A DNA stretch of 58,883 nt, taken from the NCBI GenBank assembly GCA_002720535.1, contig PBIU01000009.1:1-58883 (forward strand), in the 5' to 3' direction. The notes beneath the pieces were generated by a model. The model saw nothing but the letters and a program-made list of their open reading frames with translations, was not told the origin of the DNA and made no database searches. Within the stretch, counting starts at the first letter, position 1; every line of letters begins with the position of its first letter. The position numbers were made by a program, and so were the translations under genes. The stretch is from Candidatus Pelagibacterales bacterium (GTDB lineage: Bacteria; Pseudomonadota; Alphaproteobacteria; TMED109). Of the stretch, positions 1 through 58,883 are shown piece after piece.

Positions 1-230
1 GTCACTGAACTTATTTTTCCATCATCCCAATATTCTAACCATTTCCCCTCTTTCATCCCTTTAATTATTTTTCCATTTTTCTTGCTTTTAATTTCACCTG
101 TAAATGGAATATTTGTATTTTTTTCATAATATAAATTATTTCTTAATTCTAAGTCATACCAACTAATATTTTTACTCCATGAAATTAATGGAAAAAAACA
201 AATAAATATAAAAATAATGTATTTTATCAT
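1..230 (-). CDS. Exported MORN-variant (YwqK-like) repeat protein, N-terminal part only (gene runs off the window start)
   Basis: Not in the ORF track because it is edge-truncated. Own minus-strand translation from ATG 230-228: MIKYIIFIFICFFPLISWSKNISWYDLELRNNLYYEKNTNIPFTGEIKSKKNGKIIKGMKEGKWLEYWDDGKISS. Signal-like N-terminus followed by G-x-W-x-x-Y/W type repeats. The ATG overlaps the upstream stop (TAATG). Confidence 0.45.
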   Translation of the reverse strand, partial: MIKYIIFIFICFFPLISWSKNISWYDLELRNNLYYEKNTNIPFTGEIKSKKNGKIIKGMKEGKWLEYWDDGKISSV

Positions 231-1069
231 TAAATAGGTTTATCCCCCTTAAATGTTATTCTATGCATTAATCTTCTTTCACCATGATAATCATTAATAG
301 GATTATGCAAAGTACATCTATTATCCCATATTGCAATTGAACCTATCTCCCATTTAAATCTATATCTAAATTCAGGCTTAATTTGATGCTTAAATAAGGC
401 TTTTAAAATAGGAGCACTTTCCTTAATGCTCATTCCAATAAAATTTCTTGTATGTGCGATATTAATATACAAAGATTTCTTTTTGGTTTCAGGATGAATT
501 CTTACTACTGGATGAATAGCTTCTAACTCATCACTTTTAATTTCTGTTGAAGAATGCTTTCTTAAATCAGACCGTGTTTTTGTAGTTTCTTCCTTGCCAG
601 AAATATTAAGAGCCTTTTTATTGTCTAAAAATGCCTTCATTTCATCAGAAAGACTCTCATACGCAATATATTGATTGGAAAACTCTGTATCTCCGCCCAT
701 TTTAGGAACCTCTAAGGCATAAAGCATGGTTCCTTTTGGAGGTTCATTTAAGTATGAAGTATCGCTATGCCAGATTCCTCCAAAGTTATTAACATCAGTT
801 TCTTTTTTTAAAATTGGAGTAATCTCAGGAATATTTTTTAAACCTTTTACAAATGGATATTTAATAGGTTTTCCAATATTTTTTGCAAAAGATAAGTATT
901 CTTTTTCTGTTAAGTTTTGATTCTTAAAAAATATTACTTGGTATTTTAAAAATGCATTATAAATTTCCTGAATGATATCTTTACTTAATTCTTCATTAAG
1001 CTTAACACCCTCAATTATAGCGCCTATTGTATTTGATACTTTTGAAATTTTAATATTATGACTATTCAT
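230..1069 (-). CDS. TauD/TfdA-family Fe(II)/2-oxoglutarate dioxygenase (taurine dioxygenase-like)
   Basis: 279-aa ORF. HxD iron motif in GGIWHSDTSY, then PPKGTMLYALEVP..GGDTEF and a C-terminal WDNRCTLHN...RLMHRIT, all typical of the TauD family. Confidence 0.85.
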   Translation of the reverse strand: MNSHNIKISKVSNTIGAIIEGVKLNEELSKDIIQEIYNAFLKYQVIFFKNQNLTEKEYLSFAKNIGKPIKYPFVKGLKNIPEITPILKKETDVNNFGGIWHSDTSYLNEPPKGTMLYALEVPKMGGDTEFSNQYIAYESLSDEMKAFLDNKKALNISGKEETTKTRSDLRKHSSTEIKSDELEAIHPVVRIHPETKKKSLYINIAHTRNFIGMSIKESAPILKALFKHQIKPEFRYRFKWEIGSIAIWDNRCTLHNPINDYHGERRLMHRITFKGDKPI

Positions 1070-1090
1070 TATTTTATGCTCTATTAGTAT

Positions 1091-1888
1091 TTATACATTA
1101 TCTAATAATATCTCCCCTTGCATATAAGTAATCGCCTCACCTCCCATATTTACTCTATCATTTAAATATGAACAGTATATTACTCCTCCTCTTTTTGATA
1201 ATTGTATCGCGAGCATATCTTTTTTATTTAAACGTTTAGACCAATAAGGAATAAGTGTACAATGTGCTCCACCTGTAACCGGATCTTCTGGTATTCCTAA
1301 TTTAGGACCGAAAAATCGTGATACAAAATCAACATTTTGTCCTGGTGCAGTAACAATTATTCCATTGTAAGATAATTTTTCTAAAGCATTTAGATTTGGC
1401 TCAATCTTAACAATTTCTTCTTCATTATTAAAAACTGCTAATCCATAATTACTATTAAGAAATAAAGTTGGTCTAAAACCAAAAATATCAGATAATTCAT
1501 CCAAATTTTGATCAATAATTTTAGGATCATATGCAGGAAAATTCATAGTTAATTTATTATCTCTTCTAGTTACGTTCAATACATCACCTGATTTAATATT
1601 AAATACTATATTATCAGATTGATAATCCATTTCAGTGTATATAATATGTGCAGTTGCAAGTGTTGCATGCCCACATAAATCGATCTCAACTTTAGGTGTA
1701 AACCACCTAAGAAAAAATTTATCTTTATCTTTTATAAAAAAAGCAGTCTCTGACAAATTATTTTCAAGAGCTATTGATTGCATAACTGCATCAGGCAACC
1801 AATCATCTAAAGGGCATACTGCTGCAGGATTACCAGAAAATAATTTATTAGTAAATGCATCTACTTTATATATTTTTATATTTTTCAT
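1091..1888 (-). CDS. PhzF-family isomerase (phenazine biosynthesis-like protein)
   Basis: 265 aa. VDAFTNKLFSGNPAAV, NLSETAFF, LRWFTPKVEIDLCGHATLA are hallmark PhzF/diaminopimelate-epimerase-fold motifs. Confidence 0.85.
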   Translation of the reverse strand: MKNIKIYKVDAFTNKLFSGNPAAVCPLDDWLPDAVMQSIALENNLSETAFFIKDKDKFFLRWFTPKVEIDLCGHATLATAHIIYTEMDYQSDNIVFNIKSGDVLNVTRRDNKLTMNFPAYDPKIIDQNLDELSDIFGFRPTLFLNSNYGLAVFNNEEEIVKIEPNLNALEKLSYNGIIVTAPGQNVDFVSRFFGPKLGIPEDPVTGGAHCTLIPYWSKRLNKKDMLAIQLSKRGGVIYCSYLNDRVNMGGEAITYMQGEILLDNV

Positions 1889-1969
1889 TATTATATAATA
1901 ATATAAATAATCTAATTTTAGTACTAATTTTTTTATGACTATAAATCTAATTTTTGATATTCTAATAAA

Positions 1970-2803
1970 ATGAAAAATTTATTTATAATAACTTTAGTAA
2001 TGACTGCGTTTGCTGCCAACTCAATAATAACTAGATTAGCATTATCTTCAAATTTAATTGGCCCTTCTAACTTTGCATTATTAAGAGCAGGGTCAGCTGC
2101 ATTAATATTAGTCTTATTAGTTATATTTATTCATAAAAAAATTCCTAAATTTAAAATTAACTCAATTGTTAGTGCATTAGCATTAGTAGGTTATCTAGTA
2201 GGTTTTAGTTTTGCATATTTAACAATTAATACTGGCGTTGGTGCTTTAATATTATTTGGAGGCAGTATGATAGTAATGTTTACTGGAGCGTTATTAATAA
2301 AGGAACATATTTCTATACTCCGTTTTATCGGAGTATTTTTATCTTTGATAGGCCTATATATTCTTACGGATCCACGATTTGGTGACAATAGTTTATTTGG
2401 AATAATTTTGATGTTTTTAGCAGCATTTAGTTGGGGTATTTATTCTATTTTAGGGCACGGACAAAATAACCCATTATCAAATACAGCCATTAATTTTGTC
2501 CTAGCATTATTATTAATAATACCTATTGCTTTATTCATACCTGATCAAACCAATACTAGTCCATATGGCATTCTTTTAGCTATCATCTCAGGTTCTATAA
2601 CTTCAGGACTAGGATACACATTATGGTATTGGATCTTACCTAAAATAAACATTACATCGGCATCTATTGCTCAATTAAGTGTACCATTGATAGCAGCACT
2701 TGGAGGTTATTTATTTATTTCTGAGATATTAAATTGGCAATTTTATATTGCATCTTTTCTTATTTTAGGAGGTATAGGATTACCTTATTTTTTTAAAAAA
2801 TAA
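1970..2803 (+). CDS. EamA/DMT-superfamily permease
   Basis: 277 aa with about 10 hydrophobic helices arranged as two similar halves, which is typical EamA topology. Confidence 0.8.
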   Translation: MKNLFIITLVMTAFAANSIITRLALSSNLIGPSNFALLRAGSAALILVLLVIFIHKKIPKFKINSIVSALALVGYLVGFSFAYLTINTGVGALILFGGSMIVMFTGALLIKEHISILRFIGVFLSLIGLYILTDPRFGDNSLFGIILMFLAAFSWGIYSILGHGQNNPLSNTAINFVLALLLIIPIALFIPDQTNTSPYGILLAIISGSITSGLGYTLWYWILPKINITSASIAQLSVPLIAALGGYLFISEILNWQFYIASFLILGGIGLPYFFKK

Positions 2804-2896
2804 GGTACTTGATAATATAATAATTTTAATAATAAAACTTTCTTTTTTTTTTACTTTTGTTTAGATAAATTTAAATATAATATTGTTTTTTATATA

Positions 2897-3346
2897 ATGA
2901 TAAAAATCTATGTTGATGCTGATGCATGTCCAGTTAAGAACGAAGTAGAGCGAGTTGCAACACGCCACAATCTTGAAACTTATATGGTATGTGACGGAGG
3001 AATACGCCCTTCACTAAATCCACTAATACAACTTGTGGTTGTAAACCAGGGAGCTGACGCAGCCGATGACTGGATTGCAGACAATATTGAAAAATCGGAT
3101 ATTTGCGTAACCAATGATATTCCCCTTGCGGGACGTTGCCTTAAAAAGGGTGCATTCGCCCTCAAACCTAATGGAAAAAGCTTTACCGACGATAATATAG
3201 GTTTAGCACTTGCTACACGAGGAATAATGGAAAAGATACGCGAAAGTGGTGAAATTACTGGTGGTCCTCCACCTTTTAGTAAAGCAGATAGATCCAAATT
3301 CTTAGACCAGATGGAAATGATTGTTATAAAGGCAAAGAAATCTTAG
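2897..3346 (+). CDS. YaiI/YqxD-family protein (UPF0178/DUF188)
   Basis: 149 aa. The N-terminal IYVDADACPVK motif is characteristic of UPF0178. Confidence 0.8.
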   Translation: MIKIYVDADACPVKNEVERVATRHNLETYMVCDGGIRPSLNPLIQLVVVNQGADAADDWIADNIEKSDICVTNDIPLAGRCLKKGAFALKPNGKSFTDDNIGLALATRGIMEKIRESGEITGGPPPFSKADRSKFLDQMEMIVIKAKKS

Positions 3347-3402
3347 TACAAAAAAAACTATTCGTCTGTAATAGAGTAGTTCTAAAGTAATATTAATTTA
3401 TA

Positions 3403-3870
3403 CTAATTTTTTTCTCTATGAATATCATCTATCCAATATTTGTTATTATGCTCATCTGCCTCTGGAATATCTAAATTTACTACTACTGGATCTTGTCCAC
3501 TTCTAAATAATACACATTTAAGTATTTCATTATTAGAAGCATTTATTTCTTGATGCGGAACAAATGGAGGTACAAATATAAAATCACCTTGGTTAGCATA
3601 TTGTTCAAATTCTAATTTTTCCCCCCATCTCATTTTTGCTTTTCCAGATAAAACATATATTACACTTTCTAGTTCTCCATGATGATGCGCGCCTGTTTTG
3701 GCGCTAGGTTCTATGTTGACTGTTCCCGCCCAAATTTTTTCGGCTCCTACATTACTTTTAGCTATAGCAGCAAACCTCTTCATACCTTTAGTTTGGGGTG
3801 TATTATCATCCAAATCATTTTCTGAAACAATTTTAATACCGTTAAACTCCCATTTATTTTTATTATTCAA
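3403..3870 (-). CDS. Cupin-domain protein
   Basis: 155 aa. GAHHHGELESVIYVLSG...GDFIFVPPFVPHQEIN matches the two cupin motifs. Confidence 0.7.
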   Translation of the reverse strand: MNNKNKWEFNGIKIVSENDLDDNTPQTKGMKRFAAIAKSNVGAEKIWAGTVNIEPSAKTGAHHHGELESVIYVLSGKAKMRWGEKLEFEQYANQGDFIFVPPFVPHQEINASNNEILKCVLFRSGQDPVVVNLDIPEADEHNNKYWIDDIHREKN

Positions 3871-3902
3871 TTTATTTCCCCATTTTTAGTCAATTATCAA
3901 TT

Positions 3903-4403
3903 TTAAATTTCTTTTTCTTTTTTAAAATTGTACCTGAAAGTACAACATTTACTTCCACTCATAATAGTCTTCTTTCTATCCAGAGTTGCCTTTGGGTTAA
4001 ATCCCTTAATCAGAGAAGCATCTCGATTACATGAAAGCACAGCACCTAAATCAGAAATTCCAAGTGCAGAATACATCTCAGCATATTTACACCTAGTAAC
4101 ATTAAAACTCAATTTTAAATCTGATTTCTCTAATATATCTATTTCTAATGCGTCATCTTTTGTCCAAAACTTCAACGTATCAAGAAAAGCATCAATATTA
4201 TTTCCATATTCTTTAGACAATTCCTCACCTTGTGTCTTTGCTATCTCCTTAATAGTTTTCTCAAGAATATATAGAATTTTTTCTTTACCAAACTCTTCAT
4301 ACAAAGCTTTTAAAAATGGAATAAGAATGCGCACTTCCGTTTCTCTACGCATTAAAACGCCAATTTTTTTCGTAAGGTCATCTTTTAAATGATTTTTATT
4401 CAT
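3903..4403 (-). CDS. L-2-amino-thiazoline-4-carboxylate hydrolase-like (ATC_hydrolase family) protein
   Basis: 166 aa. RCKYAEMYSALGISDLGAVLSCNRDASLIKGFNP...TIMSGSKCCTFRY resembles the conserved C..D...R..T...G...C.FR pattern of that family, recalled from memory. Confidence 0.5.
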   Translation of the reverse strand: MNKNHLKDDLTKKIGVLMRRETEVRILIPFLKALYEEFGKEKILYILEKTIKEIAKTQGEELSKEYGNNIDAFLDTLKFWTKDDALEIDILEKSDLKLSFNVTRCKYAEMYSALGISDLGAVLSCNRDASLIKGFNPKATLDRKKTIMSGSKCCTFRYNFKKEKEI

Positions 4404-4481
4404 AATATTAACACTAAGATAAATTTAGCAATTTTAGTAGAGATTTTTATATTTTAAGAAATTTCTTAAGGCCAAAGGAAA

Positions 4482-6305
4482 CTATTCCACCGTTACACTT
4501 TTAGCAAGATTGCGAGGTTGATCTACGTCAGTACCTTTAGCAACTGCAGTATGATATGCTAACATTTGTACAGGTATAGAATATAAAATTGGCAAAATAA
4601 ATGTATTACTATTAGGGATCTCCAAAGTTATATGCGCCGTTTTAGAGAGTTTATTAATACCTTCCTTGTCTGAAATTAATATTATCTTTGCTCCTCTAGC
4701 TGAAACTTCTTCTATATTAGAAGCTGTTTTAGAAAATAAATCATCAGAAGGTGCTAAGGCTACTACTGGAACACCTTCATCTACAAGAGCAATAGGACCG
4801 TGTTTTAATTCTCCAGCTGCATAAGCTTCAGCATGAATATAACTAATTTCTTTTAGCTTTAAAGCTCCTTCCAAAGCAATTGGAAATGAGATACCTCTTC
4901 CAACGTATAGGACATCTTTTACATTTTTTAATTGTTGAGCAATTTTATTTAAAGACTTATCTATTGCTAAAACTTCAGCAGTTAAAGCAGGTAACTCTAT
5001 TAAGTCTTCAACCAACTGAATAATAGATTCTTTTGGCATTGTTTTTCTTTCATCAGAAGCAAACAATACTAGGCAAGCTAAAGTTGCTAACTGGGTAGTG
5101 AAAGCCTTAGTGGATGCTACGCCTATTTCTGGTCCAGCTAAAGTCAATACCGAAGCATCGGCAATCCTTGATATTGAACTTTCCATAACATTAATTATTG
5201 CTAGTGTTTTAATATTTCTCTTTTTAGCATTATTTAAAGCAGCCAATGTATCAGCTGTCTCACCTGATTGGGAAATAACTATTACTGCTTCATTGTCTAC
5301 ATGAGCATGGGACCTATATCTATATTCTGATGCTATATCTACTTCAGTAGGTATATTAGCATATTTTTCAAACCAATTTTTAGCAACCATTGCTGCATAA
5401 GATGAAGTTCCGCATGCAATTATAGATAACTTCTGAATTGCTTTAAAATCAAAGTTCATTTCAGGAAAAACTATATTCCTATCATGAGGATCAATGAAGC
5501 TTTTTAAAGTCTCTCCAATAACAGTAGGCTGCTCATGAATTTCTTTAAGCATATAGTGCTTAAATCCTCCCTTTTCTACAGATTTTCCGGACATAAGTGT
5601 CTTAGTTTCTTCTCTTGATATACAATTCATATTTTCATCATAAATTTTTATTTCATCAGAGCGAATTACGGCCATATCTTTATTTTCTAAATATACGATT
5701 CTATCTGTAAGAGGAGCTAAAGCTACAGCATCCGAACCAAGATACATTTCATCCTTTCCATAACCTATCGCTAATGGACTATCTTGTCTTGCGGCTATCA
5801 AGATATCTTCTTTACCTGCTAATAATATTCCTAATGCAAAGGCACCATCTAATCTTTTTATTGACTCTCTAACAGCTGAAATATTATCCATTCCATTTTG
5901 GATATAATTTGAAATTAAATGAACAATTACTTCACTATCAGTCTCTGTATAAAATTTATGCCCTTTTGTAATTAATTCTTCACGTATTTCTATATAATTT
6001 TCTATAATTCCATTATGAACTATTGCAACTTTATCATTTGCATGAGGGTGTGCATTATTTTCATTCGGCGCACCATGCGTAGCCCATCTAGTATGAGCAA
6101 TACCTGTTGAACCAGACAATGGATTCTCTTTTAATAATTTAGTTAAATTAGAAATTTTACCACTAGCTCTTCTTTTATCTATTTTATTATCAACTAAAGT
6201 AGCTATTCCTGCGGAATCATAACCTCTATATTCTAATCTTCTCAGGCCTTCTAATAAAAGACCTTCTGCTTTATTTTTTCCTACTACACCAATAATTCCG
6301 CACAT
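4482..6305 (-). CDS. glmS: Glutamine--fructose-6-phosphate aminotransferase
   Basis: 607 aa. N-terminal MCGI (Cys2 nucleophile), two SIS domains, canonical C-terminus DQPRNLAKSVTVE. Lies directly downstream of glmU. Confidence 0.97.
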   Translation of the reverse strand: MCGIIGVVGKNKAEGLLLEGLRRLEYRGYDSAGIATLVDNKIDKRRASGKISNLTKLLKENPLSGSTGIAHTRWATHGAPNENNAHPHANDKVAIVHNGIIENYIEIREELITKGHKFYTETDSEVIVHLISNYIQNGMDNISAVRESIKRLDGAFALGILLAGKEDILIAARQDSPLAIGYGKDEMYLGSDAVALAPLTDRIVYLENKDMAVIRSDEIKIYDENMNCISREETKTLMSGKSVEKGGFKHYMLKEIHEQPTVIGETLKSFIDPHDRNIVFPEMNFDFKAIQKLSIIACGTSSYAAMVAKNWFEKYANIPTEVDIASEYRYRSHAHVDNEAVIVISQSGETADTLAALNNAKKRNIKTLAIINVMESSISRIADASVLTLAGPEIGVASTKAFTTQLATLACLVLFASDERKTMPKESIIQLVEDLIELPALTAEVLAIDKSLNKIAQQLKNVKDVLYVGRGISFPIALEGALKLKEISYIHAEAYAAGELKHGPIALVDEGVPVVALAPSDDLFSKTASNIEEVSARGAKIILISDKEGINKLSKTAHITLEIPNSNTFILPILYSIPVQMLAYHTAVAKGTDVDQPRNLAKSVTVE

Positions 6306-6332
6306 AAGTAAAAGCTGTCCTTAAATTAATTA

Positions 6333-7661
6333 TTATTTCTTATTTCTTTTTTTTATTGTTACTTGTTTATTTCTTTCAACAGCTAACATATTATTTGGAA
6401 TATCTTTAGTAATTACACTGCCAGCGCCAATCAATGCGTTAGAGCCTACTTTAATAGGAGCTACAAGTGAAACATTTGAACCAATAAATGATTTTTTTCC
6501 TATTGTTGTTTTATTTTTATTAACCCCATCATAATTACAGGTAATTACACCAGCACCAATATTTACTTTCTCTCCAATATCAGAATCACCCACATAGGAT
6601 AAATGATTAACTTTAGCACCTTTATTAATTTTTGATTTTTTAACTTCTACAAAATTGCCTATCTTTGCAGATTCTTCTAAAACTGTTCCTGGTCTTAAAC
6701 GTGCAAATGGACCAATAGTACAATGTTTTTTTACTGTAACCCCTTCTAAATGACAAAAAGCTTCTATCTTTACCCCTTCTCCAATTTTTACTCCTGGTCC
6801 AAAAACTACATTAGGTCCAATTTCAACATCTCTAGCTAATTTTGTATCTTTAGAGAAAAAAACTGTTTCAGGCGCAATTAAAGTAACTCCCTTTTCCATT
6901 GCTTTTTTTCTTAAAATATTTTGCATTTCTTTTTCTGCCATAGCTAACCCTTCTCTATTATTAACTCCAAGGCTATCAATTTCATCGTTATAAGTAATAC
7001 CTATTTCTATATTATCTTTATTAGCAAGATAAATAATATCTGTTAAATACATTTCTCTCTTTTTTGTGTTAAATTTTACTTTTGATAAAAGAGAAAATAA
7101 TAATTTTGACTCAGATACATACATTCCTGAATTGCATAAATCTATTTTCTTTTGCGATGCACTAGCATTTTGTTCTTCTATAATAGAAGAAACTTGTTTA
7201 GAAGAATTTAATACTATTCTTCCATAACCGAAAGGTTTTAAAGATTTAAATCCTGATAAGCCTAGTCTAAAACTAGCACCTAATGTTGTTAAATTTAATA
7301 ATAATTTTGAAGAAATAAGAGGAGTGTCCCCACATAAAATTATTATTTTATTTTTATAATTTCTAAATATTTTTTTTGCTGAAAGAACTGCATCAGCGGT
7401 TCCTGCTTGTTCATGCTGAATAACAATTTTTATACCTTTAAAGATTTCTTCAATAAATGATTTAATATCCTGAGAATCTCTACCTAAGACAACAACAATT
7501 TTATCAATTAATATCTTTTTTTTAATACTAAGTATTTTATTGATTATAAGAGAAATAATTGGTTCACCAGCTACTTTATGAAGAACTTTTGAGTTGCTAC
7601 TCTTCATACGAGTGCCTTTACCTGCGGCTAGTATTATAAATGAAAATGTTTCTTTTTGCAT
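6333..7661 (-). CDS. glmU: Bifunctional UDP-N-acetylglucosamine pyrophosphorylase / GlcN-1-P acetyltransferase
   Basis: 442 aa. LAAGKGTRMKS nucleotidyltransferase motif plus C-terminal hexapeptide (left-handed beta-helix) repeats. Forms a glmU-glmS operon with a 27-bp spacer. Confidence 0.95.
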   Translation of the reverse strand: MQKETFSFIILAAGKGTRMKSSNSKVLHKVAGEPIISLIINKILSIKKKILIDKIVVVLGRDSQDIKSFIEEIFKGIKIVIQHEQAGTADAVLSAKKIFRNYKNKIIILCGDTPLISSKLLLNLTTLGASFRLGLSGFKSLKPFGYGRIVLNSSKQVSSIIEEQNASASQKKIDLCNSGMYVSESKLLFSLLSKVKFNTKKREMYLTDIIYLANKDNIEIGITYNDEIDSLGVNNREGLAMAEKEMQNILRKKAMEKGVTLIAPETVFFSKDTKLARDVEIGPNVVFGPGVKIGEGVKIEAFCHLEGVTVKKHCTIGPFARLRPGTVLEESAKIGNFVEVKKSKINKGAKVNHLSYVGDSDIGEKVNIGAGVITCNYDGVNKNKTTIGKKSFIGSNVSLVAPIKVGSNALIGAGSVITKDIPNNMLAVERNKQVTIKKRNKK

Positions 7662-7730
7662 AAATATTCCACTTAATATAAATAATAATCTAGAAGTTAG
7701 ACCAAATATAATAATTTATAAAGGAAAGTT

Positions 7731-8405
7731 ATGATTTATAAAAAAGAAATAATTGTATTTGATCTAGATGGAACTTTAATAAATAGTGCGCCCGACTTAT
7801 GTTTTGCTCTTAATGAAACTCTAAAAGAAATAAATATTCCAGTAATTACTCTTCAAGAAGTAATGGGTTATTTAGGTGATGGAGCATTGGAACTAATAAA
7901 AAGAGGAATATCTAAATACGAAGATGTAGATAATTATGACCTTGAGGAGTTGAGGTTAAGATTTTTAGAAATTTATGACAGTTGCTTGTTATATGAAACT
8001 GATTTTTATGAAAATGTGTTAGATTCTTTAGAAAAATTAAAACAAATGAATTTTACATTAGCTATTTGTTCCAATAAACCTGAATTATTGACAAAAAGAA
8101 TAATTAAAGGTCTAAATGCTACAGATTATTTTAAGACTATAACAGGTGGAGACACCTTTAATTATAGAAAACCTGATTCAAGACACCTAGAAAAAACCAT
8201 TTTACAATCAGGAAAAAAAATAGAACAAGCTATTATGATAGGTGATAGTGAAAATGATATTCTATGTGCAAATGCACTAAATATGCCAAGCATAGTCGTA
8301 AGTTTTGGTTATAGCAAAATTCCCGTTAAGGATTTAAATGCTACCAAAATAATGAGTAATTACAAAAACTTAATAAATCATATCCAGGAAATAAATAATA
8401 TTTAA
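7731..8405 (+). CDS. gph: HAD-superfamily phosphoglycolate phosphatase-like hydrolase
   Basis: 224 aa. FDLDGTLINSAPDL (motif I), SNKP (motif II), GDSENDILCA (motif IV). Confidence 0.7.
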   Translation: MIYKKEIIVFDLDGTLINSAPDLCFALNETLKEINIPVITLQEVMGYLGDGALELIKRGISKYEDVDNYDLEELRLRFLEIYDSCLLYETDFYENVLDSLEKLKQMNFTLAICSNKPELLTKRIIKGLNATDYFKTITGGDTFNYRKPDSRHLEKTILQSGKKIEQAIMIGDSENDILCANALNMPSIVVSFGYSKIPVKDLNATKIMSNYKNLINHIQEINNI

Positions 8406-8440
8406 AAAAAAACCCAAAGTTAGAAAATCCAACTTTGGGT
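8404..8440 (-). terminator. Intrinsic terminator downstream of htpG
   Basis: 10-bp stem ACCCAAAGTT/AACTTTGGGT (8412-8421 / 8431-8440) with a 9-nt loop. An A9 run on the + strand (8404-8412) gives a U-tract on the minus-strand transcript. Confidence 0.5.
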
Positions 8441-8540
8441 CCGTTGTTCATTTATTATTATTCCTGGGAGGAAACAAAAATTAAACAAACAACTATTCGT
8501 TTTAGTTATAATTTTTAATAATAGCAAGCATAAATTATTG

Positions 8541-10415
8541 TTATAAACCAATTCCTTTTTGAAGTAATGTATTCATTCTTTTTGCAAACTTATTAGGATC
8601 TGAAACTGGCTGACCTTCTATAATTCTAGCTTGATCTAATAATAACCATGAAGCATCGTCAAAAACCTGTTTGTCATTGTCATTATTAACTATTTTTAGT
8701 AAATCTTTAATTAGGGGATGATCTGGATTTACTTCCAAAATCTTTTGACTAGTTGAGTCTATCTGTTGATGCTGTTTAAGAAGCTTTTCTAAATGCATAT
8801 CCATATCTCCCTCTCCAGCTACAAGACATACCGCACTATCAGTTAATCTATCTGAAGTCTTTACCTCCTTTACTTCATCACCTAAAGCAACTTTTATAGA
8901 AGCTATAAGTTTATCTATATTTTTATTATCTTTTTTCTTTTCTTTGCTTTTCTTATCAGATTTAATTTTATCTAGTTCAGCACCACCCTTAGTAATAGAT
9001 TGAAAATCTTTCTCAGAAAACTTTCCTACACTTGGCAACCAAAATTCATCAACAGGATCAGTCATATAGATCACTTCAATTCCTTTTGCTTTAAAACCTT
9101 CTAAATGTGGGCTTTGAGACAACTTATTTTCATCTTCACCTGACACATAATAAATTTTTTCTTGTCCATCTTTCATTCTAGAGACGTAATCATCTAAAGA
9201 AATTAGCTTATCTGATTCAGAAGATTTAAACCTACAAACTTCTAATATCTTATCCCTATTTGTAAAATCTTCATGTATTCCTTCTTTAAGAACTGCTCCA
9301 AATGCATCCCAGAATTTAGCAAACTCTTCAGGCTCTTTATTAGCTTTCTTCTTTAATTCTGATATAACACGTTTGATAATTGCGCTCTTAATTTTTGCAA
9401 CTACAGGATTATTTTGTAACATTTCCCTACTAACATTAAGGTCTATATCATCTGTATCAATAATACCTTTTACAAACCTTAAATACGGAGGAATAAGTCC
9501 TTCACAATCATCAGTTATAAACACTCTTCTTACATATAATTTTAAATTAGCTTTTCTATCGGGATTAAATAGATCATAAGGCCTATTTGAAGGAATAAAT
9601 AATAAATTAATATAACTTATAAGTCCTTCCGCTTTATTATGTAAAGTTAACCATGGGTCATCATAAGCCATACCAACATGATGATAAAATTCTTTATACT
9701 GGTCTGAAGTAATATCCTTCTTATCTCTTGTCCATAAGGCAGACGCATTATTTAAGACTTTATCCTCTTCATCTTTTTTAGATGATTTTAATGATACTGG
9801 TTGTGCAATATGATCAGAATATTTTTTAACTATTGTTTCAATTCTATCTGCATCCAAATACTCTTTATCCTTAGTACTTATGGAGAGAATAACTTTTGTT
9901 CCTACATCATCTTTTTTAATACTATCTATTTCGAAAGAACCTTTACCATCAGAAGTCCAAGACCATGCCTCAGATGATCCCGCTTTTTTACTTTCTACTG
10001 TAATACTATCAGAAACCATAAAAGCAGAATAAAAACCCACACCAAATTGACCAATTAAAGATGATTGAACTTCTTTTTCATCTTTATTTTTAAGAGTTTC
10101 CATGAATGCCTGAGTTCCAGACTTTGCTATTGTTCCTAAAGATTCAATTAATTCTTCTTTAGACATTCCGATACCATTATCTTTTAAAATTAGAATTTTA
10201 TCTTTTTTGTTCGCTTCTATTTCTATTTTAAAATCAGATTTATTATCCATTAGGCTAGAATCAGATATAGCTGCATATCTTAGTTTATCACATGCATCTG
10301 ATGCATTAGAAATTAACTCTCTTAAAAATACTTCCTTTTCGCTGTATAAGGAATGCGCAACAATATCTAATATTTTTCCAACTTCTGCCTGAAAAGTAAA
10401 TGTTTCTTTAGTCAT
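8541..10415 (-). CDS. htpG: Molecular chaperone HtpG (Hsp90)
   Basis: 624 aa. EVFLRELISNASDACDKLRY and GQFGVGFYSAFMV GHKL-ATPase motifs, full Hsp90 length. Confidence 0.97.
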   Translation of the reverse strand: MTKETFTFQAEVGKILDIVAHSLYSEKEVFLRELISNASDACDKLRYAAISDSSLMDNKSDFKIEIEANKKDKILILKDNGIGMSKEELIESLGTIAKSGTQAFMETLKNKDEKEVQSSLIGQFGVGFYSAFMVSDSITVESKKAGSSEAWSWTSDGKGSFEIDSIKKDDVGTKVILSISTKDKEYLDADRIETIVKKYSDHIAQPVSLKSSKKDEEDKVLNNASALWTRDKKDITSDQYKEFYHHVGMAYDDPWLTLHNKAEGLISYINLLFIPSNRPYDLFNPDRKANLKLYVRRVFITDDCEGLIPPYLRFVKGIIDTDDIDLNVSREMLQNNPVVAKIKSAIIKRVISELKKKANKEPEEFAKFWDAFGAVLKEGIHEDFTNRDKILEVCRFKSSESDKLISLDDYVSRMKDGQEKIYYVSGEDENKLSQSPHLEGFKAKGIEVIYMTDPVDEFWLPSVGKFSEKDFQSITKGGAELDKIKSDKKSKEKKKDNKNIDKLIASIKVALGDEVKEVKTSDRLTDSAVCLVAGEGDMDMHLEKLLKQHQQIDSTSQKILEVNPDHPLIKDLLKIVNNDNDKQVFDDASWLLLDQARIIEGQPVSDPNKFAKRMNTLLQKGIGL

Positions 10416-10555
10416 TAAATATTTCCTATAATTAAAATTAAATACAATTGTTATGTGGTGATAGTAAAAAATATTTCAAGTTTATTGACACTTATTATTT
10501 TAATAATCAAATTAAATATGCAAAATTATATAGCTTTATAAATTTAGGGGAAATT

Positions 10556-11743
10556 ATGAAAATAATAAAATATGAAATTAAGCATTGTAATGCAGGTTGG
10601 AGAGATTTCTCTTTCTTAAAAATTATAACAGATGAAGGTATTTCAGGTATTTCAGAGTATAATGAATGTTATGGTAGCCCTGGATTAAGTATAATCATTA
10701 GAAGGTTTATGGATAAAATTCTTGATCATGACCCTATTTGTCATGAAAAAATACACCAATTCTTATATGCTTCTTCAAGGCAAGCCCCAGGAGGAATAGC
10801 GCAACAAGCTATTGCAGCTATAGAAAATGCATTACTTGATATTAAAGGAAAATATTTAAATGTTCCTGTACACACATTATTAGGAGGCGCAATCAGAGAT
10901 AAACTACCTCTTTATTGGTCACATTGTGGCACATATAGAATTTCAAAAGAATTATCTAAAATAATGGAAAAACCTCAGGTTAAATCGCTTGAAGATTTAA
11001 AACAATTAGGAAAAGATGTTAAGGATGCAGGGTATAAAGGTCTTAAAACTAATATTTTTACTTTTGCAGAAACACCTATATTGGAAATGCAAGGCTTTGC
11101 TGGTAAACCAGGATGGCCAGAACTGAACGTTGATAAACATATAATTAATGGACTAATAAAACAAATTGACGCTCTAAGATCAGGGGCCGGAGAGAATATG
11201 GGTATACATCTTGATCTTAATTTTAACTTTAAGACTGAAGGCTATTTGCAAATTACTAGGGCTCTTGATGACCTTAAGTTAACTTGGTTTGAAATTGATC
11301 TGTATCATCCAGAAGGCTTACGAAGGATTAGAGATGCAAATAAAACTCCTATTGCCTCATGCGAGTCCTTATTTGGAATTAGAGAGTTTAGACCATTTTT
11401 TGAAAACGCTTCTATGGATGTAGCTATTATAGATATTCCTTGGAATGGTATTTGGTTAGGAATGAAAATTGCAGCTATGGCTGAAGCTTATGAAACTAAT
11501 GTTGCTCCGCATAATTTCTATGGCAACTTATCTACGCTTATGAGTGCCCATTTTTGTGCAGCTGTTCCCAATTTCAGAGTAATGGAAATAGATCCCGATG
11601 ATGTTCCATGGAAAGATGATATTTTATCATGGAAACCTGAAATAATTAATGGAGATTTATTAGTTCCTAATAATCCTGGTTGGGGTGCTGAACTAAATGA
11701 AGAAATATTTAAAATACATCCACCAAAATTTATAAAGGAATAA
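10556..11743 (+). CDS. Enolase-superfamily enzyme (mandelate racemase / sugar-acid dehydratase-like)
   Basis: The track ORF starts at TTG 10448. I prefer ATG 10556, which is preceded by AGGGG. Has the enolase-superfamily N-terminal capping domain and barrel (LDIKGK, HLDLNFNF, ESLFG, APHNFYG). Confidence 0.85.
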   Translation: MKIIKYEIKHCNAGWRDFSFLKIITDEGISGISEYNECYGSPGLSIIIRRFMDKILDHDPICHEKIHQFLYASSRQAPGGIAQQAIAAIENALLDIKGKYLNVPVHTLLGGAIRDKLPLYWSHCGTYRISKELSKIMEKPQVKSLEDLKQLGKDVKDAGYKGLKTNIFTFAETPILEMQGFAGKPGWPELNVDKHIINGLIKQIDALRSGAGENMGIHLDLNFNFKTEGYLQITRALDDLKLTWFEIDLYHPEGLRRIRDANKTPIASCESLFGIREFRPFFENASMDVAIIDIPWNGIWLGMKIAAMAEAYETNVAPHNFYGNLSTLMSAHFCAAVPNFRVMEIDPDDVPWKDDILSWKPEIINGDLLVPNNPGWGAELNEEIFKIHPPKFIKE

Positions 11744-11744
11744 T

Positions 11745-12842
11745 ATGAAAATAACTAAAATAGATGTAATAACTATAGGTCTTCCATTTGAAAACCCTGG
11801 CCCTGAATCATCTTTTGCGATTGCAGATAAAAATTTTTTAAAATCTTTATTAATAAAAATTGAGACAGATAAAGGATTAATAGGTTGGGGAGAAGCATTT
11901 GGTTATACCTCTATAGAGACTACTAAAGCTGCTTTAAAAACTATGATTATTCCTCATTTAATAGGAAAAACTATACAAAATAAAAATGATATTCTAATAA
12001 TTAATAAAGAACTTCATTTAAAAATGCATGTATTCGGGCGTTACGGAATTACAATGTTTGCTATATCAGGTATAGATATTGCTTTATGGGATTTATTAGG
12101 TAAAGCCGAAAATAAATCTATTGCTGATTTATTAGGGGGTCTTAAAGTTAATTCTCTTAAAGCTTATGCAAGTCTATTTTTATATGATAATGCAGAAGCT
12201 ACATCGAAAGTATCTTTAAAAGCAAAAAATGAAGGTTATGAAATAATTAAGCTACATGAAAATAAAATGGACCCAATTAAATCAAGTAGATCCGCTATTG
12301 GAGAAACTGCTCTAATGGTTGATGTAAATTGTGTCTGGCCTGAAGTATATATGGAAGAAATAATCGGTATCTTAAAAGAAGCTAATTTATATTGGTTAGA
12401 AGAACCAATTTGGCCTCCTGAAAATTATAAAGGACTATCTAAATTAAGAAAAAATGGAATTACTATTGCTTCTGGAGAAAATGCTTGTACTTCTTATCAA
12501 TTTGAAGAAATGATTAATAATGAGGCAGCTGATATTTTACAGCCAAGTGTAACTAAAGTAGGTGGCATATCAGAAATTATCAAAATTGCTTTATTAAAAA
12601 AGAATAACTATAGGGTAGTACCTCATTCTCCATATTTTGGACCTGGTTTTATGGCTACTCTTCAAGTTATTGGAGCATTAACTCCAGATAGTGAAATTGA
12701 GAGACTATATGTTGACTTAAAAGCAGACCTTTATGATGGTATTAGTAATATTGATAGTAAAGGAAACATCTCCATTCCTAATGGCCCTGGTCTAGGAATG
12801 GAGCCTAATCTAGAAATAATAGAGAAATATTCTATTAAATAA
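11745..12842 (+). CDS. Mandelate racemase / muconate lactonizing enzyme-family protein
   Basis: 365 aa. GWGEAFG, ALWDLLGK, MVDVN, WLEEP, ASGEN metal-ligand pattern. Only 1 nt separates it from the upstream paralogue. Confidence 0.85.
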   Translation: MKITKIDVITIGLPFENPGPESSFAIADKNFLKSLLIKIETDKGLIGWGEAFGYTSIETTKAALKTMIIPHLIGKTIQNKNDILIINKELHLKMHVFGRYGITMFAISGIDIALWDLLGKAENKSIADLLGGLKVNSLKAYASLFLYDNAEATSKVSLKAKNEGYEIIKLHENKMDPIKSSRSAIGETALMVDVNCVWPEVYMEEIIGILKEANLYWLEEPIWPPENYKGLSKLRKNGITIASGENACTSYQFEEMINNEAADILQPSVTKVGGISEIIKIALLKKNNYRVVPHSPYFGPGFMATLQVIGALTPDSEIERLYVDLKADLYDGISNIDSKGNISIPNGPGLGMEPNLEIIEKYSIK

Positions 12843-12856
12843 TTAATATAGTGTTT

Positions 12857-14416
12857 TTAATTTGAAGAAATTGCTGCACTACAAGGTGATGGAATATATG
12901 CATTACCGTATCGATTTCCCATAGAATCAATCATTACTGCATTTGGGCACGCAAACGAATGGGATAACACGGAGTCTGGTATCTCAATTGTTTTCTCATA
13001 GTTATTTAAATTATCTATAATGTCTTTGCCTAATTTTTCATTAGCTAAAATTCTGTTTTCACCGCTGTAATCTATTCTAGGTGTTGTAAAAGCATCATCT
13101 AAATTCAAGTTATAATCTAATAGAAATGAAATAGTTTGGAAAACAGAAGGAAAAATTCTTCTGCCACCAGAAGCTCCTAAAGCAATTTTTTTTCCAGAGT
13201 TATCAATAACTATTGTAGGACACATGTTACATAATGGTTTTTTATCTTTACTTAAAGAATTAGGTTTACCTTGTCTTGGATCAAACCACATTATACCATT
13301 ATTCATTAATATACCGCTTTCTGGCAAAATCACTCTACTTCCAAAAACAGATAATAGTGTTTGTGTCAAGGCAACCATATTACCATCTTTATCAATTACA
13401 GATAGATGTGTAGTACATGAATTTTCTTTTGGTTCACCCATTTCTTTTAACCTTTTTTCAAAAGAAAAGTTTAAAGCTTTATAATAATTTTCGTATGCAT
13501 CTGCATCAGGCTTATTATTTTTTGGACTCCAATTTTTCTCTATGAAATTTAAAGCATCAATTAAAGATGGGCCTGCATTTAAACTAGGTGCAACATGTAC
13601 TTCCGAGTTACGATATACTGTTTTACTACTTCTCGTTAATTCGCTTTTATAGTCAGACAAGTCATCAGAATTTATAAAAGAATTAATTTCTCTTAAATCT
13701 TTAACTAATATTTTAGATAATTCACCTGTGTAAAATGTTTCTGGTCCTTCATCTCTTAATAAACAATAAGAATTATATAATCCTGAGTTTTTAATACTTT
13801 TAAGGTTGGTAGGGTCTTCACTAACTATAGGTAGACCATCTTCAAAAAAGATATTTTTAGAACTTTTATATTTACTTAGTAATTTAGCCTCAAGATTAAT
13901 TCTCATAGTTGTGTACCAATCAGCCTTTAAACCTCTTTTAGATAAAATACATGCTGGTTCAATGATATCTTTCCATGTCATTGATCCAAATTCTTTAAGA
14001 GCTTTTGAAACACCTCGAATATAACCTGGAACAGCCATAGAGTAAGCTCCATGTATATTTGTATCGTCTTTTACATTAGGCCAACCAAATAAATCATTAT
14101 CTTTTCCCTGATCAGATAAAACAAATTTTGATAAATCTAACTTTTTAGGAGATTTTACTCCAAATTCTATAGCATGAGTTTGATGCGTTTTAGAATCATA
14201 GTAAAGCATATATCCGCATCCACCTAATCCGCTCATCCAAGGTTCAATAACTCCTAAAGCTAAACTCATAGATACAGCAGCATCTATAGCGTTTCCTCCA
14301 CTTTTTAATACATCTATTCCTATTTGTGATGCTTCGTAATGATGGCTGGTTACTATACCACCACCTTTAGAACTAACTGAAGGTTTTGTTATTGACCAAT
14401 TTTCTGTAATTTTCAT
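12857..14416 (-). CDS. ggt: Gamma-glutamyltransferase-family protein (no obvious signal peptide)
   Basis: 519 aa. TTHLSVIDKDGNMVALTQTLLSVFGS contains the autoprocessing Thr and the conserved GGT motif. GASGGRRI is present near the C-terminus. Confidence 0.88.
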   Translation of the reverse strand: MKITENWSITKPSVSSKGGGIVTSHHYEASQIGIDVLKSGGNAIDAAVSMSLALGVIEPWMSGLGGCGYMLYYDSKTHQTHAIEFGVKSPKKLDLSKFVLSDQGKDNDLFGWPNVKDDTNIHGAYSMAVPGYIRGVSKALKEFGSMTWKDIIEPACILSKRGLKADWYTTMRINLEAKLLSKYKSSKNIFFEDGLPIVSEDPTNLKSIKNSGLYNSYCLLRDEGPETFYTGELSKILVKDLREINSFINSDDLSDYKSELTRSSKTVYRNSEVHVAPSLNAGPSLIDALNFIEKNWSPKNNKPDADAYENYYKALNFSFEKRLKEMGEPKENSCTTHLSVIDKDGNMVALTQTLLSVFGSRVILPESGILMNNGIMWFDPRQGKPNSLSKDKKPLCNMCPTIVIDNSGKKIALGASGGRRIFPSVFQTISFLLDYNLNLDDAFTTPRIDYSGENRILANEKLGKDIIDNLNNYEKTIEIPDSVLSHSFACPNAVMIDSMGNRYGNAYIPSPCSAAISSN

Positions 14417-14505
14417 TTAATACCTATATATATAATTTTTATTTTATTTAAAATTTATTCTGTAATAACCTTATATATAAAAATAACTTTTTTGAAGGAA
14501 TAATT

Positions 14506-15276
14506 ATGAAATTGAATTTAAATAATAAAACTGCGCTTATTACAGGAGCTTCCAAAGGAATTGGTAAAGCAATTGCAGAGTCTATGGCAAATGAAGGTTG
14601 TAATTTAATATTAACTGCTAGAAGCTCTGATAAATTAAATGAGTTAAAAGTTAACTTACAAAAGAAGCATAATATATCCATTGAAGTGATAGCTATAGAT
14701 TTGTCTAAAAAAAATGCCGTTGAAAAAGTAAGCGAATTTTGTAATGAAATTGATATTTTAATAAATAATGCTGGAGCAATACCTCCTGGCAATATTTCCG
14801 ACATAAATGAAGACACATGGAGAAACGCTTGGGACTTAAAAGTATTTGGATATATTAACCTTACTAGACTAATCTATAATAAAATGAAAGATGCAAAAAA
14901 AGGAGTTATTTTAAATATAATTGGCTCAGCTGGACAAAAACCAATGTATAATTATATAGCTGGAACTACAGCAAATGCTGGATTAATGGCATTTACTAAA
15001 GCTCTATCTAATGGTAGTACCGCCAATGGAATAAGGGTATTAGGTATTAATCCAGGATTTACTACTTCAGATAGATTGATAACTATGATGAAAGGAAAAG
15101 CAAAAGAGCAATTTAATGATGAAAGTAGATGGGAAGAGTTATTTAAAGACTTGCCTTTTCAAAGAGCTGCAAAGGCAGAAGAAGTAGCTGATTTAACTAC
15201 ATTTTTAGTATCTCCTAGATGTGATTATATATCAGGTACAATAATTGCAATTGATGCAGGACATGCAAACCATTAA
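14506..15276 (+). CDS. Short-chain dehydrogenase/reductase (SDR)
   Basis: 256 aa. TGASKGIGKAIA Rossmann motif and NNAG. Its stop overlaps the next gene's ATG (TAATG). Confidence 0.85.
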   Translation: MKLNLNNKTALITGASKGIGKAIAESMANEGCNLILTARSSDKLNELKVNLQKKHNISIEVIAIDLSKKNAVEKVSEFCNEIDILINNAGAIPPGNISDINEDTWRNAWDLKVFGYINLTRLIYNKMKDAKKGVILNIIGSAGQKPMYNYIAGTTANAGLMAFTKALSNGSTANGIRVLGINPGFTTSDRLITMMKGKAKEQFNDESRWEELFKDLPFQRAAKAEEVADLTTFLVSPRCDYISGTIIAIDAGHANH

Positions 15277-16322
15277 TGAACTCAAAATATTGGAAAAATT
15301 TATCGATCTGGATGAATTCTAAAGGCTTAAATTTAGAATTAAATCCCATTCCTAATAAATTTAAAAATGGTATGGGAAATTTAAACTATAAAATTACTAT
15401 TGATAATCAGCCTTTTGTTCTAAGAAGACCTCCTCTAGGTCCCATTCCCCCTGGAGCAAATGATATGAAAAGAGAGCATAATGTCATGCATGCTCTAAGT
15501 AAGAAATTTTCTCTTGTACCAAATTCAATATTATTATGTGAAGATGATAGTATATTTGGAGCGCCATTTCATATTATGGATTTTAAAGAAGGCATTACAA
15601 TAAATGGTGATCAACTTCCAGATAATTTCAAATCTGCAAAAAATGCAAATTATTTAAGTAAGATGCTTATTGAAGTCCTAGTTAAACTGCACAATATCAA
15701 TCCGTCAGATGTAGGTTTAGAAAACTTTGGTAAACCGGAAGGATTTTTAGAAAGACAATTAAAAGGATGGTATAAAAGAGGTGCAATAGCTCATTATAAA
15801 AACTCATCAAAAGCTATGGAAGAGCTCTATAAACTTCTATATTCATCATCAATACCTAAAGAAGAAGAATTTGTTATATTACATAATGACTTTAAGCTGG
15901 ACAATATAATACTAAAGTTTTCATCAGATCAAAATATATTAGAACCTGAAGCAATTATTGATTGGGATCAAGCTACAAGAGGACATCCTTTATTTGATCT
16001 CGCAACTTTATTATCCTATTGGACCCTTTCTGAAGATACTTTTAATATGCAGCTTATAAAACAAATGCCCTCTGCATCGTCAGGTTTTATGTCAAGAACT
16101 GAAGCACTTAACCTCTATCAAAAATTATCAGGAAGAAATATAAAAGATTTTAAGTGGATATATGCTTTATCTCTGCTAAAACTTGGAGTAGTTTTTCAGC
16201 AATTATATGCACAATTTCTAAGAGGGACGATAAAAGAAGATAAATATAAAACCTTTAATATTATTGCAGAAGCTGCTTATGAGAGAGGAATAAATGCCTT
16301 AAATAAAAATATTTATATTTGA
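15276..16322 (+). CDS. APH-family phosphotransferase (aminoglycoside-phosphotransferase-fold kinase)
   Basis: 348 aa. HNDFKLDNI catalytic loop and IDWD metal-binding motif. Tightly coupled to the downstream acyl-CoA dehydrogenase. Confidence 0.8.
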   Translation: MNSKYWKNLSIWMNSKGLNLELNPIPNKFKNGMGNLNYKITIDNQPFVLRRPPLGPIPPGANDMKREHNVMHALSKKFSLVPNSILLCEDDSIFGAPFHIMDFKEGITINGDQLPDNFKSAKNANYLSKMLIEVLVKLHNINPSDVGLENFGKPEGFLERQLKGWYKRGAIAHYKNSSKAMEELYKLLYSSSIPKEEEFVILHNDFKLDNIILKFSSDQNILEPEAIIDWDQATRGHPLFDLATLLSYWTLSEDTFNMQLIKQMPSASSGFMSRTEALNLYQKLSGRNIKDFKWIYALSLLKLGVVFQQLYAQFLRGTIKEDKYKTFNIIAEAAYERGINALNKNIYI

Positions 16323-16333
16323 AAGAGATAAAA

Positions 16334-17533
16334 ATGATTGATTTTACAATTCCAGAAGAAATAGAAAAACTAAAAGAAAAAACTCAAAAATTTATATTAG
16401 AAAATGTAATTCCTAGAGAAAAGGATCCACGACAAGATTCTCATGGGCCTCATGATACTCTTAGAAAAGAACTTAATAAAGAAGCTAAAGCATTAGGCCT
16501 TTTATCTCCAAGTGTTGGTAAAGAATGGGGAGGACTAGGTTTAAATATGCGAGATATGTCAGTAATCTTTGAAGCATCAGGTTATTCTTTACTGGGACCG
16601 CAGGCTATGAATTGTTCCGCACCGGATGAAGGCAATATGCATATGTTGGAGGTAGTTGCTAATAATGAACAAAAAGAAAAATGGTTAAGGCCACTTGCAA
16701 AAGCAGAAATACGCTCATGTTTTTCAATGACTGAACCCTCTCCTGGAGCAGGTTCAGACCCTACCATGCTTCAAACAACAGCAAAAAAAACTAGTAAAGG
16801 CTGGTTAATAAATGGAGAGAAGTGGTTCATAACTGGTTTTAATGGGGCTAAATTAAATATTATTATGGCAAAAACTTCAGATAAGATAGAAAAAGGCTTT
16901 GGCGCTACGATGTTTCTAGTTGATAACGATGATCCTGGTATAATTAAAATTAGAACTCAAAATTCAATGGAATCATCTTTTCCTGGTGGTCATTGTCAAA
17001 TTAAATTTAAAGACTTATTAGTATCAGATGATCAAGTTTTAGGAGAAGTAGGACAGGGTTATAAATATGCTCAAGTTAGATTAGCTCCAGCAAGATTAAC
17101 TCACTGTATGAGATGGTTAGGCGCTGCTCAAAGAGCTCACGATATTGCAACTTCGTATGCTTCAAAACGTCATGCATTTGGTAAAGCTATAGGAGATCAT
17201 GGAGGTCTAGCTTTTCAACTTACTGATAATGAAATAGATATTCAAATGAGCCGATTATTTATATGGAATACAGCTTGGTTACTAGATCAAGGAGAACAAG
17301 CAAGAAATGAATCAAGTATGTCAAAAATATTTTGTTCTGAGGCAGCTTTTAGAATAGTTGATAGAGCTATGCAAACATTAGGAGGAATGGGTATAACTGA
17401 TGATACTTTAGTTGAGAGATTATTTAGAGAAATACGCCCATTTAGAATCTATGATGGTCCCTCAGAAGTACATAGGTGGGCAATTGCAAAAAGATTAATG
17501 AAGTCCGCTGCTGGAAAAAATATTCCGATGTAA
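16334..17533 (+). CDS. Acyl-CoA dehydrogenase-family protein
   Basis: The track ORF starts at TTG 16319; ATG 16334 (MIDFTIPEE) is more likely. Motifs SMTEPSPGAGSDP, GWLINGEKWFITG, RIYDGPSEVHR. Confidence 0.9.
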   Translation: MIDFTIPEEIEKLKEKTQKFILENVIPREKDPRQDSHGPHDTLRKELNKEAKALGLLSPSVGKEWGGLGLNMRDMSVIFEASGYSLLGPQAMNCSAPDEGNMHMLEVVANNEQKEKWLRPLAKAEIRSCFSMTEPSPGAGSDPTMLQTTAKKTSKGWLINGEKWFITGFNGAKLNIIMAKTSDKIEKGFGATMFLVDNDDPGIIKIRTQNSMESSFPGGHCQIKFKDLLVSDDQVLGEVGQGYKYAQVRLAPARLTHCMRWLGAAQRAHDIATSYASKRHAFGKAIGDHGGLAFQLTDNEIDIQMSRLFIWNTAWLLDQGEQARNESSMSKIFCSEAAFRIVDRAMQTLGGMGITDDTLVERLFREIRPFRIYDGPSEVHRWAIAKRLMKSAAGKNIPM

Positions 17534-18151
17534 CTATAGAGTTTGTTTAGATCTATGGAACTCTATATATTTAGCAGTATCGGATGAAACCTCCTCACCG
17601 TAAAGATTTTCAACTATCATAAATGCCATATCTATTCCTGAAGAAACCCCAGCAGATGTGATAATTTCATCATTAACTACCCTTCTGTCACTAATGACAC
17701 AAATATTCTTACTAATAGATTTAAGAGCCTTTATTGCCCCCCAATGCGTAGTTGCCCTTTTACCTTCTAGCAAGCCTGCTTTTGCCAATAAAAGTGAGCC
17801 AGTGCAAACTGAAGCAGTAATATTGGCTTTATCCGAAACAGATTTTATCCATTTTAATAAGCTTTCATTATTTAATAATGTTCTTGTTCCGTAACCACCT
17901 GGTACAATTAAAATATCTATTTTAGGAAAATTATTAAATGTATAATCAGCAATAATTTTTAAGCCACCAGTAGCAGTCAAATGCTCTGTATCCATAGATA
18001 CTGTAAAAGGATTAAAAGGTGCACTATCGTCACTTCTTCTAGATTCTGCTCCTTTTAATAATCTTGTTCGAGAGAAAACTTCAAATGGACCTGCAAAATC
18101 AAGCACTTCGACTTCATCAAATATTAAAATACCAACATTAATTTTTTTCAT
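17534..18151 (-). CDS. DJ-1/PfpI-family protein (class-I glutamine-amidotransferase-like)
   Basis: 205 aa. Nucleophile-elbow ASVCTGSLLLAKAGLLEGKRATTHW. Confidence 0.85.
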   Translation of the reverse strand: MKKINVGILIFDEVEVLDFAGPFEVFSRTRLLKGAESRRSDDSAPFNPFTVSMDTEHLTATGGLKIIADYTFNNFPKIDILIVPGGYGTRTLLNNESLLKWIKSVSDKANITASVCTGSLLLAKAGLLEGKRATTHWGAIKALKSISKNICVISDRRVVNDEIITSAGVSSGIDMAFMIVENLYGEEVSSDTAKYIEFHRSKQTL

Positions 18152-18212
18152 TTTAAACCATCATCACATTTCATTCGAATAATATATATATTTATATTTA
18201 ATTGGATAACTT

Positions 18213-18962
18213 ATGAATACTAATATTATAGCTAATAACGATAATAATTTCTCTAAAAATATTTTAATATTAGGAGGTGCTGACGGTATAGGATTTGCTA
18301 TTAGTAAAGTATATGAAAAACTTAATTATAATATATACGTAACTTCTAGGAATAAGCATAAAGATTCAAATAATATTAAGTATTTTATTTTGGAAGCAAC
18401 AAAGGAAAATAGTTGGTTAGACTTAAAAGAAAAATTTAATAAAGATAATATAGTATTTGATATCATTTTAAATACAATTGGCATACTGCATGATGAGGTG
18501 AATAATATTTATCCTGAAAAATCAATTAAGAATATGGATATAAATTTCTTTATGAAAAACATGGAAATAAATAGCTTAGTATCAGCTTTATGCATAAAAC
18601 ATATGATTGAATTTATTTCTAAAAATAATAGGACTGTTATAGCAAGCTTGACTGCCAGACTAGGCAGTATTTCAGATAATAATATTGGGGGTTGGTTATC
18701 ATATAGAGCGTCTAAAGCAGCTCAACATATGATTATTAAAACTGCTAGTATTGAGCTTTCTAGAAACTATAACAATCTAATAATAATAGGTTTACATCCA
18801 GGAACTGTATCTACAAAACTGTCAAAACCATATATAAAGTCTGCAAAAAATGTGTTTGAACCAAAATATAGTGCTAGAAAATTGGTCTCTGTTATAGAGA
18901 AATTAGATTACACTTCTACAGGAAAAGTTTTCGATTATTCAGGAAAAATTATTCCTTACTAA
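18213..18962 (+). CDS. Short-chain dehydrogenase/reductase (C-factor-like)
   Basis: 249 aa. GGADGIGFAI, NTIG, YRASKAA catalytic YxxxK. Confidence 0.75.
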   Translation: MNTNIIANNDNNFSKNILILGGADGIGFAISKVYEKLNYNIYVTSRNKHKDSNNIKYFILEATKENSWLDLKEKFNKDNIVFDIILNTIGILHDEVNNIYPEKSIKNMDINFFMKNMEINSLVSALCIKHMIEFISKNNRTVIASLTARLGSISDNNIGGWLSYRASKAAQHMIIKTASIELSRNYNNLIIIGLHPGTVSTKLSKPYIKSAKNVFEPKYSARKLVSVIEKLDYTSTGKVFDYSGKIIPY

Positions 18963-19104
18963 ATTAAAAAAGCTCCAGCAAAAAATGCTGCAATGCATAA
19001 AAATATGTAACCACCAATATAAAAAATATCTTTTGAATTATTCATAAACTTACCTTTCTTTTTTTATAAGATTTACGAAAAATAATATTTTATAGATCAC
19101 TATT

Positions 19105-19827
19105 TTACCATTCTTCTATATCTGGTCTTACTTCTACATCAAAAGACCAAGCAGACCTTTCTTGTTGCGCTATATGATAAATTTCATCAGCTATATCTTC
19201 AGGTTGAGCAAAGATTATATCAGGTTGATTTATTTGCTTCTCAATTCTCGTTCTAGTCCAAGGAGTATTTATCGAGGCATCTACCATTAAATACGCTACA
19301 TGAATTCCTTTAGGGCCAAAATCCCTAGCTAAAGATTGAGCTAAAATTCTTTGTGCAGCTTTTGTTGGAGCAAAATATGGTGTATTTGCAATTCCCCTTT
19401 TTGCAGCAGTGTTACCAGTAACTATAATTACACCTTTCTTAGATTTTATCATATCAGGTATTAATGCATGAGCTAAATACATCAAAGATGTAGTATTTAT
19501 TCTAAAGTTTTGCTCTAACCATTCAGGTTTTCCATCTAACAATGTTTCAAAATTGCCTTTTACGGCATTATGAATAAGTACTTCTGGAGCTCCCATTTCA
19601 TCTTTAATTTTGGAACAAATTTCTACCAGATGTTCTATGTTAGAAACATCACAAACATAGCTTTTTGAACCTTCCAATTCTCTTTCAAACCTATCTAATC
19701 TCTCTTCAGATCTCGCTAACATAGCAATTCTATAACCCTCTTTAGCAAATTTTTTTGCAGTATACCCCCCTGTTCCTTCACCTAAGCCTGTTATCATGCA
19801 TATGGGTCTAGTATCACTCATATCCAT
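19105..19827 (-). CDS. Short-chain dehydrogenase/reductase
   Basis: 240 aa. ITGLGEGTGGY Rossmann-like motif, HNAV, YFAPTKAA (YxxxK). Confidence 0.8.
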   Translation of the reverse strand: MDMSDTRPICMITGLGEGTGGYTAKKFAKEGYRIAMLARSEERLDRFERELEGSKSYVCDVSNIEHLVEICSKIKDEMGAPEVLIHNAVKGNFETLLDGKPEWLEQNFRINTTSLMYLAHALIPDMIKSKKGVIIVTGNTAAKRGIANTPYFAPTKAAQRILAQSLARDFGPKGIHVAYLMVDASINTPWTRTRIEKQINQPDIIFAQPEDIADEIYHIAQQERSAWSFDVEVRPDIEEW

Positions 19828-19914
19828 CTCCCTAAAAAATTAATTACAAATATTAAAAAACAATTATAATAAAAGAAAAATATATAATCAACGAATATCA
19901 TATTGGGTTACTTA

Positions 19915-21057
19915 ATGAAAAGTACAATAAATATTAAAGATAGGCTGCATAATTTAGTTATAAATCGTGAAACAGACTATGCTAACGATATATATAGAAA
20001 CCCTGTAAAAGAATATATAGATTCCGAAAGAAATCTTTTAGAAAAAAAAATATTATTCAAAAACAATCCGGTTTGCATTGGTATTGCATCAGATATTCCT
20101 AATAAAGGAGACTGGTTTACATTAGATTTAATAGACACTCCTCTATTGATAGTTAGAAAGAATTCTACTGATATTGCTGCATATATAAATATATGTACCC
20201 ACAGGGGTGCTAAGGTAGCAAAAGAAGATAGTGGTAAAAAAGCTTTTTCTTTTAAGTGTCCTTATCATTCTTGGGTATATAGCCTAGAAGGAAAACTTAT
20301 ATCAAGACCAAGAGAAAATGCGTTTGATAAAATTGATAAAAATGAATGTTCTTTAAAGCAAATTAATATTTATAATCATAATGGATTTTTATGGCTTAAT
20401 ATGAATAAAAAAAGCGAGATTAAATATAAAAAAAATGTAAAAGATTTAAATTTATTATTAAAAGATTATAATTTAAACAACTATCATTTTTATAAAAAAA
20501 AAATAATTAATATTAATATGAATTGGAAATTAGCTGCTGATACATTTTTAGAGCTTTATCATATTAATAGTTTACATGATGAAACACTAAGTCCTATAAT
20601 AATGAGTGATATTGCTTTATTTGACTCTTTTGGGTCAAATATTAGAATTATTGGACCAAGAAAGTCAGTTTTAAAATCAAAAAATAAACTTCAAACAAAC
20701 AAAGAGTTTAAAACTCATACTATACAAGTCATTACATTATTCCCCAATACCGTTTTAGTTACACACCATGAACACGTAGAAGTATGGCATATTTTACCAG
20801 GAGAAAAGGAAAATGAATCTAAAGTATCTTTCTCTTTGTATAGTAAAGAAAAAGCAATAACAAAAAGTGCAAAACAACACTGGGATAATAATTTTAATTT
20901 AGCTATAGATGTTGTTCAAGCAGAAGATTTCCCTCTTGGAGAAGATGTTCAAAAAGGGTTTTATGCAGACCCGAAAAGAAAATTAATTTTTGGTAAAAAT
21001 GAACCTGGCCTTCAGCATTTTCATAAATCAATTAATCAAGCTCTGAAGGAAGGGTAA
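19915..21057 (+). CDS. Rieske [2Fe-2S] non-haem-iron oxygenase, alpha subunit-like
   Basis: Rieske motif CTHRGAKV...CPYHSWVY. Catalytic-domain residues ELYHINSLH. The track ORF starts at TTG 19903; ATG 19915 is preferred. Confidence 0.85.
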   Translation: MKSTINIKDRLHNLVINRETDYANDIYRNPVKEYIDSERNLLEKKILFKNNPVCIGIASDIPNKGDWFTLDLIDTPLLIVRKNSTDIAAYINICTHRGAKVAKEDSGKKAFSFKCPYHSWVYSLEGKLISRPRENAFDKIDKNECSLKQINIYNHNGFLWLNMNKKSEIKYKKNVKDLNLLLKDYNLNNYHFYKKKIININMNWKLAADTFLELYHINSLHDETLSPIIMSDIALFDSFGSNIRIIGPRKSVLKSKNKLQTNKEFKTHTIQVITLFPNTVLVTHHEHVEVWHILPGEKENESKVSFSLYSKEKAITKSAKQHWDNNFNLAIDVVQAEDFPLGEDVQKGFYADPKRKLIFGKNEPGLQHFHKSINQALKEG

Positions 21058-21064
21058 TTATATA

Positions 21065-21850
21065 TTGCGGTTTATATTAATAATATTAATTACTCTGATC
21101 TTGAAGACAACCTCTGCTAGCGCAAATTCAGTTAATTATTTTAATTTTGAGTGCAAAGGCGTTCTAAGAATGGGTGATATTTCCTCTATTGCAAAATGGA
21201 ATATTAATTTTATTAATTCTAATAGAGCTACTTTAGACTTATATTATGATAATAAGAAAAAATCAGCAGACTTGAGAGTATCAATTCAAAAAAATAAGGA
21301 TTTTTATGCCAATGGTAAATGGCGGAGTCAAACTACTCAAGGGGGAAGATTTGTTAGATTAAAATATATAAATTCTACTATGGACCTGACTCTTGGTCCA
21401 AATGGAAATAATTCACTAAGAGTAGATGGAAAATGTTCAAAAAAAGAAGTTAGCCTTGAACTGCCAAAAAAGGATATCCCTATAAAGAAAATTAAAGATA
21501 TAATTTTTATTATAAAGGAACATAGCAAATATTCTATTAACCATCCAGATAATGCGGATAATATTTTAAGACATTTAAAGCATACATGTCATGCAATTGA
21601 CTCTTCTTTAGTGGATGAACGACCAATGCCTGCAGGCGAAGAAAGTTTATCTGATCTATTAGCTGGAATCGATAAGAATATAAGTGAGCAAAATACTGTT
21701 ATTGGTAAGATAAAAGAGGTCTCTAGTAATTCAAAAGATATGTGTCAAAAATATCTTTATTCTTGGGAGAAAAATTATGAATTACTAGAGACTGCAAGTT
21801 ATATAAATAAAAATTTTACTAATTTATATAACGAGTTAGACAATAAGTAA
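21065..21850 (+). CDS. Exported hypothetical protein
   Basis: 261 aa, TTG start, signal-peptide-like MRFILIILITLILKTTSASA. No recognisable family. Confidence 0.5.
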   Translation: MRFILIILITLILKTTSASANSVNYFNFECKGVLRMGDISSIAKWNINFINSNRATLDLYYDNKKKSADLRVSIQKNKDFYANGKWRSQTTQGGRFVRLKYINSTMDLTLGPNGNNSLRVDGKCSKKEVSLELPKKDIPIKKIKDIIFIIKEHSKYSINHPDNADNILRHLKHTCHAIDSSLVDERPMPAGEESLSDLLAGIDKNISEQNTVIGKIKEVSSNSKDMCQKYLYSWEKNYELLETASYINKNFTNLYNELDNK

Positions 21851-22108
21851 TTAAAGATTTACTCTATTTTCATTTCTCAGAGTAATAATTTTGTTAACTA
21901 ACTTTTTTTGATCTTCATTTAAAAAACTATACATAGTTTTTTTATTACTTACAGCATTAGAATTTCCATCGCTCGCCAATTCTTCAACCACCAAATATGA
22001 ATTAACCAGTTTATCAGCACTAATTTTATTAGCAGGACCTGCTAAAGAACTACCCACTGCAAAAAATCCTAGCATAACAACTACAACTAAATTTCTTAAA
22101 AAATACAT
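21851..22108 (-). CDS. Small exported hypothetical protein
   Basis: 85 aa. N-terminal hydrophobic signal (VVVVMLGFFAVGSSLAG). Convergent with the previous gene, with abutting stops. Confidence 0.5.
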   Translation of the reverse strand: MYFLRNLVVVVMLGFFAVGSSLAGPANKISADKLVNSYLVVEELASDGNSNAVSNKKTMYSFLNEDQKKLVNKIITLRNENRVNL

Positions 22109-22207
22109 TTATAAATTCCCTAATTAAATTAAATATGTTTTTACTACGCAAGTTCTATAAAAATAGATTAGTATAATTAAATATTTTTTTATATTAAGGG
22201 AATAACA

Positions 22208-22918
22208 TTGATAAAAGCTCTCATTTTTGATGTTTTTGGAACAGTTGTAGATTGGCGAACTTCTGTAATTGAAGAATGTATTTCATTAGAAAAACATACA
22301 GGAATTTCTGGCGATTGGGAGAAACTGACAGATATGTGGCGTCAGAATTATATGCCATCAATGGATAAAGTAAGAAATGGGAAGAGAAAATGGGTAAACC
22401 TAGATACTTTGCATAAAGAATCTTTAATTAATATTTTAAAAGAATTAAATATTACAGGTTTAACTGATGAAAATATAGACCACCTTAATAAGTCTTGGCA
22501 TCGATTAAAACCATGGAGTGATGTTGTAGAAGGTCTTAATTTGCTTAAATCTAAGTACTCTATATCCACTCTATCTAACGGAGGAATAGATTTATTATCT
22601 AACATGGCTAAAAAACAAAATTTACCATGGGATAATATTTTTTCGGCTGAAACATTTCTGCATTATAAACCTGACCCAGAAACATATTTGGGTGCAGCAA
22701 AAATACTCAAGCTTTTACCAGAAGAAGTAATGCTAGTTGCCGCACATAACCAAGATTTGCTAGCAGCAAAAAAATATGGTTTAAAAACAGCATTTGTTCT
22801 AAGGTCTAATGAATATGGTCCTAATCAAGACTTTGATTTAGAAGCAGATGAAAAAATAGATGTTTCTGCATCAAATTTTATTGAGCTTTTTGATAAATTA
22901 AATTCATATAATATATAA
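22208..22918 (+). CDS. Type II haloacid dehalogenase-like HAD hydrolase
   Basis: 236 aa. N-terminal IFDVFGTVVDW (nucleophile Asp), LSNG, and a HYKPDPETY motif as in L-2-haloacid dehalogenases. Confidence 0.8.
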   Translation: MIKALIFDVFGTVVDWRTSVIEECISLEKHTGISGDWEKLTDMWRQNYMPSMDKVRNGKRKWVNLDTLHKESLINILKELNITGLTDENIDHLNKSWHRLKPWSDVVEGLNLLKSKYSISTLSNGGIDLLSNMAKKQNLPWDNIFSAETFLHYKPDPETYLGAAKILKLLPEEVMLVAAHNQDLLAAKKYGLKTAFVLRSNEYGPNQDFDLEADEKIDVSASNFIELFDKLNSYNI

Positions 22919-22932
22919 ATTAGGAGGAAATT

Positions 22933-23217
22933 ATGAAAATTTTTGTAGTAGCAACTAGAGATCCAGATAAACCAGCAGAAGATTTTGCACCTTTAATGGA
23001 TCCAGAAGCAGACTATGCTTTAAAATTATATAAAGAAGGATTTATAAGAGAAATTTATAGTCGTACTGATGGGAAAGGAGCTCTTTGCGTAGTAGAAGCT
23101 GAAAATGAAGATATAGCTCTAAGTAAATTATCTGAGTTACCATTAGCAAAAGCAGGACTTTTATCTTTTGAGGTTTATGGAACTTCAGCTTATAGAGGTA
23201 TTATTAGAGGAATTTAA
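22933..23217 (+). CDS. Small alpha+beta protein, possibly muconolactone-isomerase-like
   Basis: 94 aa with a strong SD (AGGAGG). Loose resemblance to the muconolactone delta-isomerase / ferredoxin-like fold (EGFIREIYSR..GKGALCVVEAE..LPL). The functional call is weak. Confidence 0.35.
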   Translation: MKIFVVATRDPDKPAEDFAPLMDPEADYALKLYKEGFIREIYSRTDGKGALCVVEAENEDIALSKLSELPLAKAGLLSFEVYGTSAYRGIIRGI

Positions 23218-23232
23218 TATAAGAGAGGTAAA

Positions 23233-23874
23233 ATGTTAAAATTATATCACTGTCCCAATGCTAGATCTATGAGATCACTCTGGCTTTTATATGAATTAAA
23301 TATCGATTTTGAACTAGTAGAAATGCCTTTTGATCAAAAATATACAAGGTCTCCAGAGTATTTATCTGTTCACCCTTTAGGAAGAGTTCCATGCTTAGTT
23401 CATGACCAAACAACGCTTTATGAGTCAGGCGCAATTTGCCAATATTTATGTGAAACTTTTGACAAAGAGGATAAGTTAGGACGAAGTCTTGGGCATAAAG
23501 AGCATGCTGAATGGTTACAATGGCTTCATTATGCAGAAACAGTTGCAGTTCATGGGGCTTCCCTGGTTCAGCAAAATATAATAATTGCTGAAGAGTTAAG
23601 ATCACCAGTAGTGATTAAACTTGAATCTAGAAGATTAGAAAAAGCTATAGAAGTACTTAATGATCATTTAAATGGAAGAGAATATTTACTTGAATCAGGT
23701 TTTTCTGCTGTTGATACTGCTGTTGGTTATAGTATACATATGGGAAGTATGTTTATTAAAATATCTGAATATAAAAATGTAGTAAGTTATTATAATAAAC
23801 TAAAAAATAGAGAAGCTTTTAGAAAATCTTTGCCAAAAGATGTTAATGATCCTTTAGAAGAAATTGAGGTTTAA
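23233..23874 (+). CDS. Glutathione S-transferase
   Basis: 213 aa. N-terminal thioredoxin-like GST domain (NPLGRVPCLVHD..LYESGAICQYL) plus an alpha-helical C-terminal domain. Confidence 0.85.
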   Translation: MLKLYHCPNARSMRSLWLLYELNIDFELVEMPFDQKYTRSPEYLSVHPLGRVPCLVHDQTTLYESGAICQYLCETFDKEDKLGRSLGHKEHAEWLQWLHYAETVAVHGASLVQQNIIIAEELRSPVVIKLESRRLEKAIEVLNDHLNGREYLLESGFSAVDTAVGYSIHMGSMFIKISEYKNVVSYYNKLKNREAFRKSLPKDVNDPLEEIEV

Positions 23875-23878
23875 TATT

Positions 23879-24712
23879 ATGAAAACTGATGAAACACCGT
23901 TAGCCCCAGAACCAATTGCAGACCCAGAAATAGGTAGAATAACTACTTCCTTAAGTAATAATATATTTTATATTGGTATTGACCGTCCCACAAAATTGAA
24001 CGGTTTCACACCAGAAATGTTTATGCAAATTGCTGAAGCTTTTACTGAATATGAAAATAATCATGATGCGAGATGTGCTATAGTTTTTAGCCATGGTCCA
24101 CATTTTACTGCCGGAATAGATCTTCCAAAAATAGCTCCACTAATGAAATCTGGAAATAGAGATTATTTACATCCAAAAAATCTAATAGACCCATTAGGTT
24201 TAAGAGGTCATATTAGAACAAAGCCAGTAGTTTGCGCCGTTAGAGGTATAACATTTACATATGGAGTAGAATTATCATTAGCCTGTGATGTAACTATTGC
24301 AGCAGATAATTGTAGATTCTCACAATTAGAAGTTTTAAGAGGAATAATGCCTACTGGAGGGGCTACAATTAGATTTGTTCAAAGGGCAGGTTGGGGAAAT
24401 GCGATGAAGTATTTACTTTCTGGTTTAGAGTTTAACAGTGAAGAAGCTCTAAAAATGAATATTGTACAAGAAGTTGTTAAACCTGATGAAGTTTTTAGTA
24501 GAGCTAAAGATATAGCTACTAGTATTGCAGCAGCAGCTCCGCTTGCAGTAAAGGAGACTATAAAAAGTGCTAAAATAGCCTTAGAAAAAGGAAGAGAGGC
24601 TGCTGTGTCAGAATTTGATCCCGTTCAGGAAATGCTTGCATCCAGCAATGATGCTAAAGAAGGCGTAGAAGCTTTTAAAAATAAAAAACCTCCGAGTTTC
24701 AAAGGTAATTAA
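23879..24712 (+). CDS. Enoyl-CoA hydratase/isomerase (crotonase) family protein
   Basis: ATG 23879 lies behind a GAGG SD (the track starts at TTG 23864). HFTAGIDL, GITFTYGVELSLACD, KEGVEAFKNKKPP are typical crotonase elements. Confidence 0.85.
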   Translation: MKTDETPLAPEPIADPEIGRITTSLSNNIFYIGIDRPTKLNGFTPEMFMQIAEAFTEYENNHDARCAIVFSHGPHFTAGIDLPKIAPLMKSGNRDYLHPKNLIDPLGLRGHIRTKPVVCAVRGITFTYGVELSLACDVTIAADNCRFSQLEVLRGIMPTGGATIRFVQRAGWGNAMKYLLSGLEFNSEEALKMNIVQEVVKPDEVFSRAKDIATSIAAAAPLAVKETIKSAKIALEKGREAAVSEFDPVQEMLASSNDAKEGVEAFKNKKPPSFKGN

Positions 24713-25479
24713 GAATATTGCATTTTTACCTGTCCTAAACCATCAAAATTTACAGATATAAGTGTATTTGGTTCAGCAAAAATTGGTTTATCTAATGTAT
24801 TACCTGTAGTAATAATATCTCCTGATTTAATAAACTTACCTCTACTTATAAGTTTATTTGCTAACCAACAAATAGAATTTAAAGGATCATTCAAAACATT
24901 ACTTCCTCTACCTGAGCAAACCAATTTATTATCTATATATAAATTTATAGGAGAACTGAACCTATCATAACTCTTCCAATCTCTTAATTTTTCTCCTTTT
25001 ATTAATAAAGAATGTACTCCATTATCAGATATTGTTTCCAATGCTTTAATATCCCAGCCTTTTTTATATCTAGCGTCTACGATCTCAATAACAGGGAATA
25101 TAGCCTCTATGTACTTAACAATATTGTCTTTATTATATAATTCTCCAATATCAACTATATCTTCAGTTATTTCAAAACATAATTCTGGTTCAATAATTGG
25201 CTTATTCATATAACTTTTAATATCCAAATTAGGACTTAAAAAAGTTGTTTCTTGAAACATAATTCCAGAGAAAGGTTCTGTCATTCCAGAAAATTTTTGA
25301 GCCATTTCTGTTGTACATCCTACTTTCCATCCAATTTGATTATAATTAAAGCTTTTAACAACTTGATCTTGTATTAAATAAGCCTCTTCAACATCTTTAG
25401 GAATATTATTAACTAAATCAGGAATAAGAGTATTATCATCTCTAGAATTTATTATAATTTTAGCTGTTTCATCTAACAT
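24709..25479 (-). CDS. 2-keto-4-pentenoate hydratase-like (MhpD/HpcG, FAH-fold) protein
   Basis: 256 aa. IGWKVGCT motif and C-terminal TGN/GLG elements as in MhpD-type hydratases/decarboxylases. Confidence 0.7.
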   Translation of the reverse strand: MLDETAKIIINSRDDNTLIPDLVNNIPKDVEEAYLIQDQVVKSFNYNQIGWKVGCTTEMAQKFSGMTEPFSGIMFQETTFLSPNLDIKSYMNKPIIEPELCFEITEDIVDIGELYNKDNIVKYIEAIFPVIEIVDARYKKGWDIKALETISDNGVHSLLIKGEKLRDWKSYDRFSSPINLYIDNKLVCSGRGSNVLNDPLNSICWLANKLISRGKFIKSGDIITTGNTLDKPIFAEPNTLISVNFDGLGQVKMQYS

Positions 25480-25485
25480 ATAAAC

Positions 25486-26205
25486 TTAACCTCTTCCTAA
25501 GTATGGCTGAGTTATTGGTAAAATTACGGATCCTAGAATATTTACATTAGGAGACATTGTTAGCATAGTTACGGCTAACTTACCTAAATCTTCTAAAGGA
25601 ATTAAGCCCTCTCTCTCTGAAATTTCTTCTCTCCCTTTCCAAATATTAGTAGCTGCATTTCCAGGATGAATTACACTAACTGCTACTCCATGATCTCTTC
25701 CATCTAATGCTAATGCTCTCGTTAAACCTTCGATAGCAAATTTAGTGGCCGTATAAGGAGCATTTTCAGGTCTACTCATTTGGCCAGAAATACTTCCAAT
25801 ATTAATAATTCTTCCTGACTTTTGATTTACCATTATTTTCATAGCTTCCCTTGCACACAAAAAAGCACCATTAAGATTCACATCTACAACTTTTTTCCAC
25901 AAATCATAACTCATTTCATAAGATTTTGCCTTAGCAGCCATTCCAGCATTATTAATTAAAATATCTATTTTTCCATGGTTAGACATAATATTTTCATAAA
26001 CTTTTTTAACTTGCTCTTCCTGAGTTACATCACATGTCATCATCTCTATATCAGAACCTAATTCTGCTTGTGCTTCTTTTAATATTTCTTCTTTTCTTCC
26101 TACAATTATGACTTTTGCGCCTTCTGCAAGTATTGCTTTAGCAATAGCTTTACCAATACCTGTTCCTCCACCTGTTACTAAAGCAATTTTACCTGATAAA
26201 TTCAT
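25486..26205 (-). CDS. Short-chain dehydrogenase/reductase
   Basis: 239 aa. TGGGTGIGKAIA, NNAG, YTATKFA (YxxxK). Confidence 0.85.
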   Translation of the reverse strand: MNLSGKIALVTGGGTGIGKAIAKAILAEGAKVIIVGRKEEILKEAQAELGSDIEMMTCDVTQEEQVKKVYENIMSNHGKIDILINNAGMAAKAKSYEMSYDLWKKVVDVNLNGAFLCAREAMKIMVNQKSGRIINIGSISGQMSRPENAPYTATKFAIEGLTRALALDGRDHGVAVSVIHPGNAATNIWKGREEISEREGLIPLEDLGKLAVTMLTMSPNVNILGSVILPITQPYLGRG

Positions 26206-26303
26206 ATTAACTCTCCCAAATAAATTAAATAATACTTTTTTGTATTGATTAATAACTTTATACTAAATTATTATTTTTTCATAACTAAAAGGTGTAATTT
26301 AAT

Positions 26304-27173
26304 ATGAATAAAGAATTTAATAATTCATTATTAGTAGAAACAGATTGGCTAGAAAAAAATTATAATAATAAAAACCTGCGAATATTTGATTGTACTGTAT
26401 ACCTTAATTACCATCCTACTAAAATATACACTATAGAGTCAGGAATAGAGGATTATAATAAAGAACATATTCCCAATTCAGACTTTTTAGATATTAATGA
26501 TATCTCAGAAAAAAATACCCCATATCGTTTTATGATGCCAGATCAAAATACTTTTGATAAAATAATGTCTTCTAAAGGGATTGGACAAGATACTCATGTA
26601 ATTTTATATAGTAGAGATAATATTCAATGGGCAACAAGAGTGTGGTGGATGCTAAGATCTATGGGTTTTAATAATGCTTCAATATTAAATGGTGGCTTTG
26701 ATCGATGGAAATACGAAAACAAACCAATAACTAGCGATAATATAAACTATCCAAAAAATATTTTTAAAAGTGTACCTAAAAAAGGTTATTTTTGTACAAA
26801 AGAAGAAGTAAAAAAATATATTACAAATAATAATATTTCTATCATAAATGCTTTAAGAAGATCCTTACATAATGGAACTTTCTCAGTTGATTACGGTCGT
26901 CCAGGCCATATTAAAAATAGTATAAATATTCCAAGCTCAGATATGGTTGACGATAAAACAAAACTATATAAACCGTTATATGAATTGGAAGAAATATTTA
27001 ACAAATATAATGTTTTAAAAAAAGAAAAAGTAATTGCATATTGCGGTGGAGGTATAGCAGCTACTAATATTGCTTTTATATTAACTAACTTAGGTTATAA
27101 TAATGTTGCAGTTTATGACGCTTCTTTATCAGAATGGGCTAACGATAATAGCTTACCAATGTCAGTAGACTAA
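26304..27173 (+). CDS. Two-domain rhodanese sulfurtransferase (thiosulfate/3-mercaptopyruvate type)
   Basis: 289 aa with tandem rhodanese domains. Active-site loop YCGGGIAAT. Also HIPNS and HIKNSINIP. Confidence 0.85.
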   Translation: MNKEFNNSLLVETDWLEKNYNNKNLRIFDCTVYLNYHPTKIYTIESGIEDYNKEHIPNSDFLDINDISEKNTPYRFMMPDQNTFDKIMSSKGIGQDTHVILYSRDNIQWATRVWWMLRSMGFNNASILNGGFDRWKYENKPITSDNINYPKNIFKSVPKKGYFCTKEEVKKYITNNNISIINALRRSLHNGTFSVDYGRPGHIKNSINIPSSDMVDDKTKLYKPLYELEEIFNKYNVLKKEKVIAYCGGGIAATNIAFILTNLGYNNVAVYDASLSEWANDNSLPMSVD

Positions 27174-27218
27174 ATCTTTTTTTTTATGTACTCTAAGAAA
27201 TAAAATTTGGGATTAAAA

Positions 27219-27977
27219 ATGCTTACTGAGAAACAAATCAATGAATATAGTGAAAAAGGTTTTACTATTTTAGATTATCAATTATCTGACTTAGAATTAG
27301 ATGAAATCAAAAGTAAGTATGACAATATTTTAAAAAAACACCCAGAATTTAAAGATTATTGTCCAACATTACTTAAATACGATAGAAATTTCTTAAAATA
27401 TGCTCAAGACCCAGAAATTTTAAACTGTGTTAAACAAGTCATAGGACCAAATTTAGCTGTTTGGAATCAAAGTTTTTTTGCCAAACCAGGAATAAATGGG
27501 AAAGAAACTCCTTGGCATCAAGATGGAGCTTATTGGCCTATTAGACCTTTAGCTACCTGTACAGTTTGGTTAGCAGTAGATGACTCAAATATAGAAAATG
27601 GTTGCCTTAAATATATGCCAGGCTCGCATAAGAGAAAAGATTTAAAAAAACATAAGACTGATAATACTGAAAATTATACACTGAACCAAGAAATAGACCC
27701 TTCAGAATATAGTGAAGACAAAGCTTTTCATCTACAATTAAAGGCAGGCCAAATGGCTCTACATGATGTGTTTATAGTGCATGGATCAGGAGTAAATACT
27801 TCTCCTTACTCGAGGAGAGGAATGACAATCAGATATATGCCTACAACATCAGTATTTGATAGAAAGCTTGCAGCTGATCAGGAAAAAAAGTTTAATTTAG
27901 ATCATGCTCATCGAACTTTATATCTAATGAGCGGTATTGATGAATCTGGTAAAAATGACTTCATAGTAAGAAGCTAA
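27219..27977 (+). CDS. Phytanoyl-CoA dioxygenase (PhyH)-family Fe(II)/2OG oxygenase
   Basis: TPWHQDGAYWP (HxD), HDVFIVHGSGVN, RRGMTIRY. ATG 27219 is preferred over the track's TTG 27207. Confidence 0.8.
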   Translation: MLTEKQINEYSEKGFTILDYQLSDLELDEIKSKYDNILKKHPEFKDYCPTLLKYDRNFLKYAQDPEILNCVKQVIGPNLAVWNQSFFAKPGINGKETPWHQDGAYWPIRPLATCTVWLAVDDSNIENGCLKYMPGSHKRKDLKKHKTDNTENYTLNQEIDPSEYSEDKAFHLQLKAGQMALHDVFIVHGSGVNTSPYSRRGMTIRYMPTTSVFDRKLAADQEKKFNLDHAHRTLYLMSGIDESGKNDFIVRS

Positions 27978-27992
27978 TGTAATTATATAAAT

Positions 27993-28283
27993 ATGAATCA
28001 TTCACCTGCAAAACCAACTACTCAATTAGATAATAAATTTGTAAGAGTTACAAAATGGTTTTTTCCACCAAATTCTGAAACGGGCATGCATATCCATGAA
28101 ATGGATTATGTAGTAGTACCTTTGACTAGTGGAGTATTAACGATAGAAAACCCAGATAAAACTTTTAGTAAATCAGAACTTAATAAAGGCGAATCTTACT
28201 CACGTAATAAAGGTGTGCATCATAATGTTATAAACAAAAATGACTTTAATTTTACCTTTATTGAGATTGAAATTAAAAAATAA
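27993..28283 (+). CDS. Small cupin-domain protein
   Basis: 96 aa. GMHIHEMDYVVVPLTSG...GVHHNVIN matches the cupin motifs. Confidence 0.65.
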   Translation: MNHSPAKPTTQLDNKFVRVTKWFFPPNSETGMHIHEMDYVVVPLTSGVLTIENPDKTFSKSELNKGESYSRNKGVHHNVINKNDFNFTFIEIEIKK

Positions 28284-28287
28284 TTAT

Positions 28288-28794
28288 TTAACTTAGTTTA
28301 GATTTAATCTGTAAAGACAATAAAGAAATCAAACAATATCCAGTAAAGTAATAAAAGCCAACCTCTAAAGTTGCATCTAACATATTAGATGCTTTACTTC
28401 CTAAATATGCAATAAATGCTCCAACAGCAAAGACGTCTGCCATAGACCATCTTCCTATTCTAAATATAAAGTTATGGGCAGATGATTTACCTGATATTTC
28501 TCCAAAAAAGAAAACCCATAAAATCACAACTCCTTTTAGCACAGGAATCATCACACTAAAAAATAATATTAAAAATGAAACTAAGTAATAACCGCCCTCA
28601 TATAATGTGTCTACGGCTTGTAAAATAGATTGCTTATATTTAAATACTTCTTGTCCTGCATATTCCGCAGAAATTGTCATCATTGGTTGAGTAACACCAA
28701 AATATAAAAGTAAAAAAGAAATTAGTAATAATATAAATGATGCCGTATTCCTAAAATTGAAAGGCACCATATTAAAATTGAATAAATTATTCAT
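28288..28794 (-). CDS. PqiA-family (paraquat-inducible protein A-like) integral membrane protein, single domain
   Basis: 168 aa, 4 TM segments. RIGRWSMADVFAVGAFIAYL matches the conserved GRWSM.DVF element of PqiA. Confidence 0.6.
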   Translation of the reverse strand: MNNLFNFNMVPFNFRNTASFILLLISFLLLYFGVTQPMMTISAEYAGQEVFKYKQSILQAVDTLYEGGYYLVSFLILFFSVMIPVLKGVVILWVFFFGEISGKSSAHNFIFRIGRWSMADVFAVGAFIAYLGSKASNMLDATLEVGFYYFTGYCLISLLSLQIKSKLS

Positions 28795-28884
28795 TTATTT
28801 TCCCCTATTAGCAATCATAATTTAACTAAGCACATTTAAGATAAAAAAGAAATAATTTACTTAAAATTTAATTTATTATAATAC

Positions 28885-28913
28885 TTGGCAAAAGTTATAT
28901 ACATTGCTATAGA
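28885..28913 (+). promoter_or_regulatory. Candidate sigma70-type promoter of tRNA-Asn
   Basis: TTGGCA (28885-28890), 17-nt spacer, TATAGA (28908-28913), about 11 nt before the mature tRNA 5' end. Confidence 0.35.
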
Positions 28914-28924
28914 CTACTTAGTGT

Positions 28925-28999
28925 TCCGCGGTAGCTCAGTGGTAGAGCAATCGGCTGTTAACCGATCGGTCGTAAGTTCGAATCTTACCCGCGGAGCCA
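28925..28999 (+). tRNA. tRNA-Asn (anticodon GUU)
   Basis: Hand-folded 75 nt. Acceptor TCCGCGG/CCGCGGA, D-arm GCTC-AGTGGTA-GAGC, anticodon stem ATCGG/CCGAT with loop CTGTTAA (GTT), T-arm GTAAG-TTCGAAT-CTTAC, discriminator G, encoded CCA. Confidence 0.95.
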
Positions 29000-29004
29000 T
29001 TTAA
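28949..29004 (+). repeat. attL-type direct repeat (3' 51 nt of tRNA-Asn plus 5 nt of flank)
   Basis: 56 nt, identical to 39252-39307 except for one position (G28996 vs A39299). Confidence 0.9.
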
Positions 29005-29057
29005 TTCCTTGATGTACCTAGGTTTATTGTAGTTAATAATTTTGCAAAATTTTCTAG

Positions 29058-29126
29058 GTGGCCAAAATGTGGCCAATGAAAAACTTAAAAAAAATAGGTG
29101 GCCAAAAGGTCAATCGGTTTTTTATA
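29058..29126 (+). repeat. Left-end GTGGCCAA motif array (candidate arm-type or iteron sites)
   Basis: GTGGCCAA at 29058, 29069 (11-bp phasing) and 29098. Block GGTGGCCAAAAGGTCAATCGGTTTTTTA has a counterpart at 39097-39129. The 18-mer TGGCCAAAATGTGGCCAA (29059-29076) is identical to 39131-39148. Confidence 0.6.
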
Positions 29127-29388
29127 GATAATTATTAAAAAAAACCCAGAAATCAGGAAAAAACACTATAAATTCCAAGGATATTCCATTTTAGTACACC
29201 ATCGAGGAAAATTATAAAAGCGCCTCATATTATCTTTATCTGTAGATATAATACCTTCTCTAAGAGTGCATCTTACACCTGTAAATATATTCTCTTTTAT
29301 ATATACTTCAATGTTACTAATTACTTCTTAGTAAATTTAGCTTACCATAAATTTATTAAATGTGAATGGGGAGAATAAAATCTAAAAT

Positions 29389-29417
29389 TTGACAGAACGT
29401 CTTTTTAAGATTAATAT
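29389..29417 (+). promoter_or_regulatory. Candidate promoter inside the island leader
   Basis: Consensus -35 TTGACA (29389-29394), 17-nt spacer, TAATAT (29412-29417). An intrinsic terminator follows within about 40 nt. Confidence 0.3.
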
Positions 29418-29432
29418 TAATTTTCAACATTG

Positions 29433-29464
29433 GTCTGTGAAATAAAATCACAGGCTTTTTTTTT
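29433..29464 (+). terminator. Intrinsic terminator-like hairpin plus T9
   Basis: Stem GTCTGTGA/TCACAGGC (8 bp including one G-U) at 29433-29440 / 29448-29455, 7-nt loop, then T9 (29456-29464). Confidence 0.5.
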
Positions 29465-29497
29465 GCGTGAATTGTAATTTTTTTTTGCAAGCAATGT

Positions 29498-29573
29498 CCA
29501 ATTCTCTTTCTCTAAATTTAAAAGCCTTCAATGGAATTGCAAAAGGCTTTTAAATTTAGAGAAAGAGAATTGG
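29498..29573. repeat. 31-bp perfect inverted repeat with a 14-nt spacer
   Basis: CCAATTCTCTTTCTCTAAATTTAAAAGCCTT (29498-28528 read as 29498-29528) is the exact reverse complement of 29543-29573. Verified base by base. Lies in ORF-free DNA. Confidence 0.9.
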
Positions 29574-29630
29574 GGTAACTCCCCATTATTTTTTCTTCTT
29601 ATTTTTCTCTCTGAATTTGCGAGCCATAAC

Positions 29631-29678
29631 TAATTATCTCTTAAAGAAAGAATATTATGATTTCTTTAAAGATAATTA
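29631..29678. promoter_or_regulatory. Imperfect inverted repeat (operator-like) just upstream of the first island ORF
   Basis: TAATTATCT(C)TTAAAGAAA (29631-29649) pairs with TTTCTTTAAAGATAATTA (29661-29678), 18 bp with one bulged C and an 11-nt spacer. Ends about 10 nt before the SD AGGAG of ORF 29699. Confidence 0.35.
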
Positions 29679-29698
29679 ATAACTAATAGGAGCACGCA

Positions 29699-29959
29699 AT
29701 GAAAACACTTCTTAAAGATATATCCAAAGATCAAATTATCTCTGTTGGTGATTTGAGTAAATACATAATACAAGATCGCAACAGGTCTATACAAGAATAC
29801 GTAAATGAGCAAGTTGCATTGAAACGACAAACACCCATGAAGTGTTGGTCGATGGATAACATCTTACAATTAGTTACTAATAAGTTTGGTGAAAGTGCAC
29901 ACGCTTTCGCTAGACGTTATCTCATTAAAGATATTTTTAACCTAACTGAATCTAAATAA
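29699..29959 (+). CDS. Hypothetical protein (island)
   Basis: 86 aa with a strong SD TAGGAGCACGCAATG. No recognisable family. Confidence 0.55.
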   Translation: MKTLLKDISKDQIISVGDLSKYIIQDRNRSIQEYVNEQVALKRQTPMKCWSMDNILQLVTNKFGESAHAFARRYLIKDIFNLTESK

Positions 29960-29972
29960 AGGAGAATAATCT

Positions 29973-30170
29973 ATGACTAAGAAAACACGCTTTTATATCG
30001 AATGCCCATACTCTGATAAAGACAAATGTAAAAAACTAGGTGGCTATTGGGATACATCAGCACGCAAGTGGTATGTACCTGAAGGTGTCGATACAGAACC
30101 TTTTAAAGAATGGTTCCCTGATGACATACCTTCAGAAAAAAAAAGTCTAGAAAACAGTATCTCGATGTAG
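29973..30170 (+). CDS. DUF5710-like module 1; 5' part of a gene apparently split by a frameshift
   Basis: 65 aa, SD AAGGAG. FYIECPYSDKDKCKKLGGYWDTSARKWYVPEGVDTEPFKEWFP resembles the small K.WYVP module found at N-termini of conjugative primase-type proteins (DUF5710, from memory). Confidence 0.6.
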   Translation: MTKKTRFYIECPYSDKDKCKKLGGYWDTSARKWYVPEGVDTEPFKEWFPDDIPSEKKSLENSISM

Positions 30171-30190
30171 ACTTTCGTGAATTTCGTCGA

Positions 30191-30595
30191 GTGAAAGAAC
30201 AAGGTGCTTTGTGGGATGATCATAAGAAACAATGGTTTATTACAGAGCACCATGACACTAAAGATTTTAAATGGTGGCTACCCTTCTATGTTGAAGATAG
30301 TTCAGAAGAATATGAGTTAGAAGAGCCAACCATTGAAGAACAAATAGAAGGAATAGAAGAATCTCTTAAGCTTCATGCTGAAGTAATAGTGGATATTCTT
30401 AAGGAAAAAGAAAAGGAAGATTATTATGTAGAGCAGGAAGAAACACCAAGAGAGGAGTATGCTCGAAAACTTCAGGAACTCTATGAAAGTTATGATGAGG
30501 ATATGGAGGCTTGGAGTAATACCAGTCGTTTAGATCCAGAATCTCTTGCTTTTCTAGATATGTCAGATGAGAATAGAGAGAAGATGATCAATTAG
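30191..30595 (+). CDS. DUF5710-like module 2 plus highly acidic tail; 3' part of the split gene
   Basis: The track starts at GTG 30191, but the frame is open from 30125 and encodes SRKQYLDVDFREFRRVKEQGALWDDHKKQWFITEHHDTKDFKWWLP. The module therefore begins upstream of any start codon. The C-terminal half is Glu/Asp-rich. Confidence 0.6.
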   Translation: MKEQGALWDDHKKQWFITEHHDTKDFKWWLPFYVEDSSEEYELEEPTIEEQIEGIEESLKLHAEVIVDILKEKEKEDYYVEQEETPREEYARKLQELYESYDEDMEAWSNTSRLDPESLAFLDMSDENREKMIN

Positions 30596-30611
30596 TATAA
30601 AGGAACAATTA

Positions 30612-30770
30612 ATGTATAGTAAAAAAGTTATAATTTTATGGATTATAATATTTGGAGGAATTGCTATTTTTTTAGAAACACAAAATGGATTAGTTTTTGA
30701 TATACTATTGTGGATTTTTACAATACTTTGTGGATTAAGTATTTATCAATTATACTTACGATTAAAATAA
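30612..30770 (+). CDS. Small 2-TM membrane peptide (52 aa), not in the ORF track
   Basis: Own translation: MYSKKVIILWIIIFGGIAIFLETQNGLVFDILLWIFTILCGLSIYQLYLRLK. SD AAGGAA about 7 nt upstream. Starts 17 nt after the stop of the previous ORF. Confidence 0.4.
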   Translation: MYSKKVIILWIIIFGGIAIFLETQNGLVFDILLWIFTILCGLSIYQLYLRLK

Positions 30771-30799
30771 ATAGAATAATTTCAACTAATATAATGAGA

Positions 30800-31273
30800 T
30801 TAGAAAAAACAGGGACTAATACTTACCCAATGTTTGGGTTCGCGTTTATCAATCCATGAAATAAAACATTGATAAACATCATTATTACTCAATCCACGAC
30901 TAATAAGAGAATAACTATCTAGATTATCCACATTGTTTTTTTTAAAAAAATTATATTGGTTTTTTAACCAATTTAAGTCTCTTTTTTGAAAATAAATGGT
31001 TTTTACCTTAAACTTATTTTTTACACTACGTAAACAACTAGTCTTAATTTTAGGTCTTTCAAAACCTAAAGTTCCATTAATTCTGGTAGAACTACTTAAT
31101 AGGTCTTTTGTACTAAATGTCATAGTGCTTGTAACCAAGCACTTAGCTCCACTAGAAGGAGAATCAACAAGTATTAATGCATTACTATTCCATCTAGCAA
31201 TGTTTCTATATTCTCCAAAAACTAGAGAAATATATGAGAAAAATAGAATAATAATTAAAGAGAATATTTTCAT
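30800..31273 (-). CDS. Exported hypothetical protein (4 Cys in the mature part)
   Basis: 157 aa. Signal peptide MKIFSLIIILFFSYISLVFG. No recognisable family. Confidence 0.55.
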   Translation of the reverse strand: MKIFSLIIILFFSYISLVFGEYRNIARWNSNALILVDSPSSGAKCLVTSTMTFSTKDLLSSSTRINGTLGFERPKIKTSCLRSVKNKFKVKTIYFQKRDLNWLKNQYNFFKKNNVDNLDSYSLISRGLSNNDVYQCFISWIDKREPKHWVSISPCFF

Positions 31274-31297
31274 ATTTAAATCTTTAATTAAAAATTA

Positions 31298-31477
31298 TTA
31301 TAGTATTTGAAAATAGTATAAAGGCCATATTAAACCTTGCAAAGTTGCAATGATTTCTCCAAATAACAACCATGCCATAAAACCTTTTTCAACAGCAAAA
31401 AGATAATTAAAATACAAGGCAGCAATAGCTGCACTTGCACCATATAAATATAATAAACCAATAATAATTTTTTCCAT
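31298..31477 (-). CDS. Small 2-TM membrane peptide (59 aa), not in the ORF track
   Basis: Own translation: MEKIIIGLLYLYGASAAIAALYFNYLFAVEKGFMAWLLFGEIIATLQGLIWPLYYFQIL. SD GGGGG 5 nt upstream. Sits between two same-strand ORFs. Confidence 0.4.
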   Translation of the reverse strand: MEKIIIGLLYLYGASAAIAALYFNYLFAVEKGFMAWLLFGEIIATLQGLIWPLYYFQIL

Positions 31478-31507
31478 GTAAACCCCCAGATTAAAATAAT
31501 AGTATTA

Positions 31508-31870
31508 TCAAGTTTCAGTATCTTTCCATTTTTCTAGTCTGTACTCTAAATGAGTATAAAGATCATCTCCAAGTTCCTTCCAATCTTCTTTTTTCCAATC
31601 TTTAGTGTCAACTTCTCCTTCTGATACTGCCTTGGAACCACCAAAAAATGTTTTTTTTCTATAAAATTTAGTTAAGATATCACATGGTACACAATATGAA
31701 TACCAATTGACTTCACCTGAATTAGTGCGAGAATTAGCTAATATGTGTGTTCTATTATCAAGAAACTTAATTTGGTCTTCGTAACTTAAAGAATTAAAAT
31801 TATCTACTATTTCTAATTTATTCTCTACTCCACAGCCAGGACAGTTTATAGTACCCAAATAAAAATCCAT
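31508..31870 (-). CDS. Zinc-ribbon hypothetical protein
   Basis: 120 aa. CPGC (aa 10-13) and CVPC (aa 60-63) form a four-Cys ribbon. Charged, W/K/E-rich C-terminus. Confidence 0.55.
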   Translation of the reverse strand: MDFYLGTINCPGCGVENKLEIVDNFNSLSYEDQIKFLDNRTHILANSRTNSGEVNWYSYCVPCDILTKFYRKKTFFGGSKAVSEGEVDTKDWKKEDWKELGDDLYTHLEYRLEKWKDTET

Positions 31871-32021
31871 ATTTAATTACCCCTAAATACTTCATAATAA
31901 ATGCTATCATAAAAATATAAGACCTCAAAATTTTTACATAAAATATCCATAATCTCTAAATCCTAATTTTATATCTCTTTAGTACAACTATAATTGTTAG
32001 TTGCAACGATTAACCATTAAG

Positions 32022-32079
32022 GACTTAAGAGCATGTATATAGTTGTTTATTCTTCTCCCCTAAATAATGCTCTTAAGTC
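32022..32079. repeat. Inverted repeat in the divergent intergenic region
   Basis: GACTTAAGAGCAT (32022-32034) and ATGCTCTTAAGTC (32067-32079), a 13-bp perfect stem extendable with wobbles, with a 32-nt spacer. Confidence 0.5.
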
Positions 32080-32111
32080 TTTAGCAACATTTACAACGAA
32101 AGGAACACATC

Positions 32112-32171
32112 ATGTGGTTTGAAGCCATCGCTTATTTCACTCTTGCCCTACTACAAATAAGTATTTTTTAA
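32112..32171 (+). CDS. Possible 19-aa hydrophobic leader or micro-peptide
   Basis: ATG behind AAGGAA. MWFEAIAYFTLALLQISIF. Ends 17 nt before ORF 32189. Very short, so weakly supported. Confidence 0.2.
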   Translation: MWFEAIAYFTLALLQISIF

Positions 32172-32188
32172 ATTACAAAGGACTCTCT

Positions 32189-32863
32189 ATGAAAAAATCT
32201 CTCATCTTACTTCCCTTACTTTACATATTTGCCATCGTAATATTTTTTATTCTTATGTCTCCAGCAATTAGTAAAGAGGTTGAGAATGATACAAAACAAT
32301 TAAGATCTCATAATGCAGAAGAGGATTATAGTTTTATAGAAGATCGTGTTGATGGATTATGGACTTTAGAAGATGGTATGAATAAAGGAGAATTTTTACT
32401 ATCTGTTAATGCAAAAAATACACATGCAGATAGATTGTACTTTCGTTTAATGCATGATTGCGAAACTATTAATGTATTAACAAGTTTATTAAGTATGAAA
32501 AATAATCCTAAGATTGAAAGGATTAAACAATTATATGTTAGCACACACTATTTAAAAGAATATATGCTAGTTCATGTGCCAGTAGTTAACAAACTTCCAA
32601 GTGAAGAATCAGAATATGATAATGATGCATGGATATTTTGGTTTGATTTAGGATGGTATACAGTTTCTACAATAAAAAATTGGCATAATAATATTAATGA
32701 AATCACATTCTCTATTCAACATGATGCTCTCTTTAAAGCTAATAACTATTTAGATAATACACAAAATTCTTGGAGCACCAATGGAATGATAGAAGCTATA
32801 GATAGAGCAGTAGGTGTATGTATAAAAACAAATATACGTAATCAAGAAGTGCTAAATAATTAA
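32189..32863 (+). CDS. Membrane-anchored or exported hypothetical protein
   Basis: 224 aa. N-terminal MKKSLILLPLLYIFAIVIFFILMSPAIS. No recognisable family. Confidence 0.55.
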   Translation: MKKSLILLPLLYIFAIVIFFILMSPAISKEVENDTKQLRSHNAEEDYSFIEDRVDGLWTLEDGMNKGEFLLSVNAKNTHADRLYFRLMHDCETINVLTSLLSMKNNPKIERIKQLYVSTHYLKEYMLVHVPVVNKLPSEESEYDNDAWIFWFDLGWYTVSTIKNWHNNINEITFSIQHDALFKANNYLDNTQNSWSTNGMIEAIDRAVGVCIKTNIRNQEVLNN

Positions 32864-32865
32864 AT

Positions 32866-33234
32866 ATGAAAAAATTAATTTATATAATTTCTACTATATT
32901 ATTTTTAATTAATTTAGTTTCTTGTAGTGAAGCCAAAGAAGACCATATTTGCGAAACAAAAACTTTAGGGATAGTTACAATTAAAGATGGTCTTATTAAT
33001 AATAAAGAAACTAAACACTATTATGAAGGTAGTGGTGTTTGTGCCTACTCTATACATTATTCTAAGATAAAAGATATTTATGTTTATTATTATCCTGGTG
33101 ATGAAGGATGTCATAATGGTGAATATGAACCTCCTCCTGATAACTTTGCTGGAAGAATAACTTTGACTAATAATCCTGATGAGAGATATGGTTGGATAGA
33201 TGCTATAGAACATGTCATGTGTTTTTATAAATAA
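32866..33234 (+). CDS. Lipoprotein, hypothetical
   Basis: 122 aa. Lipobox LVSC at aa 17-20 after a hydrophobic signal. 5 further Cys. Starts 2 nt after the upstream stop. Confidence 0.6.
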   Translation: MKKLIYIISTILFLINLVSCSEAKEDHICETKTLGIVTIKDGLINNKETKHYYEGSGVCAYSIHYSKIKDIYVYYYPGDEGCHNGEYEPPPDNFAGRITLTNNPDERYGWIDAIEHVMCFYK

Positions 33235-33251
33235 AATATGGGGAGTATAAG

Positions 33252-33449
33252 ATGAAGTATTTAATAATTGTAATTTTAAGTAGTTTTGTTGTTAGTCTAG
33301 CTCATGCTGATAAATATCAGATAGCAACTGCTGATAAGTATGAAGTTTGGGTGGTTAATACAAAAACTGGTCAAGTCAAGATTTGTTTTGATGCACGTAA
33401 TAAATTAGATGACCCACCAACGTGCTCAAAATGGTCTGATAAAGACTAA
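33252..33449 (+). CDS. Small exported protein (2 Cys)
   Basis: 65 aa. Signal peptide ending AHA-D. SD GGGGAG. Confidence 0.5.
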   Translation: MKYLIIVILSSFVVSLAHADKYQIATADKYEVWVVNTKTGQVKICFDARNKLDDPPTCSKWSDKD

Positions 33450-33470
33450 ATAAAATTAAATAGGAAAGTA

Positions 33471-34319
33471 ATGAAATATATCATCATAGTTTTATTCTGT
33501 TTTATGGGAGCTATAGGATTTTATCTTTATAATCAAGATACACCTGAACCTAATAATGAAGTCTCTCAAGCAGTAAAAGAAGATACACCTGAACCTAATA
33601 ATGAAGTCTCTCAAGCAGTAAAAGAAGATGGGGAGACTAGATATCAAAAAAATCATCGTATTTATTCTGAAGTCCTCAAGAAATGTTCTGATATAGAAAA
33701 CTATAAATTTAAGTCAGTTATTCATACAGGTTCAAACTTAGATCTTAACTGTTTAGAAATGGAATTAGCACCTCATAGTCAAGTAAAACCAAAGATACTA
33801 TCCACAAATGAAATAACTGGTAAGTTTGATGAAGCTTCAGTAACACTAATGGAAATAAAATCAGTCTTTGATATTTGTTCAGGAGAGTATGAGCCTTTTT
33901 GTAAAGATAATCTTATAATAGATAATGATAAATTCATTTATGTACGTACAAGTGATCAAGCAGAAACATCCCTCTTAAAAGAAAATACTTATCATCTTGT
34001 AAATAGAACGAGTACTTATAGAAGTAATTATATTTATTATGCAGATAAAAATAAATTAGTAGATCTAAGTTTTGGTGGCACTCTAGAATTTGAGGAAGAC
34101 ACTATAATAAAATATGGAGTCAAATCTTATTGGGATGGTGGAGGAGCTTTTTGGTATAATGTAAAAATAGATTATGAGGGAAACTTTATTGAACTTATTA
34201 ATGAAGAAGACTCAGACAATTGTTATCCCTTAGAAGAATTTGATCATAATAATGAAGAATTTAAGAATACTTTTAAACAGCAAGGTCTAAAAGAGTTGTG
34301 TGTTTGGGAAAATTACTAA
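33471..34319 (+). CDS. Membrane-anchored hypothetical protein with a duplicated 15-aa linker
   Basis: 282 aa. N-terminal TM helix, then DTPEPNNEVSQAVKE twice, then a Cys-containing globular part. Confidence 0.55.
   Translation: MKYIIIVLFCFMGAIGFYLYNQDTPEPNNEVSQAVKEDTPEPNNEVSQAVKEDGETRYQKNHRIYSEVLKKCSDIENYKFKSVIHTGSNLDLNCLEMELAPHSQVKPKILSTNEITGKFDEASVTLMEIKSVFDICSGEYEPFCKDNLIIDNDKFIYVRTSDQAETSLLKENTYHLVNRTSTYRSNYIYYADKNKLVDLSFGGTLEFEEDTIIKYGVKSYWDGGGAFWYNVKIDYEGNFIELINEEDSDNCYPLEEFDHNNEEFKNTFKQQGLKELCVWENY
33537..33626 (+). repeat. Perfect 45-bp tandem duplication (2 copies), in frame
   Basis: GATACACCTGAACCTAATAATGAAGTCTCTCAAGCAGTAAAAGAA at 33537-33581 and again at 33582-33626, followed by GAT. 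Confidence 0.95.
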
Positions 34320-34461
34320 ATAATTAATTCCTTTATTTAATCCTTGCTACAGATATTTATATAAATTGATATGATTATGTGCTTTATGAGGAAAAAAAAT
34401 ATCTTGAATATTTGTATTATTTCAAGTTTACTAAATGTTCCTACAATGAAAGTAAGCAGTT

Positions 34462-37400
34462 ATGCCTGATGTAGAAGATATTAATACTGATGAAGATAAA
34501 TTAAATGTAAGCAGCAAGAACAATTCAAGTTTTATTGATTCTTTAGCGAGATACTATAGTGAATTTTTATCTACAGATTTCAAAAAAGGAAGACTACCTA
34601 AAAGAAAATTTCAAATAAAAGATTCTAAAGGTAGAAGAAGCGGAATTCCATTATCAAAATATAAATCCTTTAAAACTAATTTAAGAAAAAAACTTATAAA
34701 AAATATTCAAAAAAATGATGCTTTTTCAATTAAGTTTAATGAACATAAATCAAAATTATCTATTGTTACTGAAAATGCTATAGAAGGTGCGATTAAAAAT
34801 ATCAGCACTAAAAATTTCGATACTAAAAATACACAATTAATAGAGAAATTTACAATAGATATAAACAAGAAAAATGCAGATATCGAAAAACTAATGAATA
34901 CATTTATTGAAGCTCTTCAAAATAATTTAAGTTTAGATATTCTAGCACCCCTTATAGAATTACTTGAACCTACTTTTAAAAAAACTGAACAAGATCTAAT
35001 TGATAGACTAATAAGTGTAGATAGCGAAATAACAAATTTATTCATAGAAAAAATTACTGAAGATTTACCTAGTGCAATACCAAAGATTATTACAGATAAT
35101 GACCCATCATTAATAGAACAAATTATAGATGAAAATTTTAATGAAAATTACATTAAAAAAAATTTAAAAGATTTTTTTAATGATTTTTCTGCTAATGACC
35201 TTTATTCCGAAATGCGTGAATTACAAACTGTTGAAAAATTAGATGATAACTTAGAATTTTATCTATATCTTGGGGAAATAAAGTTTAACTCTAATACATT
35301 TCCAATTTTTTATATTCCAATGGAGGTTGCTAATACTAAAGATAAAAAAACTATTTTAGAGTGTAAGTTAGATTCTAGGATATTAATAAATAAAAAAGCT
35401 ATAGATTTTATTGCAAGAGAAATTCAAGAAACAACTAAAACAAAAAGTGCTTCACCAATAAAAGAAAGAATAGTCTATTTAGATGCAGAAGATGTGATAT
35501 TTGAAAAAATAGACGCTATACTTCAAGAAATTTTAGCTTCTTTTAGCTTAAACGGTTATCAGTCTTTTGAAAATGAAACTAAAGAATTAAAAAATTCTAC
35601 AGCAACTATAAACACATCACTTTCAATATCATTATTTGATAAATCAGATGAATCAATGTTATCTGATTATGAAGAATTATTAGATAAAATTTTAAGAACT
35701 TCAGATGAATCTCCTCTTTTCAATTTTTTAACAAGTTTAATTGAAAGTTTTATTCACAAGAATCCTACTGATATTAGCGAAGGAATTTTAGACGAATGGG
35801 ATGAAACAAATATTACAGAACGTTTAGTATTTGACACTCCTCTACCTCTAGCTGAAGAGCAAAGAAAAATTCTTTTAGCACTTAATAATGAAAAATCTAA
35901 ATTTATAACAGTTGAAGGACCTCCCGGAACTGGAAAATCTCATACAATATCTGCAATAGCTTTCGAAGCTATTCTAAAAGGTAAAAAGATTTTAGTTCTA
36001 TCAGATAAAAAAGAAGCTTTAGATGTTGTACAAAATAAAATAAATGAAACTTTATCAAGAGTTAGACCAACAGATGACTTTATAAACCCTATATTAAGAT
36101 TAGGGAGAGCAGGTTCTAACTTTAGAAAATTAACTACAGGAAGAGCAATAGAAAACTTAAATATACAACACAGAGAATTTAAAAAACAAAGTCAGAAAAG
36201 AGAAAATCTATATAAAAATGCCGTTGATAACCTTAAGAGTAAAATATCTAACCATATAAAATATGCAAAAGACATAGATATGTCTAAAGTGACTAATTAT
36301 GAGTTAGATAGATTAGAATTTTTTAATGAATTTGATGATTATAAAAATTTAGAAAATGTCTTTGAAAATAATGATAATTTATATACGGACGCAATTGAAA
36401 ATTTAAAACACCTGGCAAATGTAAGAAATAAACTAAAAAAATATACTAAAAATTTTACAAAATTATTTCATAAGTTTGATAAAAATAAATTAGAATTTCT
36501 AAATTTTATGATATTTATTTCAGACTGTAAAAATACTAATACTAATAATTTTAATAATTTAGCGACCAAAGTAAATTCATCAAATTATAGTGATATTTTA
36601 AATTTCTCTAATAAGATAACCTTAAGTAAGGGAATGTTTGGATATTTTTTTTCAGGTACAAAAATTCAACTTATAAAAAATGATTTAAAAAATACACTCG
36701 GTATTAATTTTAATGGAACGCCTCAAAGTCTTATTCAAGAATTAGAAAAGATATATAATGATGCCAATTCTTTTTTTGCGAATTTAGAAAATAAAGGATG
36801 GAAAGATAAATTATTTTTATATCGAGAAATATTAGAACTAGATATTGACCTTAAAGAATTAGAAGAAGTAATTAAAACTTATAAACTTATTAATTCAAAA
36901 GATATAATTTATATTAAAGACCCATCTGAAATTATAGATATACTATGTGAAAATGATAGTGACAGTGGGTTATTTTTAGAAAGATTTCTAGAACTTCAAA
37001 ATACAAGAGATGAAATTTCTAAATCATTTTATTTTGATGATTATAATTATTTAGCTAGAAAACAAGAGCTTGAAAATTATAATGCTTTGAAATTAGCTAC
37101 AGAAATTGACTCTAGAGTAATTGACTTTGCACAAAATAAAAAAAATGATGCTAAAACTTTAAGTGATATTATAAGAAAAAAATTAAAATTTCCTAAAGAA
37201 AAATTTTCAATTTTATCACAAGCTTTCCCGTGTATGATTTGTTCATTAAGAGACTACGCAGAATATATCCCACTAGAAAAAGAACTTTTTGATATTATTA
37301 TTATCGATGAAGCATCACAAGTATCTATCGCCCAAGCATTGCCCGCAATAATTAGATCTAAGAAAATGGTAGTTATGGGCGATAGAAAGCAGTTTGGGAA

Positions 37401-39030
37401 TGTTAAAACTTCTCAAGCATCTAAAGAAATAAACAACTCTTATTTCACAGATGTTATGAAAGAATTGGATCACAAAGATAGTACAGAAGATGAAATTAAA
37501 GTTAAGGCTCAAGCATTAAATATAAGCTTCTCAGTTTTAGATTTTATGGAAAGGGTAAGTAATTTCAATATTGGCTTAAAGAAACACTTTCGTGGCTATC
37601 CTGAAATGATATCATTTTCATCAAAATATTTTTACGAAAATACTCTGCAGCCAATGAAGATTAGAGGTAAACCTCTATCTGAGGTTTTAGAATTTATTCA
37701 TATTAAACCAGATAGTATGTTTGATAAGATTAAAAATACAAATGAAAAAGAAGCAGATTTAATCTTAGAAAAAATAATAAAACAACTTGATGACGAGGAC
37801 TTTAGATCAGTGGCCGTGATAACTCCATTTACTGCGCAGCAAACTTATATAAGTAGAACAATATCAAATCATACAAGATATCAGGAAATTTTAGAAAAAT
37901 TAAAGTTTAGATGCTTTACTTTTGATTCGTGTCAGGGTGAAGAACGCGATATTATCTATTATAGCTTCGTTGCTAATGAACAAAGAGATATGCTTTGGTC
38001 AATTTTCCCTAAATACTTGCATCAACAAGATGAAGATGAATTAGATAGAAACCTGAAAATGCAAAGATTAAATGTAGGTTTTTCAAGAGGTAAAGAAAAG
38101 CTAATTTTCATCCATTCAAAACCTATAAATGAACTTAAATCATGTTTAAGAGAGGCTCTTAATCACTATTCCACTATAGTAAATAATGCCTATGAACTTC
38201 CGTCTGAGGACAAACTTGATAAAAATTCTCCTGCAGAAAAAAAAGTTCTTCGCTGGTTAGAAAGCGCACCTATTATAAGACAATATCAGCCTGAAATTGA
38301 TCCTCAATTTAAAATAGGTGACTATTTAAAATCTTTAGATAAAAGTTATGATCATCCGGCATACAGAGTTGATTTTTTACTAAGGTTTTTTATTGATAAT
38401 AAGCAATACGATATAATAATTGAATATGATGGATTTGAATACCACTTTAAAAACCATGAAGATATTGATGCAGGTAATTGGGAACATTATTTAAGAGATC
38501 AAGATATTGAGCGTGAGAAAGTACTTGAATCATATGGGTATAAAACATTAAGAATAAATAGATTTAATATTGGTAAAGATCCAATTTTAGAATTAAATAA
38601 AAGAATTGAAAATTTACTAAATGAATTTAAAGATAATGGCGAAGCATTAATTAAAAGTGTTGTAGAAAACACTAATATTGCAGTTGAAGGCATAGCTACT
38701 GGAGACATAAGAGTCTGTAAAAAATGTAATCAAAATAAACCAGCAAAAGAATTTGAAAATCCTGAGAGAAAAAGTGGATACAATAGATATTGCTCTTCAT
38801 GTTCTCCTAGAAAGAGAACAAAAAAAAAAATAAATAGAAGCAAGAATACTAATAAACCTGGCCAAAAAAGATGTAAAAATTGTAAAAAGTTTTTTCCTGA
38901 TTCAGAATTTATAGATAATACAAACATTTCTGGCAAAAGAGTTCTTTGCTCTAAATGTAAAACTATTTCAAATAGAAAAAGAGAAGAACAAGCTAGAATA
39001 TGGCATAGCAGAGGAAGAAGATACCGTTAA
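34462..39030 (+). CDS. 1,522-aa fusion: DUF4011-like N-terminal region + SF1 (Upf1/DNA2-like, AAA_11/AAA_12) helicase + Vsr/DUF559 (MTES_1575-type) endonuclease + two C-terminal CxxC zinc ribbons
   Basis: GPPGTGKS (nt 35917-35940), IIIDEASQ (D at nt 37306), GDRKQ, TFDSCQGEERD, RLNVGFSRGK, YRVDFLL...IIIEYDGFEYH...YGYKTLRINRF, CKKC..CSSC and CKNC..CSKC. See findings. Confidence 0.85.
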   Translation: MPDVEDINTDEDKLNVSSKNNSSFIDSLARYYSEFLSTDFKKGRLPKRKFQIKDSKGRRSGIPLSKYKSFKTNLRKKLIKNIQKNDAFSIKFNEHKSKLSIVTENAIEGAIKNISTKNFDTKNTQLIEKFTIDINKKNADIEKLMNTFIEALQNNLSLDILAPLIELLEPTFKKTEQDLIDRLISVDSEITNLFIEKITEDLPSAIPKIITDNDPSLIEQIIDENFNENYIKKNLKDFFNDFSANDLYSEMRELQTVEKLDDNLEFYLYLGEIKFNSNTFPIFYIPMEVANTKDKKTILECKLDSRILINKKAIDFIAREIQETTKTKSASPIKERIVYLDAEDVIFEKIDAILQEILASFSLNGYQSFENETKELKNSTATINTSLSISLFDKSDESMLSDYEELLDKILRTSDESPLFNFLTSLIESFIHKNPTDISEGILDEWDETNITERLVFDTPLPLAEEQRKILLALNNEKSKFITVEGPPGTGKSHTISAIAFEAILKGKKILVLSDKKEALDVVQNKINETLSRVRPTDDFINPILRLGRAGSNFRKLTTGRAIENLNIQHREFKKQSQKRENLYKNAVDNLKSKISNHIKYAKDIDMSKVTNYELDRLEFFNEFDDYKNLENVFENNDNLYTDAIENLKHLANVRNKLKKYTKNFTKLFHKFDKNKLEFLNFMIFISDCKNTNTNNFNNLATKVNSSNYSDILNFSNKITLSKGMFGYFFSGTKIQLIKNDLKNTLGINFNGTPQSLIQELEKIYNDANSFFANLENKGWKDKLFLYREILELDIDLKELEEVIKTYKLINSKDIIYIKDPSEIIDILCENDSDSGLFLERFLELQNTRDEISKSFYFDDYNYLARKQELENYNALKLATEIDSRVIDFAQNKKNDAKTLSDIIRKKLKFPKEKFSILSQAFPCMICSLRDYAEYIPLEKELFDIIIIDEASQVSIAQALPAIIRSKKMVVMGDRKQFGNVKTSQASKEINNSYFTDVMKELDHKDSTEDEIKVKAQALNISFSVLDFMERVSNFNIGLKKHFRGYPEMISFSSKYFYENTLQPMKIRGKPLSEVLEFIHIKPDSMFDKIKNTNEKEADLILEKIIKQLDDEDFRSVAVITPFTAQQTYISRTISNHTRYQEILEKLKFRCFTFDSCQGEERDIIYYSFVANEQRDMLWSIFPKYLHQQDEDELDRNLKMQRLNVGFSRGKEKLIFIHSKPINELKSCLREALNHYSTIVNNAYELPSEDKLDKNSPAEKKVLRWLESAPIIRQYQPEIDPQFKIGDYLKSLDKSYDHPAYRVDFLLRFFIDNKQYDIIIEYDGFEYHFKNHEDIDAGNWEHYLRDQDIEREKVLESYGYKTLRINRFNIGKDPILELNKRIENLLNEFKDNGEALIKSVVENTNIAVEGIATGDIRVCKKCNQNKPAKEFENPERKSGYNRYCSSCSPRKRTKKKINRSKNTNKPGQKRCKNCKKFFPDSEFIDNTNISGKRVLCSKCKTISNRKREEQARIWHSRGRRYR

Positions 39031-39087
39031 ACAAGTTAAAACCAGAGCATTAAGATTAGAAAAGATTATGCGAACTGGACAACTGCT
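39029..39087 (+). repeat. Right-arm segment with a homologue at 39719-39766
   Basis: AAACAAGTTAAAACCAGAGC...AGATTATGCGAACTGGACAAC versus AAACAAGTTAATACTAGAGC...AGATTATGCGAACTGAGCAAC. Hand alignment shows about an 11-nt indel. Confidence 0.6.
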
Positions 39088-39097
39088 TTAATAGCTT

Positions 39098-39148
39098 GGT
39101 GGCCAATTTTTATGGGCAATCGGTTTTTTACTGGCCAAAATGTGGCCA
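39098..39148 (+). repeat. Right-end GTGGCCAA motif array
   Basis: GTGGCCAA at 39098 and 39141, CTGGCCAA at 39130 (11-bp phasing with 39141), CAATCGGTTTTTTA at 39116-39129. Mirrors the left-end array. Confidence 0.6.
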
Positions 39149-39251
39149 ACAAATACGGCAATGTGTGGACATAATTGGGAACACATGTTACTCTGTGAGC
39201 AAGGCATATTCTGACTTTTGAGGATTTGCAAGGGTTACAGAGCAAGGTATT

Positions 39252-39307
39252 AATCGGCTGTTAACCGATCGGTCGTAAGTTCGAATCTTACCCGCGGAAC
39301 CATTTAA
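39252..39307 (+). repeat. attR-type direct repeat (tRNA-Asn 3' half)
   Basis: 55/56 identity to 28949-29004. Lacks the tRNA 5' part, so it is not a functional tRNA. Confidence 0.9.
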
Positions 39308-39421
39308 CTAAAAAATTATCTCATTAAAATAAAAAATAAGTATACAAATTACTTATTTGTGTTTTAATTTTTAAAATAATATTAAATTTGATTAAATAAA
39401 TATTTATAGAGGAAATGTGAA

Positions 39422-39658
39422 ATGACAAATATAATTAAAATGAAAACGGGCGCATGGGCTAACCCAAAAATTATTGCTAAAGGTAACGTAAGTTCTGTTA
39501 AAAAAATGGGCGCGTTTTATGTTTTTACTATAAAACTAGATAGCAACGATATCAGAGAATACTCTTTCACTTCATCTAATAAAGCTGAGCATATGAGAAA
39601 AATTATGATTGGACACCTAGAAGAAAAATTCAGAAAAGAATTAAAATCTTATAAGTAA
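39422..39658 (+). CDS. Hypothetical protein (in the remnant)
   Basis: 78 aa with SD AGAGGAAA. No recognisable family. Confidence 0.45.
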   Translation: MTNIIKMKTGAWANPKIIAKGNVSSVKKMGAFYVFTIKLDSNDIREYSFTSSNKAEHMRKIMIGHLEEKFRKELKSYK

Positions 39659-39718
39659 ATTGAAATACTAAAATAATGGAGCAAAGCTGCAAACGAAATG
39701 AAGGATAGCCTATTAGCT

Positions 39719-39766
39719 AAACAAGTTAATACTAGAGCTTAGATTATGCGAACTGAGCAACAGATT
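39719..39766 (+). repeat. Homologue of the island right-arm segment 39029-39087
   Basis: See 39029-39087. Here it lies only about 7 nt before the tRNA pseudo-fragment. Confidence 0.6.
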
Positions 39767-39772
39767 TCACAG

Positions 39773-39843
39773 TCAGTGCTAGAGTAATCGGCTGTTAACC
39801 TATCGGTCGTAAGTTCGATTATTACCCGCAGATACATTTAATT
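39773..39843 (+). pseudogene. tRNA-Asn pseudo-fragment (tRNA positions ~12-75 plus flank, degenerate)
   Basis: TCAGTGCTAGAGTAATCGGCTGTTAACCTATCGGTCGTAAGTTCGATTATTACCCGCAGATACATTTAATT aligns to 28936-29006 with about 8 mismatches. The 5' acceptor strand is absent, and the T-stem and acceptor pairing are broken. Confidence 0.7.
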
Positions 39844-39856
39844 TTATATATTAATA

Positions 39857-40378
39857 TTATTTGGCTGAAACTACTCTGACATAGCCATCATTAGATCTTA
39901 CTATATTAATGTTGCTTCCATCAGAAATTATATCAGATTCGTCAGAAATAGCCTGAACAATTACTATTGTATCTGATGCATTTGAACAAGTACTTGATAC
40001 GTTTTCACAATTTATATTGATTGTATATTCTACTCCGTCGCTTTTATTTCTCATTTCTTCTAAAGCTGTACCAGCCATTGCTCCTCCTATTACCGATATA
40101 ATTATAGCTGCTTCTTCTAAAACATTATCTCCACCAGTAAGGCCATATGTAGTAGCACCAGCTAGTGTAGCACCTATAGCAGCCCCCCAATATTGAGTAT
40201 CTTTTTTTAAGCCTGCGATGACTATTTGTCTCGATGCAACAATAACTCCAGGAGTAGTTTCCATAATAATACCAACTTCTTCAGGGTTATAAACAGATGA
40301 TTTTTTATCTACACAACCAGACAGAATAATAAAGAAAACTAAAAATAAAAATAAATAAACTCTATTGAAAATAATCAT
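39857..40378 (-). CDS. Glycine-zipper outer-membrane lipoprotein (SlyB / 17-kDa-antigen-like)
   Basis: ATG 40378 lies behind GAGGGAG (the track starts at 40405). Lipobox LSGC. Glycine zippers GAAIGATLAGATTYGLTGG and VIGGAMAGTA. Confidence 0.65.
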   Translation of the reverse strand: MIIFNRVYLFLFLVFFIILSGCVDKKSSVYNPEEVGIIMETTPGVIVASRQIVIAGLKKDTQYWGAAIGATLAGATTYGLTGGDNVLEEAAIIISVIGGAMAGTALEEMRNKSDGVEYTININCENVSSTCSNASDTIVIVQAISDESDIISDGSNINIVRSNDGYVRVVSAK

Positions 40379-40425
40379 AATTAAAAAAACTCCCTCAATA
40401 AGCAATCACAGTCTAAAATAAAAAT

Positions 40426-40974
40426 TTAGAAACCAGAATCATAAAACCTATTAACCTCATCTAGCAATTCTAAGGTTTGATATACAATTTGTAAGTATAT
40501 TAAACCATCAATTCCTTCATTACATTGAATTCTAAATAAATTTTCACTAATATCATATGTAGAATATGAGTAAATATTAAAATCTGTATAACTATCTTCA
40601 TAGTAATCAAAAGATAAGGAATATTTTCTTTCAAATATACTTATTATGGAGGGCACTACCCTATCATTACAATTAGAAATCGTATCTAATTGTTTTTCGC
40701 CATAAATTGAATGAATTCTGTTATTATTATCTAGAGTAATAGTATAAAAATCTATTTGAGGACTTTTCTTCTTTATAACAGCAGTTATATCTACATCATA
40801 AAAATTATCTATAGTTTCAGCATTCTTATACTTTTCATTATCTATCATTTTTAAACTAAAATGACTTTGTACTTGATCTAATAATTTAAGACCGAACAGT
40901 TCAGTAAATTCTTCAGCTCTTAAATGACCTATAATACTAAAAATACATATAATTACAAAGGTATATAACCGCAT
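40426..40974 (-). CDS. Exported hypothetical protein
   Basis: ATG 40974 (MRLYTFVIICIFSIIGHLRA signal) is preferred over TTG 40998. No recognisable family. Confidence 0.5.
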   Translation of the reverse strand: MRLYTFVIICIFSIIGHLRAEEFTELFGLKLLDQVQSHFSLKMIDNEKYKNAETIDNFYDVDITAVIKKKSPQIDFYTITLDNNNRIHSIYGEKQLDTISNCNDRVVPSIISIFERKYSLSFDYYEDSYTDFNIYSYSTYDISENLFRIQCNEGIDGLIYLQIVYQTLELLDEVNRFYDSGF

Positions 40975-41027
40975 AAATACATTATACCTTATTTGCAAAA
41001 AAAAATAAATTTCTATAAAATAATTTT

Positions 41028-41906
41028 ATGAAATTCTTTTTAATAATTTACTTTTTAATAACTATTAATTTATCCTCTAATGCTTTAGCCGATATAAAAT
41101 TAGATCAAGACTTTCCAATAGAAATGCAAGGTATCTGGAGTAGTGATTGTAGCGCTACCAATAATATAAATTCCTTAATAATATATGATTATGGCTCTCT
41201 TTACTTAGATTATGGAGATTATAATTACGTATCACTGAGTGTTTCCAAAACAACAAATTTTAATTCATGGACAGTATATGAATGGTCTTCTAATGATATG
41301 GATAAAGAAAAATATTTTTTAAAATTACAAAATAACAAATTAATTAAAAAATATCCTCCAAATAATTGGAATGAAATTGATTATGAATTTTTAAATGATT
41401 CTACATCTCAAAATATCACTTTATATGAAAAGTGTAATTTAATACCTACTGTTTTAAGTTTATTTTATGGACCTATTATAAATTTCAGCGATAGTAATGT
41501 TCCTAAATTATGCAATTCATATATATCTCAAGATAAAAACATGAGAAATAAATGTAAAATAAGCTTAATGAATTATTTTGATGTAAGTAAAGATTTAGAA
41601 TTATCTGCTGCTGAAATTACAAGAGCTATTAAATTACTTGTTCTGTATTTATACATGAACAACGCTGATCAAATAAATCCAGAAACAGTTCCAATATCTA
41701 AATTATTAAGTTTTACAATTGTTCCAAGTCTTTCTCAATTATTTTTATTAAACTATGATTTTGATAATTCCCAAACTTTATCTACTGAGGAAATAAGACT
41801 TGCCTATTTTGATTTAGATGAAGGAAAAAAAGTATTAAATCAAAATTACCAAAATCTAGATATTAAAGAAATTATAGACTCAATTACAGATTTACTAAAT
41901 TACTAA
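41028..41906 (+). CDS. Exported protein with two EF-hand-like Ca-binding loops
   Basis: 292 aa with a signal peptide. Loops DVSKDLELSAAE and DFDNSQTLSTEE fit D-x-[DNS]-x-[DNS]-x(2)-[ILV]-x(3)-E. Confidence 0.55.
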   Translation: MKFFLIIYFLITINLSSNALADIKLDQDFPIEMQGIWSSDCSATNNINSLIIYDYGSLYLDYGDYNYVSLSVSKTTNFNSWTVYEWSSNDMDKEKYFLKLQNNKLIKKYPPNNWNEIDYEFLNDSTSQNITLYEKCNLIPTVLSLFYGPIINFSDSNVPKLCNSYISQDKNMRNKCKISLMNYFDVSKDLELSAAEITRAIKLLVLYLYMNNADQINPETVPISKLLSFTIVPSLSQLFLLNYDFDNSQTLSTEEIRLAYFDLDEGKKVLNQNYQNLDIKEIIDSITDLLNY

Positions 41907-42015
41907 TAATAAAAACTCTCTAAAAAAAAATAAGAATTACTCTCAATAAATTTTATATTTGATAAAAATTCATATCTAATTCAAAATAATAAAAAATTTA
42001 CTTAGGGATATCAAA

Positions 42016-42777
42016 GTGAGATTAGAAGGAAAAGTTGCATTTATTACAGGAGGTGGTGGAGGAATAGGACGAGCTACAGCAGAACGCTTTACTGAAGAAG
42101 GTGCAAAAGTCTGTATCGCTGAAATTGACTCAACTGTAGGTAAGAACGCGGCAGAATCAGCTAAATTAAAAGGGAAGAACGGAGGAGATGCATTTTTTAT
42201 TGAGACAAATGTAAGTGAAGAAGAAAGTGTAAAAAATGCAATAAATGAAACCATAAAACATTATGGTAAAATTGATATATTGCATAACAATGCCGGAGGC
42301 TCTACTTTACAAGATGGCCCTGTAACAGAAGCACCTCTTGAAGAATTTTGGAGATGTATTAATCTTGATTTATTAGGCACATTTCTTTGTTCTAAATATG
42401 TAATTCCTGAAATTATTAAGTCTGGAGGAGGCTCTGTAATTAATATGTCATCTAATGTAGCTTTGATGGCCTTACCTGGAAGAGATTGTTATACAGCTGT
42501 AAAAGGAGCAATTGCATCCATGACTAGGTCAATGGCAGTTGAATATGCTCCAAATAAAATTAGAGTTAATGCTATCGCTCCCTCAGTTACTTTATCAGAG
42601 CGTGTAAAAAAATTATTAGAAAATAGTCCAGAAATACAAACGATTTCTGATAAACATTTACTTGGTTTAGGAGAACCAATACATGTAGCAGATCTAGCCG
42701 TTTATTTAGCCTCAGATGAATCCAATATTACTACTGGGCAAGTTATTTCTGTTGATAGTGGAGTCACCATTAACTAA
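42016..42777 (+). CDS. Short-chain dehydrogenase/reductase
   Basis: 253 aa, GTG start behind AGGGA. TGGGGGIGRATA, NNAG, YTAVKGA. Confidence 0.85.
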   Translation: MRLEGKVAFITGGGGGIGRATAERFTEEGAKVCIAEIDSTVGKNAAESAKLKGKNGGDAFFIETNVSEEESVKNAINETIKHYGKIDILHNNAGGSTLQDGPVTEAPLEEFWRCINLDLLGTFLCSKYVIPEIIKSGGGSVINMSSNVALMALPGRDCYTAVKGAIASMTRSMAVEYAPNKIRVNAIAPSVTLSERVKKLLENSPEIQTISDKHLLGLGEPIHVADLAVYLASDESNITTGQVISVDSGVTIN

Positions 42778-42800
42778 TTAATTTCAATAGTGAGGCATAT

Positions 42801-43871
42801 ATGAAAATAGCTATAATTGGTGGTGGTAATGGAGGATATGCAGCAGCAGCTGACCTTACAAATAACGGTCATGAAATATATTTTTGGCAAAGATCAAAAG
42901 ATTCTTCAAAAGCATTAATTAAAAATAAAAATAGTATTTTAATGCAAGACCAAAAAGGTAAAAATAGAATAAAAATACATAAAATTTGTAATACTATAAG
43001 TACTGCCGTAAAAAATTCTGAAGTTATTATAATTTTACTTCCTGCTTTCGCACAGAAAGATCTCGCTAAAAAAATTAAACCTCATATACAGAATAACCAA
43101 ATAATCTTTTTACCTCCTGGAAGTTTTGGTTCATGGATATTTATGAAAGAAATAAAAAACAAGACTATATCCTATGCAGAATCTGGAACACTTCCATACC
43201 TTACAAGAAAGAAGAATATTAATGCGGTTGCAATAATTACGAGAGCATCAAAACTTCCAACTGGCATATATTCTAATATGGATCATAAAAGAATTATCCA
43301 AAAGCTTAAAAATATATACCCATCTGTTGTTTATTGTGGCGATATATTATCTGGAGCACTTATGAATGCAGGTCCGATAATTCATCCTCCATTAATTATT
43401 TTTAATATAGGACCCTTAGAACATTTCAATAAATGGGATATTCATAATGAAGGTACGCAAGAAAGTATTCAGAAAGTTATGTTTAAACTAGATAATGAAA
43501 GAATACTTATTAGAAAAAAATTAGGGTATACATCTCCTCATTATCCAATCAAAGATCACTATATAAATAAAGGTGAAAAATGGATGTATGGTAATTTAGC
43601 CCATGACAAATTAGTTTCTTCAAAAGATTGGCGAGAAAAAATTAATATACATTCCCACAGATATGTCATTGAAGATATAAAAGAAGGATTAGCTTTTATT
43701 TACTCGTTAGCTGAACGATTAAATATTAAAGCACCTATTACTTCAAGCTTATTAGATATTACTTCTACTATTTTAGGAACTAATATTAAAAAAAATGGAA
43801 GAACATTAAATAACTTAGGAATTAACTATAGTTTAAATAAATTAAAAAAAATATTAAGTGATAAAAAATGA
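42801..43871 (+). CDS. NAD(P)-dependent octopine/nopaline (opine) dehydrogenase-family protein
   Basis: 356 aa. N-terminal KIAIIGGGNGGYAAAADLTNNGHEI and length fit the opine dehydrogenase family. Confidence 0.65.
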   Translation: MKIAIIGGGNGGYAAAADLTNNGHEIYFWQRSKDSSKALIKNKNSILMQDQKGKNRIKIHKICNTISTAVKNSEVIIILLPAFAQKDLAKKIKPHIQNNQIIFLPPGSFGSWIFMKEIKNKTISYAESGTLPYLTRKKNINAVAIITRASKLPTGIYSNMDHKRIIQKLKNIYPSVVYCGDILSGALMNAGPIIHPPLIIFNIGPLEHFNKWDIHNEGTQESIQKVMFKLDNERILIRKKLGYTSPHYPIKDHYINKGEKWMYGNLAHDKLVSSKDWREKINIHSHRYVIEDIKEGLAFIYSLAERLNIKAPITSSLLDITSTILGTNIKKNGRTLNNLGINYSLNKLKKILSDKK

Positions 43872-44839
43872 ATATTATTATAATTGGTTGTGGAAGAATG
43901 GGACAAGGTATAGCTATTACATTCGCTTTAGCTGGTTATAAAATTCAATTAATAGACATAAAGAAACGATCTAATGATAATTTTACTAATTTATTAATAA
44001 AGATTAATGCAGAAATATCTAAAAACTTAAAAATATTAAATAAAATTAAATTAATAAATAAAAATAAAATAAAAAAAATAACTAGCAATATTGAAATAAT
44101 GCAATATTGGAGTAATGAGAATATAATTAACTCAGCAGATATTATATTTGAATGTGTACCAGAAAAACTTAAGATTAAAAAAAATGTATTTAAATTGTTA
44201 AGTGAAAATACAAACAAAAAAACTATTATTTCTTCCACTACTTCTACAATACTTAGTACAGACCTTGCTAAATACAACAGACATCCAGAACGATTTTTAA
44301 ATGCTCATTGGTTAAACCCTCCTTATTTAATGCCCTTAATAGAAATATCTCCATGTAAAGAAACTAGTAAAAGCAATATTAAAAAAATTTACAATTTATT
44401 TATAAAAATAGGGAAAGTACCAATTGAATGTAAACCGTCTCCAGGTTATATTGTTCCGAGAATACAATCCTTAGCGATGAATGAAGCAGCAAGAATATTA
44501 GAAGAAGGAGCAGCTAGCGCAGAAGATATAGATAAATCTGTTATTTATGGTTTTGGTCTCAGGTTTGCAATACTTGGATTGTTAGAATTTATAGATTGGG
44601 GAGGCATAGATACACTTGATAATGCAAGTAGTTATATGACTAAAACAATGAAGTCTCAAAGATTCTCTTCACCAAGTATTGTTAAAAAACATATTAAAAA
44701 TAATAATTTAGGATTATCTACACAAAGTGGTTTTATGGACTGGAAAAATATTGATGTTGAAAAATACCAAGAGGACAAATTAAAAAACTTTGTTAAAGTT
44801 ATAAAATTATTAAATATACAACCTAAAATTAAGATTTAA
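43868..44839 (+). CDS. 3-hydroxyacyl-CoA dehydrogenase-family protein (possibly carnitine/3-hydroxybutyryl-type)
   Basis: 323 aa. IIIGCGRMGQGIA Rossmann motif, and HWLNPPYLMPLIEI matches the HF.NP....LVE signature. Start overlaps the upstream stop (ATGA). Confidence 0.75.
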   Translation: MNIIIIGCGRMGQGIAITFALAGYKIQLIDIKKRSNDNFTNLLIKINAEISKNLKILNKIKLINKNKIKKITSNIEIMQYWSNENIINSADIIFECVPEKLKIKKNVFKLLSENTNKKTIISSTTSTILSTDLAKYNRHPERFLNAHWLNPPYLMPLIEISPCKETSKSNIKKIYNLFIKIGKVPIECKPSPGYIVPRIQSLAMNEAARILEEGAASAEDIDKSVIYGFGLRFAILGLLEFIDWGGIDTLDNASSYMTKTMKSQRFSSPSIVKKHIKNNNLGLSTQSGFMDWKNIDVEKYQEDKLKNFVKVIKLLNIQPKIKI

Positions 44840-45485
44840 TTTTCTCAAAAGTACCTATTACTGCCATATCTTTTTCTTTATTATTGGAATAAATAGCACT
44901 ACTTACCATTTTATTTATTTTTATTTTTTTTAACATTTCCAAATTATGGAGAAAACTTTCAAATCCTCTTTCTTTATAATGACCAGCATTAATACCTATA
45001 GTTAAAATTGCTCCATCTTCACAAATATATAATAAATCATTAATAATTTCTGGGCCCAAATGACCATGTGTAAAAGCACCTGCACTTATAATTCCAGAAT
45101 AATTCTTTGGAACATTTTTAATCGGCTTAGTCAGGTCAATTTCATAAAGATCTCTATAAATATTTTTATTTTTAGCCATATTAATCATATCTTTGGAAAT
45201 ATCAAAACCATCAATAATAAGACTTGAATCAATTTGTTTTAACTCATTTGCTACTAATCCCGTTCCACATCCAATATCACAAATAGGACCACTATTATCA
45301 TAATTTTTTATAAACTCTTCTGATACATATTTTGGATAGCTATATTTTAATCCAGCTGCAAATACCCTGTCATAATCTTTCGAAAAACCTTTATAATATA
45401 AAATATTATCTTCAGGAGTCTCTAAATCATAGGCACCTTTTAAAAGCTTAAGAGCTTTATTTTTAATATTATTTTCATCACTCAT
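44829..45485 (-). CDS. Class I SAM-dependent methyltransferase
   Basis: 218 aa. Motif I ICDIGCGTGL and post-I DGFDIS. Confidence 0.8.
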   Translation of the reverse strand: MSDENNIKNKALKLLKGAYDLETPEDNILYYKGFSKDYDRVFAAGLKYSYPKYVSEEFIKNYDNSGPICDIGCGTGLVANELKQIDSSLIIDGFDISKDMINMAKNKNIYRDLYEIDLTKPIKNVPKNYSGIISAGAFTHGHLGPEIINDLLYICEDGAILTIGINAGHYKERGFESFLHNLEMLKKIKINKMVSSAIYSNNKEKDMAVIGTFEKIKS

Positions 45486-45520
45486 AGTTTTTCCTAAAAA
45501 TTTATAAGTATGATGATAAT

Positions 45521-46324
45521 TTAAATTGTAAAATTAATCATAATTTCTTTTATAATAATAAATAAAGAAATTAAAATTAAAAAATATCCAAAAGTTTTTT
45601 TCAAGGCATTTCCACTAATATTTTTTGAATATTTAACGCCTATTAATATTCCAATACTTGTGCAAATTGTTATCATAATAATTAAATAATAATTTATTTG
45701 AACACCTGCCTGAACATCTCCAAAAAAGCCGATCATTGATTTTATAAAAATAATAAATAAAGAGGTTCCTACGGCAGTTTTCATATTTAAGCCAGAAAAA
45801 ATAACCAATGCAGGAACTATCAAGAACCCTCCTCCAGCTCCAATTATACCTGTAAAAAAACCTACAAAAGAGCCATTTAAAATAATTTTTGAATTAGCGT
45901 ATAATTTATTACTAGAAGTAGATGATTTTATTTCTTTTGAAAATAACATCAAATATGATGCAGAAAGCATTAATAATGAAAAAATAAGCATAATTAGAAA
46001 ATCTTTAGTAATAATTATTTGACCTAAATACAAACTTTCGGGAAATGCAGGAAGAAGATATCTTCTAGTTATATAAATTGTAATTACAGATGGAACTGCA
46101 AATATGGATAGTACAACTAAATTCATATGCTTATTCGTTATATACTTAATACTTCCTACTAATGCAGTAAAAGCAACTATTATTAGTGAATAGGCAGTGG
46201 CTAAGCTTGGATTAATATCCATAAAGTAAACTAATATAGGCAAGATTAAAATTGATCCACCAGCTCCTAGTGTACCTAAAACTACGCCCATTAATATTGA
46301 AAATATGTAACCCGCTATTATCAT
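45521..46324 (-). CDS. TauE/SafE (TSUP)-family anion exporter
   Basis: 267 aa, about 8 TM segments. GAGGSILILP and GAGGGFLIVPAL repeats are typical of TSUP. Confidence 0.8.
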   Translation of the reverse strand: MIIAGYIFSILMGVVLGTLGAGGSILILPILVYFMDINPSLATAYSLIIVAFTALVGSIKYITNKHMNLVVLSIFAVPSVITIYITRRYLLPAFPESLYLGQIIITKDFLIMLIFSLLMLSASYLMLFSKEIKSSTSSNKLYANSKIILNGSFVGFFTGIIGAGGGFLIVPALVIFSGLNMKTAVGTSLFIIFIKSMIGFFGDVQAGVQINYYLIIMITICTSIGILIGVKYSKNISGNALKKTFGYFLILISLFIIIKEIMINFTI

Positions 46325-46429
46325 AACTTATTACCTATAATATTAGTAAATAAAAAAACAATATATATCTTTAAATATACTTCATTAAGGTATAAAATTT
46401 TAAATCAATTAATTTAATAAGGAAATAAT

Positions 46430-47353
46430 ATGAATATTGTAGTCATGGGAACAGGCGGAGTTGGTGGATATTTTGGAGCTAAACTTGCAAATGCTGGAAA
46501 TAATGTTTGCTTTATAGCTAGAGGTAAACATTTAGAAGCTATAAAAAATAATGGCCTTAAAATTATTAGTGAGACTGGTGATATACTTATTCATCCTGCA
46601 AATGCAACCGATAACCCTGAAGAATTAGAAATTGCTGATATAATACTTTTTTGTGTAAAAGCATATGATACAGAAGCATCCGCAAAACTAATAAAGCCAA
46701 TAGTAGGTCCAAAAACAGCTGTGATTCCTTTTCTAAATGGACTAGGGCATATAGAAATTATGAAAAATATATTAGGCAATAATAACGTTATTGGAGGTGT
46801 TGCAGCAATCAGTGCACTAATAGAAGAACCTGGAATTATTCGTCATAATTCGCCTATGCAAATGTTAAAATTTGGTGAATTTAGTAATGAGAAAACTGAA
46901 AGAGTAATTGCATTCCAGTCTGCCTGTGAAAAAGCAGGAATAAATAACGCCATACCAGATAATATTAATACAGATATGTGGCAAAAAATAGTAATGATAT
47001 GTACTTTAGCTGGAGCAAATTGTATTACAAGACTTCCTCTAGGGAAATGCCGCTCAAATCCAGCAACTAGAATATTAATGAAAAACCTAGCAGAAGAAGT
47101 TGTAGCTGTAGCCAAAGCAGAGAATATATCTCTACCAGATAATCAAGTAGAAATGACAATGAAGCAACTAGATTCATTACCAGAAGGAATGAAAGCATCA
47201 ACTCTTCCTGCCCTAGAAAAAGGAGAAAAACTGGAAGCATCAGCTTTAAATGGAGCCATAGATAAATTAGGTTCTAAACATAATATAAATACTAATATGC
47301 ATAAAGCTGTATATGCCGCATTAGCTCCTCATGAAAATGGAAGCCAAACTTAA
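46430..47353 (+). CDS. 2-dehydropantoate 2-reductase (ApbA/PanE)-family oxidoreductase
   Basis: 307 aa. VVMGTGGVGGYFGAKLANAGNNVCFIARGKHLEAIKNNGL matches the ketopantoate reductase N-terminus. Confidence 0.75.
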   Translation: MNIVVMGTGGVGGYFGAKLANAGNNVCFIARGKHLEAIKNNGLKIISETGDILIHPANATDNPEELEIADIILFCVKAYDTEASAKLIKPIVGPKTAVIPFLNGLGHIEIMKNILGNNNVIGGVAAISALIEEPGIIRHNSPMQMLKFGEFSNEKTERVIAFQSACEKAGINNAIPDNINTDMWQKIVMICTLAGANCITRLPLGKCRSNPATRILMKNLAEEVVAVAKAENISLPDNQVEMTMKQLDSLPEGMKASTLPALEKGEKLEASALNGAIDKLGSKHNINTNMHKAVYAALAPHENGSQT

Positions 47354-47369
47354 TTTATATAATTAATAT

Positions 47370-47400
47370 AAGCGAGAGATTATTATAAAGTCTCTCGCTT
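47370..47400 (+). terminator. Terminator-like hairpin
   Basis: AAGCGAGAGA (47370-47379) and TCTCTCGCTT (47391-47400), a 10-bp stem. The T-tract is weak. Confidence 0.4.
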
Positions 47401-47438
47401 ATAAGTTTTAACTATTGTAAACTTAGAAGGAAGGTATA

Positions 47439-47459
47439 TTAAATACATATTGTATTTAA
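47439..47459. promoter_or_regulatory. Candidate TetR operator palindrome
   Basis: TTAAATACA-TAT-TGTATTTAA, a perfect 9-3-9 palindrome about 110 nt upstream of the TetR-family gene. TAAATAC half-site-like words recur at about 47460 and 47504. Confidence 0.3.
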
Positions 47460-47568
47460 TAAATACTTGCAAGAAAAATTTTAGGTAAATATTTAATTTG
47501 ACATTAAATACTATTCTATGTATTACCGAATTATAATAATGGTGTTATTTTTTAAAAAATAAATATTT

Positions 47569-48237
47569 ATGAATAAAAAATTAAAAAATCCAGTAGGTAG
47601 ACCAAAAACTCTAGATAGGGCTATTTTAATAGATATAGCCTTTAATGAGTATTGGTTAAACGGAATTAACAATGTATCTCTGTCCAAAATAGCAAACTTA
47701 GCTAAGGTCTCTAGACCAGGAATTTATAAAGAGTTTGGTGATGAAGATGGATTGAAATGCGAAGTTCTCAATAAATATACTGATATTCTTTTAACTGAAG
47801 TATTGCCTCAATATTATAAAGCTGAACATATTAAAACTATGTTTTACCATATTTATTCTACTGTAGGTTACCCTGTTGATATAAAATATTTTAGGGGTAT
47901 TTCTAAAACTAATAAGGTAAAAGTGCCTACTAAAGTACAAGGATGTTTATTTGAAAAATCTAAATTAGAAAAGCATAAACTTAATACTAAATCTAAAAAT
48001 GCATTAGAAGCGTTTGAAAAAAATAGGAAGAAAGCTTTTAAGAATTATTTTGAAAGAATGCAAAAAACTAACCAAATAGATTCTTCGCTAAAATTAGATG
48101 ATGTCTACAATTATTTTATCGCTCAACTTTCCTTAGCGCAATGTCTTCAAATTAATGGATCAAAAAAAGAAGATATCAAAAAAATTATAAATACAGCTTT
48201 TTCATTAATAGTAAAACCCAAATATATGCTTCATTAG
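47569..48237 (+). CDS. TetR-family transcriptional regulator
   Basis: 222 aa. N-terminal HTH: VSLSKIANLAKVSRPGIYKEFGDEDGL. Confidence 0.7.
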   Translation: MNKKLKNPVGRPKTLDRAILIDIAFNEYWLNGINNVSLSKIANLAKVSRPGIYKEFGDEDGLKCEVLNKYTDILLTEVLPQYYKAEHIKTMFYHIYSTVGYPVDIKYFRGISKTNKVKVPTKVQGCLFEKSKLEKHKLNTKSKNALEAFEKNRKKAFKNYFERMQKTNQIDSSLKLDDVYNYFIAQLSLAQCLQINGSKKEDIKKIINTAFSLIVKPKYMLH

Positions 48238-48302
48238 TTGAATATATAATTCTGTTGCTAAATATAATTTTGTTTAATAACTTTATACTGATAACATAAT
48301 TT

Positions 48303-49163
48303 ATGGAGAGTAAAATTATGAATTTTGTAGTATCACCATTAAGTAAAGCTTTGGGAGCTGAAATAATTGGAGGTGACTATACTAGGCCTTTAAAAAGTGA
48401 GCAAAAAGAATACTTAAATAAATGTTTTTTAAAATATCATTTACTTTGTCTAAGAAGTAAAAAACTGTCATCAAAAGAATTATTTAATTTAGCAAATGTT
48501 TTTGGAACACCGTTTACCGAAGTAACAAGAAATCATTGGGATAAAGATGTTCCTGAGATTTCAATTTTAAAAAGTACCTATGAAAGTGAAAAAGATAAAC
48601 CTGAAAATCCTTTACTAAATAGAAGAAATGGCTGGCATACAGATCATTCATTTAAAATAAATCCACCGAAAGCTACAATATTACATGCACATGAAATACC
48701 TTCTGAAGGAGGCCATACTCGTTTTTGTAATACACATATGGCATACGAAGACTTACCAAACAATAAAAAAATAGTCTTAGATGGTTTAGAAGCTGTACAC
48801 TGTTACGATACTAAAAGAGCTCCTGCTAGGCCGGTTGCAAGATCTTTAGAAGAAATAAAAGACACTCCAGATGTTATCCACCCTCTTATCCGTACTCATG
48901 ATGAAACTAAAATAAAATCTATATATTTTAATGCTAATAGAACTGATAGAATAGTTGGATACGAAAGAAAAGAAAGCGACCAAATACTAGATGAAATAGA
49001 TAATCACATTACGCAAAATAAATATAGATATGATCATAAATGGAGTATAGGTGATATAATAATATGGGATAATAGATGCCTAATACATTCTGTAAACGTT
49101 GATTACCCTATTCAGGAACCAAGAATTCACCTTCGCACATTAATAAAGGGAAACAATAATTAA
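48303..49163 (+). CDS. TauD/TfdA-family Fe(II)/2OG dioxygenase
   Basis: 286 aa (alternative start ATG 48318 behind GGAGAG). GWHTDHSF (HxD), GGHTRF, VIHPLIRTH, WDNRCLIHS. Confidence 0.85.
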   Translation: MESKIMNFVVSPLSKALGAEIIGGDYTRPLKSEQKEYLNKCFLKYHLLCLRSKKLSSKELFNLANVFGTPFTEVTRNHWDKDVPEISILKSTYESEKDKPENPLLNRRNGWHTDHSFKINPPKATILHAHEIPSEGGHTRFCNTHMAYEDLPNNKKIVLDGLEAVHCYDTKRAPARPVARSLEEIKDTPDVIHPLIRTHDETKIKSIYFNANRTDRIVGYERKESDQILDEIDNHITQNKYRYDHKWSIGDIIIWDNRCLIHSVNVDYPIQEPRIHLRTLIKGNNN

Positions 49164-49180
49164 AATATTATTTAAATACT

Positions 49181-50473
49181 ATGAATAATCCTCCTATTCC
49201 TAAAAATTTTTGGGAACATGTCAAATCAATGGGACCAGGAATAATAGTAGCATTAACTTGGCTAGGTGCTGGAGACTTGGTTGATTCAGCTGTAGCAGGT
49301 GGAAACTACGGATATACATTAATGTGGGCTATGGCTTTAGCTATTTTCATAAGATTTATATTTGTTTCTATCATAGCTAAATATCACTTATGCAATCAAC
49401 ATAGTGAAAGTCTAATTTCTGGCCTTAATAGATTACACCCCTACTTACCTTATATTATAATAGTAATTACTCTCTTATTTGGTCATTTTTATGGATCATA
49501 TATGGTTAAAGGAGTTGGAGAGTCTTCTCTAAAAATATTTGGTTTTGGTAATGCCTGGATGTGGTCGATATTTTGGGTTACTTTAGCTTCTATATTAATC
49601 TTTAAAGGTATTTTAAATAAAATAGAAATAATATTTTATATCTTTCTAATCCTATTAAGTACTTCCTTAATTGGAACCGCTATTTGGGTTGGGCCAGATC
49701 CATTAGAAATAACAAAGGGTACATTAGCTTTTGAACTTCCAGATAACAGTGGTTCATTTGGTACCCTTTTAGTTATAACTTCATTAATTGGAGCTGTTGG
49801 AGGGTCTATTTCAAATTTATTATACCCTTATTTTATACAACAAAAAGGTTGGAACAACTCGAAATATAGAAAAACACAATTATACGATCTAGCATTCGGA
49901 ACTATAATTTTAATAGTTATTAATTTATCAATATGGACTATAGGTGCTGAACTTTTATTTCCTAATAATATTAGTATTAATAATCTAGATGATTTAGCCT
50001 TGCTACTAACTATTTCTATAGGTAAGTTAGGAGAACCACTATTTTTTATTGGAGTATTTGCTGCTTTATATAGCTCAGTTATTGGTAATGCTGTGGGTTT
50101 TGGTTACTTAATTACAGATAGTATAAATGTAATAAAAATAAATGATACCGTAAAATCTAAACCATTAAATATATCTAATTCAAAAGTTTATCGCATTGTG
50201 GTTTTATGGTGCTTATTTTCCCCACTTATATGGAGCATTCCAAATATGCCGAGTTTTATTACATTAACTCTAGTTGCAAATGCAGCTGCTGTAATTGTAT
50301 TACCACTGCTTTGTGGTTCTCTATGGATAATCACCTCTTCAAATAAATTTATAGGAGAAAAATATAAAAATAAAATATTTGAACATTCTACGTTAATAAT
50401 ACTATTTATATTATCTATATGGGGGTCTTATCAAACTATATTTGTCATAAAAGATATTATTTTTAATTTTTAG
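49181..50473 (+). CDS. NRAMP-like divalent-metal/other cation transporter-family membrane protein
   Basis: 430 aa, about 11 TM segments. GPGIIVALTWLGAGDLVDSAVAGGNYGYTLMW resembles the Nramp N-terminal signature. Confidence 0.65.
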   Translation: MNNPPIPKNFWEHVKSMGPGIIVALTWLGAGDLVDSAVAGGNYGYTLMWAMALAIFIRFIFVSIIAKYHLCNQHSESLISGLNRLHPYLPYIIIVITLLFGHFYGSYMVKGVGESSLKIFGFGNAWMWSIFWVTLASILIFKGILNKIEIIFYIFLILLSTSLIGTAIWVGPDPLEITKGTLAFELPDNSGSFGTLLVITSLIGAVGGSISNLLYPYFIQQKGWNNSKYRKTQLYDLAFGTIILIVINLSIWTIGAELLFPNNISINNLDDLALLLTISIGKLGEPLFFIGVFAALYSSVIGNAVGFGYLITDSINVIKINDTVKSKPLNISNSKVYRIVVLWCLFSPLIWSIPNMPSFITLTLVANAAAVIVLPLLCGSLWIITSSNKFIGEKYKNKIFEHSTLIILFILSIWGSYQTIFVIKDIIFNF

Positions 50474-50550
50474 AAATAATTGCCGTAGCTTCTATCTCAA
50501 GCAATGCCTTATCTTCAATCAAATCATTAACTACTAACATAGACATATAT

Positions 50551-50577
50551 TTCAAGCTTAAAATATTTAAGCTTGAA
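50551..50577. terminator. Bidirectional terminator-like palindrome between convergent genes
   Basis: TTCAAGCTTAAA-ATA-TTTAAGCTTGAA, a perfect 12-3-12 palindrome in AT-rich flanks. Confidence 0.45.
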
Positions 50578-50581
50578 TTAA

Positions 50582-52219
50582 TTATGATATTACACCCGTA
50601 ATCTTATTTAAAATATCAACTGGTTTATCAGGAATAATGTCAGACCTCCAAGCCACCATTAAATCAGGTCTAATTATTACATATTTATTTTTATATAAAT
50701 TTAAAACATCCTGATCATTAATCTTTAGCAATTTGATAGGTATACCAATATTTTTAGCTTCACATATTAAAATATTAGCATCACTAATATCATTTGAGAT
50801 AACTAATAATGTAAAATTTTTCCCAAATTTATCATAAATTGATACACCCTCTTCAAGCCAAATATGAGGAGCTCTATGACCAGGTCTAGCCGTTGGTATA
50901 TATTTTCTTGGATTATCAATAGTTTCTTGAGTTCCATCAGGTATTATTATTGATGAATTATTATACCTATAACCTAATAATGTTCCAGATGAAGCTATTA
51001 ATTTATCTTGCTCCTTAAGGTTCAATGATAGTTCCGCTCTTAATTTATCCGCACGATCAGATTCCTCATCTAAAATATCCCCATGTACCATTACAGAATT
51101 TAATTGATCAAAACAATCTGCCGCTTCTTTTGTATTCCTTATTCCTATTGGACGTCTTTCATTAAAATAACTATCAATTAACTTATTTCCTCCCCAACCC
51201 TCCAACATAGCTTGAACCTTCCATGCTATATCAATAGCATCTGATACGCCTGTATTCATTCCAAAACCGCCTGTTGGAGTAAATAAATGTACAGCGTCAC
51301 CAGCCATAATGACTCTATTATCATGATATTTATCTGCAACTAAAGCATGTGCAGACCATGGTTGAATTGATAAAATTTCTATATCGGTAGACTTTCCTAA
51401 TACGGCTTCTATAGAATTTTTGGCATTTATTTCATTCCATGACTGTCCAGGTTTTAACATTAAATGATAAGTAAAAGTTGTTCCTCCATCCCAATTTAAA
51501 AGAAAACCCGCGTAATCCTTATGAAGAGGAAAGAAAATGTTAGCTGTTCCAAATTTATGACATTTCATAAAGTCAGGAGCTTTAAAGTAAATTGATACAA
51601 ATTTAGCCATATCGGCTCTTCCAGTTAAGCCAATATTTAACTTTTCTCTTACCATGGATTTACCACCATCACATGCTATTAAGTATTTACATTTTATGTC
51701 TTCTATTTTTTCTGTTTTAATATTTTTAACTTTGCAGATAACACCTAGTGAGTCTTGATCAAAATTTTTAAGTTCATAATTAAATTTCATATCAATATTA
51801 GGAAGAGAATATATGTAGTTTAAAATTACTTGTTCAACTTCATTTTGACCTGTTATAGTTTTCAAATAAGGTGACCAAGTATGTTCTTCTTTTACATAAC
51901 CGCCTGTATCTTTTACCTCTCTAATTTTTTTGAAAGGCGGTAAAGATATTCTATGCAACTGTCTTCCATGTAGGCTTGAAACCCAATAATAATCTGCAGG
52001 GTGATCTGGAGGAATTCCCGCTTCAGTAATTTCTTTATCAATACCCCACCTACGATAATATTCCATCGTTCTATTAGCAACAGCATTAGCTCTTGGATGA
52101 TTATTTAATCCAGCTGATTGCTCTACAACCATACAATCTATATTTCTCCATCCTAATTCTGCGGCTAAAGACAAACCTACAGAACCCCCACCTGTTATTA
52201 AAACCGAAACCTCTTTCAT
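50582..52219 (-). CDS. FAD-dependent aromatic-ring monooxygenase (PheA/TfdB/MhpA-type, with C-terminal extension)
   Basis: 545 aa. VLITGGGSVGLSLAAEL, GDAVHLFTPTGGFGMNTGVSDAIDIAWK. Confidence 0.85.
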   Translation of the reverse strand: MKEVSVLITGGGSVGLSLAAELGWRNIDCMVVEQSAGLNNHPRANAVANRTMEYYRRWGIDKEITEAGIPPDHPADYYWVSSLHGRQLHRISLPPFKKIREVKDTGGYVKEEHTWSPYLKTITGQNEVEQVILNYIYSLPNIDMKFNYELKNFDQDSLGVICKVKNIKTEKIEDIKCKYLIACDGGKSMVREKLNIGLTGRADMAKFVSIYFKAPDFMKCHKFGTANIFFPLHKDYAGFLLNWDGGTTFTYHLMLKPGQSWNEINAKNSIEAVLGKSTDIEILSIQPWSAHALVADKYHDNRVIMAGDAVHLFTPTGGFGMNTGVSDAIDIAWKVQAMLEGWGGNKLIDSYFNERRPIGIRNTKEAADCFDQLNSVMVHGDILDEESDRADKLRAELSLNLKEQDKLIASSGTLLGYRYNNSSIIIPDGTQETIDNPRKYIPTARPGHRAPHIWLEEGVSIYDKFGKNFTLLVISNDISDANILICEAKNIGIPIKLLKINDQDVLNLYKNKYVIIRPDLMVAWRSDIIPDKPVDILNKITGVIS

Positions 52220-52222
52220 AAT

Positions 52223-53059
52223 TTATACTTTCCTAAAATTTGCCTTATCTTTATGTTGTAATAAAAATTCTAGAAGAACTTTATTAAAACTAACTGGCTG
52301 TTCTATATTACATAAATGACCTGCATTTTTAATAATATTTAAAGAAGAATTTTTAATTTTTTCTTTGGCCAAATAACCAATACTTACAGGCGTTAATTTA
52401 TCATGTTCTCCATAAACTAACTTAGTAGGGACATTAAATTTTGATAGATTATTGCTCGTATTATAAGTAATACTTTCAGATATAGTTTTTAAATAAGATT
52501 CAATATGAATTTTTAAAAAACTTTGTTTTATTTTTCTTTTAACTTCATCTGAACAATTTGGGCCAACAAGAGAATTTATCAAAGCTGGAGCAATCTCATT
52601 TAATGTTTTTCCGTTCTTTAGAGGTTTTTGTCTTAAATCAATAAATTCTTTTTGTTTATCTTTACTTAAAATTTTATAGTCAAAAAAACAATCACATAAA
52701 AATAATGTAGCAACTCTATTTTTATACTTTGGATAAAAGTCCATTAATATTCTAGCTCCCATAGATAAACCTACTAAATGTGCTTTATCTATATTTTTAG
52801 AATCCATTAACCTAGCTAAATCATAACTAAAATCTTCAAAATTAAGAGCTCCCTCATAATCATCAGAATTGCCATATCCTCTTGCATCCCATGCTATTGT
52901 AGTAAAATCATTTGCAATAGCATTTTGCTGCTCATACCAATTTTCACTATTTCCCCCTATACCATGCAAAAATATTACCGGTGGTCCTTTTCCAATCTCT
53001 TTATAATTTATTAAAGGGGTGCCTTTTACAAAGCCTTGTTTAATTTTATTTAAAGTCAT
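52223..53059 (-). CDS. Alpha/beta hydrolase (NicD-like N-formylmaleamate deformylase candidate)
   Basis: 278 aa. HGIGGN oxyanion motif, nucleophile elbow GLSMGA, C-terminal GH. Start overlaps the stop of the NicX-like gene. Confidence 0.8.
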   Translation of the reverse strand: MTLNKIKQGFVKGTPLINYKEIGKGPPVIFLHGIGGNSENWYEQQNAIANDFTTIAWDARGYGNSDDYEGALNFEDFSYDLARLMDSKNIDKAHLVGLSMGARILMDFYPKYKNRVATLFLCDCFFDYKILSKDKQKEFIDLRQKPLKNGKTLNEIAPALINSLVGPNCSDEVKRKIKQSFLKIHIESYLKTISESITYNTSNNLSKFNVPTKLVYGEHDKLTPVSIGYLAKEKIKNSSLNIIKNAGHLCNIEQPVSFNKVLLEFLLQHKDKANFRKV

Positions 53060-54105
53060 TAACCCAAGGGACCCACCAAGTTTCCTGATTTTACTATAGT
53101 CATATCATCAATACTGATATCACAATTTCTCATTGGAAGGTCAAAGTGACAAGTCGTATATCTTTTAGCAAACTCATTTGCTCCTGTTGATATCAAAAAA
53201 TTGCCAGCAAATGCTCTTAATTCAGTACAGTTTACATCTTGCTTATCATACATTGTTAATGCATCCCATCTTGCATTAGGGTTTAGCCCCCAGCCCACAT
53301 GAGAAATAGCATATGCATTAGGATCCTTCCATCCTTCATAATAAGATCTCATTAATTTTGCATCTAACCCGTCACCCTCAATATTAGTTACAAAATCATT
53401 CTCAATAGATAAAATAACAGGACTTTCGATATATTTTTTAAAAGTTAAATTAACATCGCCAGTATTCAGTACTACTTTGCCATTAACCGTATTCTTCAGA
53501 GGAAAAAATAATGCTAAACCGGCAGGCCAATATGCTACTTTTTCTCCTGGTGTCAAATAACCTGCTCCAGCTCTAGCAGGAGCTCCATTAATATTTACTG
53601 TAAGATTTGTTCCAGCATCAGAACTAACTTTCATAATTTTAGACGTTTTTAACATATCTAAACTTGATAGAACCTTAGGAGTTAAACTTTCATCAGGCAT
53701 ACATCTTTCTAATACTTCAGGATGTTCATTAGATATCATTAAAAGACGCCCACCTCCTTTAATAATAGTTTGAAGTTCCTTTGAATGGAGCATACCTTCT
53801 ACAGTACAATCAATAATTAAATCACATGAACTTAATGCAGGCAAAATAGCATCATATCCTTCAAAAGAATAACAAGAACCAGTTGACCTAACTGGAATAG
53901 TGTCTTTTAATTTTGGAGTTGGTACATTAAATTGAATTGGCTTTGCTCCAATCCTTAATAATGCATGCATAGACAAATCTATTAAGACTTTTCTAGATTG
54001 AGTTTCAGAAATAATTGCTACTGTATTATTTTTATTAACACCGCTTAATAAAAAACTTTTTTCAAAACAATCTATCCATTTTGATTCTAAGTTCTCTTTT
54101 AACAT
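53059..54105 (-). CDS. 2,5-dihydroxypyridine 5,6-dioxygenase (NicX)-like, M29-aminopeptidase-fold Fe(II) enzyme
   Basis: 348 aa. The C-terminal AISHVGWGLNP...RAFAGNFLISTGAN...TTCHFDLPMRNCDISIDD closely parallels my recollection of P. putida NicX (GISHIGWGL...CHLDIPLRNCDIYLDD), including the His/His/Asp metal ligands. Confidence 0.7.
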   Translation of the reverse strand: MLKENLESKWIDCFEKSFLLSGVNKNNTVAIISETQSRKVLIDLSMHALLRIGAKPIQFNVPTPKLKDTIPVRSTGSCYSFEGYDAILPALSSCDLIIDCTVEGMLHSKELQTIIKGGGRLLMISNEHPEVLERCMPDESLTPKVLSSLDMLKTSKIMKVSSDAGTNLTVNINGAPARAGAGYLTPGEKVAYWPAGLALFFPLKNTVNGKVVLNTGDVNLTFKKYIESPVILSIENDFVTNIEGDGLDAKLMRSYYEGWKDPNAYAISHVGWGLNPNARWDALTMYDKQDVNCTELRAFAGNFLISTGANEFAKRYTTCHFDLPMRNCDISIDDMTIVKSGNLVGPLG

Positions 54106-54209
54106 ATTAAAAACCCTTAAATATCATAAAATTAATACTATATATTGAATAATATATTTTACAAATTTAATACTGTTTTGAAATTATTCTGTAAATTACA
54201 GAATTACGT

Positions 54210-54944
54210 TTATAACTTATCTTTTGCTGCTTTTAAAAGCGGTTTAATAACTTTATTTTTAAGGTCTATACCAACTCCACATTTACACCCTGGGCATTCT
54301 ACGCAAGCATCTAACCCTAAATCTATTGCTTTATTCAAAGCAATATTTTTTCCCTGATCTGAGGTCAGTGGGTCATTTCGAAGTCTTTCTAGCTTCAGTA
54401 AGGAAAACGGATTTCCGTGGATATACCCTTCTGAAGCATTTGGTAAATTATTATCATTATATTTTGGTAATTTATCTGCAAAATTTCTCATATGCATGGG
54501 GCATTTATCTAAACAAGCATAACATTCTATACAAGACGTTAAGTCATGATAAACTTCTGGTGCGTCAACATTTAAATCATTTCCTTGAGCTGATGTTTTT
54601 AATCCACGCATCTGTCTTGCAATACCATCTCTTCTTACGACTAAATCACTTAATACTGGTAATGTAGCAATTGCACTAAGTTTATCACCATCTTTCACTC
54701 TTGCTCTACACGCCACTCTAGGCCTATCATTAATATCAATAGTACATACTCCACAATTTCTTGCTCGACATCCATAACGAAATGCTAAATCTGGAATAAC
54801 TTCTGATTGTGCCTGCATTAAAACATCTAAAGCCATAGGCTTTTCTTTTTCTGCCCTCTTATTATAAGTAAAAGCTACTGTTGTTTCTTTACCATCTCTT
54901 ACTGTAACAATATTGACATTTAATGAATTAGTATTTTTTGTCAT
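54210..54944 (-). CDS. SdhB/FrdB-like iron-sulfur protein (2Fe-2S plus 4Fe-4S dicluster)
   Basis: 244 aa. CRARNCGVCTIDINDRPRVAC, CIECYACLDKCP, CVECPGCKCG. Overlaps the upstream flavoprotein gene by 4 nt. Confidence 0.8.
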   Translation of the reverse strand: MTKNTNSLNVNIVTVRDGKETTVAFTYNKRAEKEKPMALDVLMQAQSEVIPDLAFRYGCRARNCGVCTIDINDRPRVACRARVKDGDKLSAIATLPVLSDLVVRRDGIARQMRGLKTSAQGNDLNVDAPEVYHDLTSCIECYACLDKCPMHMRNFADKLPKYNDNNLPNASEGYIHGNPFSLLKLERLRNDPLTSDQGKNIALNKAIDLGLDACVECPGCKCGVGIDLKNKVIKPLLKAAKDKL

Positions 54945-56896
54945 ACTGAAGTTGTTTCCCCTATAGCTCCTTCAGTTCCACCTGGCATAATTTCTGGAGC
55001 TTTGCCGCTTGCTGACATGATATCTTTATATTTTTTTTCTAATTTTTTATCTTTTATATTTTTAGGAAGCATAGATAAAAACCTTGCTTCTAATAATCTC
55101 TTTTTTTCAAGAATTTTATAATAAATTAAGTTCTTAAGTGGAGTTCTGGTTCTATTTAACTTTTTTACCAAATAAGTATTATTATTTTTATGAACTACAG
55201 TTGAATAAGGTCTTGAAAATATTGATATATTTTTTGCATCTAACCTAACATGGCCGCCAATACTTCCATTTCGCTCTTTTGCAGCTAATCCAATTAATTT
55301 TGCAGAACATATCATATTTTTCAATTCCACAAAATCCATAAAAGCTTGATTCCAAATAAAATAATTAGGTATTGATATATTATTAAGTTTTGTCTCAATT
55401 TCCTTTATTTTATCTTCCATCTCCTTTATGCCTTTAGCAGTTCTAACAGGGCCAATTTTTTTCCAACTTTCTTTTTGAATATCATCACGTAGAATATTTG
55501 ATGCAATGGAACCTTTTTGACCGAATAAACTAGAATATTCATTAATATATGACTCAAATAGCTTTTTATTAACTTTAAATGAATTATTTAATGAATATTT
55601 TGCAGCAGCTGCTCCTGCCCTACTGCCAAACACAGCTAATTCGGTTAAAGATGTAGACCCCAGCCTATTTGCACCAAACAATCCTCCCATAGCTTGTCCA
55701 GCTGCAAACAAACCACTTATTCCGTGTTTTACAGAACCTTCATCATCTCCGCCTACACTGGCACCATCATCATTGACCCTTATTCCTCCCATCATATAAT
55801 GAGCTCCGGGCCTAACTTCCCAAGCAACTTCTACTTTTGCAGCCTCTTTACCTAGAGCTTGCCTCGCATTTATATAAGCCGTAGGTAAGCTATCCTGTAA
55901 ATATTTCATAAAATAAGGGCCTGATTTTGGAAGTTCTTTATTTGCAGTCATATCTAAAAATGCCCCTCCATTTGGACTTCCCCGTCCATCCTCTACAGCC
56001 CTCATTATTGCTTCCGAACAGGCAGCTCTAGTCCTTAAATGCACTCCATTTAATATAATCTTTCCATTTTTATCTCTTAAAACACCTAAATAACTTGCTG
56101 TTGAAGGTTCTCCAGCAAGTAAACCTTCATATGAAGGAGGTGAAGCTAAACAAAAAGGTAAAAATTGAAGTTGTTCCATATCCACTAAATCTGCTCCAGC
56201 TCTAAGAGCTATTGCATAACTATCTCCAGTATTTCCTCTCATAGTATCAGTTTTTGGGAAAAATAAAGTAGATAAACCTCCAGATGCTATTATTACCGAA
56301 GGTGAATTTATTGCTAATAAAACTCCTTTACTAGCATCATATATTAGACCTCCAATTATTACAGGATTAGTACTTTTATTATTTCTATCAACAACTAAGT
56401 CCAGGAACCATGCATCTTCAAGATAATCAATATTCTTTTCTTTTATAATTGCATCCCAATTCGCATGACCAAAAGCTACTCCGTGATTTTCATGGCCTAC
56501 AGATCTATTTCTATTATGTCCACCCATTGCCAAAGGAAGTGATTGTGGACGATTTTTAGATTTATTTATTGATGGTCTTAGTCCATGCTCACGATATTTA
56601 TCATAAGCTTCTTTAGAATATTTTGAAAATGTATCAGTAAGCTTTTTTATTGGTAAGTCACCTCCAGCTAATTTAATATTTTCTGACAATACTTCTTCAA
56701 TATCATCATCAGAACCGGATTCCCTAACTGTAGCTAAACCTTCTGAAATTTTTGTATCAGATGCTCCTAAAGGATCTTTGGAAACTAATAAAACACTTGC
56801 ACCTAATTCTGCAGCTGCAGAAGCAGCTTGTGCTCCAGCTCCACCAGAACCTACTACAATAACATCATAACTAAGCCATTCAGTTTCTATAGTCAT
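54941..56896 (-). CDS. Succinate dehydrogenase/fumarate reductase-type FAD flavoprotein (soluble; no membrane-anchor genes nearby)
   Basis: 651 aa. DVIVVGSGGAGAQAASAAAELG, HYMMGGIRVN, GLFAAGQAMGGLFGANRLGSTSL. Confidence 0.85.
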   Translation of the reverse strand: MTIETEWLSYDVIVVGSGGAGAQAASAAAELGASVLLVSKDPLGASDTKISEGLATVRESGSDDDIEEVLSENIKLAGGDLPIKKLTDTFSKYSKEAYDKYREHGLRPSINKSKNRPQSLPLAMGGHNRNRSVGHENHGVAFGHANWDAIIKEKNIDYLEDAWFLDLVVDRNNKSTNPVIIGGLIYDASKGVLLAINSPSVIIASGGLSTLFFPKTDTMRGNTGDSYAIALRAGADLVDMEQLQFLPFCLASPPSYEGLLAGEPSTASYLGVLRDKNGKIILNGVHLRTRAACSEAIMRAVEDGRGSPNGGAFLDMTANKELPKSGPYFMKYLQDSLPTAYINARQALGKEAAKVEVAWEVRPGAHYMMGGIRVNDDGASVGGDDEGSVKHGISGLFAAGQAMGGLFGANRLGSTSLTELAVFGSRAGAAAAKYSLNNSFKVNKKLFESYINEYSSLFGQKGSIASNILRDDIQKESWKKIGPVRTAKGIKEMEDKIKEIETKLNNISIPNYFIWNQAFMDFVELKNMICSAKLIGLAAKERNGSIGGHVRLDAKNISIFSRPYSTVVHKNNNTYLVKKLNRTRTPLKNLIYYKILEKKRLLEARFLSMLPKNIKDKKLEKKYKDIMSASGKAPEIMPGGTEGAIGETTSV

Positions 56897-57012
56897 AGTA
56901 CCTCCAAAAAAGATAAAAATAGTCTACATCTAAGCAAAATTTTGTCTAGAGTATTATAAATCTATTAATATAAAAAAATTTACATTTCAATTTGTATGAC
57001 TTAGTTTGAATT

Positions 57013-57405
57013 ATGAAAAATATTAAAAAATATAAAATTCCATCTATCCAGGCAGTAGCTATGCCAGCAGATACTAACCCTTCCGGAGATATATTTGGAG
57101 GCTGGGTTTTAAGTCAAATGGACTTAGCAGGAAGTGTTCTTGCTCGTCAAATTACAAAAAAAAGAGTGACGACAGTAGCTGTTGATAAAATGAGATTTCA
57201 TAAACCAATTATGGTAGGAGATATAGTAAGCTTTTATACAGAGGTTAATAAAATAGGAACCACCTCTATAACTATTGATATTACAACAATGGTAACTAGA
57301 AAAAATAATATATTAGGCAAAGACCAAGCCATAATGGTAACGGAAGGAAAATTTGTTTATGTAAGCATAGACACCAAAGGAAAACCTATAAAAATCAAAA
57401 TTTAA
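57013..57405 (+). CDS. Hotdog-fold acyl-CoA thioesterase (YciA-like)
   Basis: 130 aa. MPADTNPSGDIFGGWVLSQMDLAG is typical of YciA/Acot-type thioesterases. Confidence 0.8.
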   Translation: MKNIKKYKIPSIQAVAMPADTNPSGDIFGGWVLSQMDLAGSVLARQITKKRVTTVAVDKMRFHKPIMVGDIVSFYTEVNKIGTTSITIDITTMVTRKNNILGKDQAIMVTEGKFVYVSIDTKGKPIKIKI

Positions 57406-58682
57406 CTAAGCATATCTTCCCAAATATTTGTAGCCCAATCCCAGGCGTTATCTTTTATAATTGAAGATCTAGCTGGAGATAATCCAGAAGCACCAGGAAT
57501 ACTTTTAATTTTATTCTCATCTAAGTTGTAATCATATACAGCACTAACTGATATACCTTCTTCATTAGAAACTAAGCTATAACATGTATTAATTAAGGAA
57601 GGAGAAACTTTCTCTAAATCAAATAATTCTGCAACTACTGCTAACCCACATACTTTGCCCATTGAATTTGCTATATACCCAGATTTTGGAACTCTTCCCA
57701 CATTAGATTGCGAGGTAGCATCGCCTACAATAAATATATTATCCAATATAGAAGAACTAAAATCATAAGAATTAACTGCAGCCCAATTAGCACCTTTATT
57801 TATTAGACCAACTTCTTTTAAAAAATTAGGTGCTTTCTGAGAAGGTATTAAGTTAGCCACATCACACTTAATATTCTCAAAATCTGTCATAAATGTTGAA
57901 GAGTTTTTATCTACTCCTACTACACCAGAATTAGGCCTATATTCTATTATATCAGCATACAAGTCTTCCCAGGCTTCCAGAAATAACCCGCCTTTTGAAA
58001 CAATTTTTTGATTAGAATCTAATATTATAAGTTTTGTATTCTTTTTATTACTTTTTAGATAAGAAGCAATTAATGAAGCTCTTTCATAAGGACCAGGAGG
58101 ACATCTATAGGGACCCAAAGGAATAGAGATAGCTACTACACCACCATTAGGAAGGTTTTTAATTTTATTTGAGAGCAATATGGTTTCTTCACCAGCTTTC
58201 CAAGCAGCCGGGAAATCTTGTATATAATTTTCATTCCAATTTTCTATTGTTGAATAATCTAACTGAACACCTGGGGAAAGAATTAATTTATCATAGATTA
58301 TGTTTTGTTTATCTGTAATTATAATTTTTTTATCTGGATCTATATTTATTGCAGTTTCATGAATAAATTTAATACCGTAATTATTCTTTAGTGCCTCAAA
58401 ATTAAAAGTGATATCATCCATACTTTTTAACTGACCTATTACCCAGTTAGACATAGGACAAGATACAAATTTTTTGTTTGGATCTATAATAATTACTTCC
58501 ACTTGGGGGCTAATTCTTTTTATAGTTTTAGCAGCACTTAATCCTCCCCAGCCAGCACCAACAATCACTACCTTTCCAGCATTTTTAGCATTAGAAGAAG
58601 CAACTTCTATAAAAGGCAGAAAAGATGATAATAAACTAAAATTCCTCATTTTTTTTAGTAAATTACGTCTATTCATTATCAT
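57402..58682 (-). CDS. Flavocytochrome-c sulfide dehydrogenase flavoprotein subunit (FccB/SoxF-like), Tat-exported
   Basis: 426 aa. Twin-arginine NRRNLLK, VVIVGAGWGGLSAAK, FCSD-type C-terminal domain. Confidence 0.8.
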   Translation of the reverse strand: MIMNRRNLLKKMRNFSLLSSFLPFIEVASSNAKNAGKVVIVGAGWGGLSAAKTIKRISPQVEVIIIDPNKKFVSCPMSNWVIGQLKSMDDITFNFEALKNNYGIKFIHETAINIDPDKKIIITDKQNIIYDKLILSPGVQLDYSTIENWNENYIQDFPAAWKAGEETILLSNKIKNLPNGGVVAISIPLGPYRCPPGPYERASLIASYLKSNKKNTKLIILDSNQKIVSKGGLFLEAWEDLYADIIEYRPNSGVVGVDKNSSTFMTDFENIKCDVANLIPSQKAPNFLKEVGLINKGANWAAVNSYDFSSSILDNIFIVGDATSQSNVGRVPKSGYIANSMGKVCGLAVVAELFDLEKVSPSLINTCYSLVSNEEGISVSAVYDYNLDENKIKSIPGASGLSPARSSIIKDNAWDWATNIWEDMLS

Positions 58683-58883
58683 TGTACCCTAAAGAAAAAT
58701 AATAAGATAATATCCTTAATTGTTGCTCACTATACGCTTTAGAAATTATCTGCATTAAATAATTTTTTCGTTTATCTAATTTATAATCTAATAATGAATT
58801 ATAAATATAATCTTCACTCAAACCATATAAACTAGGTATTGTTAAATCTGAACTTTTTCCATGACAACCTAAACATGGCAATG
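58669..58883 (-). CDS. c-type cytochrome subunit (FccA/SoxE-like), C-terminal part; 5' end lies beyond the window
   Basis: Haem motif CLGCH right at the window edge. The frame is open to the last base. Overlaps the fccB-like start by 14 nt. Confidence 0.6.
   Translation of the reverse strand, partial: LPCLGCHGKSSDLTIPSLYGLSEDYIYNSLLDYKLDKRKNYLMQIISKAYSEQQLRILSYYFSLGYNDNE

What the first reader, a model, noticed from the sequence alone, without database searches (positions are those of the whole stretch)
28925..39307. 10.3-kb tRNA-Asn genomic island bounded by a 56-bp direct repeat but lacking any recombinase (CIME-like)
Seen: an intact tRNA-Asn(GUU) lies at 28925-28999. Its 3' 51 nt plus 5 nt of flank (28949-29004) recur at 39252-39307 with a single mismatch at the discriminator position (G28996 vs A39299). 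Between the repeats lie 0.7 kb of ORF-free DNA and about a dozen ORFs with no housekeeping function. Spacers there are 0.7, 0.3 and 0.14 kb, whereas the flanking core has spacers of only a few bp or overlapping genes. AGGAG-type SD sequences are frequent. No ORF shows tyrosine-recombinase (R...HxxR...Y) or serine-recombinase motifs by eye. The stretch next to the tRNA, where an integrase gene normally sits (29005-29698), has no ORF of 60 aa or more on either strand. Established: duplication of a tRNA 3' half is the signature of site-specific integration. Elements that keep att sites but lack int are cis-mobilisable (CIME) or decayed. tRNA genes are known att sites for temperate pelagiphages and for tycheposon-type elements in marine oligotrophs. 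Inference: this is an integrative element that lost its recombinase or relies on one encoded elsewhere, and it now acts as a cargo-carrying hypervariable island.
Basis: partly seen in the sequence, partly recalled or inferred. Interest (0 to 1): 0.65.

Follow-up and report, generated by a model that had tools for sequence, protein, structure and literature searches.

The report
Integrase-less island framed by phage att sites
A 10.3-kb block of accessory genes sits next to the tRNA-Asn gene of an uncultured marine alphaproteobacterium, between the two halves of a temperate phage's attachment site. The phage's integrase and all its other genes are gone, and some cells of the same population lack the block exactly.

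Summary
tRNA-Asn lies at 28925-28999. Its 3' 56 nt recur at 39252-39307, and a third, decayed copy lies at 39773-39843.

New here: the island ends are the two halves of a phage attP. In IMG/VR phage contigs, window 39028-39307 (98% identity) is fused at the 56-nt core to window 28949-29123 (90-92%). There the site sits between a lysozyme gene and a 393-aa tyrosine integrase. The window keeps only the last 21 lysozyme codons, both arms and all six arm-type sites. No integrase remnant was found. The 9.9-kb interior matches none of 396 kb of related phage DNA.

Cargo is an Upf1-like helicase-nuclease of anti-phage type, a small module with two DUF5710 genes, and secreted ORFans.

Metagenome contigs of the same population show three alleles. 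One has the island. One has tRNA joined precisely to 39308. One has tRNA joined precisely to 39844.

A sister phage with a tRNA-Cys-specific integrase frames a second integrase-less island. That island shares 1.25 kb at 96% identity with this one.

Best reading: a prophage-derived, CIME-like, att-bounded cargo island that only a phage integrase supplied in trans could move. Active mobilisation is not shown.

The parts
28925..28999 (+). Intact tRNA-Asn(GTT). It serves as the attB-derived half of attL.
   Evidence: ARAGORN. Rfam tRNA, 73.8 bits.
28949..29004 (+). attL core: 56 nt running from the 5' side of the anticodon stem to 5 nt past the tRNA 3' end.
   Evidence: Direct-repeat family D1. 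Identical to the core of the phage attP.
29005..29123 (+). P' arm of the phage attP. It carries three GTGGCCAA arm-type sites (29058-65, 29069-76, 29098-105) and the motif CAATCGGTTTTTT (29111-29123). In the phage the integrase start codon lies 52 nt beyond this arm.
   Evidence: 90-92% identity to L123, L124 and L125 over 175 nt including the core. Alignment A2 shows the sites covary with those of the P arm across phage variants. Integrase position in L123.
29124..29385 (.). Non-coding DNA found only in this island, at the place where the phage has its integrase gene. It shows no integrase remnant.
   Evidence: No ORF of 60 aa or more. tblastn with the integrase is negative. tblastx against 396 kb of phage loci is negative.
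29386..30635 (+). Module shared at 96% identity with a second integrase-less island at tRNA-Cys in another genome (L158).
- Promoter-like TTGACA-17-TAATAT at 29389-29417.
- Terminator-like hairpin at 29432-29456.
- Perfect 31-nt inverted repeat at 29498-29573.
- 86-aa ORF at 29699-29959.
- DUF5710 ORF at 29973-30170.
- DUF5710-like ORF at 30191-30595.
   Evidence: BLAST of L158 against the window. Pfam DUF5710, E 1.3e-18 and 1.4e-05. Promoter and terminator scan. Inverted repeat I1. Fold z-score -8.
30612..34319 (.). ORFan cargo, mostly with predicted signal-peptide, lipoprotein or membrane N-termini:
- 52 aa at 30612-30770 (+)
- 157 aa at 30800-31273 (-)
- 59 aa at 31298-31477 (-)
- 120 aa with a Cys-rich, zinc-ribbon-like N-terminus at 31508-31870 (-)
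- 224 aa at 32189-32863 (+)
- 122 aa at 32866-33234 (+)
- 65 aa at 33252-33449 (+)
- 282 aa at 33471-34319 (+)

The stretch 31937-32822 is 77% identical to part of the L158 island.
   Evidence: ORF list and translations. No family above threshold. The signal-peptide and zinc-ribbon readings are by eye from the translations. L158 similarity.
34462..39030 (+). 1522-aa Upf1-like SF1 helicase with a REase_MTES_1575/DUF559-type nuclease and a C-terminal Cys-rich tail. Probably an anti-phage defence gene. Its TAA stop codon is supplied by the first bases of the phage-derived DNA.
   Evidence: Pfam AAA_11, AAA_12 and MTES_1575. PADLOC PDC-S37 6e-43, MkoA 9e-38, MkoC, Hhe. NCBIfam ProA and Hhe, both below cut-off. 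PDB Upf1 and IGHMBP2. Junction.
39028..39091 (+). Remnant of the last 21 codons of the phage lysozyme gene (…KQVKTRALRLEKIMRTGQLL*).
   Evidence: tblastn 94% identity over 17 aa. 98% nucleotide identity to L123-L125. L123 lysozyme hits Pfam PF00959.
39092..39251 (+). P arm of the phage attP, with arm-type sites at 39099-106, 39131-138 and 39142-149 and the motif CAATCGGTTTTTT.
   Evidence: The 280 nt from 39028 to 39307 are 97.9-98.2% identical to L123, L124 and L125. Alignment A3.
39252..39307 (+). attR1 core. It matches the attL core at 55 of 56 positions here, and at 56 of 56 in contig L281.
39308..39843 (+). Older mini-island. It holds a 78-aa ORF (39422-39658), a decayed lysozyme 3' remnant (about 39663-39772) and a decayed att copy (39773-39843). 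It is precisely absent in contigs L176 and L178.
   Evidence: Repeat families D1 and D10. tblastn with the lysozyme, 59% identity at 39677-39766. Junction sequences.

Best explanation
The island is what remains after site-specific integration of a temperate phage, or of a derivative of one, into the 3' half of tRNA-Asn.

Shown:
- The two ends are attL (tRNA + core + P' arm) and attR (lysozyme 3' stub + P arm + core) of a group of uncultivated roughly 35-kb phages.
- In those phages a 393-aa tyrosine integrase gene starts 52 nt from the P' arm.
- The integrase gene and every other phage gene are absent from the island.
- In their place lie 9.9 kb of non-phage cargo: an Upf1-like helicase-nuclease of anti-phage type, a DUF5710 module and secreted ORFans.
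- The unit is a precise presence/absence polymorphism in the population.
- It sits in front of an older, more decayed relic of the same kind, so the tRNA is a reused landing site.

Inferred:
- Three GTGGCCAA sites in each arm are the integrase's arm-type binding sites.
- The crossover lies in the anticodon stem-loop.
- The island cannot move by itself. It could be excised or integrated only when an infecting phage of this group supplies integrase and an excision factor, which makes it CIME-like.
- Day-to-day spread is mainly by homologous recombination through the flanks.
- The island's benefit to the cell is phage defence or cell-surface variation.
For: attP match:
- The 18-nt motif shared by both arms occurs twice, 230 nt apart, in three IMG/VR contigs. 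That is the spacing predicted for a joined attP.
- BLAST shows window 39028-39307 fused at the core to 28949-29123 in at least 10 viral contigs.
- In L123 the order is integrase (PF00589, E 1e-25), P' arm, core, P arm, lysozyme (PF00959).
- The lysozyme stub is confirmed by tblastn.

Arm sites:
- They switch together in both arms between phage variants, GTGGCCAA versus CTGGACAA.

No phage content:
- tblastn finds no integrase remnant.
- tblastx of the interior against 396 kb of related phage loci finds nothing.
- No relatives of the 86-aa or the 1522-aa protein occur in IMG/VR.

Empty sites:
- Precise empty sites occur at both predicted junctions, on flanks 99.3-99.9% identical to the window.

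Older relics:
- The window has one at 39663-39843.
- Relative L173 has two lysozyme/P-arm stubs downstream of tRNA-Asn and no integrase.

Parallel case:
- L158 has tRNA-Cys, a 24-nt repeat, GTGGACA arm sites at both ends and no integrase.
- Its arms match the attP of sister phage L191. L191 is 87-94% identical to L123 at the nucleotide level, but its integrase is only 43% identical.

Recombination with the flanks:
- L160 and L164 carry an identical island on a divergent left flank.
- The identical tract runs 230-680 nt past attL.

Defence reading:
-.
Against: - No lysogen with the complete phage at this tRNA was found. The phage-host link therefore rests on att identity alone.
- The arms and core look young: 0-1 change in the 56-nt core, 98% identity in the P arm, and all six arm sites intact. 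Yet the whole 35-kb interior has been replaced. Slow random decay explains this poorly.
- Two islands at different tRNAs, framed by sister phages, share 1.25 kb at 96% identity. This hints at a recurrent mechanism rather than two accidents.
- How the cargo came to lie between the arms is unexplained.
- The empty alleles could be ancestral rather than products of excision.
- The defence function is inferred only from sub-threshold family similarity.
Confidence: 0.7

Rival explanations
1. Active hitcher. The 10.3-kb unit is a functional integrase-less mobile element. It carries a complete, matched copy of the helper phage's attP. Phage integrase and excision factor supplied in trans integrate and excise it as a circle, and it is perhaps packaged. 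It entered this site already lacking an integrase.
For: - All six arm-type sites and the core are intact, and a perfect 56/56 repeat exists in L281.
- The arms are 98% and 90-92% identical to living phages, although no phage gene remains.
- Both empty sites are precise.
- The island interior is nearly invariant, 0-10 differences per 9.9 kb, across many ocean samples and on divergent flanks.
- A second such island at tRNA-Cys is matched to a sister phage's attP and shares a 96%-identical module.
- Contig L196 shows a contiguous P-core-P' junction flanked by non-phage DNA on both sides.
Against: - No circular junction of this island was found in any of about 40 contigs examined. All show the integrated form.
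- Neither of the two island proteins searched (the 86-aa ORF and the 1522-aa helicase-nuclease) has a relative in IMG/VR viral contigs.
- The tracts identical between genomes extend beyond attL, as expected for homologous recombination and not for att-bounded transfer.
- The lysozyme stubs differ in length between relics: 64 nt here, about 110 nt in the mini-island, and about 70 nt and about 150 nt in L173 and L196 respectively. That looks like random deletion endpoints.
- No replication or packaging genes were recognised.
- L196 could instead be the middle junction of two tandem islands.
Confidence: 0.2
2. An ordinary flexible genomic island exchanged only by homologous recombination. The att repeats are inert scars. 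The three alleles are old variants shuffled through the conserved flanks, and site-specific recombination has played no role since the original phage insertion.
For: - Mosaic left flanks occur with an identical island (L160, L164), and the identical tract passes the att boundary.
- Between species, the whole stretch from tRNA-Asn to the SDR gene at 42016 varies (L002, L008, L172).
- att copy 3 is 11% diverged, yet the fully empty allele persists. This points to long-lived polymorphism.
Against: - It does not explain why the arms and core of island 1 are undecayed.
- It does not explain why a second island has arms matched to a sister phage.
- It overlaps largely with the best explanation and differs only on present-day competence for site-specific recombination.
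Confidence: 0.35
3. The repeat comes from a tandem duplication of the tRNA-Asn gene followed by decay of the extra copies. No mobile element is involved.
For: ARAGORN calls a second tRNA-Asn at 39225-39302. The third copy, starting at 39773, extends into the D-arm region of the tRNA.
Against: - The sequences next to both copies are the two arms of a phage attP, including a lysozyme gene stub.
- The second call is below the Rfam threshold and lacks an acceptor stem.
- The same pseudo-tRNA is called inside the phage attP itself.
Confidence: 0.01
4. The island encodes its own unrecognised recombinase, for example within the unassigned N-terminal 460 residues of the 1522-aa protein or in a small ORFan, and is autonomously mobile.
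For: Several ORFs have no family assignment. The 86-aa protein gave only a low-confidence all-helical model.
Against: - The att structure, with core plus arm-type sites, is that of a heterobivalent tyrosine integrase, and that enzyme is found next to the same site in the phage.
- No catalytic recombinase signature was detected in any library.
Confidence: 0.04

Closest known systems
CIMEs, the cis-mobilisable elements of streptococcal ICE/IME systems, as defined in PMC5704250
   Same: The element has lost its integration genes but keeps attL and attR. It sits in tandem with other relics at the 3' end of a tRNA gene. A related element's integrase could in principle excise it.
   Different: - The parent is a phage, not an ICE or IME, and no conjugation is involved.
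- The interior is not a decayed copy of the parent. It is entirely foreign cargo.
- Mobilisation has not been demonstrated.
Tycheposon-built genomic islands of Prochlorococcus (bioRxiv 10.1101/2020.12.28.424599)
   Same: - A streamlined marine oligotroph.
- tRNA-adjacent islands with arrays of partial tRNAs.
- Newer insertions push older ones further into the island.
- Degraded remnants and niche or defence cargo.
   Different: No tycheposon hallmark genes are present: no tyrosine recombinase and no replication module. The att arms derive from a lysozyme-encoding, CI-repressor-type temperate phage.
Defective or cryptic prophages, and tRNA-linked defence islands
   Same: att-bounded DNA at a phage integration site that carries an anti-phage-type gene. 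Defective prophages are discussed as possible proto-hitchers in PMC11389934.
   Different: Cryptic prophages normally keep recognisable phage genes. Here only a 64-nt gene stub and the att arms remain.
Phage satellites (PICI, P4-like, PICMI) and integrase-less hitchers such as CALINs and MITEs (PMC11389934)
   Same: A size of about one third of the putative helper genome. Integration at the helper's att site. Defence cargo. Like CALINs and MITEs, it would depend on a helper's recombinase.
   Different: Known satellites encode their own integrase and have regulatory, replication or packaging modules. None was found here, and no packaged or circular form was seen.
Helicase-nuclease anti-phage proteins (PADLOC PDC-S37, Mokosh MkoA/MkoC, Hhe, ProA)
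   Same: An Upf1-like SF1 core (AAA_11, AAA_12) with a REase_MTES_1575/DUF559-type nuclease. Length similar to the PDC-S37 profile.
   Different: Matches cover only the helicase and nuclease part. All NCBIfam scores are far below the curated cut-offs. The N-terminal 460 residues are unassigned, and no partner genes are present.

Membership tests
CIME (cis-mobilisable element) | Retains both attL and attR of a site-specific integrative element. | tested here: met
   The 56-nt cores plus P' and P arms match the phage attP.
CIME (cis-mobilisable element) | Has lost its integrase/excisionase and transfer genes. | tested here: met
   No recombinase family hit. tblastn with the cognate integrase is negative.
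CIME (cis-mobilisable element) | Derived from an ICE or IME by decay. | tested here: not met
   The parent att site belongs to a phage with lysozyme, a CI-like repressor and a tail-fibre-like gene. No conjugation genes are present.
CIME (cis-mobilisable element) | Can be excised or mobilised by a related element's integrase. | not testable with these tools
   Only precise empty sites are seen. No circle junction was found.
Defective prophage | Flanked by att sites produced by phage attP x attB recombination. | tested here: met
Defective prophage | Contains residual phage genes. | tested here: inconclusive
   Only the last 21 codons of the lysozyme gene remain. tblastx of the interior against 396 kb of related phage loci finds nothing. 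The complete 35-kb phage genomes were not fully retrieved.
Tycheposon | Encodes the family's tyrosine or large serine recombinase and a replication module. | tested here: not met
Tycheposon | Integrated at a tRNA and flanked by a partial tRNA repeat. | tested here: met
Phage satellite (PICI/P4-like) | Own integrase plus regulatory, replication or packaging-hijack genes. | tested here: not met
   None detected.
Phage satellite (PICI/P4-like) | Found encapsidated or in viral fractions. | tested here: not met
   The two island proteins searched (86 aa, 1522 aa) have no relatives in IMG/VR. This is absence from one collection only.
PDC-S37 / Mokosh / Hhe helicase-nuclease defence proteins (the 1522-aa ORF) | Full-length match to the family profile, at or above the curated threshold where one exists. 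| tested here: not met
   PDC-S37 matches at E 6e-43, but only residues 917-1398. NCBIfam ProA scores 138 bits against a cut-off of 1500, and Hhe 89 bits against 2000.
PDC-S37 / Mokosh / Hhe helicase-nuclease defence proteins (the 1522-aa ORF) | SF1 Upf1-like helicase core fused to a PD-(D/E)xK-type nuclease. | tested here: met
   AAA_11 and AAA_12 are above the Pfam cut-off. MTES_1575 is below its cut-off (23 bits against 38). PDB matches to Upf1 and IGHMBP2.

The most novel reading that the evidence does not exclude
Temperate phages of this marine alphaproteobacterial lineage are parasitised, or exploited, by integrase-less cargo elements. Each element consists of a roughly 400-nt copy of the helper's attP (lysozyme stub, P arm, core, P' arm) plus defence and surface genes. 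These elements would be integrated and excised purely by phage integrase in trans. They would come in versions matched to sister phages with different tRNA specificities (Asn here, Cys in L158). They would exchange modules with each other. In effect they would be a phage counterpart of CALINs or MITEs.
Probability: 0.2. Interest if true: 0.75.

Novelty: new member of a known kind. Interest (0 to 1): 0.45.

Why it matters
- It ties a hypervariable island in an abundant, uncultured, genome-streamlined marine bacterium to a concrete agent: a named set of phage contigs, their integrase and their attP. This gives a host assignment for those phages.
- It shows, at nucleotide resolution, three coexisting alleles of one tRNA hot spot in the wild.
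- It offers a clean test case for whether integrase-less islands in oligotrophs are inert scars or are moved by phage enzymes.
- If the second holds, much flexible-genome DNA in such bacteria could be phage-dependent hitchers.

Tried and rejected
- Arm-motif scan of GTDB species genomes: only scattered single chance hits.
- Intact lysogens. The integrase search in genome contigs found only distant enzymes. The P-arm 44-mer and lysozyme scans of genome contigs were negative. All contexts of integrase homologues P0013 and P0018 were free phage.
- Island genes in viral contigs or GenBank phages: none. The only hit was one weak helicase match in a gut phage.
- Homologues of the 86-aa protein: only relatives at 71% identity or more, on short contigs.
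- Structure of the 86-aa protein: pLDDT 65, four helices, too weak for a fold search.
- Rfam on the 0.7-kb spacer: only spurious miRNA-like hits to the perfect hairpin.
- Direction of change from the G/A discriminator mismatch: abandoned after L281 showed an island allele with G.
- Metagenome scan for other islands with these arms: only phage attP contigs plus the fragments L196 and L216.
- Extending L196 through its 201-aa ORF: no other occurrence.
- AEGEAN-169/HIMB59 affiliation: considered at first, not supported. The nearest labelled MAG is MarineAlpha9.
- Williams 2002, on sublocation classes of tRNA att sites, could not be read. The anticodon-loop crossover is therefore inferred from memory of that work and from where the identity block begins.

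Full report
OBSERVATION

ARAGORN finds tRNA-Asn(GTT) at 28925-28999. It also makes a second, irregular call at 39225-39302. Rfam scores the first at 73.8 bits and the second at 26.4 bits, below the 29-bit threshold.

The 56 nt at 28949-29004 recur at 39252-39307 with one mismatch, G28996 versus A39299. A third copy at 39773-39843 is 89% identical over 71 nt.

The region between the first two copies has spacers of 694, 318 and 142 nt. No ORF of 60 aa or more lies next to the tRNA. No island ORF hits a recombinase family in Pfam, PADLOC, PHROGs or NCBIfam.

WHAT THE ENDS ARE

Both ends carry the 18-mer TGGCCAAAATGTGGCCAA. Six of the ten TGGCCAA sites in the window lie in two roughly 50-nt patches beside the repeats.

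A scan of IMG/VR found three contigs, L123 to L125, with two copies of this 18-mer exactly 230 nt apart. That is the spacing expected if the right end of the island were joined to the left end through one core.

BLAST confirms the join. Window 39028-39307 (97.9-98.2% identity over 280 nt) is contiguous, through the shared core, with window 28949-29123 (90-92% over 175 nt). At least ten viral contigs show this.

In L123 the order is as follows:
- a 393-aa tyrosine integrase (PF00589, E 1e-25);
- 52 nt of spacer;
- the P' arm;
- the core;
- the P arm;
- the 3' end of a lysozyme gene (PF00959).

Window 39028-39091 still encodes the last 21 codons of that lysozyme. The TAA stop of the 1522-aa island ORF is formed by the first phage-derived bases.

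The phage contigs also carry a CI-type repressor, a VRR-NUC nuclease and tail-fibre-like genes. Their integrase has no close relative among GenBank phage records; the best match is at most 28% identical.

Across phage variants the short sites in both arms change together. L123, L125 and the window have GTGGCCAA. L127 and L132 have CTGGACAA. CAATCGGTTTTTT is invariant. I read these sites as arm-type integrase binding sites. This is an inference.

The identity block starts at the 5' base of the anticodon stem. From memory of Williams 2002, which I could not read here, this suggests a crossover in the anticodon loop.

WHAT IS MISSING AND WHAT IS INSIDE

tblastn with the phage integrase finds nothing in the whole window (best E 4.1). 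tblastx of 29124-39025 against 396 kb of related phage loci gives no hit at E 0.01 or better. The 86-aa and 1522-aa proteins have no relatives in IMG/VR.

The cargo consists of:
- A 1522-aa Upf1-like SF1 helicase with a REase_MTES_1575-type nuclease. It is related to PDC-S37, MkoA/MkoC, Hhe and ProA but below the family cut-offs.
- An 86-aa ORF and two DUF5710 ORFs. They follow a strongly structured non-coding leader with a promoter-like site, a terminator-like hairpin and a perfect 31-nt inverted repeat.
- Seven or eight ORFans, most with secretion-type N-termini by eye.

POPULATION EVIDENCE

Exact-protein look-ups recovered the island at 99.6-100% identity in many Tara and other ocean assemblies. 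It is always in the integrated form.

Starting from the flanking PqiA gene and from the 78-aa ORF, three alleles appear on flanks 99.3-99.9% identical to the window:
- A, with the island.
- B, with the tRNA joined precisely to 39308 (…GGAGCCATTTAA|CTAAAAAATT).
- C, with the tRNA joined precisely to 39844.

Among the contigs read, the PqiA look-up gave about 5 A, 9 B and 2 C. The 78-aa look-up gave about 11 A and 6 B.

The G/A mismatch is polymorphic. L281 carries the island with a perfect repeat. No direction of change, gain or loss, can therefore be inferred.

The island interior differs by 0-10 positions per 9.9 kb between contigs, and the arms are invariant. L160 and L164 have strongly divergent left flanks. 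In them the tract identical to the window extends 230-680 nt beyond attL. This is the signature of homologous recombination, or of chimeric assembly, rather than of att-bounded transfer.

No contig shows a circular junction of this island.

A REUSED SITE

The stretch 39308-39843 is an older unit of the same kind. It has a 78-aa ORF, a decayed lysozyme stub (59% at the protein level) and a decayed core.

A relative at 86% identity (L173) has two lysozyme/P-arm stubs behind its tRNA-Asn and no integrase. L008 has a single dimethylglycine-dehydrogenase-like gene between the tRNA and a decayed half-tRNA. L002 and L172 carry other genes there.

The lysozyme stubs differ in length: 64 nt here, about 110 nt in the mini-island, and about 70 nt in L173. 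L196 has about 150 nt. This looks like independent deletion endpoints.

A PARALLEL CASE

The 86-aa protein also occurs in GCA_902595325.1 (L158), in a different place. The order there is:
- tRNA-Cys;
- a P'-like arm with GTGGACA sites;
- a 1113-aa helicase-nuclease;
- 1251 bp that are 96% identical to window 29386-30635;
- an HNH gene;
- a segment 77% identical to window 31937-32822;
- Sel1-repeat genes;
- a P-like arm;
- a 24-nt repeat of the tRNA-Cys 3' end.

There is again no integrase. The arms match the attP of phage contig L191 at 98.7% on the P' side and 77% on the P side. L191 is a sister of L123, 87-94% identical at the nucleotide level, but its integrase is only 43% identical. Two sister phages with swapped integrase/attP modules therefore each frame an integrase-less island, and the two islands share a module.

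INTERPRETATION

It is firmly shown that the island is bounded by attL and attR of this phage group and that the cognate integrase is absent. It is also shown that the unit is a precise indel polymorphism at a reused tRNA hot spot.

The best description is a prophage-derived, CIME-like cargo island (definition). It compares with the stacked partial-tRNA islands built by tycheposons and with the 'proto-hitcher' view of defective prophages.

What is not explained is how 9.9 kb of foreign DNA came to lie between arms that show almost no decay. Three possibilities remain:
- Insertion followed by deletions.
- Repeated 'refreshing' of old arms by recombination with newly integrated phages. The lysozyme stub and the arms supply the homology. 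L216 shows a scar of recombination between the two arm motifs.
- Integration of an already integrase-less attP-bearing circle by phage integrase in trans.

The third is the more novel reading. It gains some support from the second island and from L196, a 1.5-kb contig with a contiguous P-core-P' junction flanked by non-phage DNA on both sides. It lacks any direct evidence such as a circle junction or a presence in viral fractions.

VERDICT

This is a new member of a known kind, an att-bounded integrase-less island derived from a phage. It has a moderate chance of being something more interesting. Interest 0.45.

Noticed in passing
L123, L191 and L127/L132 (IMG/VR contigs): Sister phages are 87-94% identical at the nucleotide level, yet they carry integrase/attP modules of different specificity. 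One targets tRNA-Asn and one tRNA-Cys, and the integrases are 43% identical. Within the Asn group, the arm-type sites covary between both arms (GTGGCCAA versus CTGGACAA).
   Followed up: partly
L196 1-1511 (Ga0310344_10250430): A contiguous P arm, core and P' arm. On one side lie only the last ~50 codons of the lysozyme gene and a non-phage 201-aa ORF. On the other side lies non-integrase DNA. The arms are a hybrid, with CTGGACAA sites in P and GTGGCCAA sites in P'. This may be a circle junction or the middle junction of a tandem of integrase-less elements.
   Followed up: partly
L216 1-1900 (Ga0209425_10087056): SPFH/NfeD-like genes (named by eye) lie between two degenerate tRNA-Asn cores. 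Next to one core the P' arm switches into P-arm sequence exactly at the shared 18-nt motif. This is a scar of recombination between the two arm copies.
   Followed up: partly
window 38819-38830: An A11/A12 homopolymer lies in the 3' part of the helicase-nuclease gene. Several contigs (L157, L170, L277, L278) have one extra A, giving a 1458-aa product that lacks the Cys-rich tail. This could be a real frameshift variant, phase variation or an assembly error.
   Followed up: partly
window 33535-33624: A perfect 45-nt tandem duplication lies inside the 282-aa secreted ORF. Some contigs have a single copy, giving a 267-aa product.
   Followed up: partly
L168 5422-5578 versus window 33971-34327: An island variant. 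The 3' end of the 282-aa gene is divergent, and beyond 34327 the contig carries different DNA in place of the helicase-nuclease gene. The cargo itself is therefore mosaic in the population.
   Followed up: no
L008 1627-4313: In a relative at 79% identity, a single 824-aa dimethylglycine/sarcosine-dehydrogenase-like metabolic gene (named by eye) lies between tRNA-Asn and a decayed half-tRNA. The half-tRNA begins at the anticodon loop. The same gene lies in the variable region of L002.
   Followed up: no
window 39857-41906: Three ORFan genes (182, 190 and 292 aa) lie outside the att-bounded units. They are present in all three alleles but absent from the relative L002. Between species, the variable region therefore reaches from the tRNA to the SDR gene at 42016.
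   Followed up: partly
window 29389-29600: A promoter-like TTGACA-17-TAATAT is followed by a short terminator-like hairpin and then a perfect 31-nt inverted repeat (fold z-score -8). The stretch is 96% conserved in the tRNA-Cys island of L158. It may be a small RNA, an operator for the 86-aa protein or an origin.
   Followed up: partly
L160 and L164 versus window 27412-28700: The left flank (PhyH, cupin and PqiA genes) is up to 24% divergent per 500 nt, although the adjoining island is identical. This is either a recombinant genome or a chimeric assembly.
   Followed up: partly
L001 (MarineAlpha9_Bin3 contig PTKH01000026.1): The contig of the closest named MAG ends inside tRNA-Asn. Several metagenome contigs (L282-L284) begin inside the att core. 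Assemblies therefore break at this polymorphic site.
   Followed up: no

Follow-up and report, generated by a model that had tools for sequence, protein, structure and literature searches.

A predicted Upf1-like helicase-nuclease from an integrase-less tRNA-Asn island of SAR11 represents a mostly marine protein family and is a candidate immunity effector

What does the single, very large gene at the end of a tRNA-associated island in an oceanic SAR11 (Pelagibacterales) bacterium encode, and does its product belong to a recognised defence system? The window analysed here, meaning the whole stretch of 58,883 nt, includes one unbroken ORF of 1,522 aa that is the largest present, the runner-up being 651 aa, and that encodes a protein identical to a 'hypothetical protein' from a Pelagibacterales MAG (NCBI MBJ86503.1). 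An initial annotation had described this ORF as uninterrupted and the biggest in the window, which it is, and had proposed that it is island cargo encoding an Hhe/Nhi-like effector with divergent termini.

The tRNA-Asn island

The features of the island are, in order:

28925..28999 (+): intact tRNA-Asn (GTT), the integration target (ARAGORN; Rfam tRNA, 73.8 bits)
28949..29004 (+): left 56-nt direct repeat, att-like, the 3' half of tRNA-Asn (repeat search)
29005..39251 (no strand): 10.3-kb integrase-less island (empty-site contig)
29973..30170 (+): island ORF of 65 aa, DUF5710 (Pfam, 1.3e-18)
34462..39030 (+): ORF of 1,522 aa, identical to MBJ86503.1
39252..39307 (+): right 56-nt direct repeat, a tRNA remnant, 98 % identical to the left copy (Rfam, 26.4 bits)

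The second 'tRNA-Asn' is a remnant, its Rfam score being sub-threshold and far below that of the genuine gene. An empty site was found in a metagenome contig (L026) that is 99.5 % identical to the window in both flanks and includes a single copy of the repeat, through which position 29004 is joined to 39252. The border repeats and the empty site bear out the earlier claim of island cargo: the island is tRNA-integrated and mobile, with presence/absence polymorphism. As also claimed, the 1,522-aa ORF is the last gene before the right repeat. No integrase was found between 29005 and 39251 among the island ORFs or their Pfam matches, and a Pfam search of the other island ORFs revealed none recognisable as a defence gene. 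Two small island ORFs include a DUF5710 module, and that of the 65-aa ORF shares 52 % identity with the DUF5710 that a homologue of the 1,522-aa protein carries as a C-terminal fusion (P0112; BLASTP, 4e-19).

Domains of the 1,522-aa protein and its family

The protein was divided into the following regions:

34462..35871 (+): aa 1–470, family-specific N-terminal domain (conservation; AF2 model, pLDDT 82)
35872..36141 (+): aa 471–560, start of RecA1 with Walker A (GPPGTGKS, 486–493) and motif Ia (Pfam AAA_11/AAA_30; at least 90 % conserved)
36142..37161 (+): aa 561–900, large insert within RecA1 (conservation profile)
37162..38136 (+): aa 901–1225, remainder of RecA1 (Walker B DEASQ, GDRKQ) and RecA2 (motifs IV–VI) (AAA_12; PDB sequence matches)
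38209..38616 (+): aa 1250–1385, predicted Vsr/MTES_1575-type PD-(D/E)xK nuclease (conserved residues, hhalign, Pfam)
38716..38802 (+): aa 1419–1447, zinc ribbon 1 (CxxC-x21-CxxC), family-wide, cysteines at least 90 % conserved
38820..38830 (+): A11 homopolymer tract between the two ribbons
38872..38958 (+): aa 1471–1499, zinc ribbon 2, a minority feature of the family
38959..39027 (+): aa 1500–1522, Lys/Arg-rich C-terminal tail

Every motif listed in the initial annotation was found in the translation where it had been placed. The central part is a predicted Upf1-like SF1B helicase, as the SF1 assignment made earlier had implied, with AAA_11 at 465–666 (55.9 bits) and AAA_12 at 1034–1217 (67.8 bits) both above the Pfam GA of 27. 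Its motifs include IIIDEASQ (946–953), GDRKQ (973–977), FRGYPEMISFSSKYFY (1043–1058), TFDSCQGEERD (1153–1163) and RLNVGFSRGK (1202–1211), and motifs I, Ia, II, III, IV, V and VI are all intact and at least 90 % conserved in the family. The best matches among PDB sequences, all weak (best E 5.5e-8), were to IGHMBP2, Upf1 and Sen1-like helicases. The RecA1 insert is found in every family member and is variable in sequence, with a conserved GYxF at 727–730, and no Pfam match was obtained for aa 561–900. It had been called Asn/Lys-rich, and N, K and L do make up 13, 12 and 11 % of residues 560–900, a modest excess over the 8, 11 and 10 % found protein-wide. A comparable helical insertion has been described in CnuH helicases (PMC11090510).

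The nuclease region includes AEKKVLRWL (1258–1266), YRVDFLL (1301–1307) and IIIEYDGFEYH (1318–1328), and D1304, E1321, D1323 and H1328 are invariant or at least 90 % conserved across the family. Hence, both the helicase motifs and the catalytic residues of the nuclease are intact and conserved. Though the Pfam match to MTES_1575 at 1294–1380 (E 6.8e-5, 23.3 bits) lies under the GA of 38.2, the region aligned with the MTES_1575 region of Hhe-like proteins at a probability of 90 % (hhalign, E 1.5e-6). Foldseek matches to restriction endonucleases were not significant. Judged by its sequence, the nuclease belongs with the Vsr/DUF559/MTES_1575 PD-(D/E)xK nucleases, in agreement with the earlier assignment.

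Both zinc ribbons noted previously are present, with cysteines at 1419/1422/1444/1447 and 1471/1474/1496/1499. Exactly one ribbon is found in 88 of 120 family members, and the number in the others ranges from 0 to 4. The tail from 1410 to 1522 is 17 % K and 13 % R, and multi-ribbon homologues likewise terminate in basic tails. Variants of the A11 tract with A10 or A12 shorten the protein to 1,456 and 1,458 aa, respectively.

The N-terminal domain comprises a helical bundle (approximately 101–260) and an alpha/beta module (approximately 264–412), and includes the conserved motifs YYxxFLxTDFKKxxxPKR (31–48) and LFDKSDESxxxDYE (391–404). Searches of Pfam, PDB, BFVD and PDB sequences with this domain of approximately 460 aa returned no fold or family match. 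Though it was claimed earlier that part of the region resembles the core of DUF4011, Pfam did not detect DUF4011 in the 1,522-aa protein at E≤10, nor was it found in 120 homologues and six remote members. When a profile of the N-terminal domain (224 sequences) was compared to one of DUF4011 (122 sequences), the hhalign score of 20.7 (P=0.089) fell within the range of 17.7–22.0 obtained with ten column-shuffled control profiles. The likeness of aa 264–289 to DUF4011 is therefore at chance level and was not borne out.

The N-terminal domain profile retrieved approximately 600 clusters (50 % identity), mostly marine, among 1.84 billion representatives, and the best 150 of these all appear to be complete or fragmentary members of the family. 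Full-length homologues share 37–54 % identity across 94–100 % of their length. Hence, the protein belongs to a distinct, uncharacterised and mostly marine family, in which a single polypeptide of approximately 1,450 aa comprises an N-terminal domain of approximately 460 aa, a Upf1-like SF1 helicase with a RecA1 insert, a Vsr/MTES_1575-type nuclease and, in most cases, a single zinc ribbon at the C-terminus. The initial annotation was right to set the protein apart, as it is in a separate family, but its termini are not peculiar to one protein: the N-terminal domain and first ribbon are conserved family-wide, leaving the second ribbon as the sole minority feature of the termini.

Comparison with known defence systems

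No member-level match to any defence HMM was found in PADLOC or NCBIfam. The strongest matches were to the helicase-nuclease families PDC-S37, MkoA/C, Hhe and ProA, with scores of 68–145 bits; the cut-offs are 1,500–2,000 bits, and a true member of PDC-S37 scores 1,183 bits.

Hhe, reportedly a defence system of Gao et al. 2020, shares with the 1,522-aa protein a single large polypeptide in which a Upf1-like AAA_11/AAA_12 helicase precedes an MTES_1575/Vsr-type nuclease, and a long insert that separates Walker A from Walker B. However, the protein is approximately 400 aa shorter, has a different N-terminal domain without detectable DUF4011, and ends in zinc ribbons in place of DUF3320, for which there was no Pfam match. 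The NCBIfam Hhe model (NF042953), which has a cut-off of 2,000 bits, scored 88.8, covering profile positions 1258–1496 only, and the PADLOC model (PDLC02194) scored 67.5 bits over the helicase alone.

The top PADLOC match was PDC-S37, a candidate system, in which residues 917–1398, corresponding to the C-terminal half of the helicase and the nuclease, align with profile positions 912–1350. The score was 144.8 bits, and 117–140 bits for homologues, versus 1,182.8 bits over positions 9–1531 of the 1,550-position profile for a true member, a Klebsiella plasmid protein with DUF4011, MTES_1575 and DUF3320. ProA (NF058533, 'anti-phage protein ProA'), on which no paper was found, shares the helicase core (E 2.4e-40); the score was 138 bits, the cut-off being 1,500, and only positions 1276–1516 of 1,903 were matched. 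Mokosh MkoA and MkoC show similarity at the level of the helicase (E 1e-34 to 1e-38), the matches being partial (118–128 bits); the effector here is Vsr-like, and Pfam detected a PLD domain neither in the protein nor in the island. As these models match the helicase alone, or for PDC-S37 the helicase and nuclease, at no more than about a tenth of member scores, the protein is not Hhe.

The Nhi model gave no match at E≤1, and approximately 25 bits confined to the Walker A region for homologues; the domain order is also reversed, as the nuclease of Nhi is N-terminal to the helicase. Although its family resembles single-gene anti-phage systems already known, the protein is not one of them, and the models of Hhe, Nhi, PDC-S37, ProA and Mokosh all failed. 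A 1,576-aa 'AAA domain-containing protein' from Acinetobacter p3ABAYE (WP_000653919.1), encoded beside BREX-1 in a defence-island context, is similar in size and in the order of helicase and nuclease. It represents a separate family, as our family HMM scored only 157 bits with nothing significant in the N-terminal domain.

Distribution, neighbourhoods and possible roles

Homologues are patchily distributed over four phyla, in Pelagibacterales, Flavobacteriaceae, several Gammaproteobacteria, Gracilibacteria and on a Priestia megaterium plasmid. In Dna2, an SF1B helicase is joined to a PD-(D/E)xK-type nuclease, and this pairing, together with a homologue located between polA and other core genes, could suggest a housekeeping role in DNA repair or recombination, like that of Dna2 or AddAB. 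We consider this very improbable, and the evidence to date is against it: the gene is missing from the 99.5 %-identical strain, a pattern-based scan of 185,579 species-representative genomes found only 9 loci, and the family has no conserved neighbourhood and is carried on islands and plasmids.

Eight loci were inspected, and the family gene was always single, with no conserved partner. Nearby genes were an integrase with AEP primase and HNH genes at one locus; an McrB-like gene (approximately 9 kb away), SNase and MazG at a second; Mrr, a resolvase and an integrase at a third; RES, NYN, an integrase and patatin+SMODS, in a ParAB context, at a fourth; an integrase and a SAVED+DncV CBASS immediately upstream at a fifth; and CcdAB at a sixth. 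A seventh homologue is in an integrase island, and the eighth, that near polA, is alone amid housekeeping genes and beside tRNA-Arg. An McrB-like gene was near one homologue only, an association that is not conserved with the family. tRNA genes were within approximately 4 kb at 6 of 15 loci. Thus, in line with the initial annotation, homologues are patchy, single-gene and, in these eight loci, which are not an enrichment statistic, often adjoin integrases, tRNAs, CBASS, Mrr, McrB-like or toxin-antitoxin genes.

Carriage on islands or plasmids (the ParAB context, the Priestia plasmid, the nearby AEP primase), an island without its own integrase, and the fusion of DUF5710 to a family member would also fit a gene that serves the mobile element, by processing or replicating the excised island or by attacking rival elements such as plasmids and satellites rather than phages. 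This seems unlikely, as the loci show no conserved synteny with genes for replication, transfer or integration, and a nuclease-helicase without relaxase or Rep motifs is atypical of element replication.

The reading that we prefer, with a probability of roughly 0.55, is that the protein is a stand-alone nucleic-acid-targeting effector of immunity or conflict, carried as cargo of the SAR11 island; its architecture and neighbourhoods point to a possible anti-phage role. In such an effector, the zinc ribbon or ribbons and basic tail would bind nucleic acid, the helicase may translocate 5'->3' on invader single-stranded DNA or RNA, as Upf1-like SF1B enzymes do, and the tethered Vsr-like nuclease would cut the molecule being tracked. 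The N-terminal domain, which matches no fold or family, might sense a trigger or restrain the enzyme on self nucleic acid.

RNA could be the substrate, in which case the helicase would follow transcripts of phages or translation complexes that have stalled, and the Vsr-like domain would be an RNase. The nearest solved relatives by sequence, IGHMBP2, Upf1 and Sen1-like, are RNA or RNA/DNA helicases, though the eukaryotic Upf1, IGHMBP2 and Sen1 (SF1B) share only the helicase motifs and are without the fused nuclease, such an N-terminal domain or the zinc-ribbon tail. MkoA/MkoC are also among the best PADLOC matches. CnuH of CoCoNuT type III-B, for which RNA targeting has been argued, is a Upf1-like helicase in which a helical insertion follows Walker A and to which a Vsr-like nuclease is fused directly (PMC11090510), and by description the protein has the same arrangement. 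CoCoNuT itself was rejected: no McrB/McrC (CnuB/CnuC) or coiled-coil CnuA genes are among the island ORFs, and no wHTH N-terminus was detected in the protein. Single-stranded DNA is also a substrate of Upf1-like helicases, and a Pfam search of the protein found no RNA-binding domain (CSD, YTH, SmpB-like). Furthermore, characterised Vsr/MTES_1575/DUF559 nucleases are DNA endonucleases, and we regard RNA surveillance as improbable. Such a role would still be one of defence, with another substrate.

A family of helicase-nuclease proteins

The gene is, as the initial annotation described it, a single uninterrupted ORF and the largest in the window, where the next-largest ORF encodes only 651 aa. 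SF1 helicase motifs I-VI, the YRVDFLL and IIIEYDGFEYH motifs of the nuclease core and two CxxC-x21-CxxC modules were likewise found at the residues assigned to them.

Features of the gene and its product
34462-39030, + strand, gene for the 1,522-aa helicase-nuclease-zinc-ribbon protein
aa 1-470, N-terminal domain (N-domain)
aa 465-666, AAA_11 (Pfam, above threshold)
aa 560-860, variable region
aa 1034-1217, AAA_12 (Pfam, above threshold)
aa 1294-1380, MTES_1575 (Pfam, E 6.8e-5, under the gathering score)
C1419/1422/1444/1447, first zinc ribbon
C1471/1474/1496/1499, second zinc ribbon
38820-38830, A11 homopolymer tract, exactly between the two ribbons

When PDB sequences were searched with the protein, only Upf1-like helicases (IGHMBP2, Upf1/Nam7 and a Sen1-like helicase) were recovered. 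The catalytic residues of the nuclease domain are intact, and a profile of this region from the family aligned with the MTES_1575 domain in two plasmid-encoded proteins of genuine DUF4011/MTES_1575/DUF3320 architecture with a probability of 90 % (E 1.5e-6). For the C-terminal 295 aa (1228-1522), AF2 gave a confident model (pLDDT 89.5), and a Foldseek search of the PDB with it gave no significant match (E>=0.045). The top matches, restriction endonucleases (BamHI, Kpn2I and SwaI) and other nucleases (La Crosse virus endonuclease and Bax1), are no more than suggestive and, hence, it is on sequence profiles that the domain is accepted as Vsr/MTES_1575-type.

A large protein search yielded more than 100 full-length homologues (1,385-1,636 aa, 37-54 % identity, 94-100 % query coverage). 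In an alignment of 119 full-length homologues, conservation runs the whole length of the protein and includes all of the helicase motifs, nuclease residues D1304, E1321, D1323 and H1328, all four cysteines of the first ribbon and the N-terminal 470 aa, with the motifs YYxxFLxTDFKKxxxPKR (31-48), a FYLxxGE...FPxFYIP hairpin (266-286) and an acidic LFDKSDESxxxDYE (391-404). The region at 560-860 is variable in sequence, yet present in all aligned members. Thus, the N-terminus that had been called unrecognisable and the zinc ribbon are features of a family, and not divergence peculiar to this protein. Only 600 of 1.84 billion representative proteins matched a profile of the N-domain at E<=1e-3, and the 150 of these that were listed look like members of the family, whole or in fragments. 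On sequence grounds, the protein belongs to a separate, uncharacterised family, which has its own N-domain and tail around a shared helicase-Vsr core.

The tail varies within the family, with one ribbon in 88 of 120 members, none in 17 and two to four in tandem in a few, which finish in a basic tail; TPR, GYF_2, Zn_ribbon_Top1 or DUF5710 extensions are found on other members. No significant Pfam match was obtained for the zinc ribbons (Stc1 at E 0.29, DUF6510 and DUF7685 at E ~2e-3, below threshold), and some homologues carry Zn_ribbon_Top1 instead. Metagenome proteins otherwise 100 % identical to the protein have other ends, finishing either in ...TKKK after 1,456 aa, consistent with a tract of A10, or in ...TKKKNK after 1,458 aa, consistent with A12 and found in three contigs of up to 100 kb, so that all three reading frames occur. 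These length variants could reflect slipped-strand mispairing that switches the second ribbon and basic tail, or they could be errors of assembly.

The AF2 model of the N-domain is good (pLDDT 82, pTM 0.66) and consists of a long helical bundle (~101-260), an alpha/beta module (~264-412) and helices leading into RecA1. Foldseek searches of the PDB and BFVD with this model found nothing under E 0.02 (best PDB match E 0.035), and the N-domain profile had no significant neighbour among PDB sequences. Runs of HORMA matches from Foldseek were dismissed, their probability being <=0.12 and their rmsd ~18 Å. The initial annotation had likened the N-terminus to DUF4011, a proposal not upheld by Pfam (no match to the N-domain at E<=10), by a transitive search of the 1.84 billion representatives or by a Pfam scan of remote members. 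In hhalign comparisons, the deepest with a 224-sequence query, the N-domain profile was aligned with a DUF4011 profile of 122 sequences built from homologues of a Klebsiella protein (a 2-sequence profile was also tried), and the score of 19.8-20.7 (P ~0.09-0.13) lies inside the range of 17.7-22.0 from ten column-shuffled DUF4011 alignments. The alignment is collinear (FYLYLGEIKF..FPIFYIPMEV with LFLAVGFLKW..APLILLPIQL, and PLPLAEEQ with LPLPADSSQ) but, at a background score, indistinguishable from chance, and homology was rejected as unproven, though there may be a remote structural relationship. With no relative in Pfam, the PDB or BFVD, the N-domain is a candidate for a new module of sensing or regulation.

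Known defence families and gene neighbourhoods

The best PADLOC matches of the protein were PDC-S37 (144.8 bits), MkoA, MkoC and Hhe (67.5 bits), and the best NCBIfam matches were ProA, at 138 bits where the cut-off is 1,500, and Hhe, at 88.8 bits against a cut-off of 2,000. These defence models match the helicase only, except for PDC-S37 which takes in the nuclease too, and six homologues gave the same pattern. For calibration, the Klebsiella DUF4011/MTES_1575/DUF3320 protein matched the PDC-S37 profile over its entire length at 1,182.8 bits and reached 600.8 bits with Hhe, indicating that PDC-S37 is an Hhe-like family and that the protein studied here is a member of neither. Hence, of the claim that this is an Hhe/Nhi-like effector, the kind stands, the helicase-Vsr core being common to Hhe, while the assignment to that family does not. 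PDC-S37, ProA and the type III-B CnuH of CoCoNuT systems also share this core, whereas the N-domain and tail are the family's own. The paper on CoCoNuT describes CnuH proteins as Upf1-like helicases in which Walker A is followed by a large helical insertion, and to which a Vsr-like nuclease is directly fused in type III-B (PMC11090510). Analogous as this architecture is, the island has no McrBC partners. A literature search on PDC-S37 and ProA found nothing.

Plasmid p3ABAYE of Acinetobacter baumannii AYE encodes a 1,576-aa helicase-nuclease (L027:2638-7368) immediately downstream of BREX-1 pglZ-brxL. With PDC-S37 at 229.6 bits and Hhe at 124.3 bits, neither at member level, and 157 bits with the model of the family studied here, it seems from these scores to be another unnamed helicase-nuclease lineage, the third of its kind.

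Family members were found in Pelagibacterales, a Flavobacteriaceae MAG, Gracilibacteria, a Priestia megaterium plasmid and, among the gammaproteobacteria, Cand. Njordibacter, Haliea, Pseudohaliea, Amphritea, SCGC AAA007-O20 and a Pseudomonadales MAG. The best locus among GTDB representatives is 47 % identical to the protein. Some of the sequences closest to the SAR11 protein (47-54 % identity) come from other phyla, which points to horizontal transfer.

Neighbours of the gene in the eight inspected loci
L001: integrase, AEP primase and HNH genes
L002: housekeeping genes; tRNA-Arg 17 nt downstream
L004: McrB-like gene, SNase, HIT, MazG
L005: duplicated tRNA-Thr, Mrr, resolvase, integrase
L022: ParAB, RES, NYN, integrase, patatin+SMODS
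L023: integrase+SAVED+DncV-like CBASS and HTH/M78 directly upstream; tRNA-Val downstream
L024: CcdAB
L025: integrase island

The gene is single and has no conserved partner in all eight, and integrase or defence genes are often nearby, in keeping with the view that homologues are island cargo and not syntenic housekeeping genes. The neighbourhoods fit variable-island, defence-associated cargo, though eight loci are a small sample and not a statistic. They count against a housekeeping repair function, which we consider very improbable.

In the Amphritea genome (L005/L014), the gene comes after two tRNA-Thr copies separated by 2 kb, suggesting that a tRNA-flanked island is present there too. In the unrelated marine gamma proteobacterium SCGC AAA007-O20 (L013), the homologue lies ~4 kb from a tRNA-Asn gene (tRNA 6047-6122).

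The tRNA-Asn island and its host

Features of the island and its surroundings
28925-28999, tRNA-Asn gene (Rfam, 73.8 bits)
28949-29004 and 39252-39307, 56-nt direct repeat, 98 % identical
29055-29110 and 39099-39150, GGTGGCCAAAAKGT/CTGGCCAAAATGTGGCCA copies and adjacent CAATCGGTTTTTTA, just inside both island ends
29498-29573, perfect 31-nt inverted repeat with 14-nt spacer, in the non-coding left part
29973-30170, DUF5710 protein (Pfam, E 1.3e-18)
30191-30595, DUF5710 protein (Pfam, E 1.4e-5)
32189-34319, four consecutive ORFs (224, 122, 65 and 282 aa) with signal-peptide or lipobox-like N-termini
33535-33624, perfect 45-nt tandem duplication inside ORF 33471-34319, repeating the peptide DTPEPNNEVSQAVKE

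Two tRNA-Asn genes were called by ARAGORN, only one of which is a real tRNA, the second being a remnant (26.4 bits, below the Rfam threshold); the direct repeat is common to both. When the junction predicted for an empty site, the intact tRNA joined to the right flank, was searched against a metagenome collection, one contig (L026) was found. It matches 23785-29004 at 99.5 % and 39252-46356 at 98.6-99.5 %, with exactly one repeat copy shared between the two alignments. The 10.3 kb island is therefore present in one strain and precisely absent from a 99.5 % identical one, and the repeat at its borders and this empty site confirm the proposal that the gene is cargo of a tRNA-integrated island. 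Further small indel polymorphisms separate the two strains: L026 lacks 160 bp that the window has at 39676-39835 and includes ~1.5 kb absent from the window near 46.3 kb (about 46323-46356).

The exact protein is MBJ86503.1 in NCBI, a 'hypothetical protein' of a Pelagibacterales (SAR11) MAG, and the flanking HtpG and GlmS are also from Pelagibacterales. Within the contig collection it recurs in 28 blocks, and the four contigs shown, Tara Oceans assemblies among them, have the same context.

The island contains two short ORFs with DUF5710, several other small ORFs of no family with secreted or lipoprotein-like products and, last, the helicase-nuclease gene; no integrase was found among its ORFs. 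The four ORFs at 32189-34319, which had no significant Pfam match, may encode surface proteins as further cargo; the product of the last is a predicted secreted protein of no family. The GGTGGCCAAAAKGT/CTGGCCAAAATGTGGCCA copies could serve as arm-type sites for a recombinase, or they could be the element's terminal repeats. The inverted repeat draws spurious miRNA-family matches in Rfam, and promoter and terminator scans gave counts equal to those from shuffles in this AT-rich DNA.

Predicted function

With Walker A/B and motifs III-VI conserved, the protein is predicted to be an active SF1B translocase driven by ATP, which by analogy with Upf1, IGHMBP2 and Dna2 would move 5'->3', and its Vsr-like domain would be expected to cleave endonucleolytically. 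The zinc ribbon(s) and Lys/Arg tail would bind nucleic acid. As a sensor or autoinhibitory module, the likeliest candidate is the conserved orphan N-domain, immediately ahead of RecA1. We infer that the protein is an effector that works alone against phages or MGEs and acts on DNA, with a probability of roughly 55 %. A version of such an effector directed at RNA is rather improbable, and we give no more credence to a function that serves the mobile element.

Fusions of helicase and nuclease in one protein are a recurrent, common kind of anti-phage effector, but little is known of the means by which they recognise invaders. This family retains the helicase-Vsr core and swaps both flanking modules. 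SAR11 is the most abundant and most streamlined marine bacterium, and its genomes are usually described as defence-poor; a 4.6-kb gene is large for such a genome, and it is carried on a strain-variable island. The protein might, tentatively, be the founder of a new family of single-protein immunity, comprising an orphan sensor/regulator, Upf1-like helicase, Vsr-like nuclease and variable zinc-ribbon array on a mobile island segregating in a natural SAR11 population, with a tail that is perhaps switched by A11 slippage. A recent preprint describes SAR11 as without direct evidence for defence systems or their horizontal transfer (bioRxiv 10.64898/2025.12.11.693642). If true, the reading as founder of an immunity family with a switchable tail would be direct evidence of horizontally mobile, possibly phase-variable antiviral defence in this group.

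P0112, a family member from another organism, has a C-terminal fused DUF5710 (residues 1483-1524) which is 52 % identical to the first DUF5710 ORF of the island, a Rosetta-stone hint that the DUF5710 proteins may work together with the helicase-nuclease.
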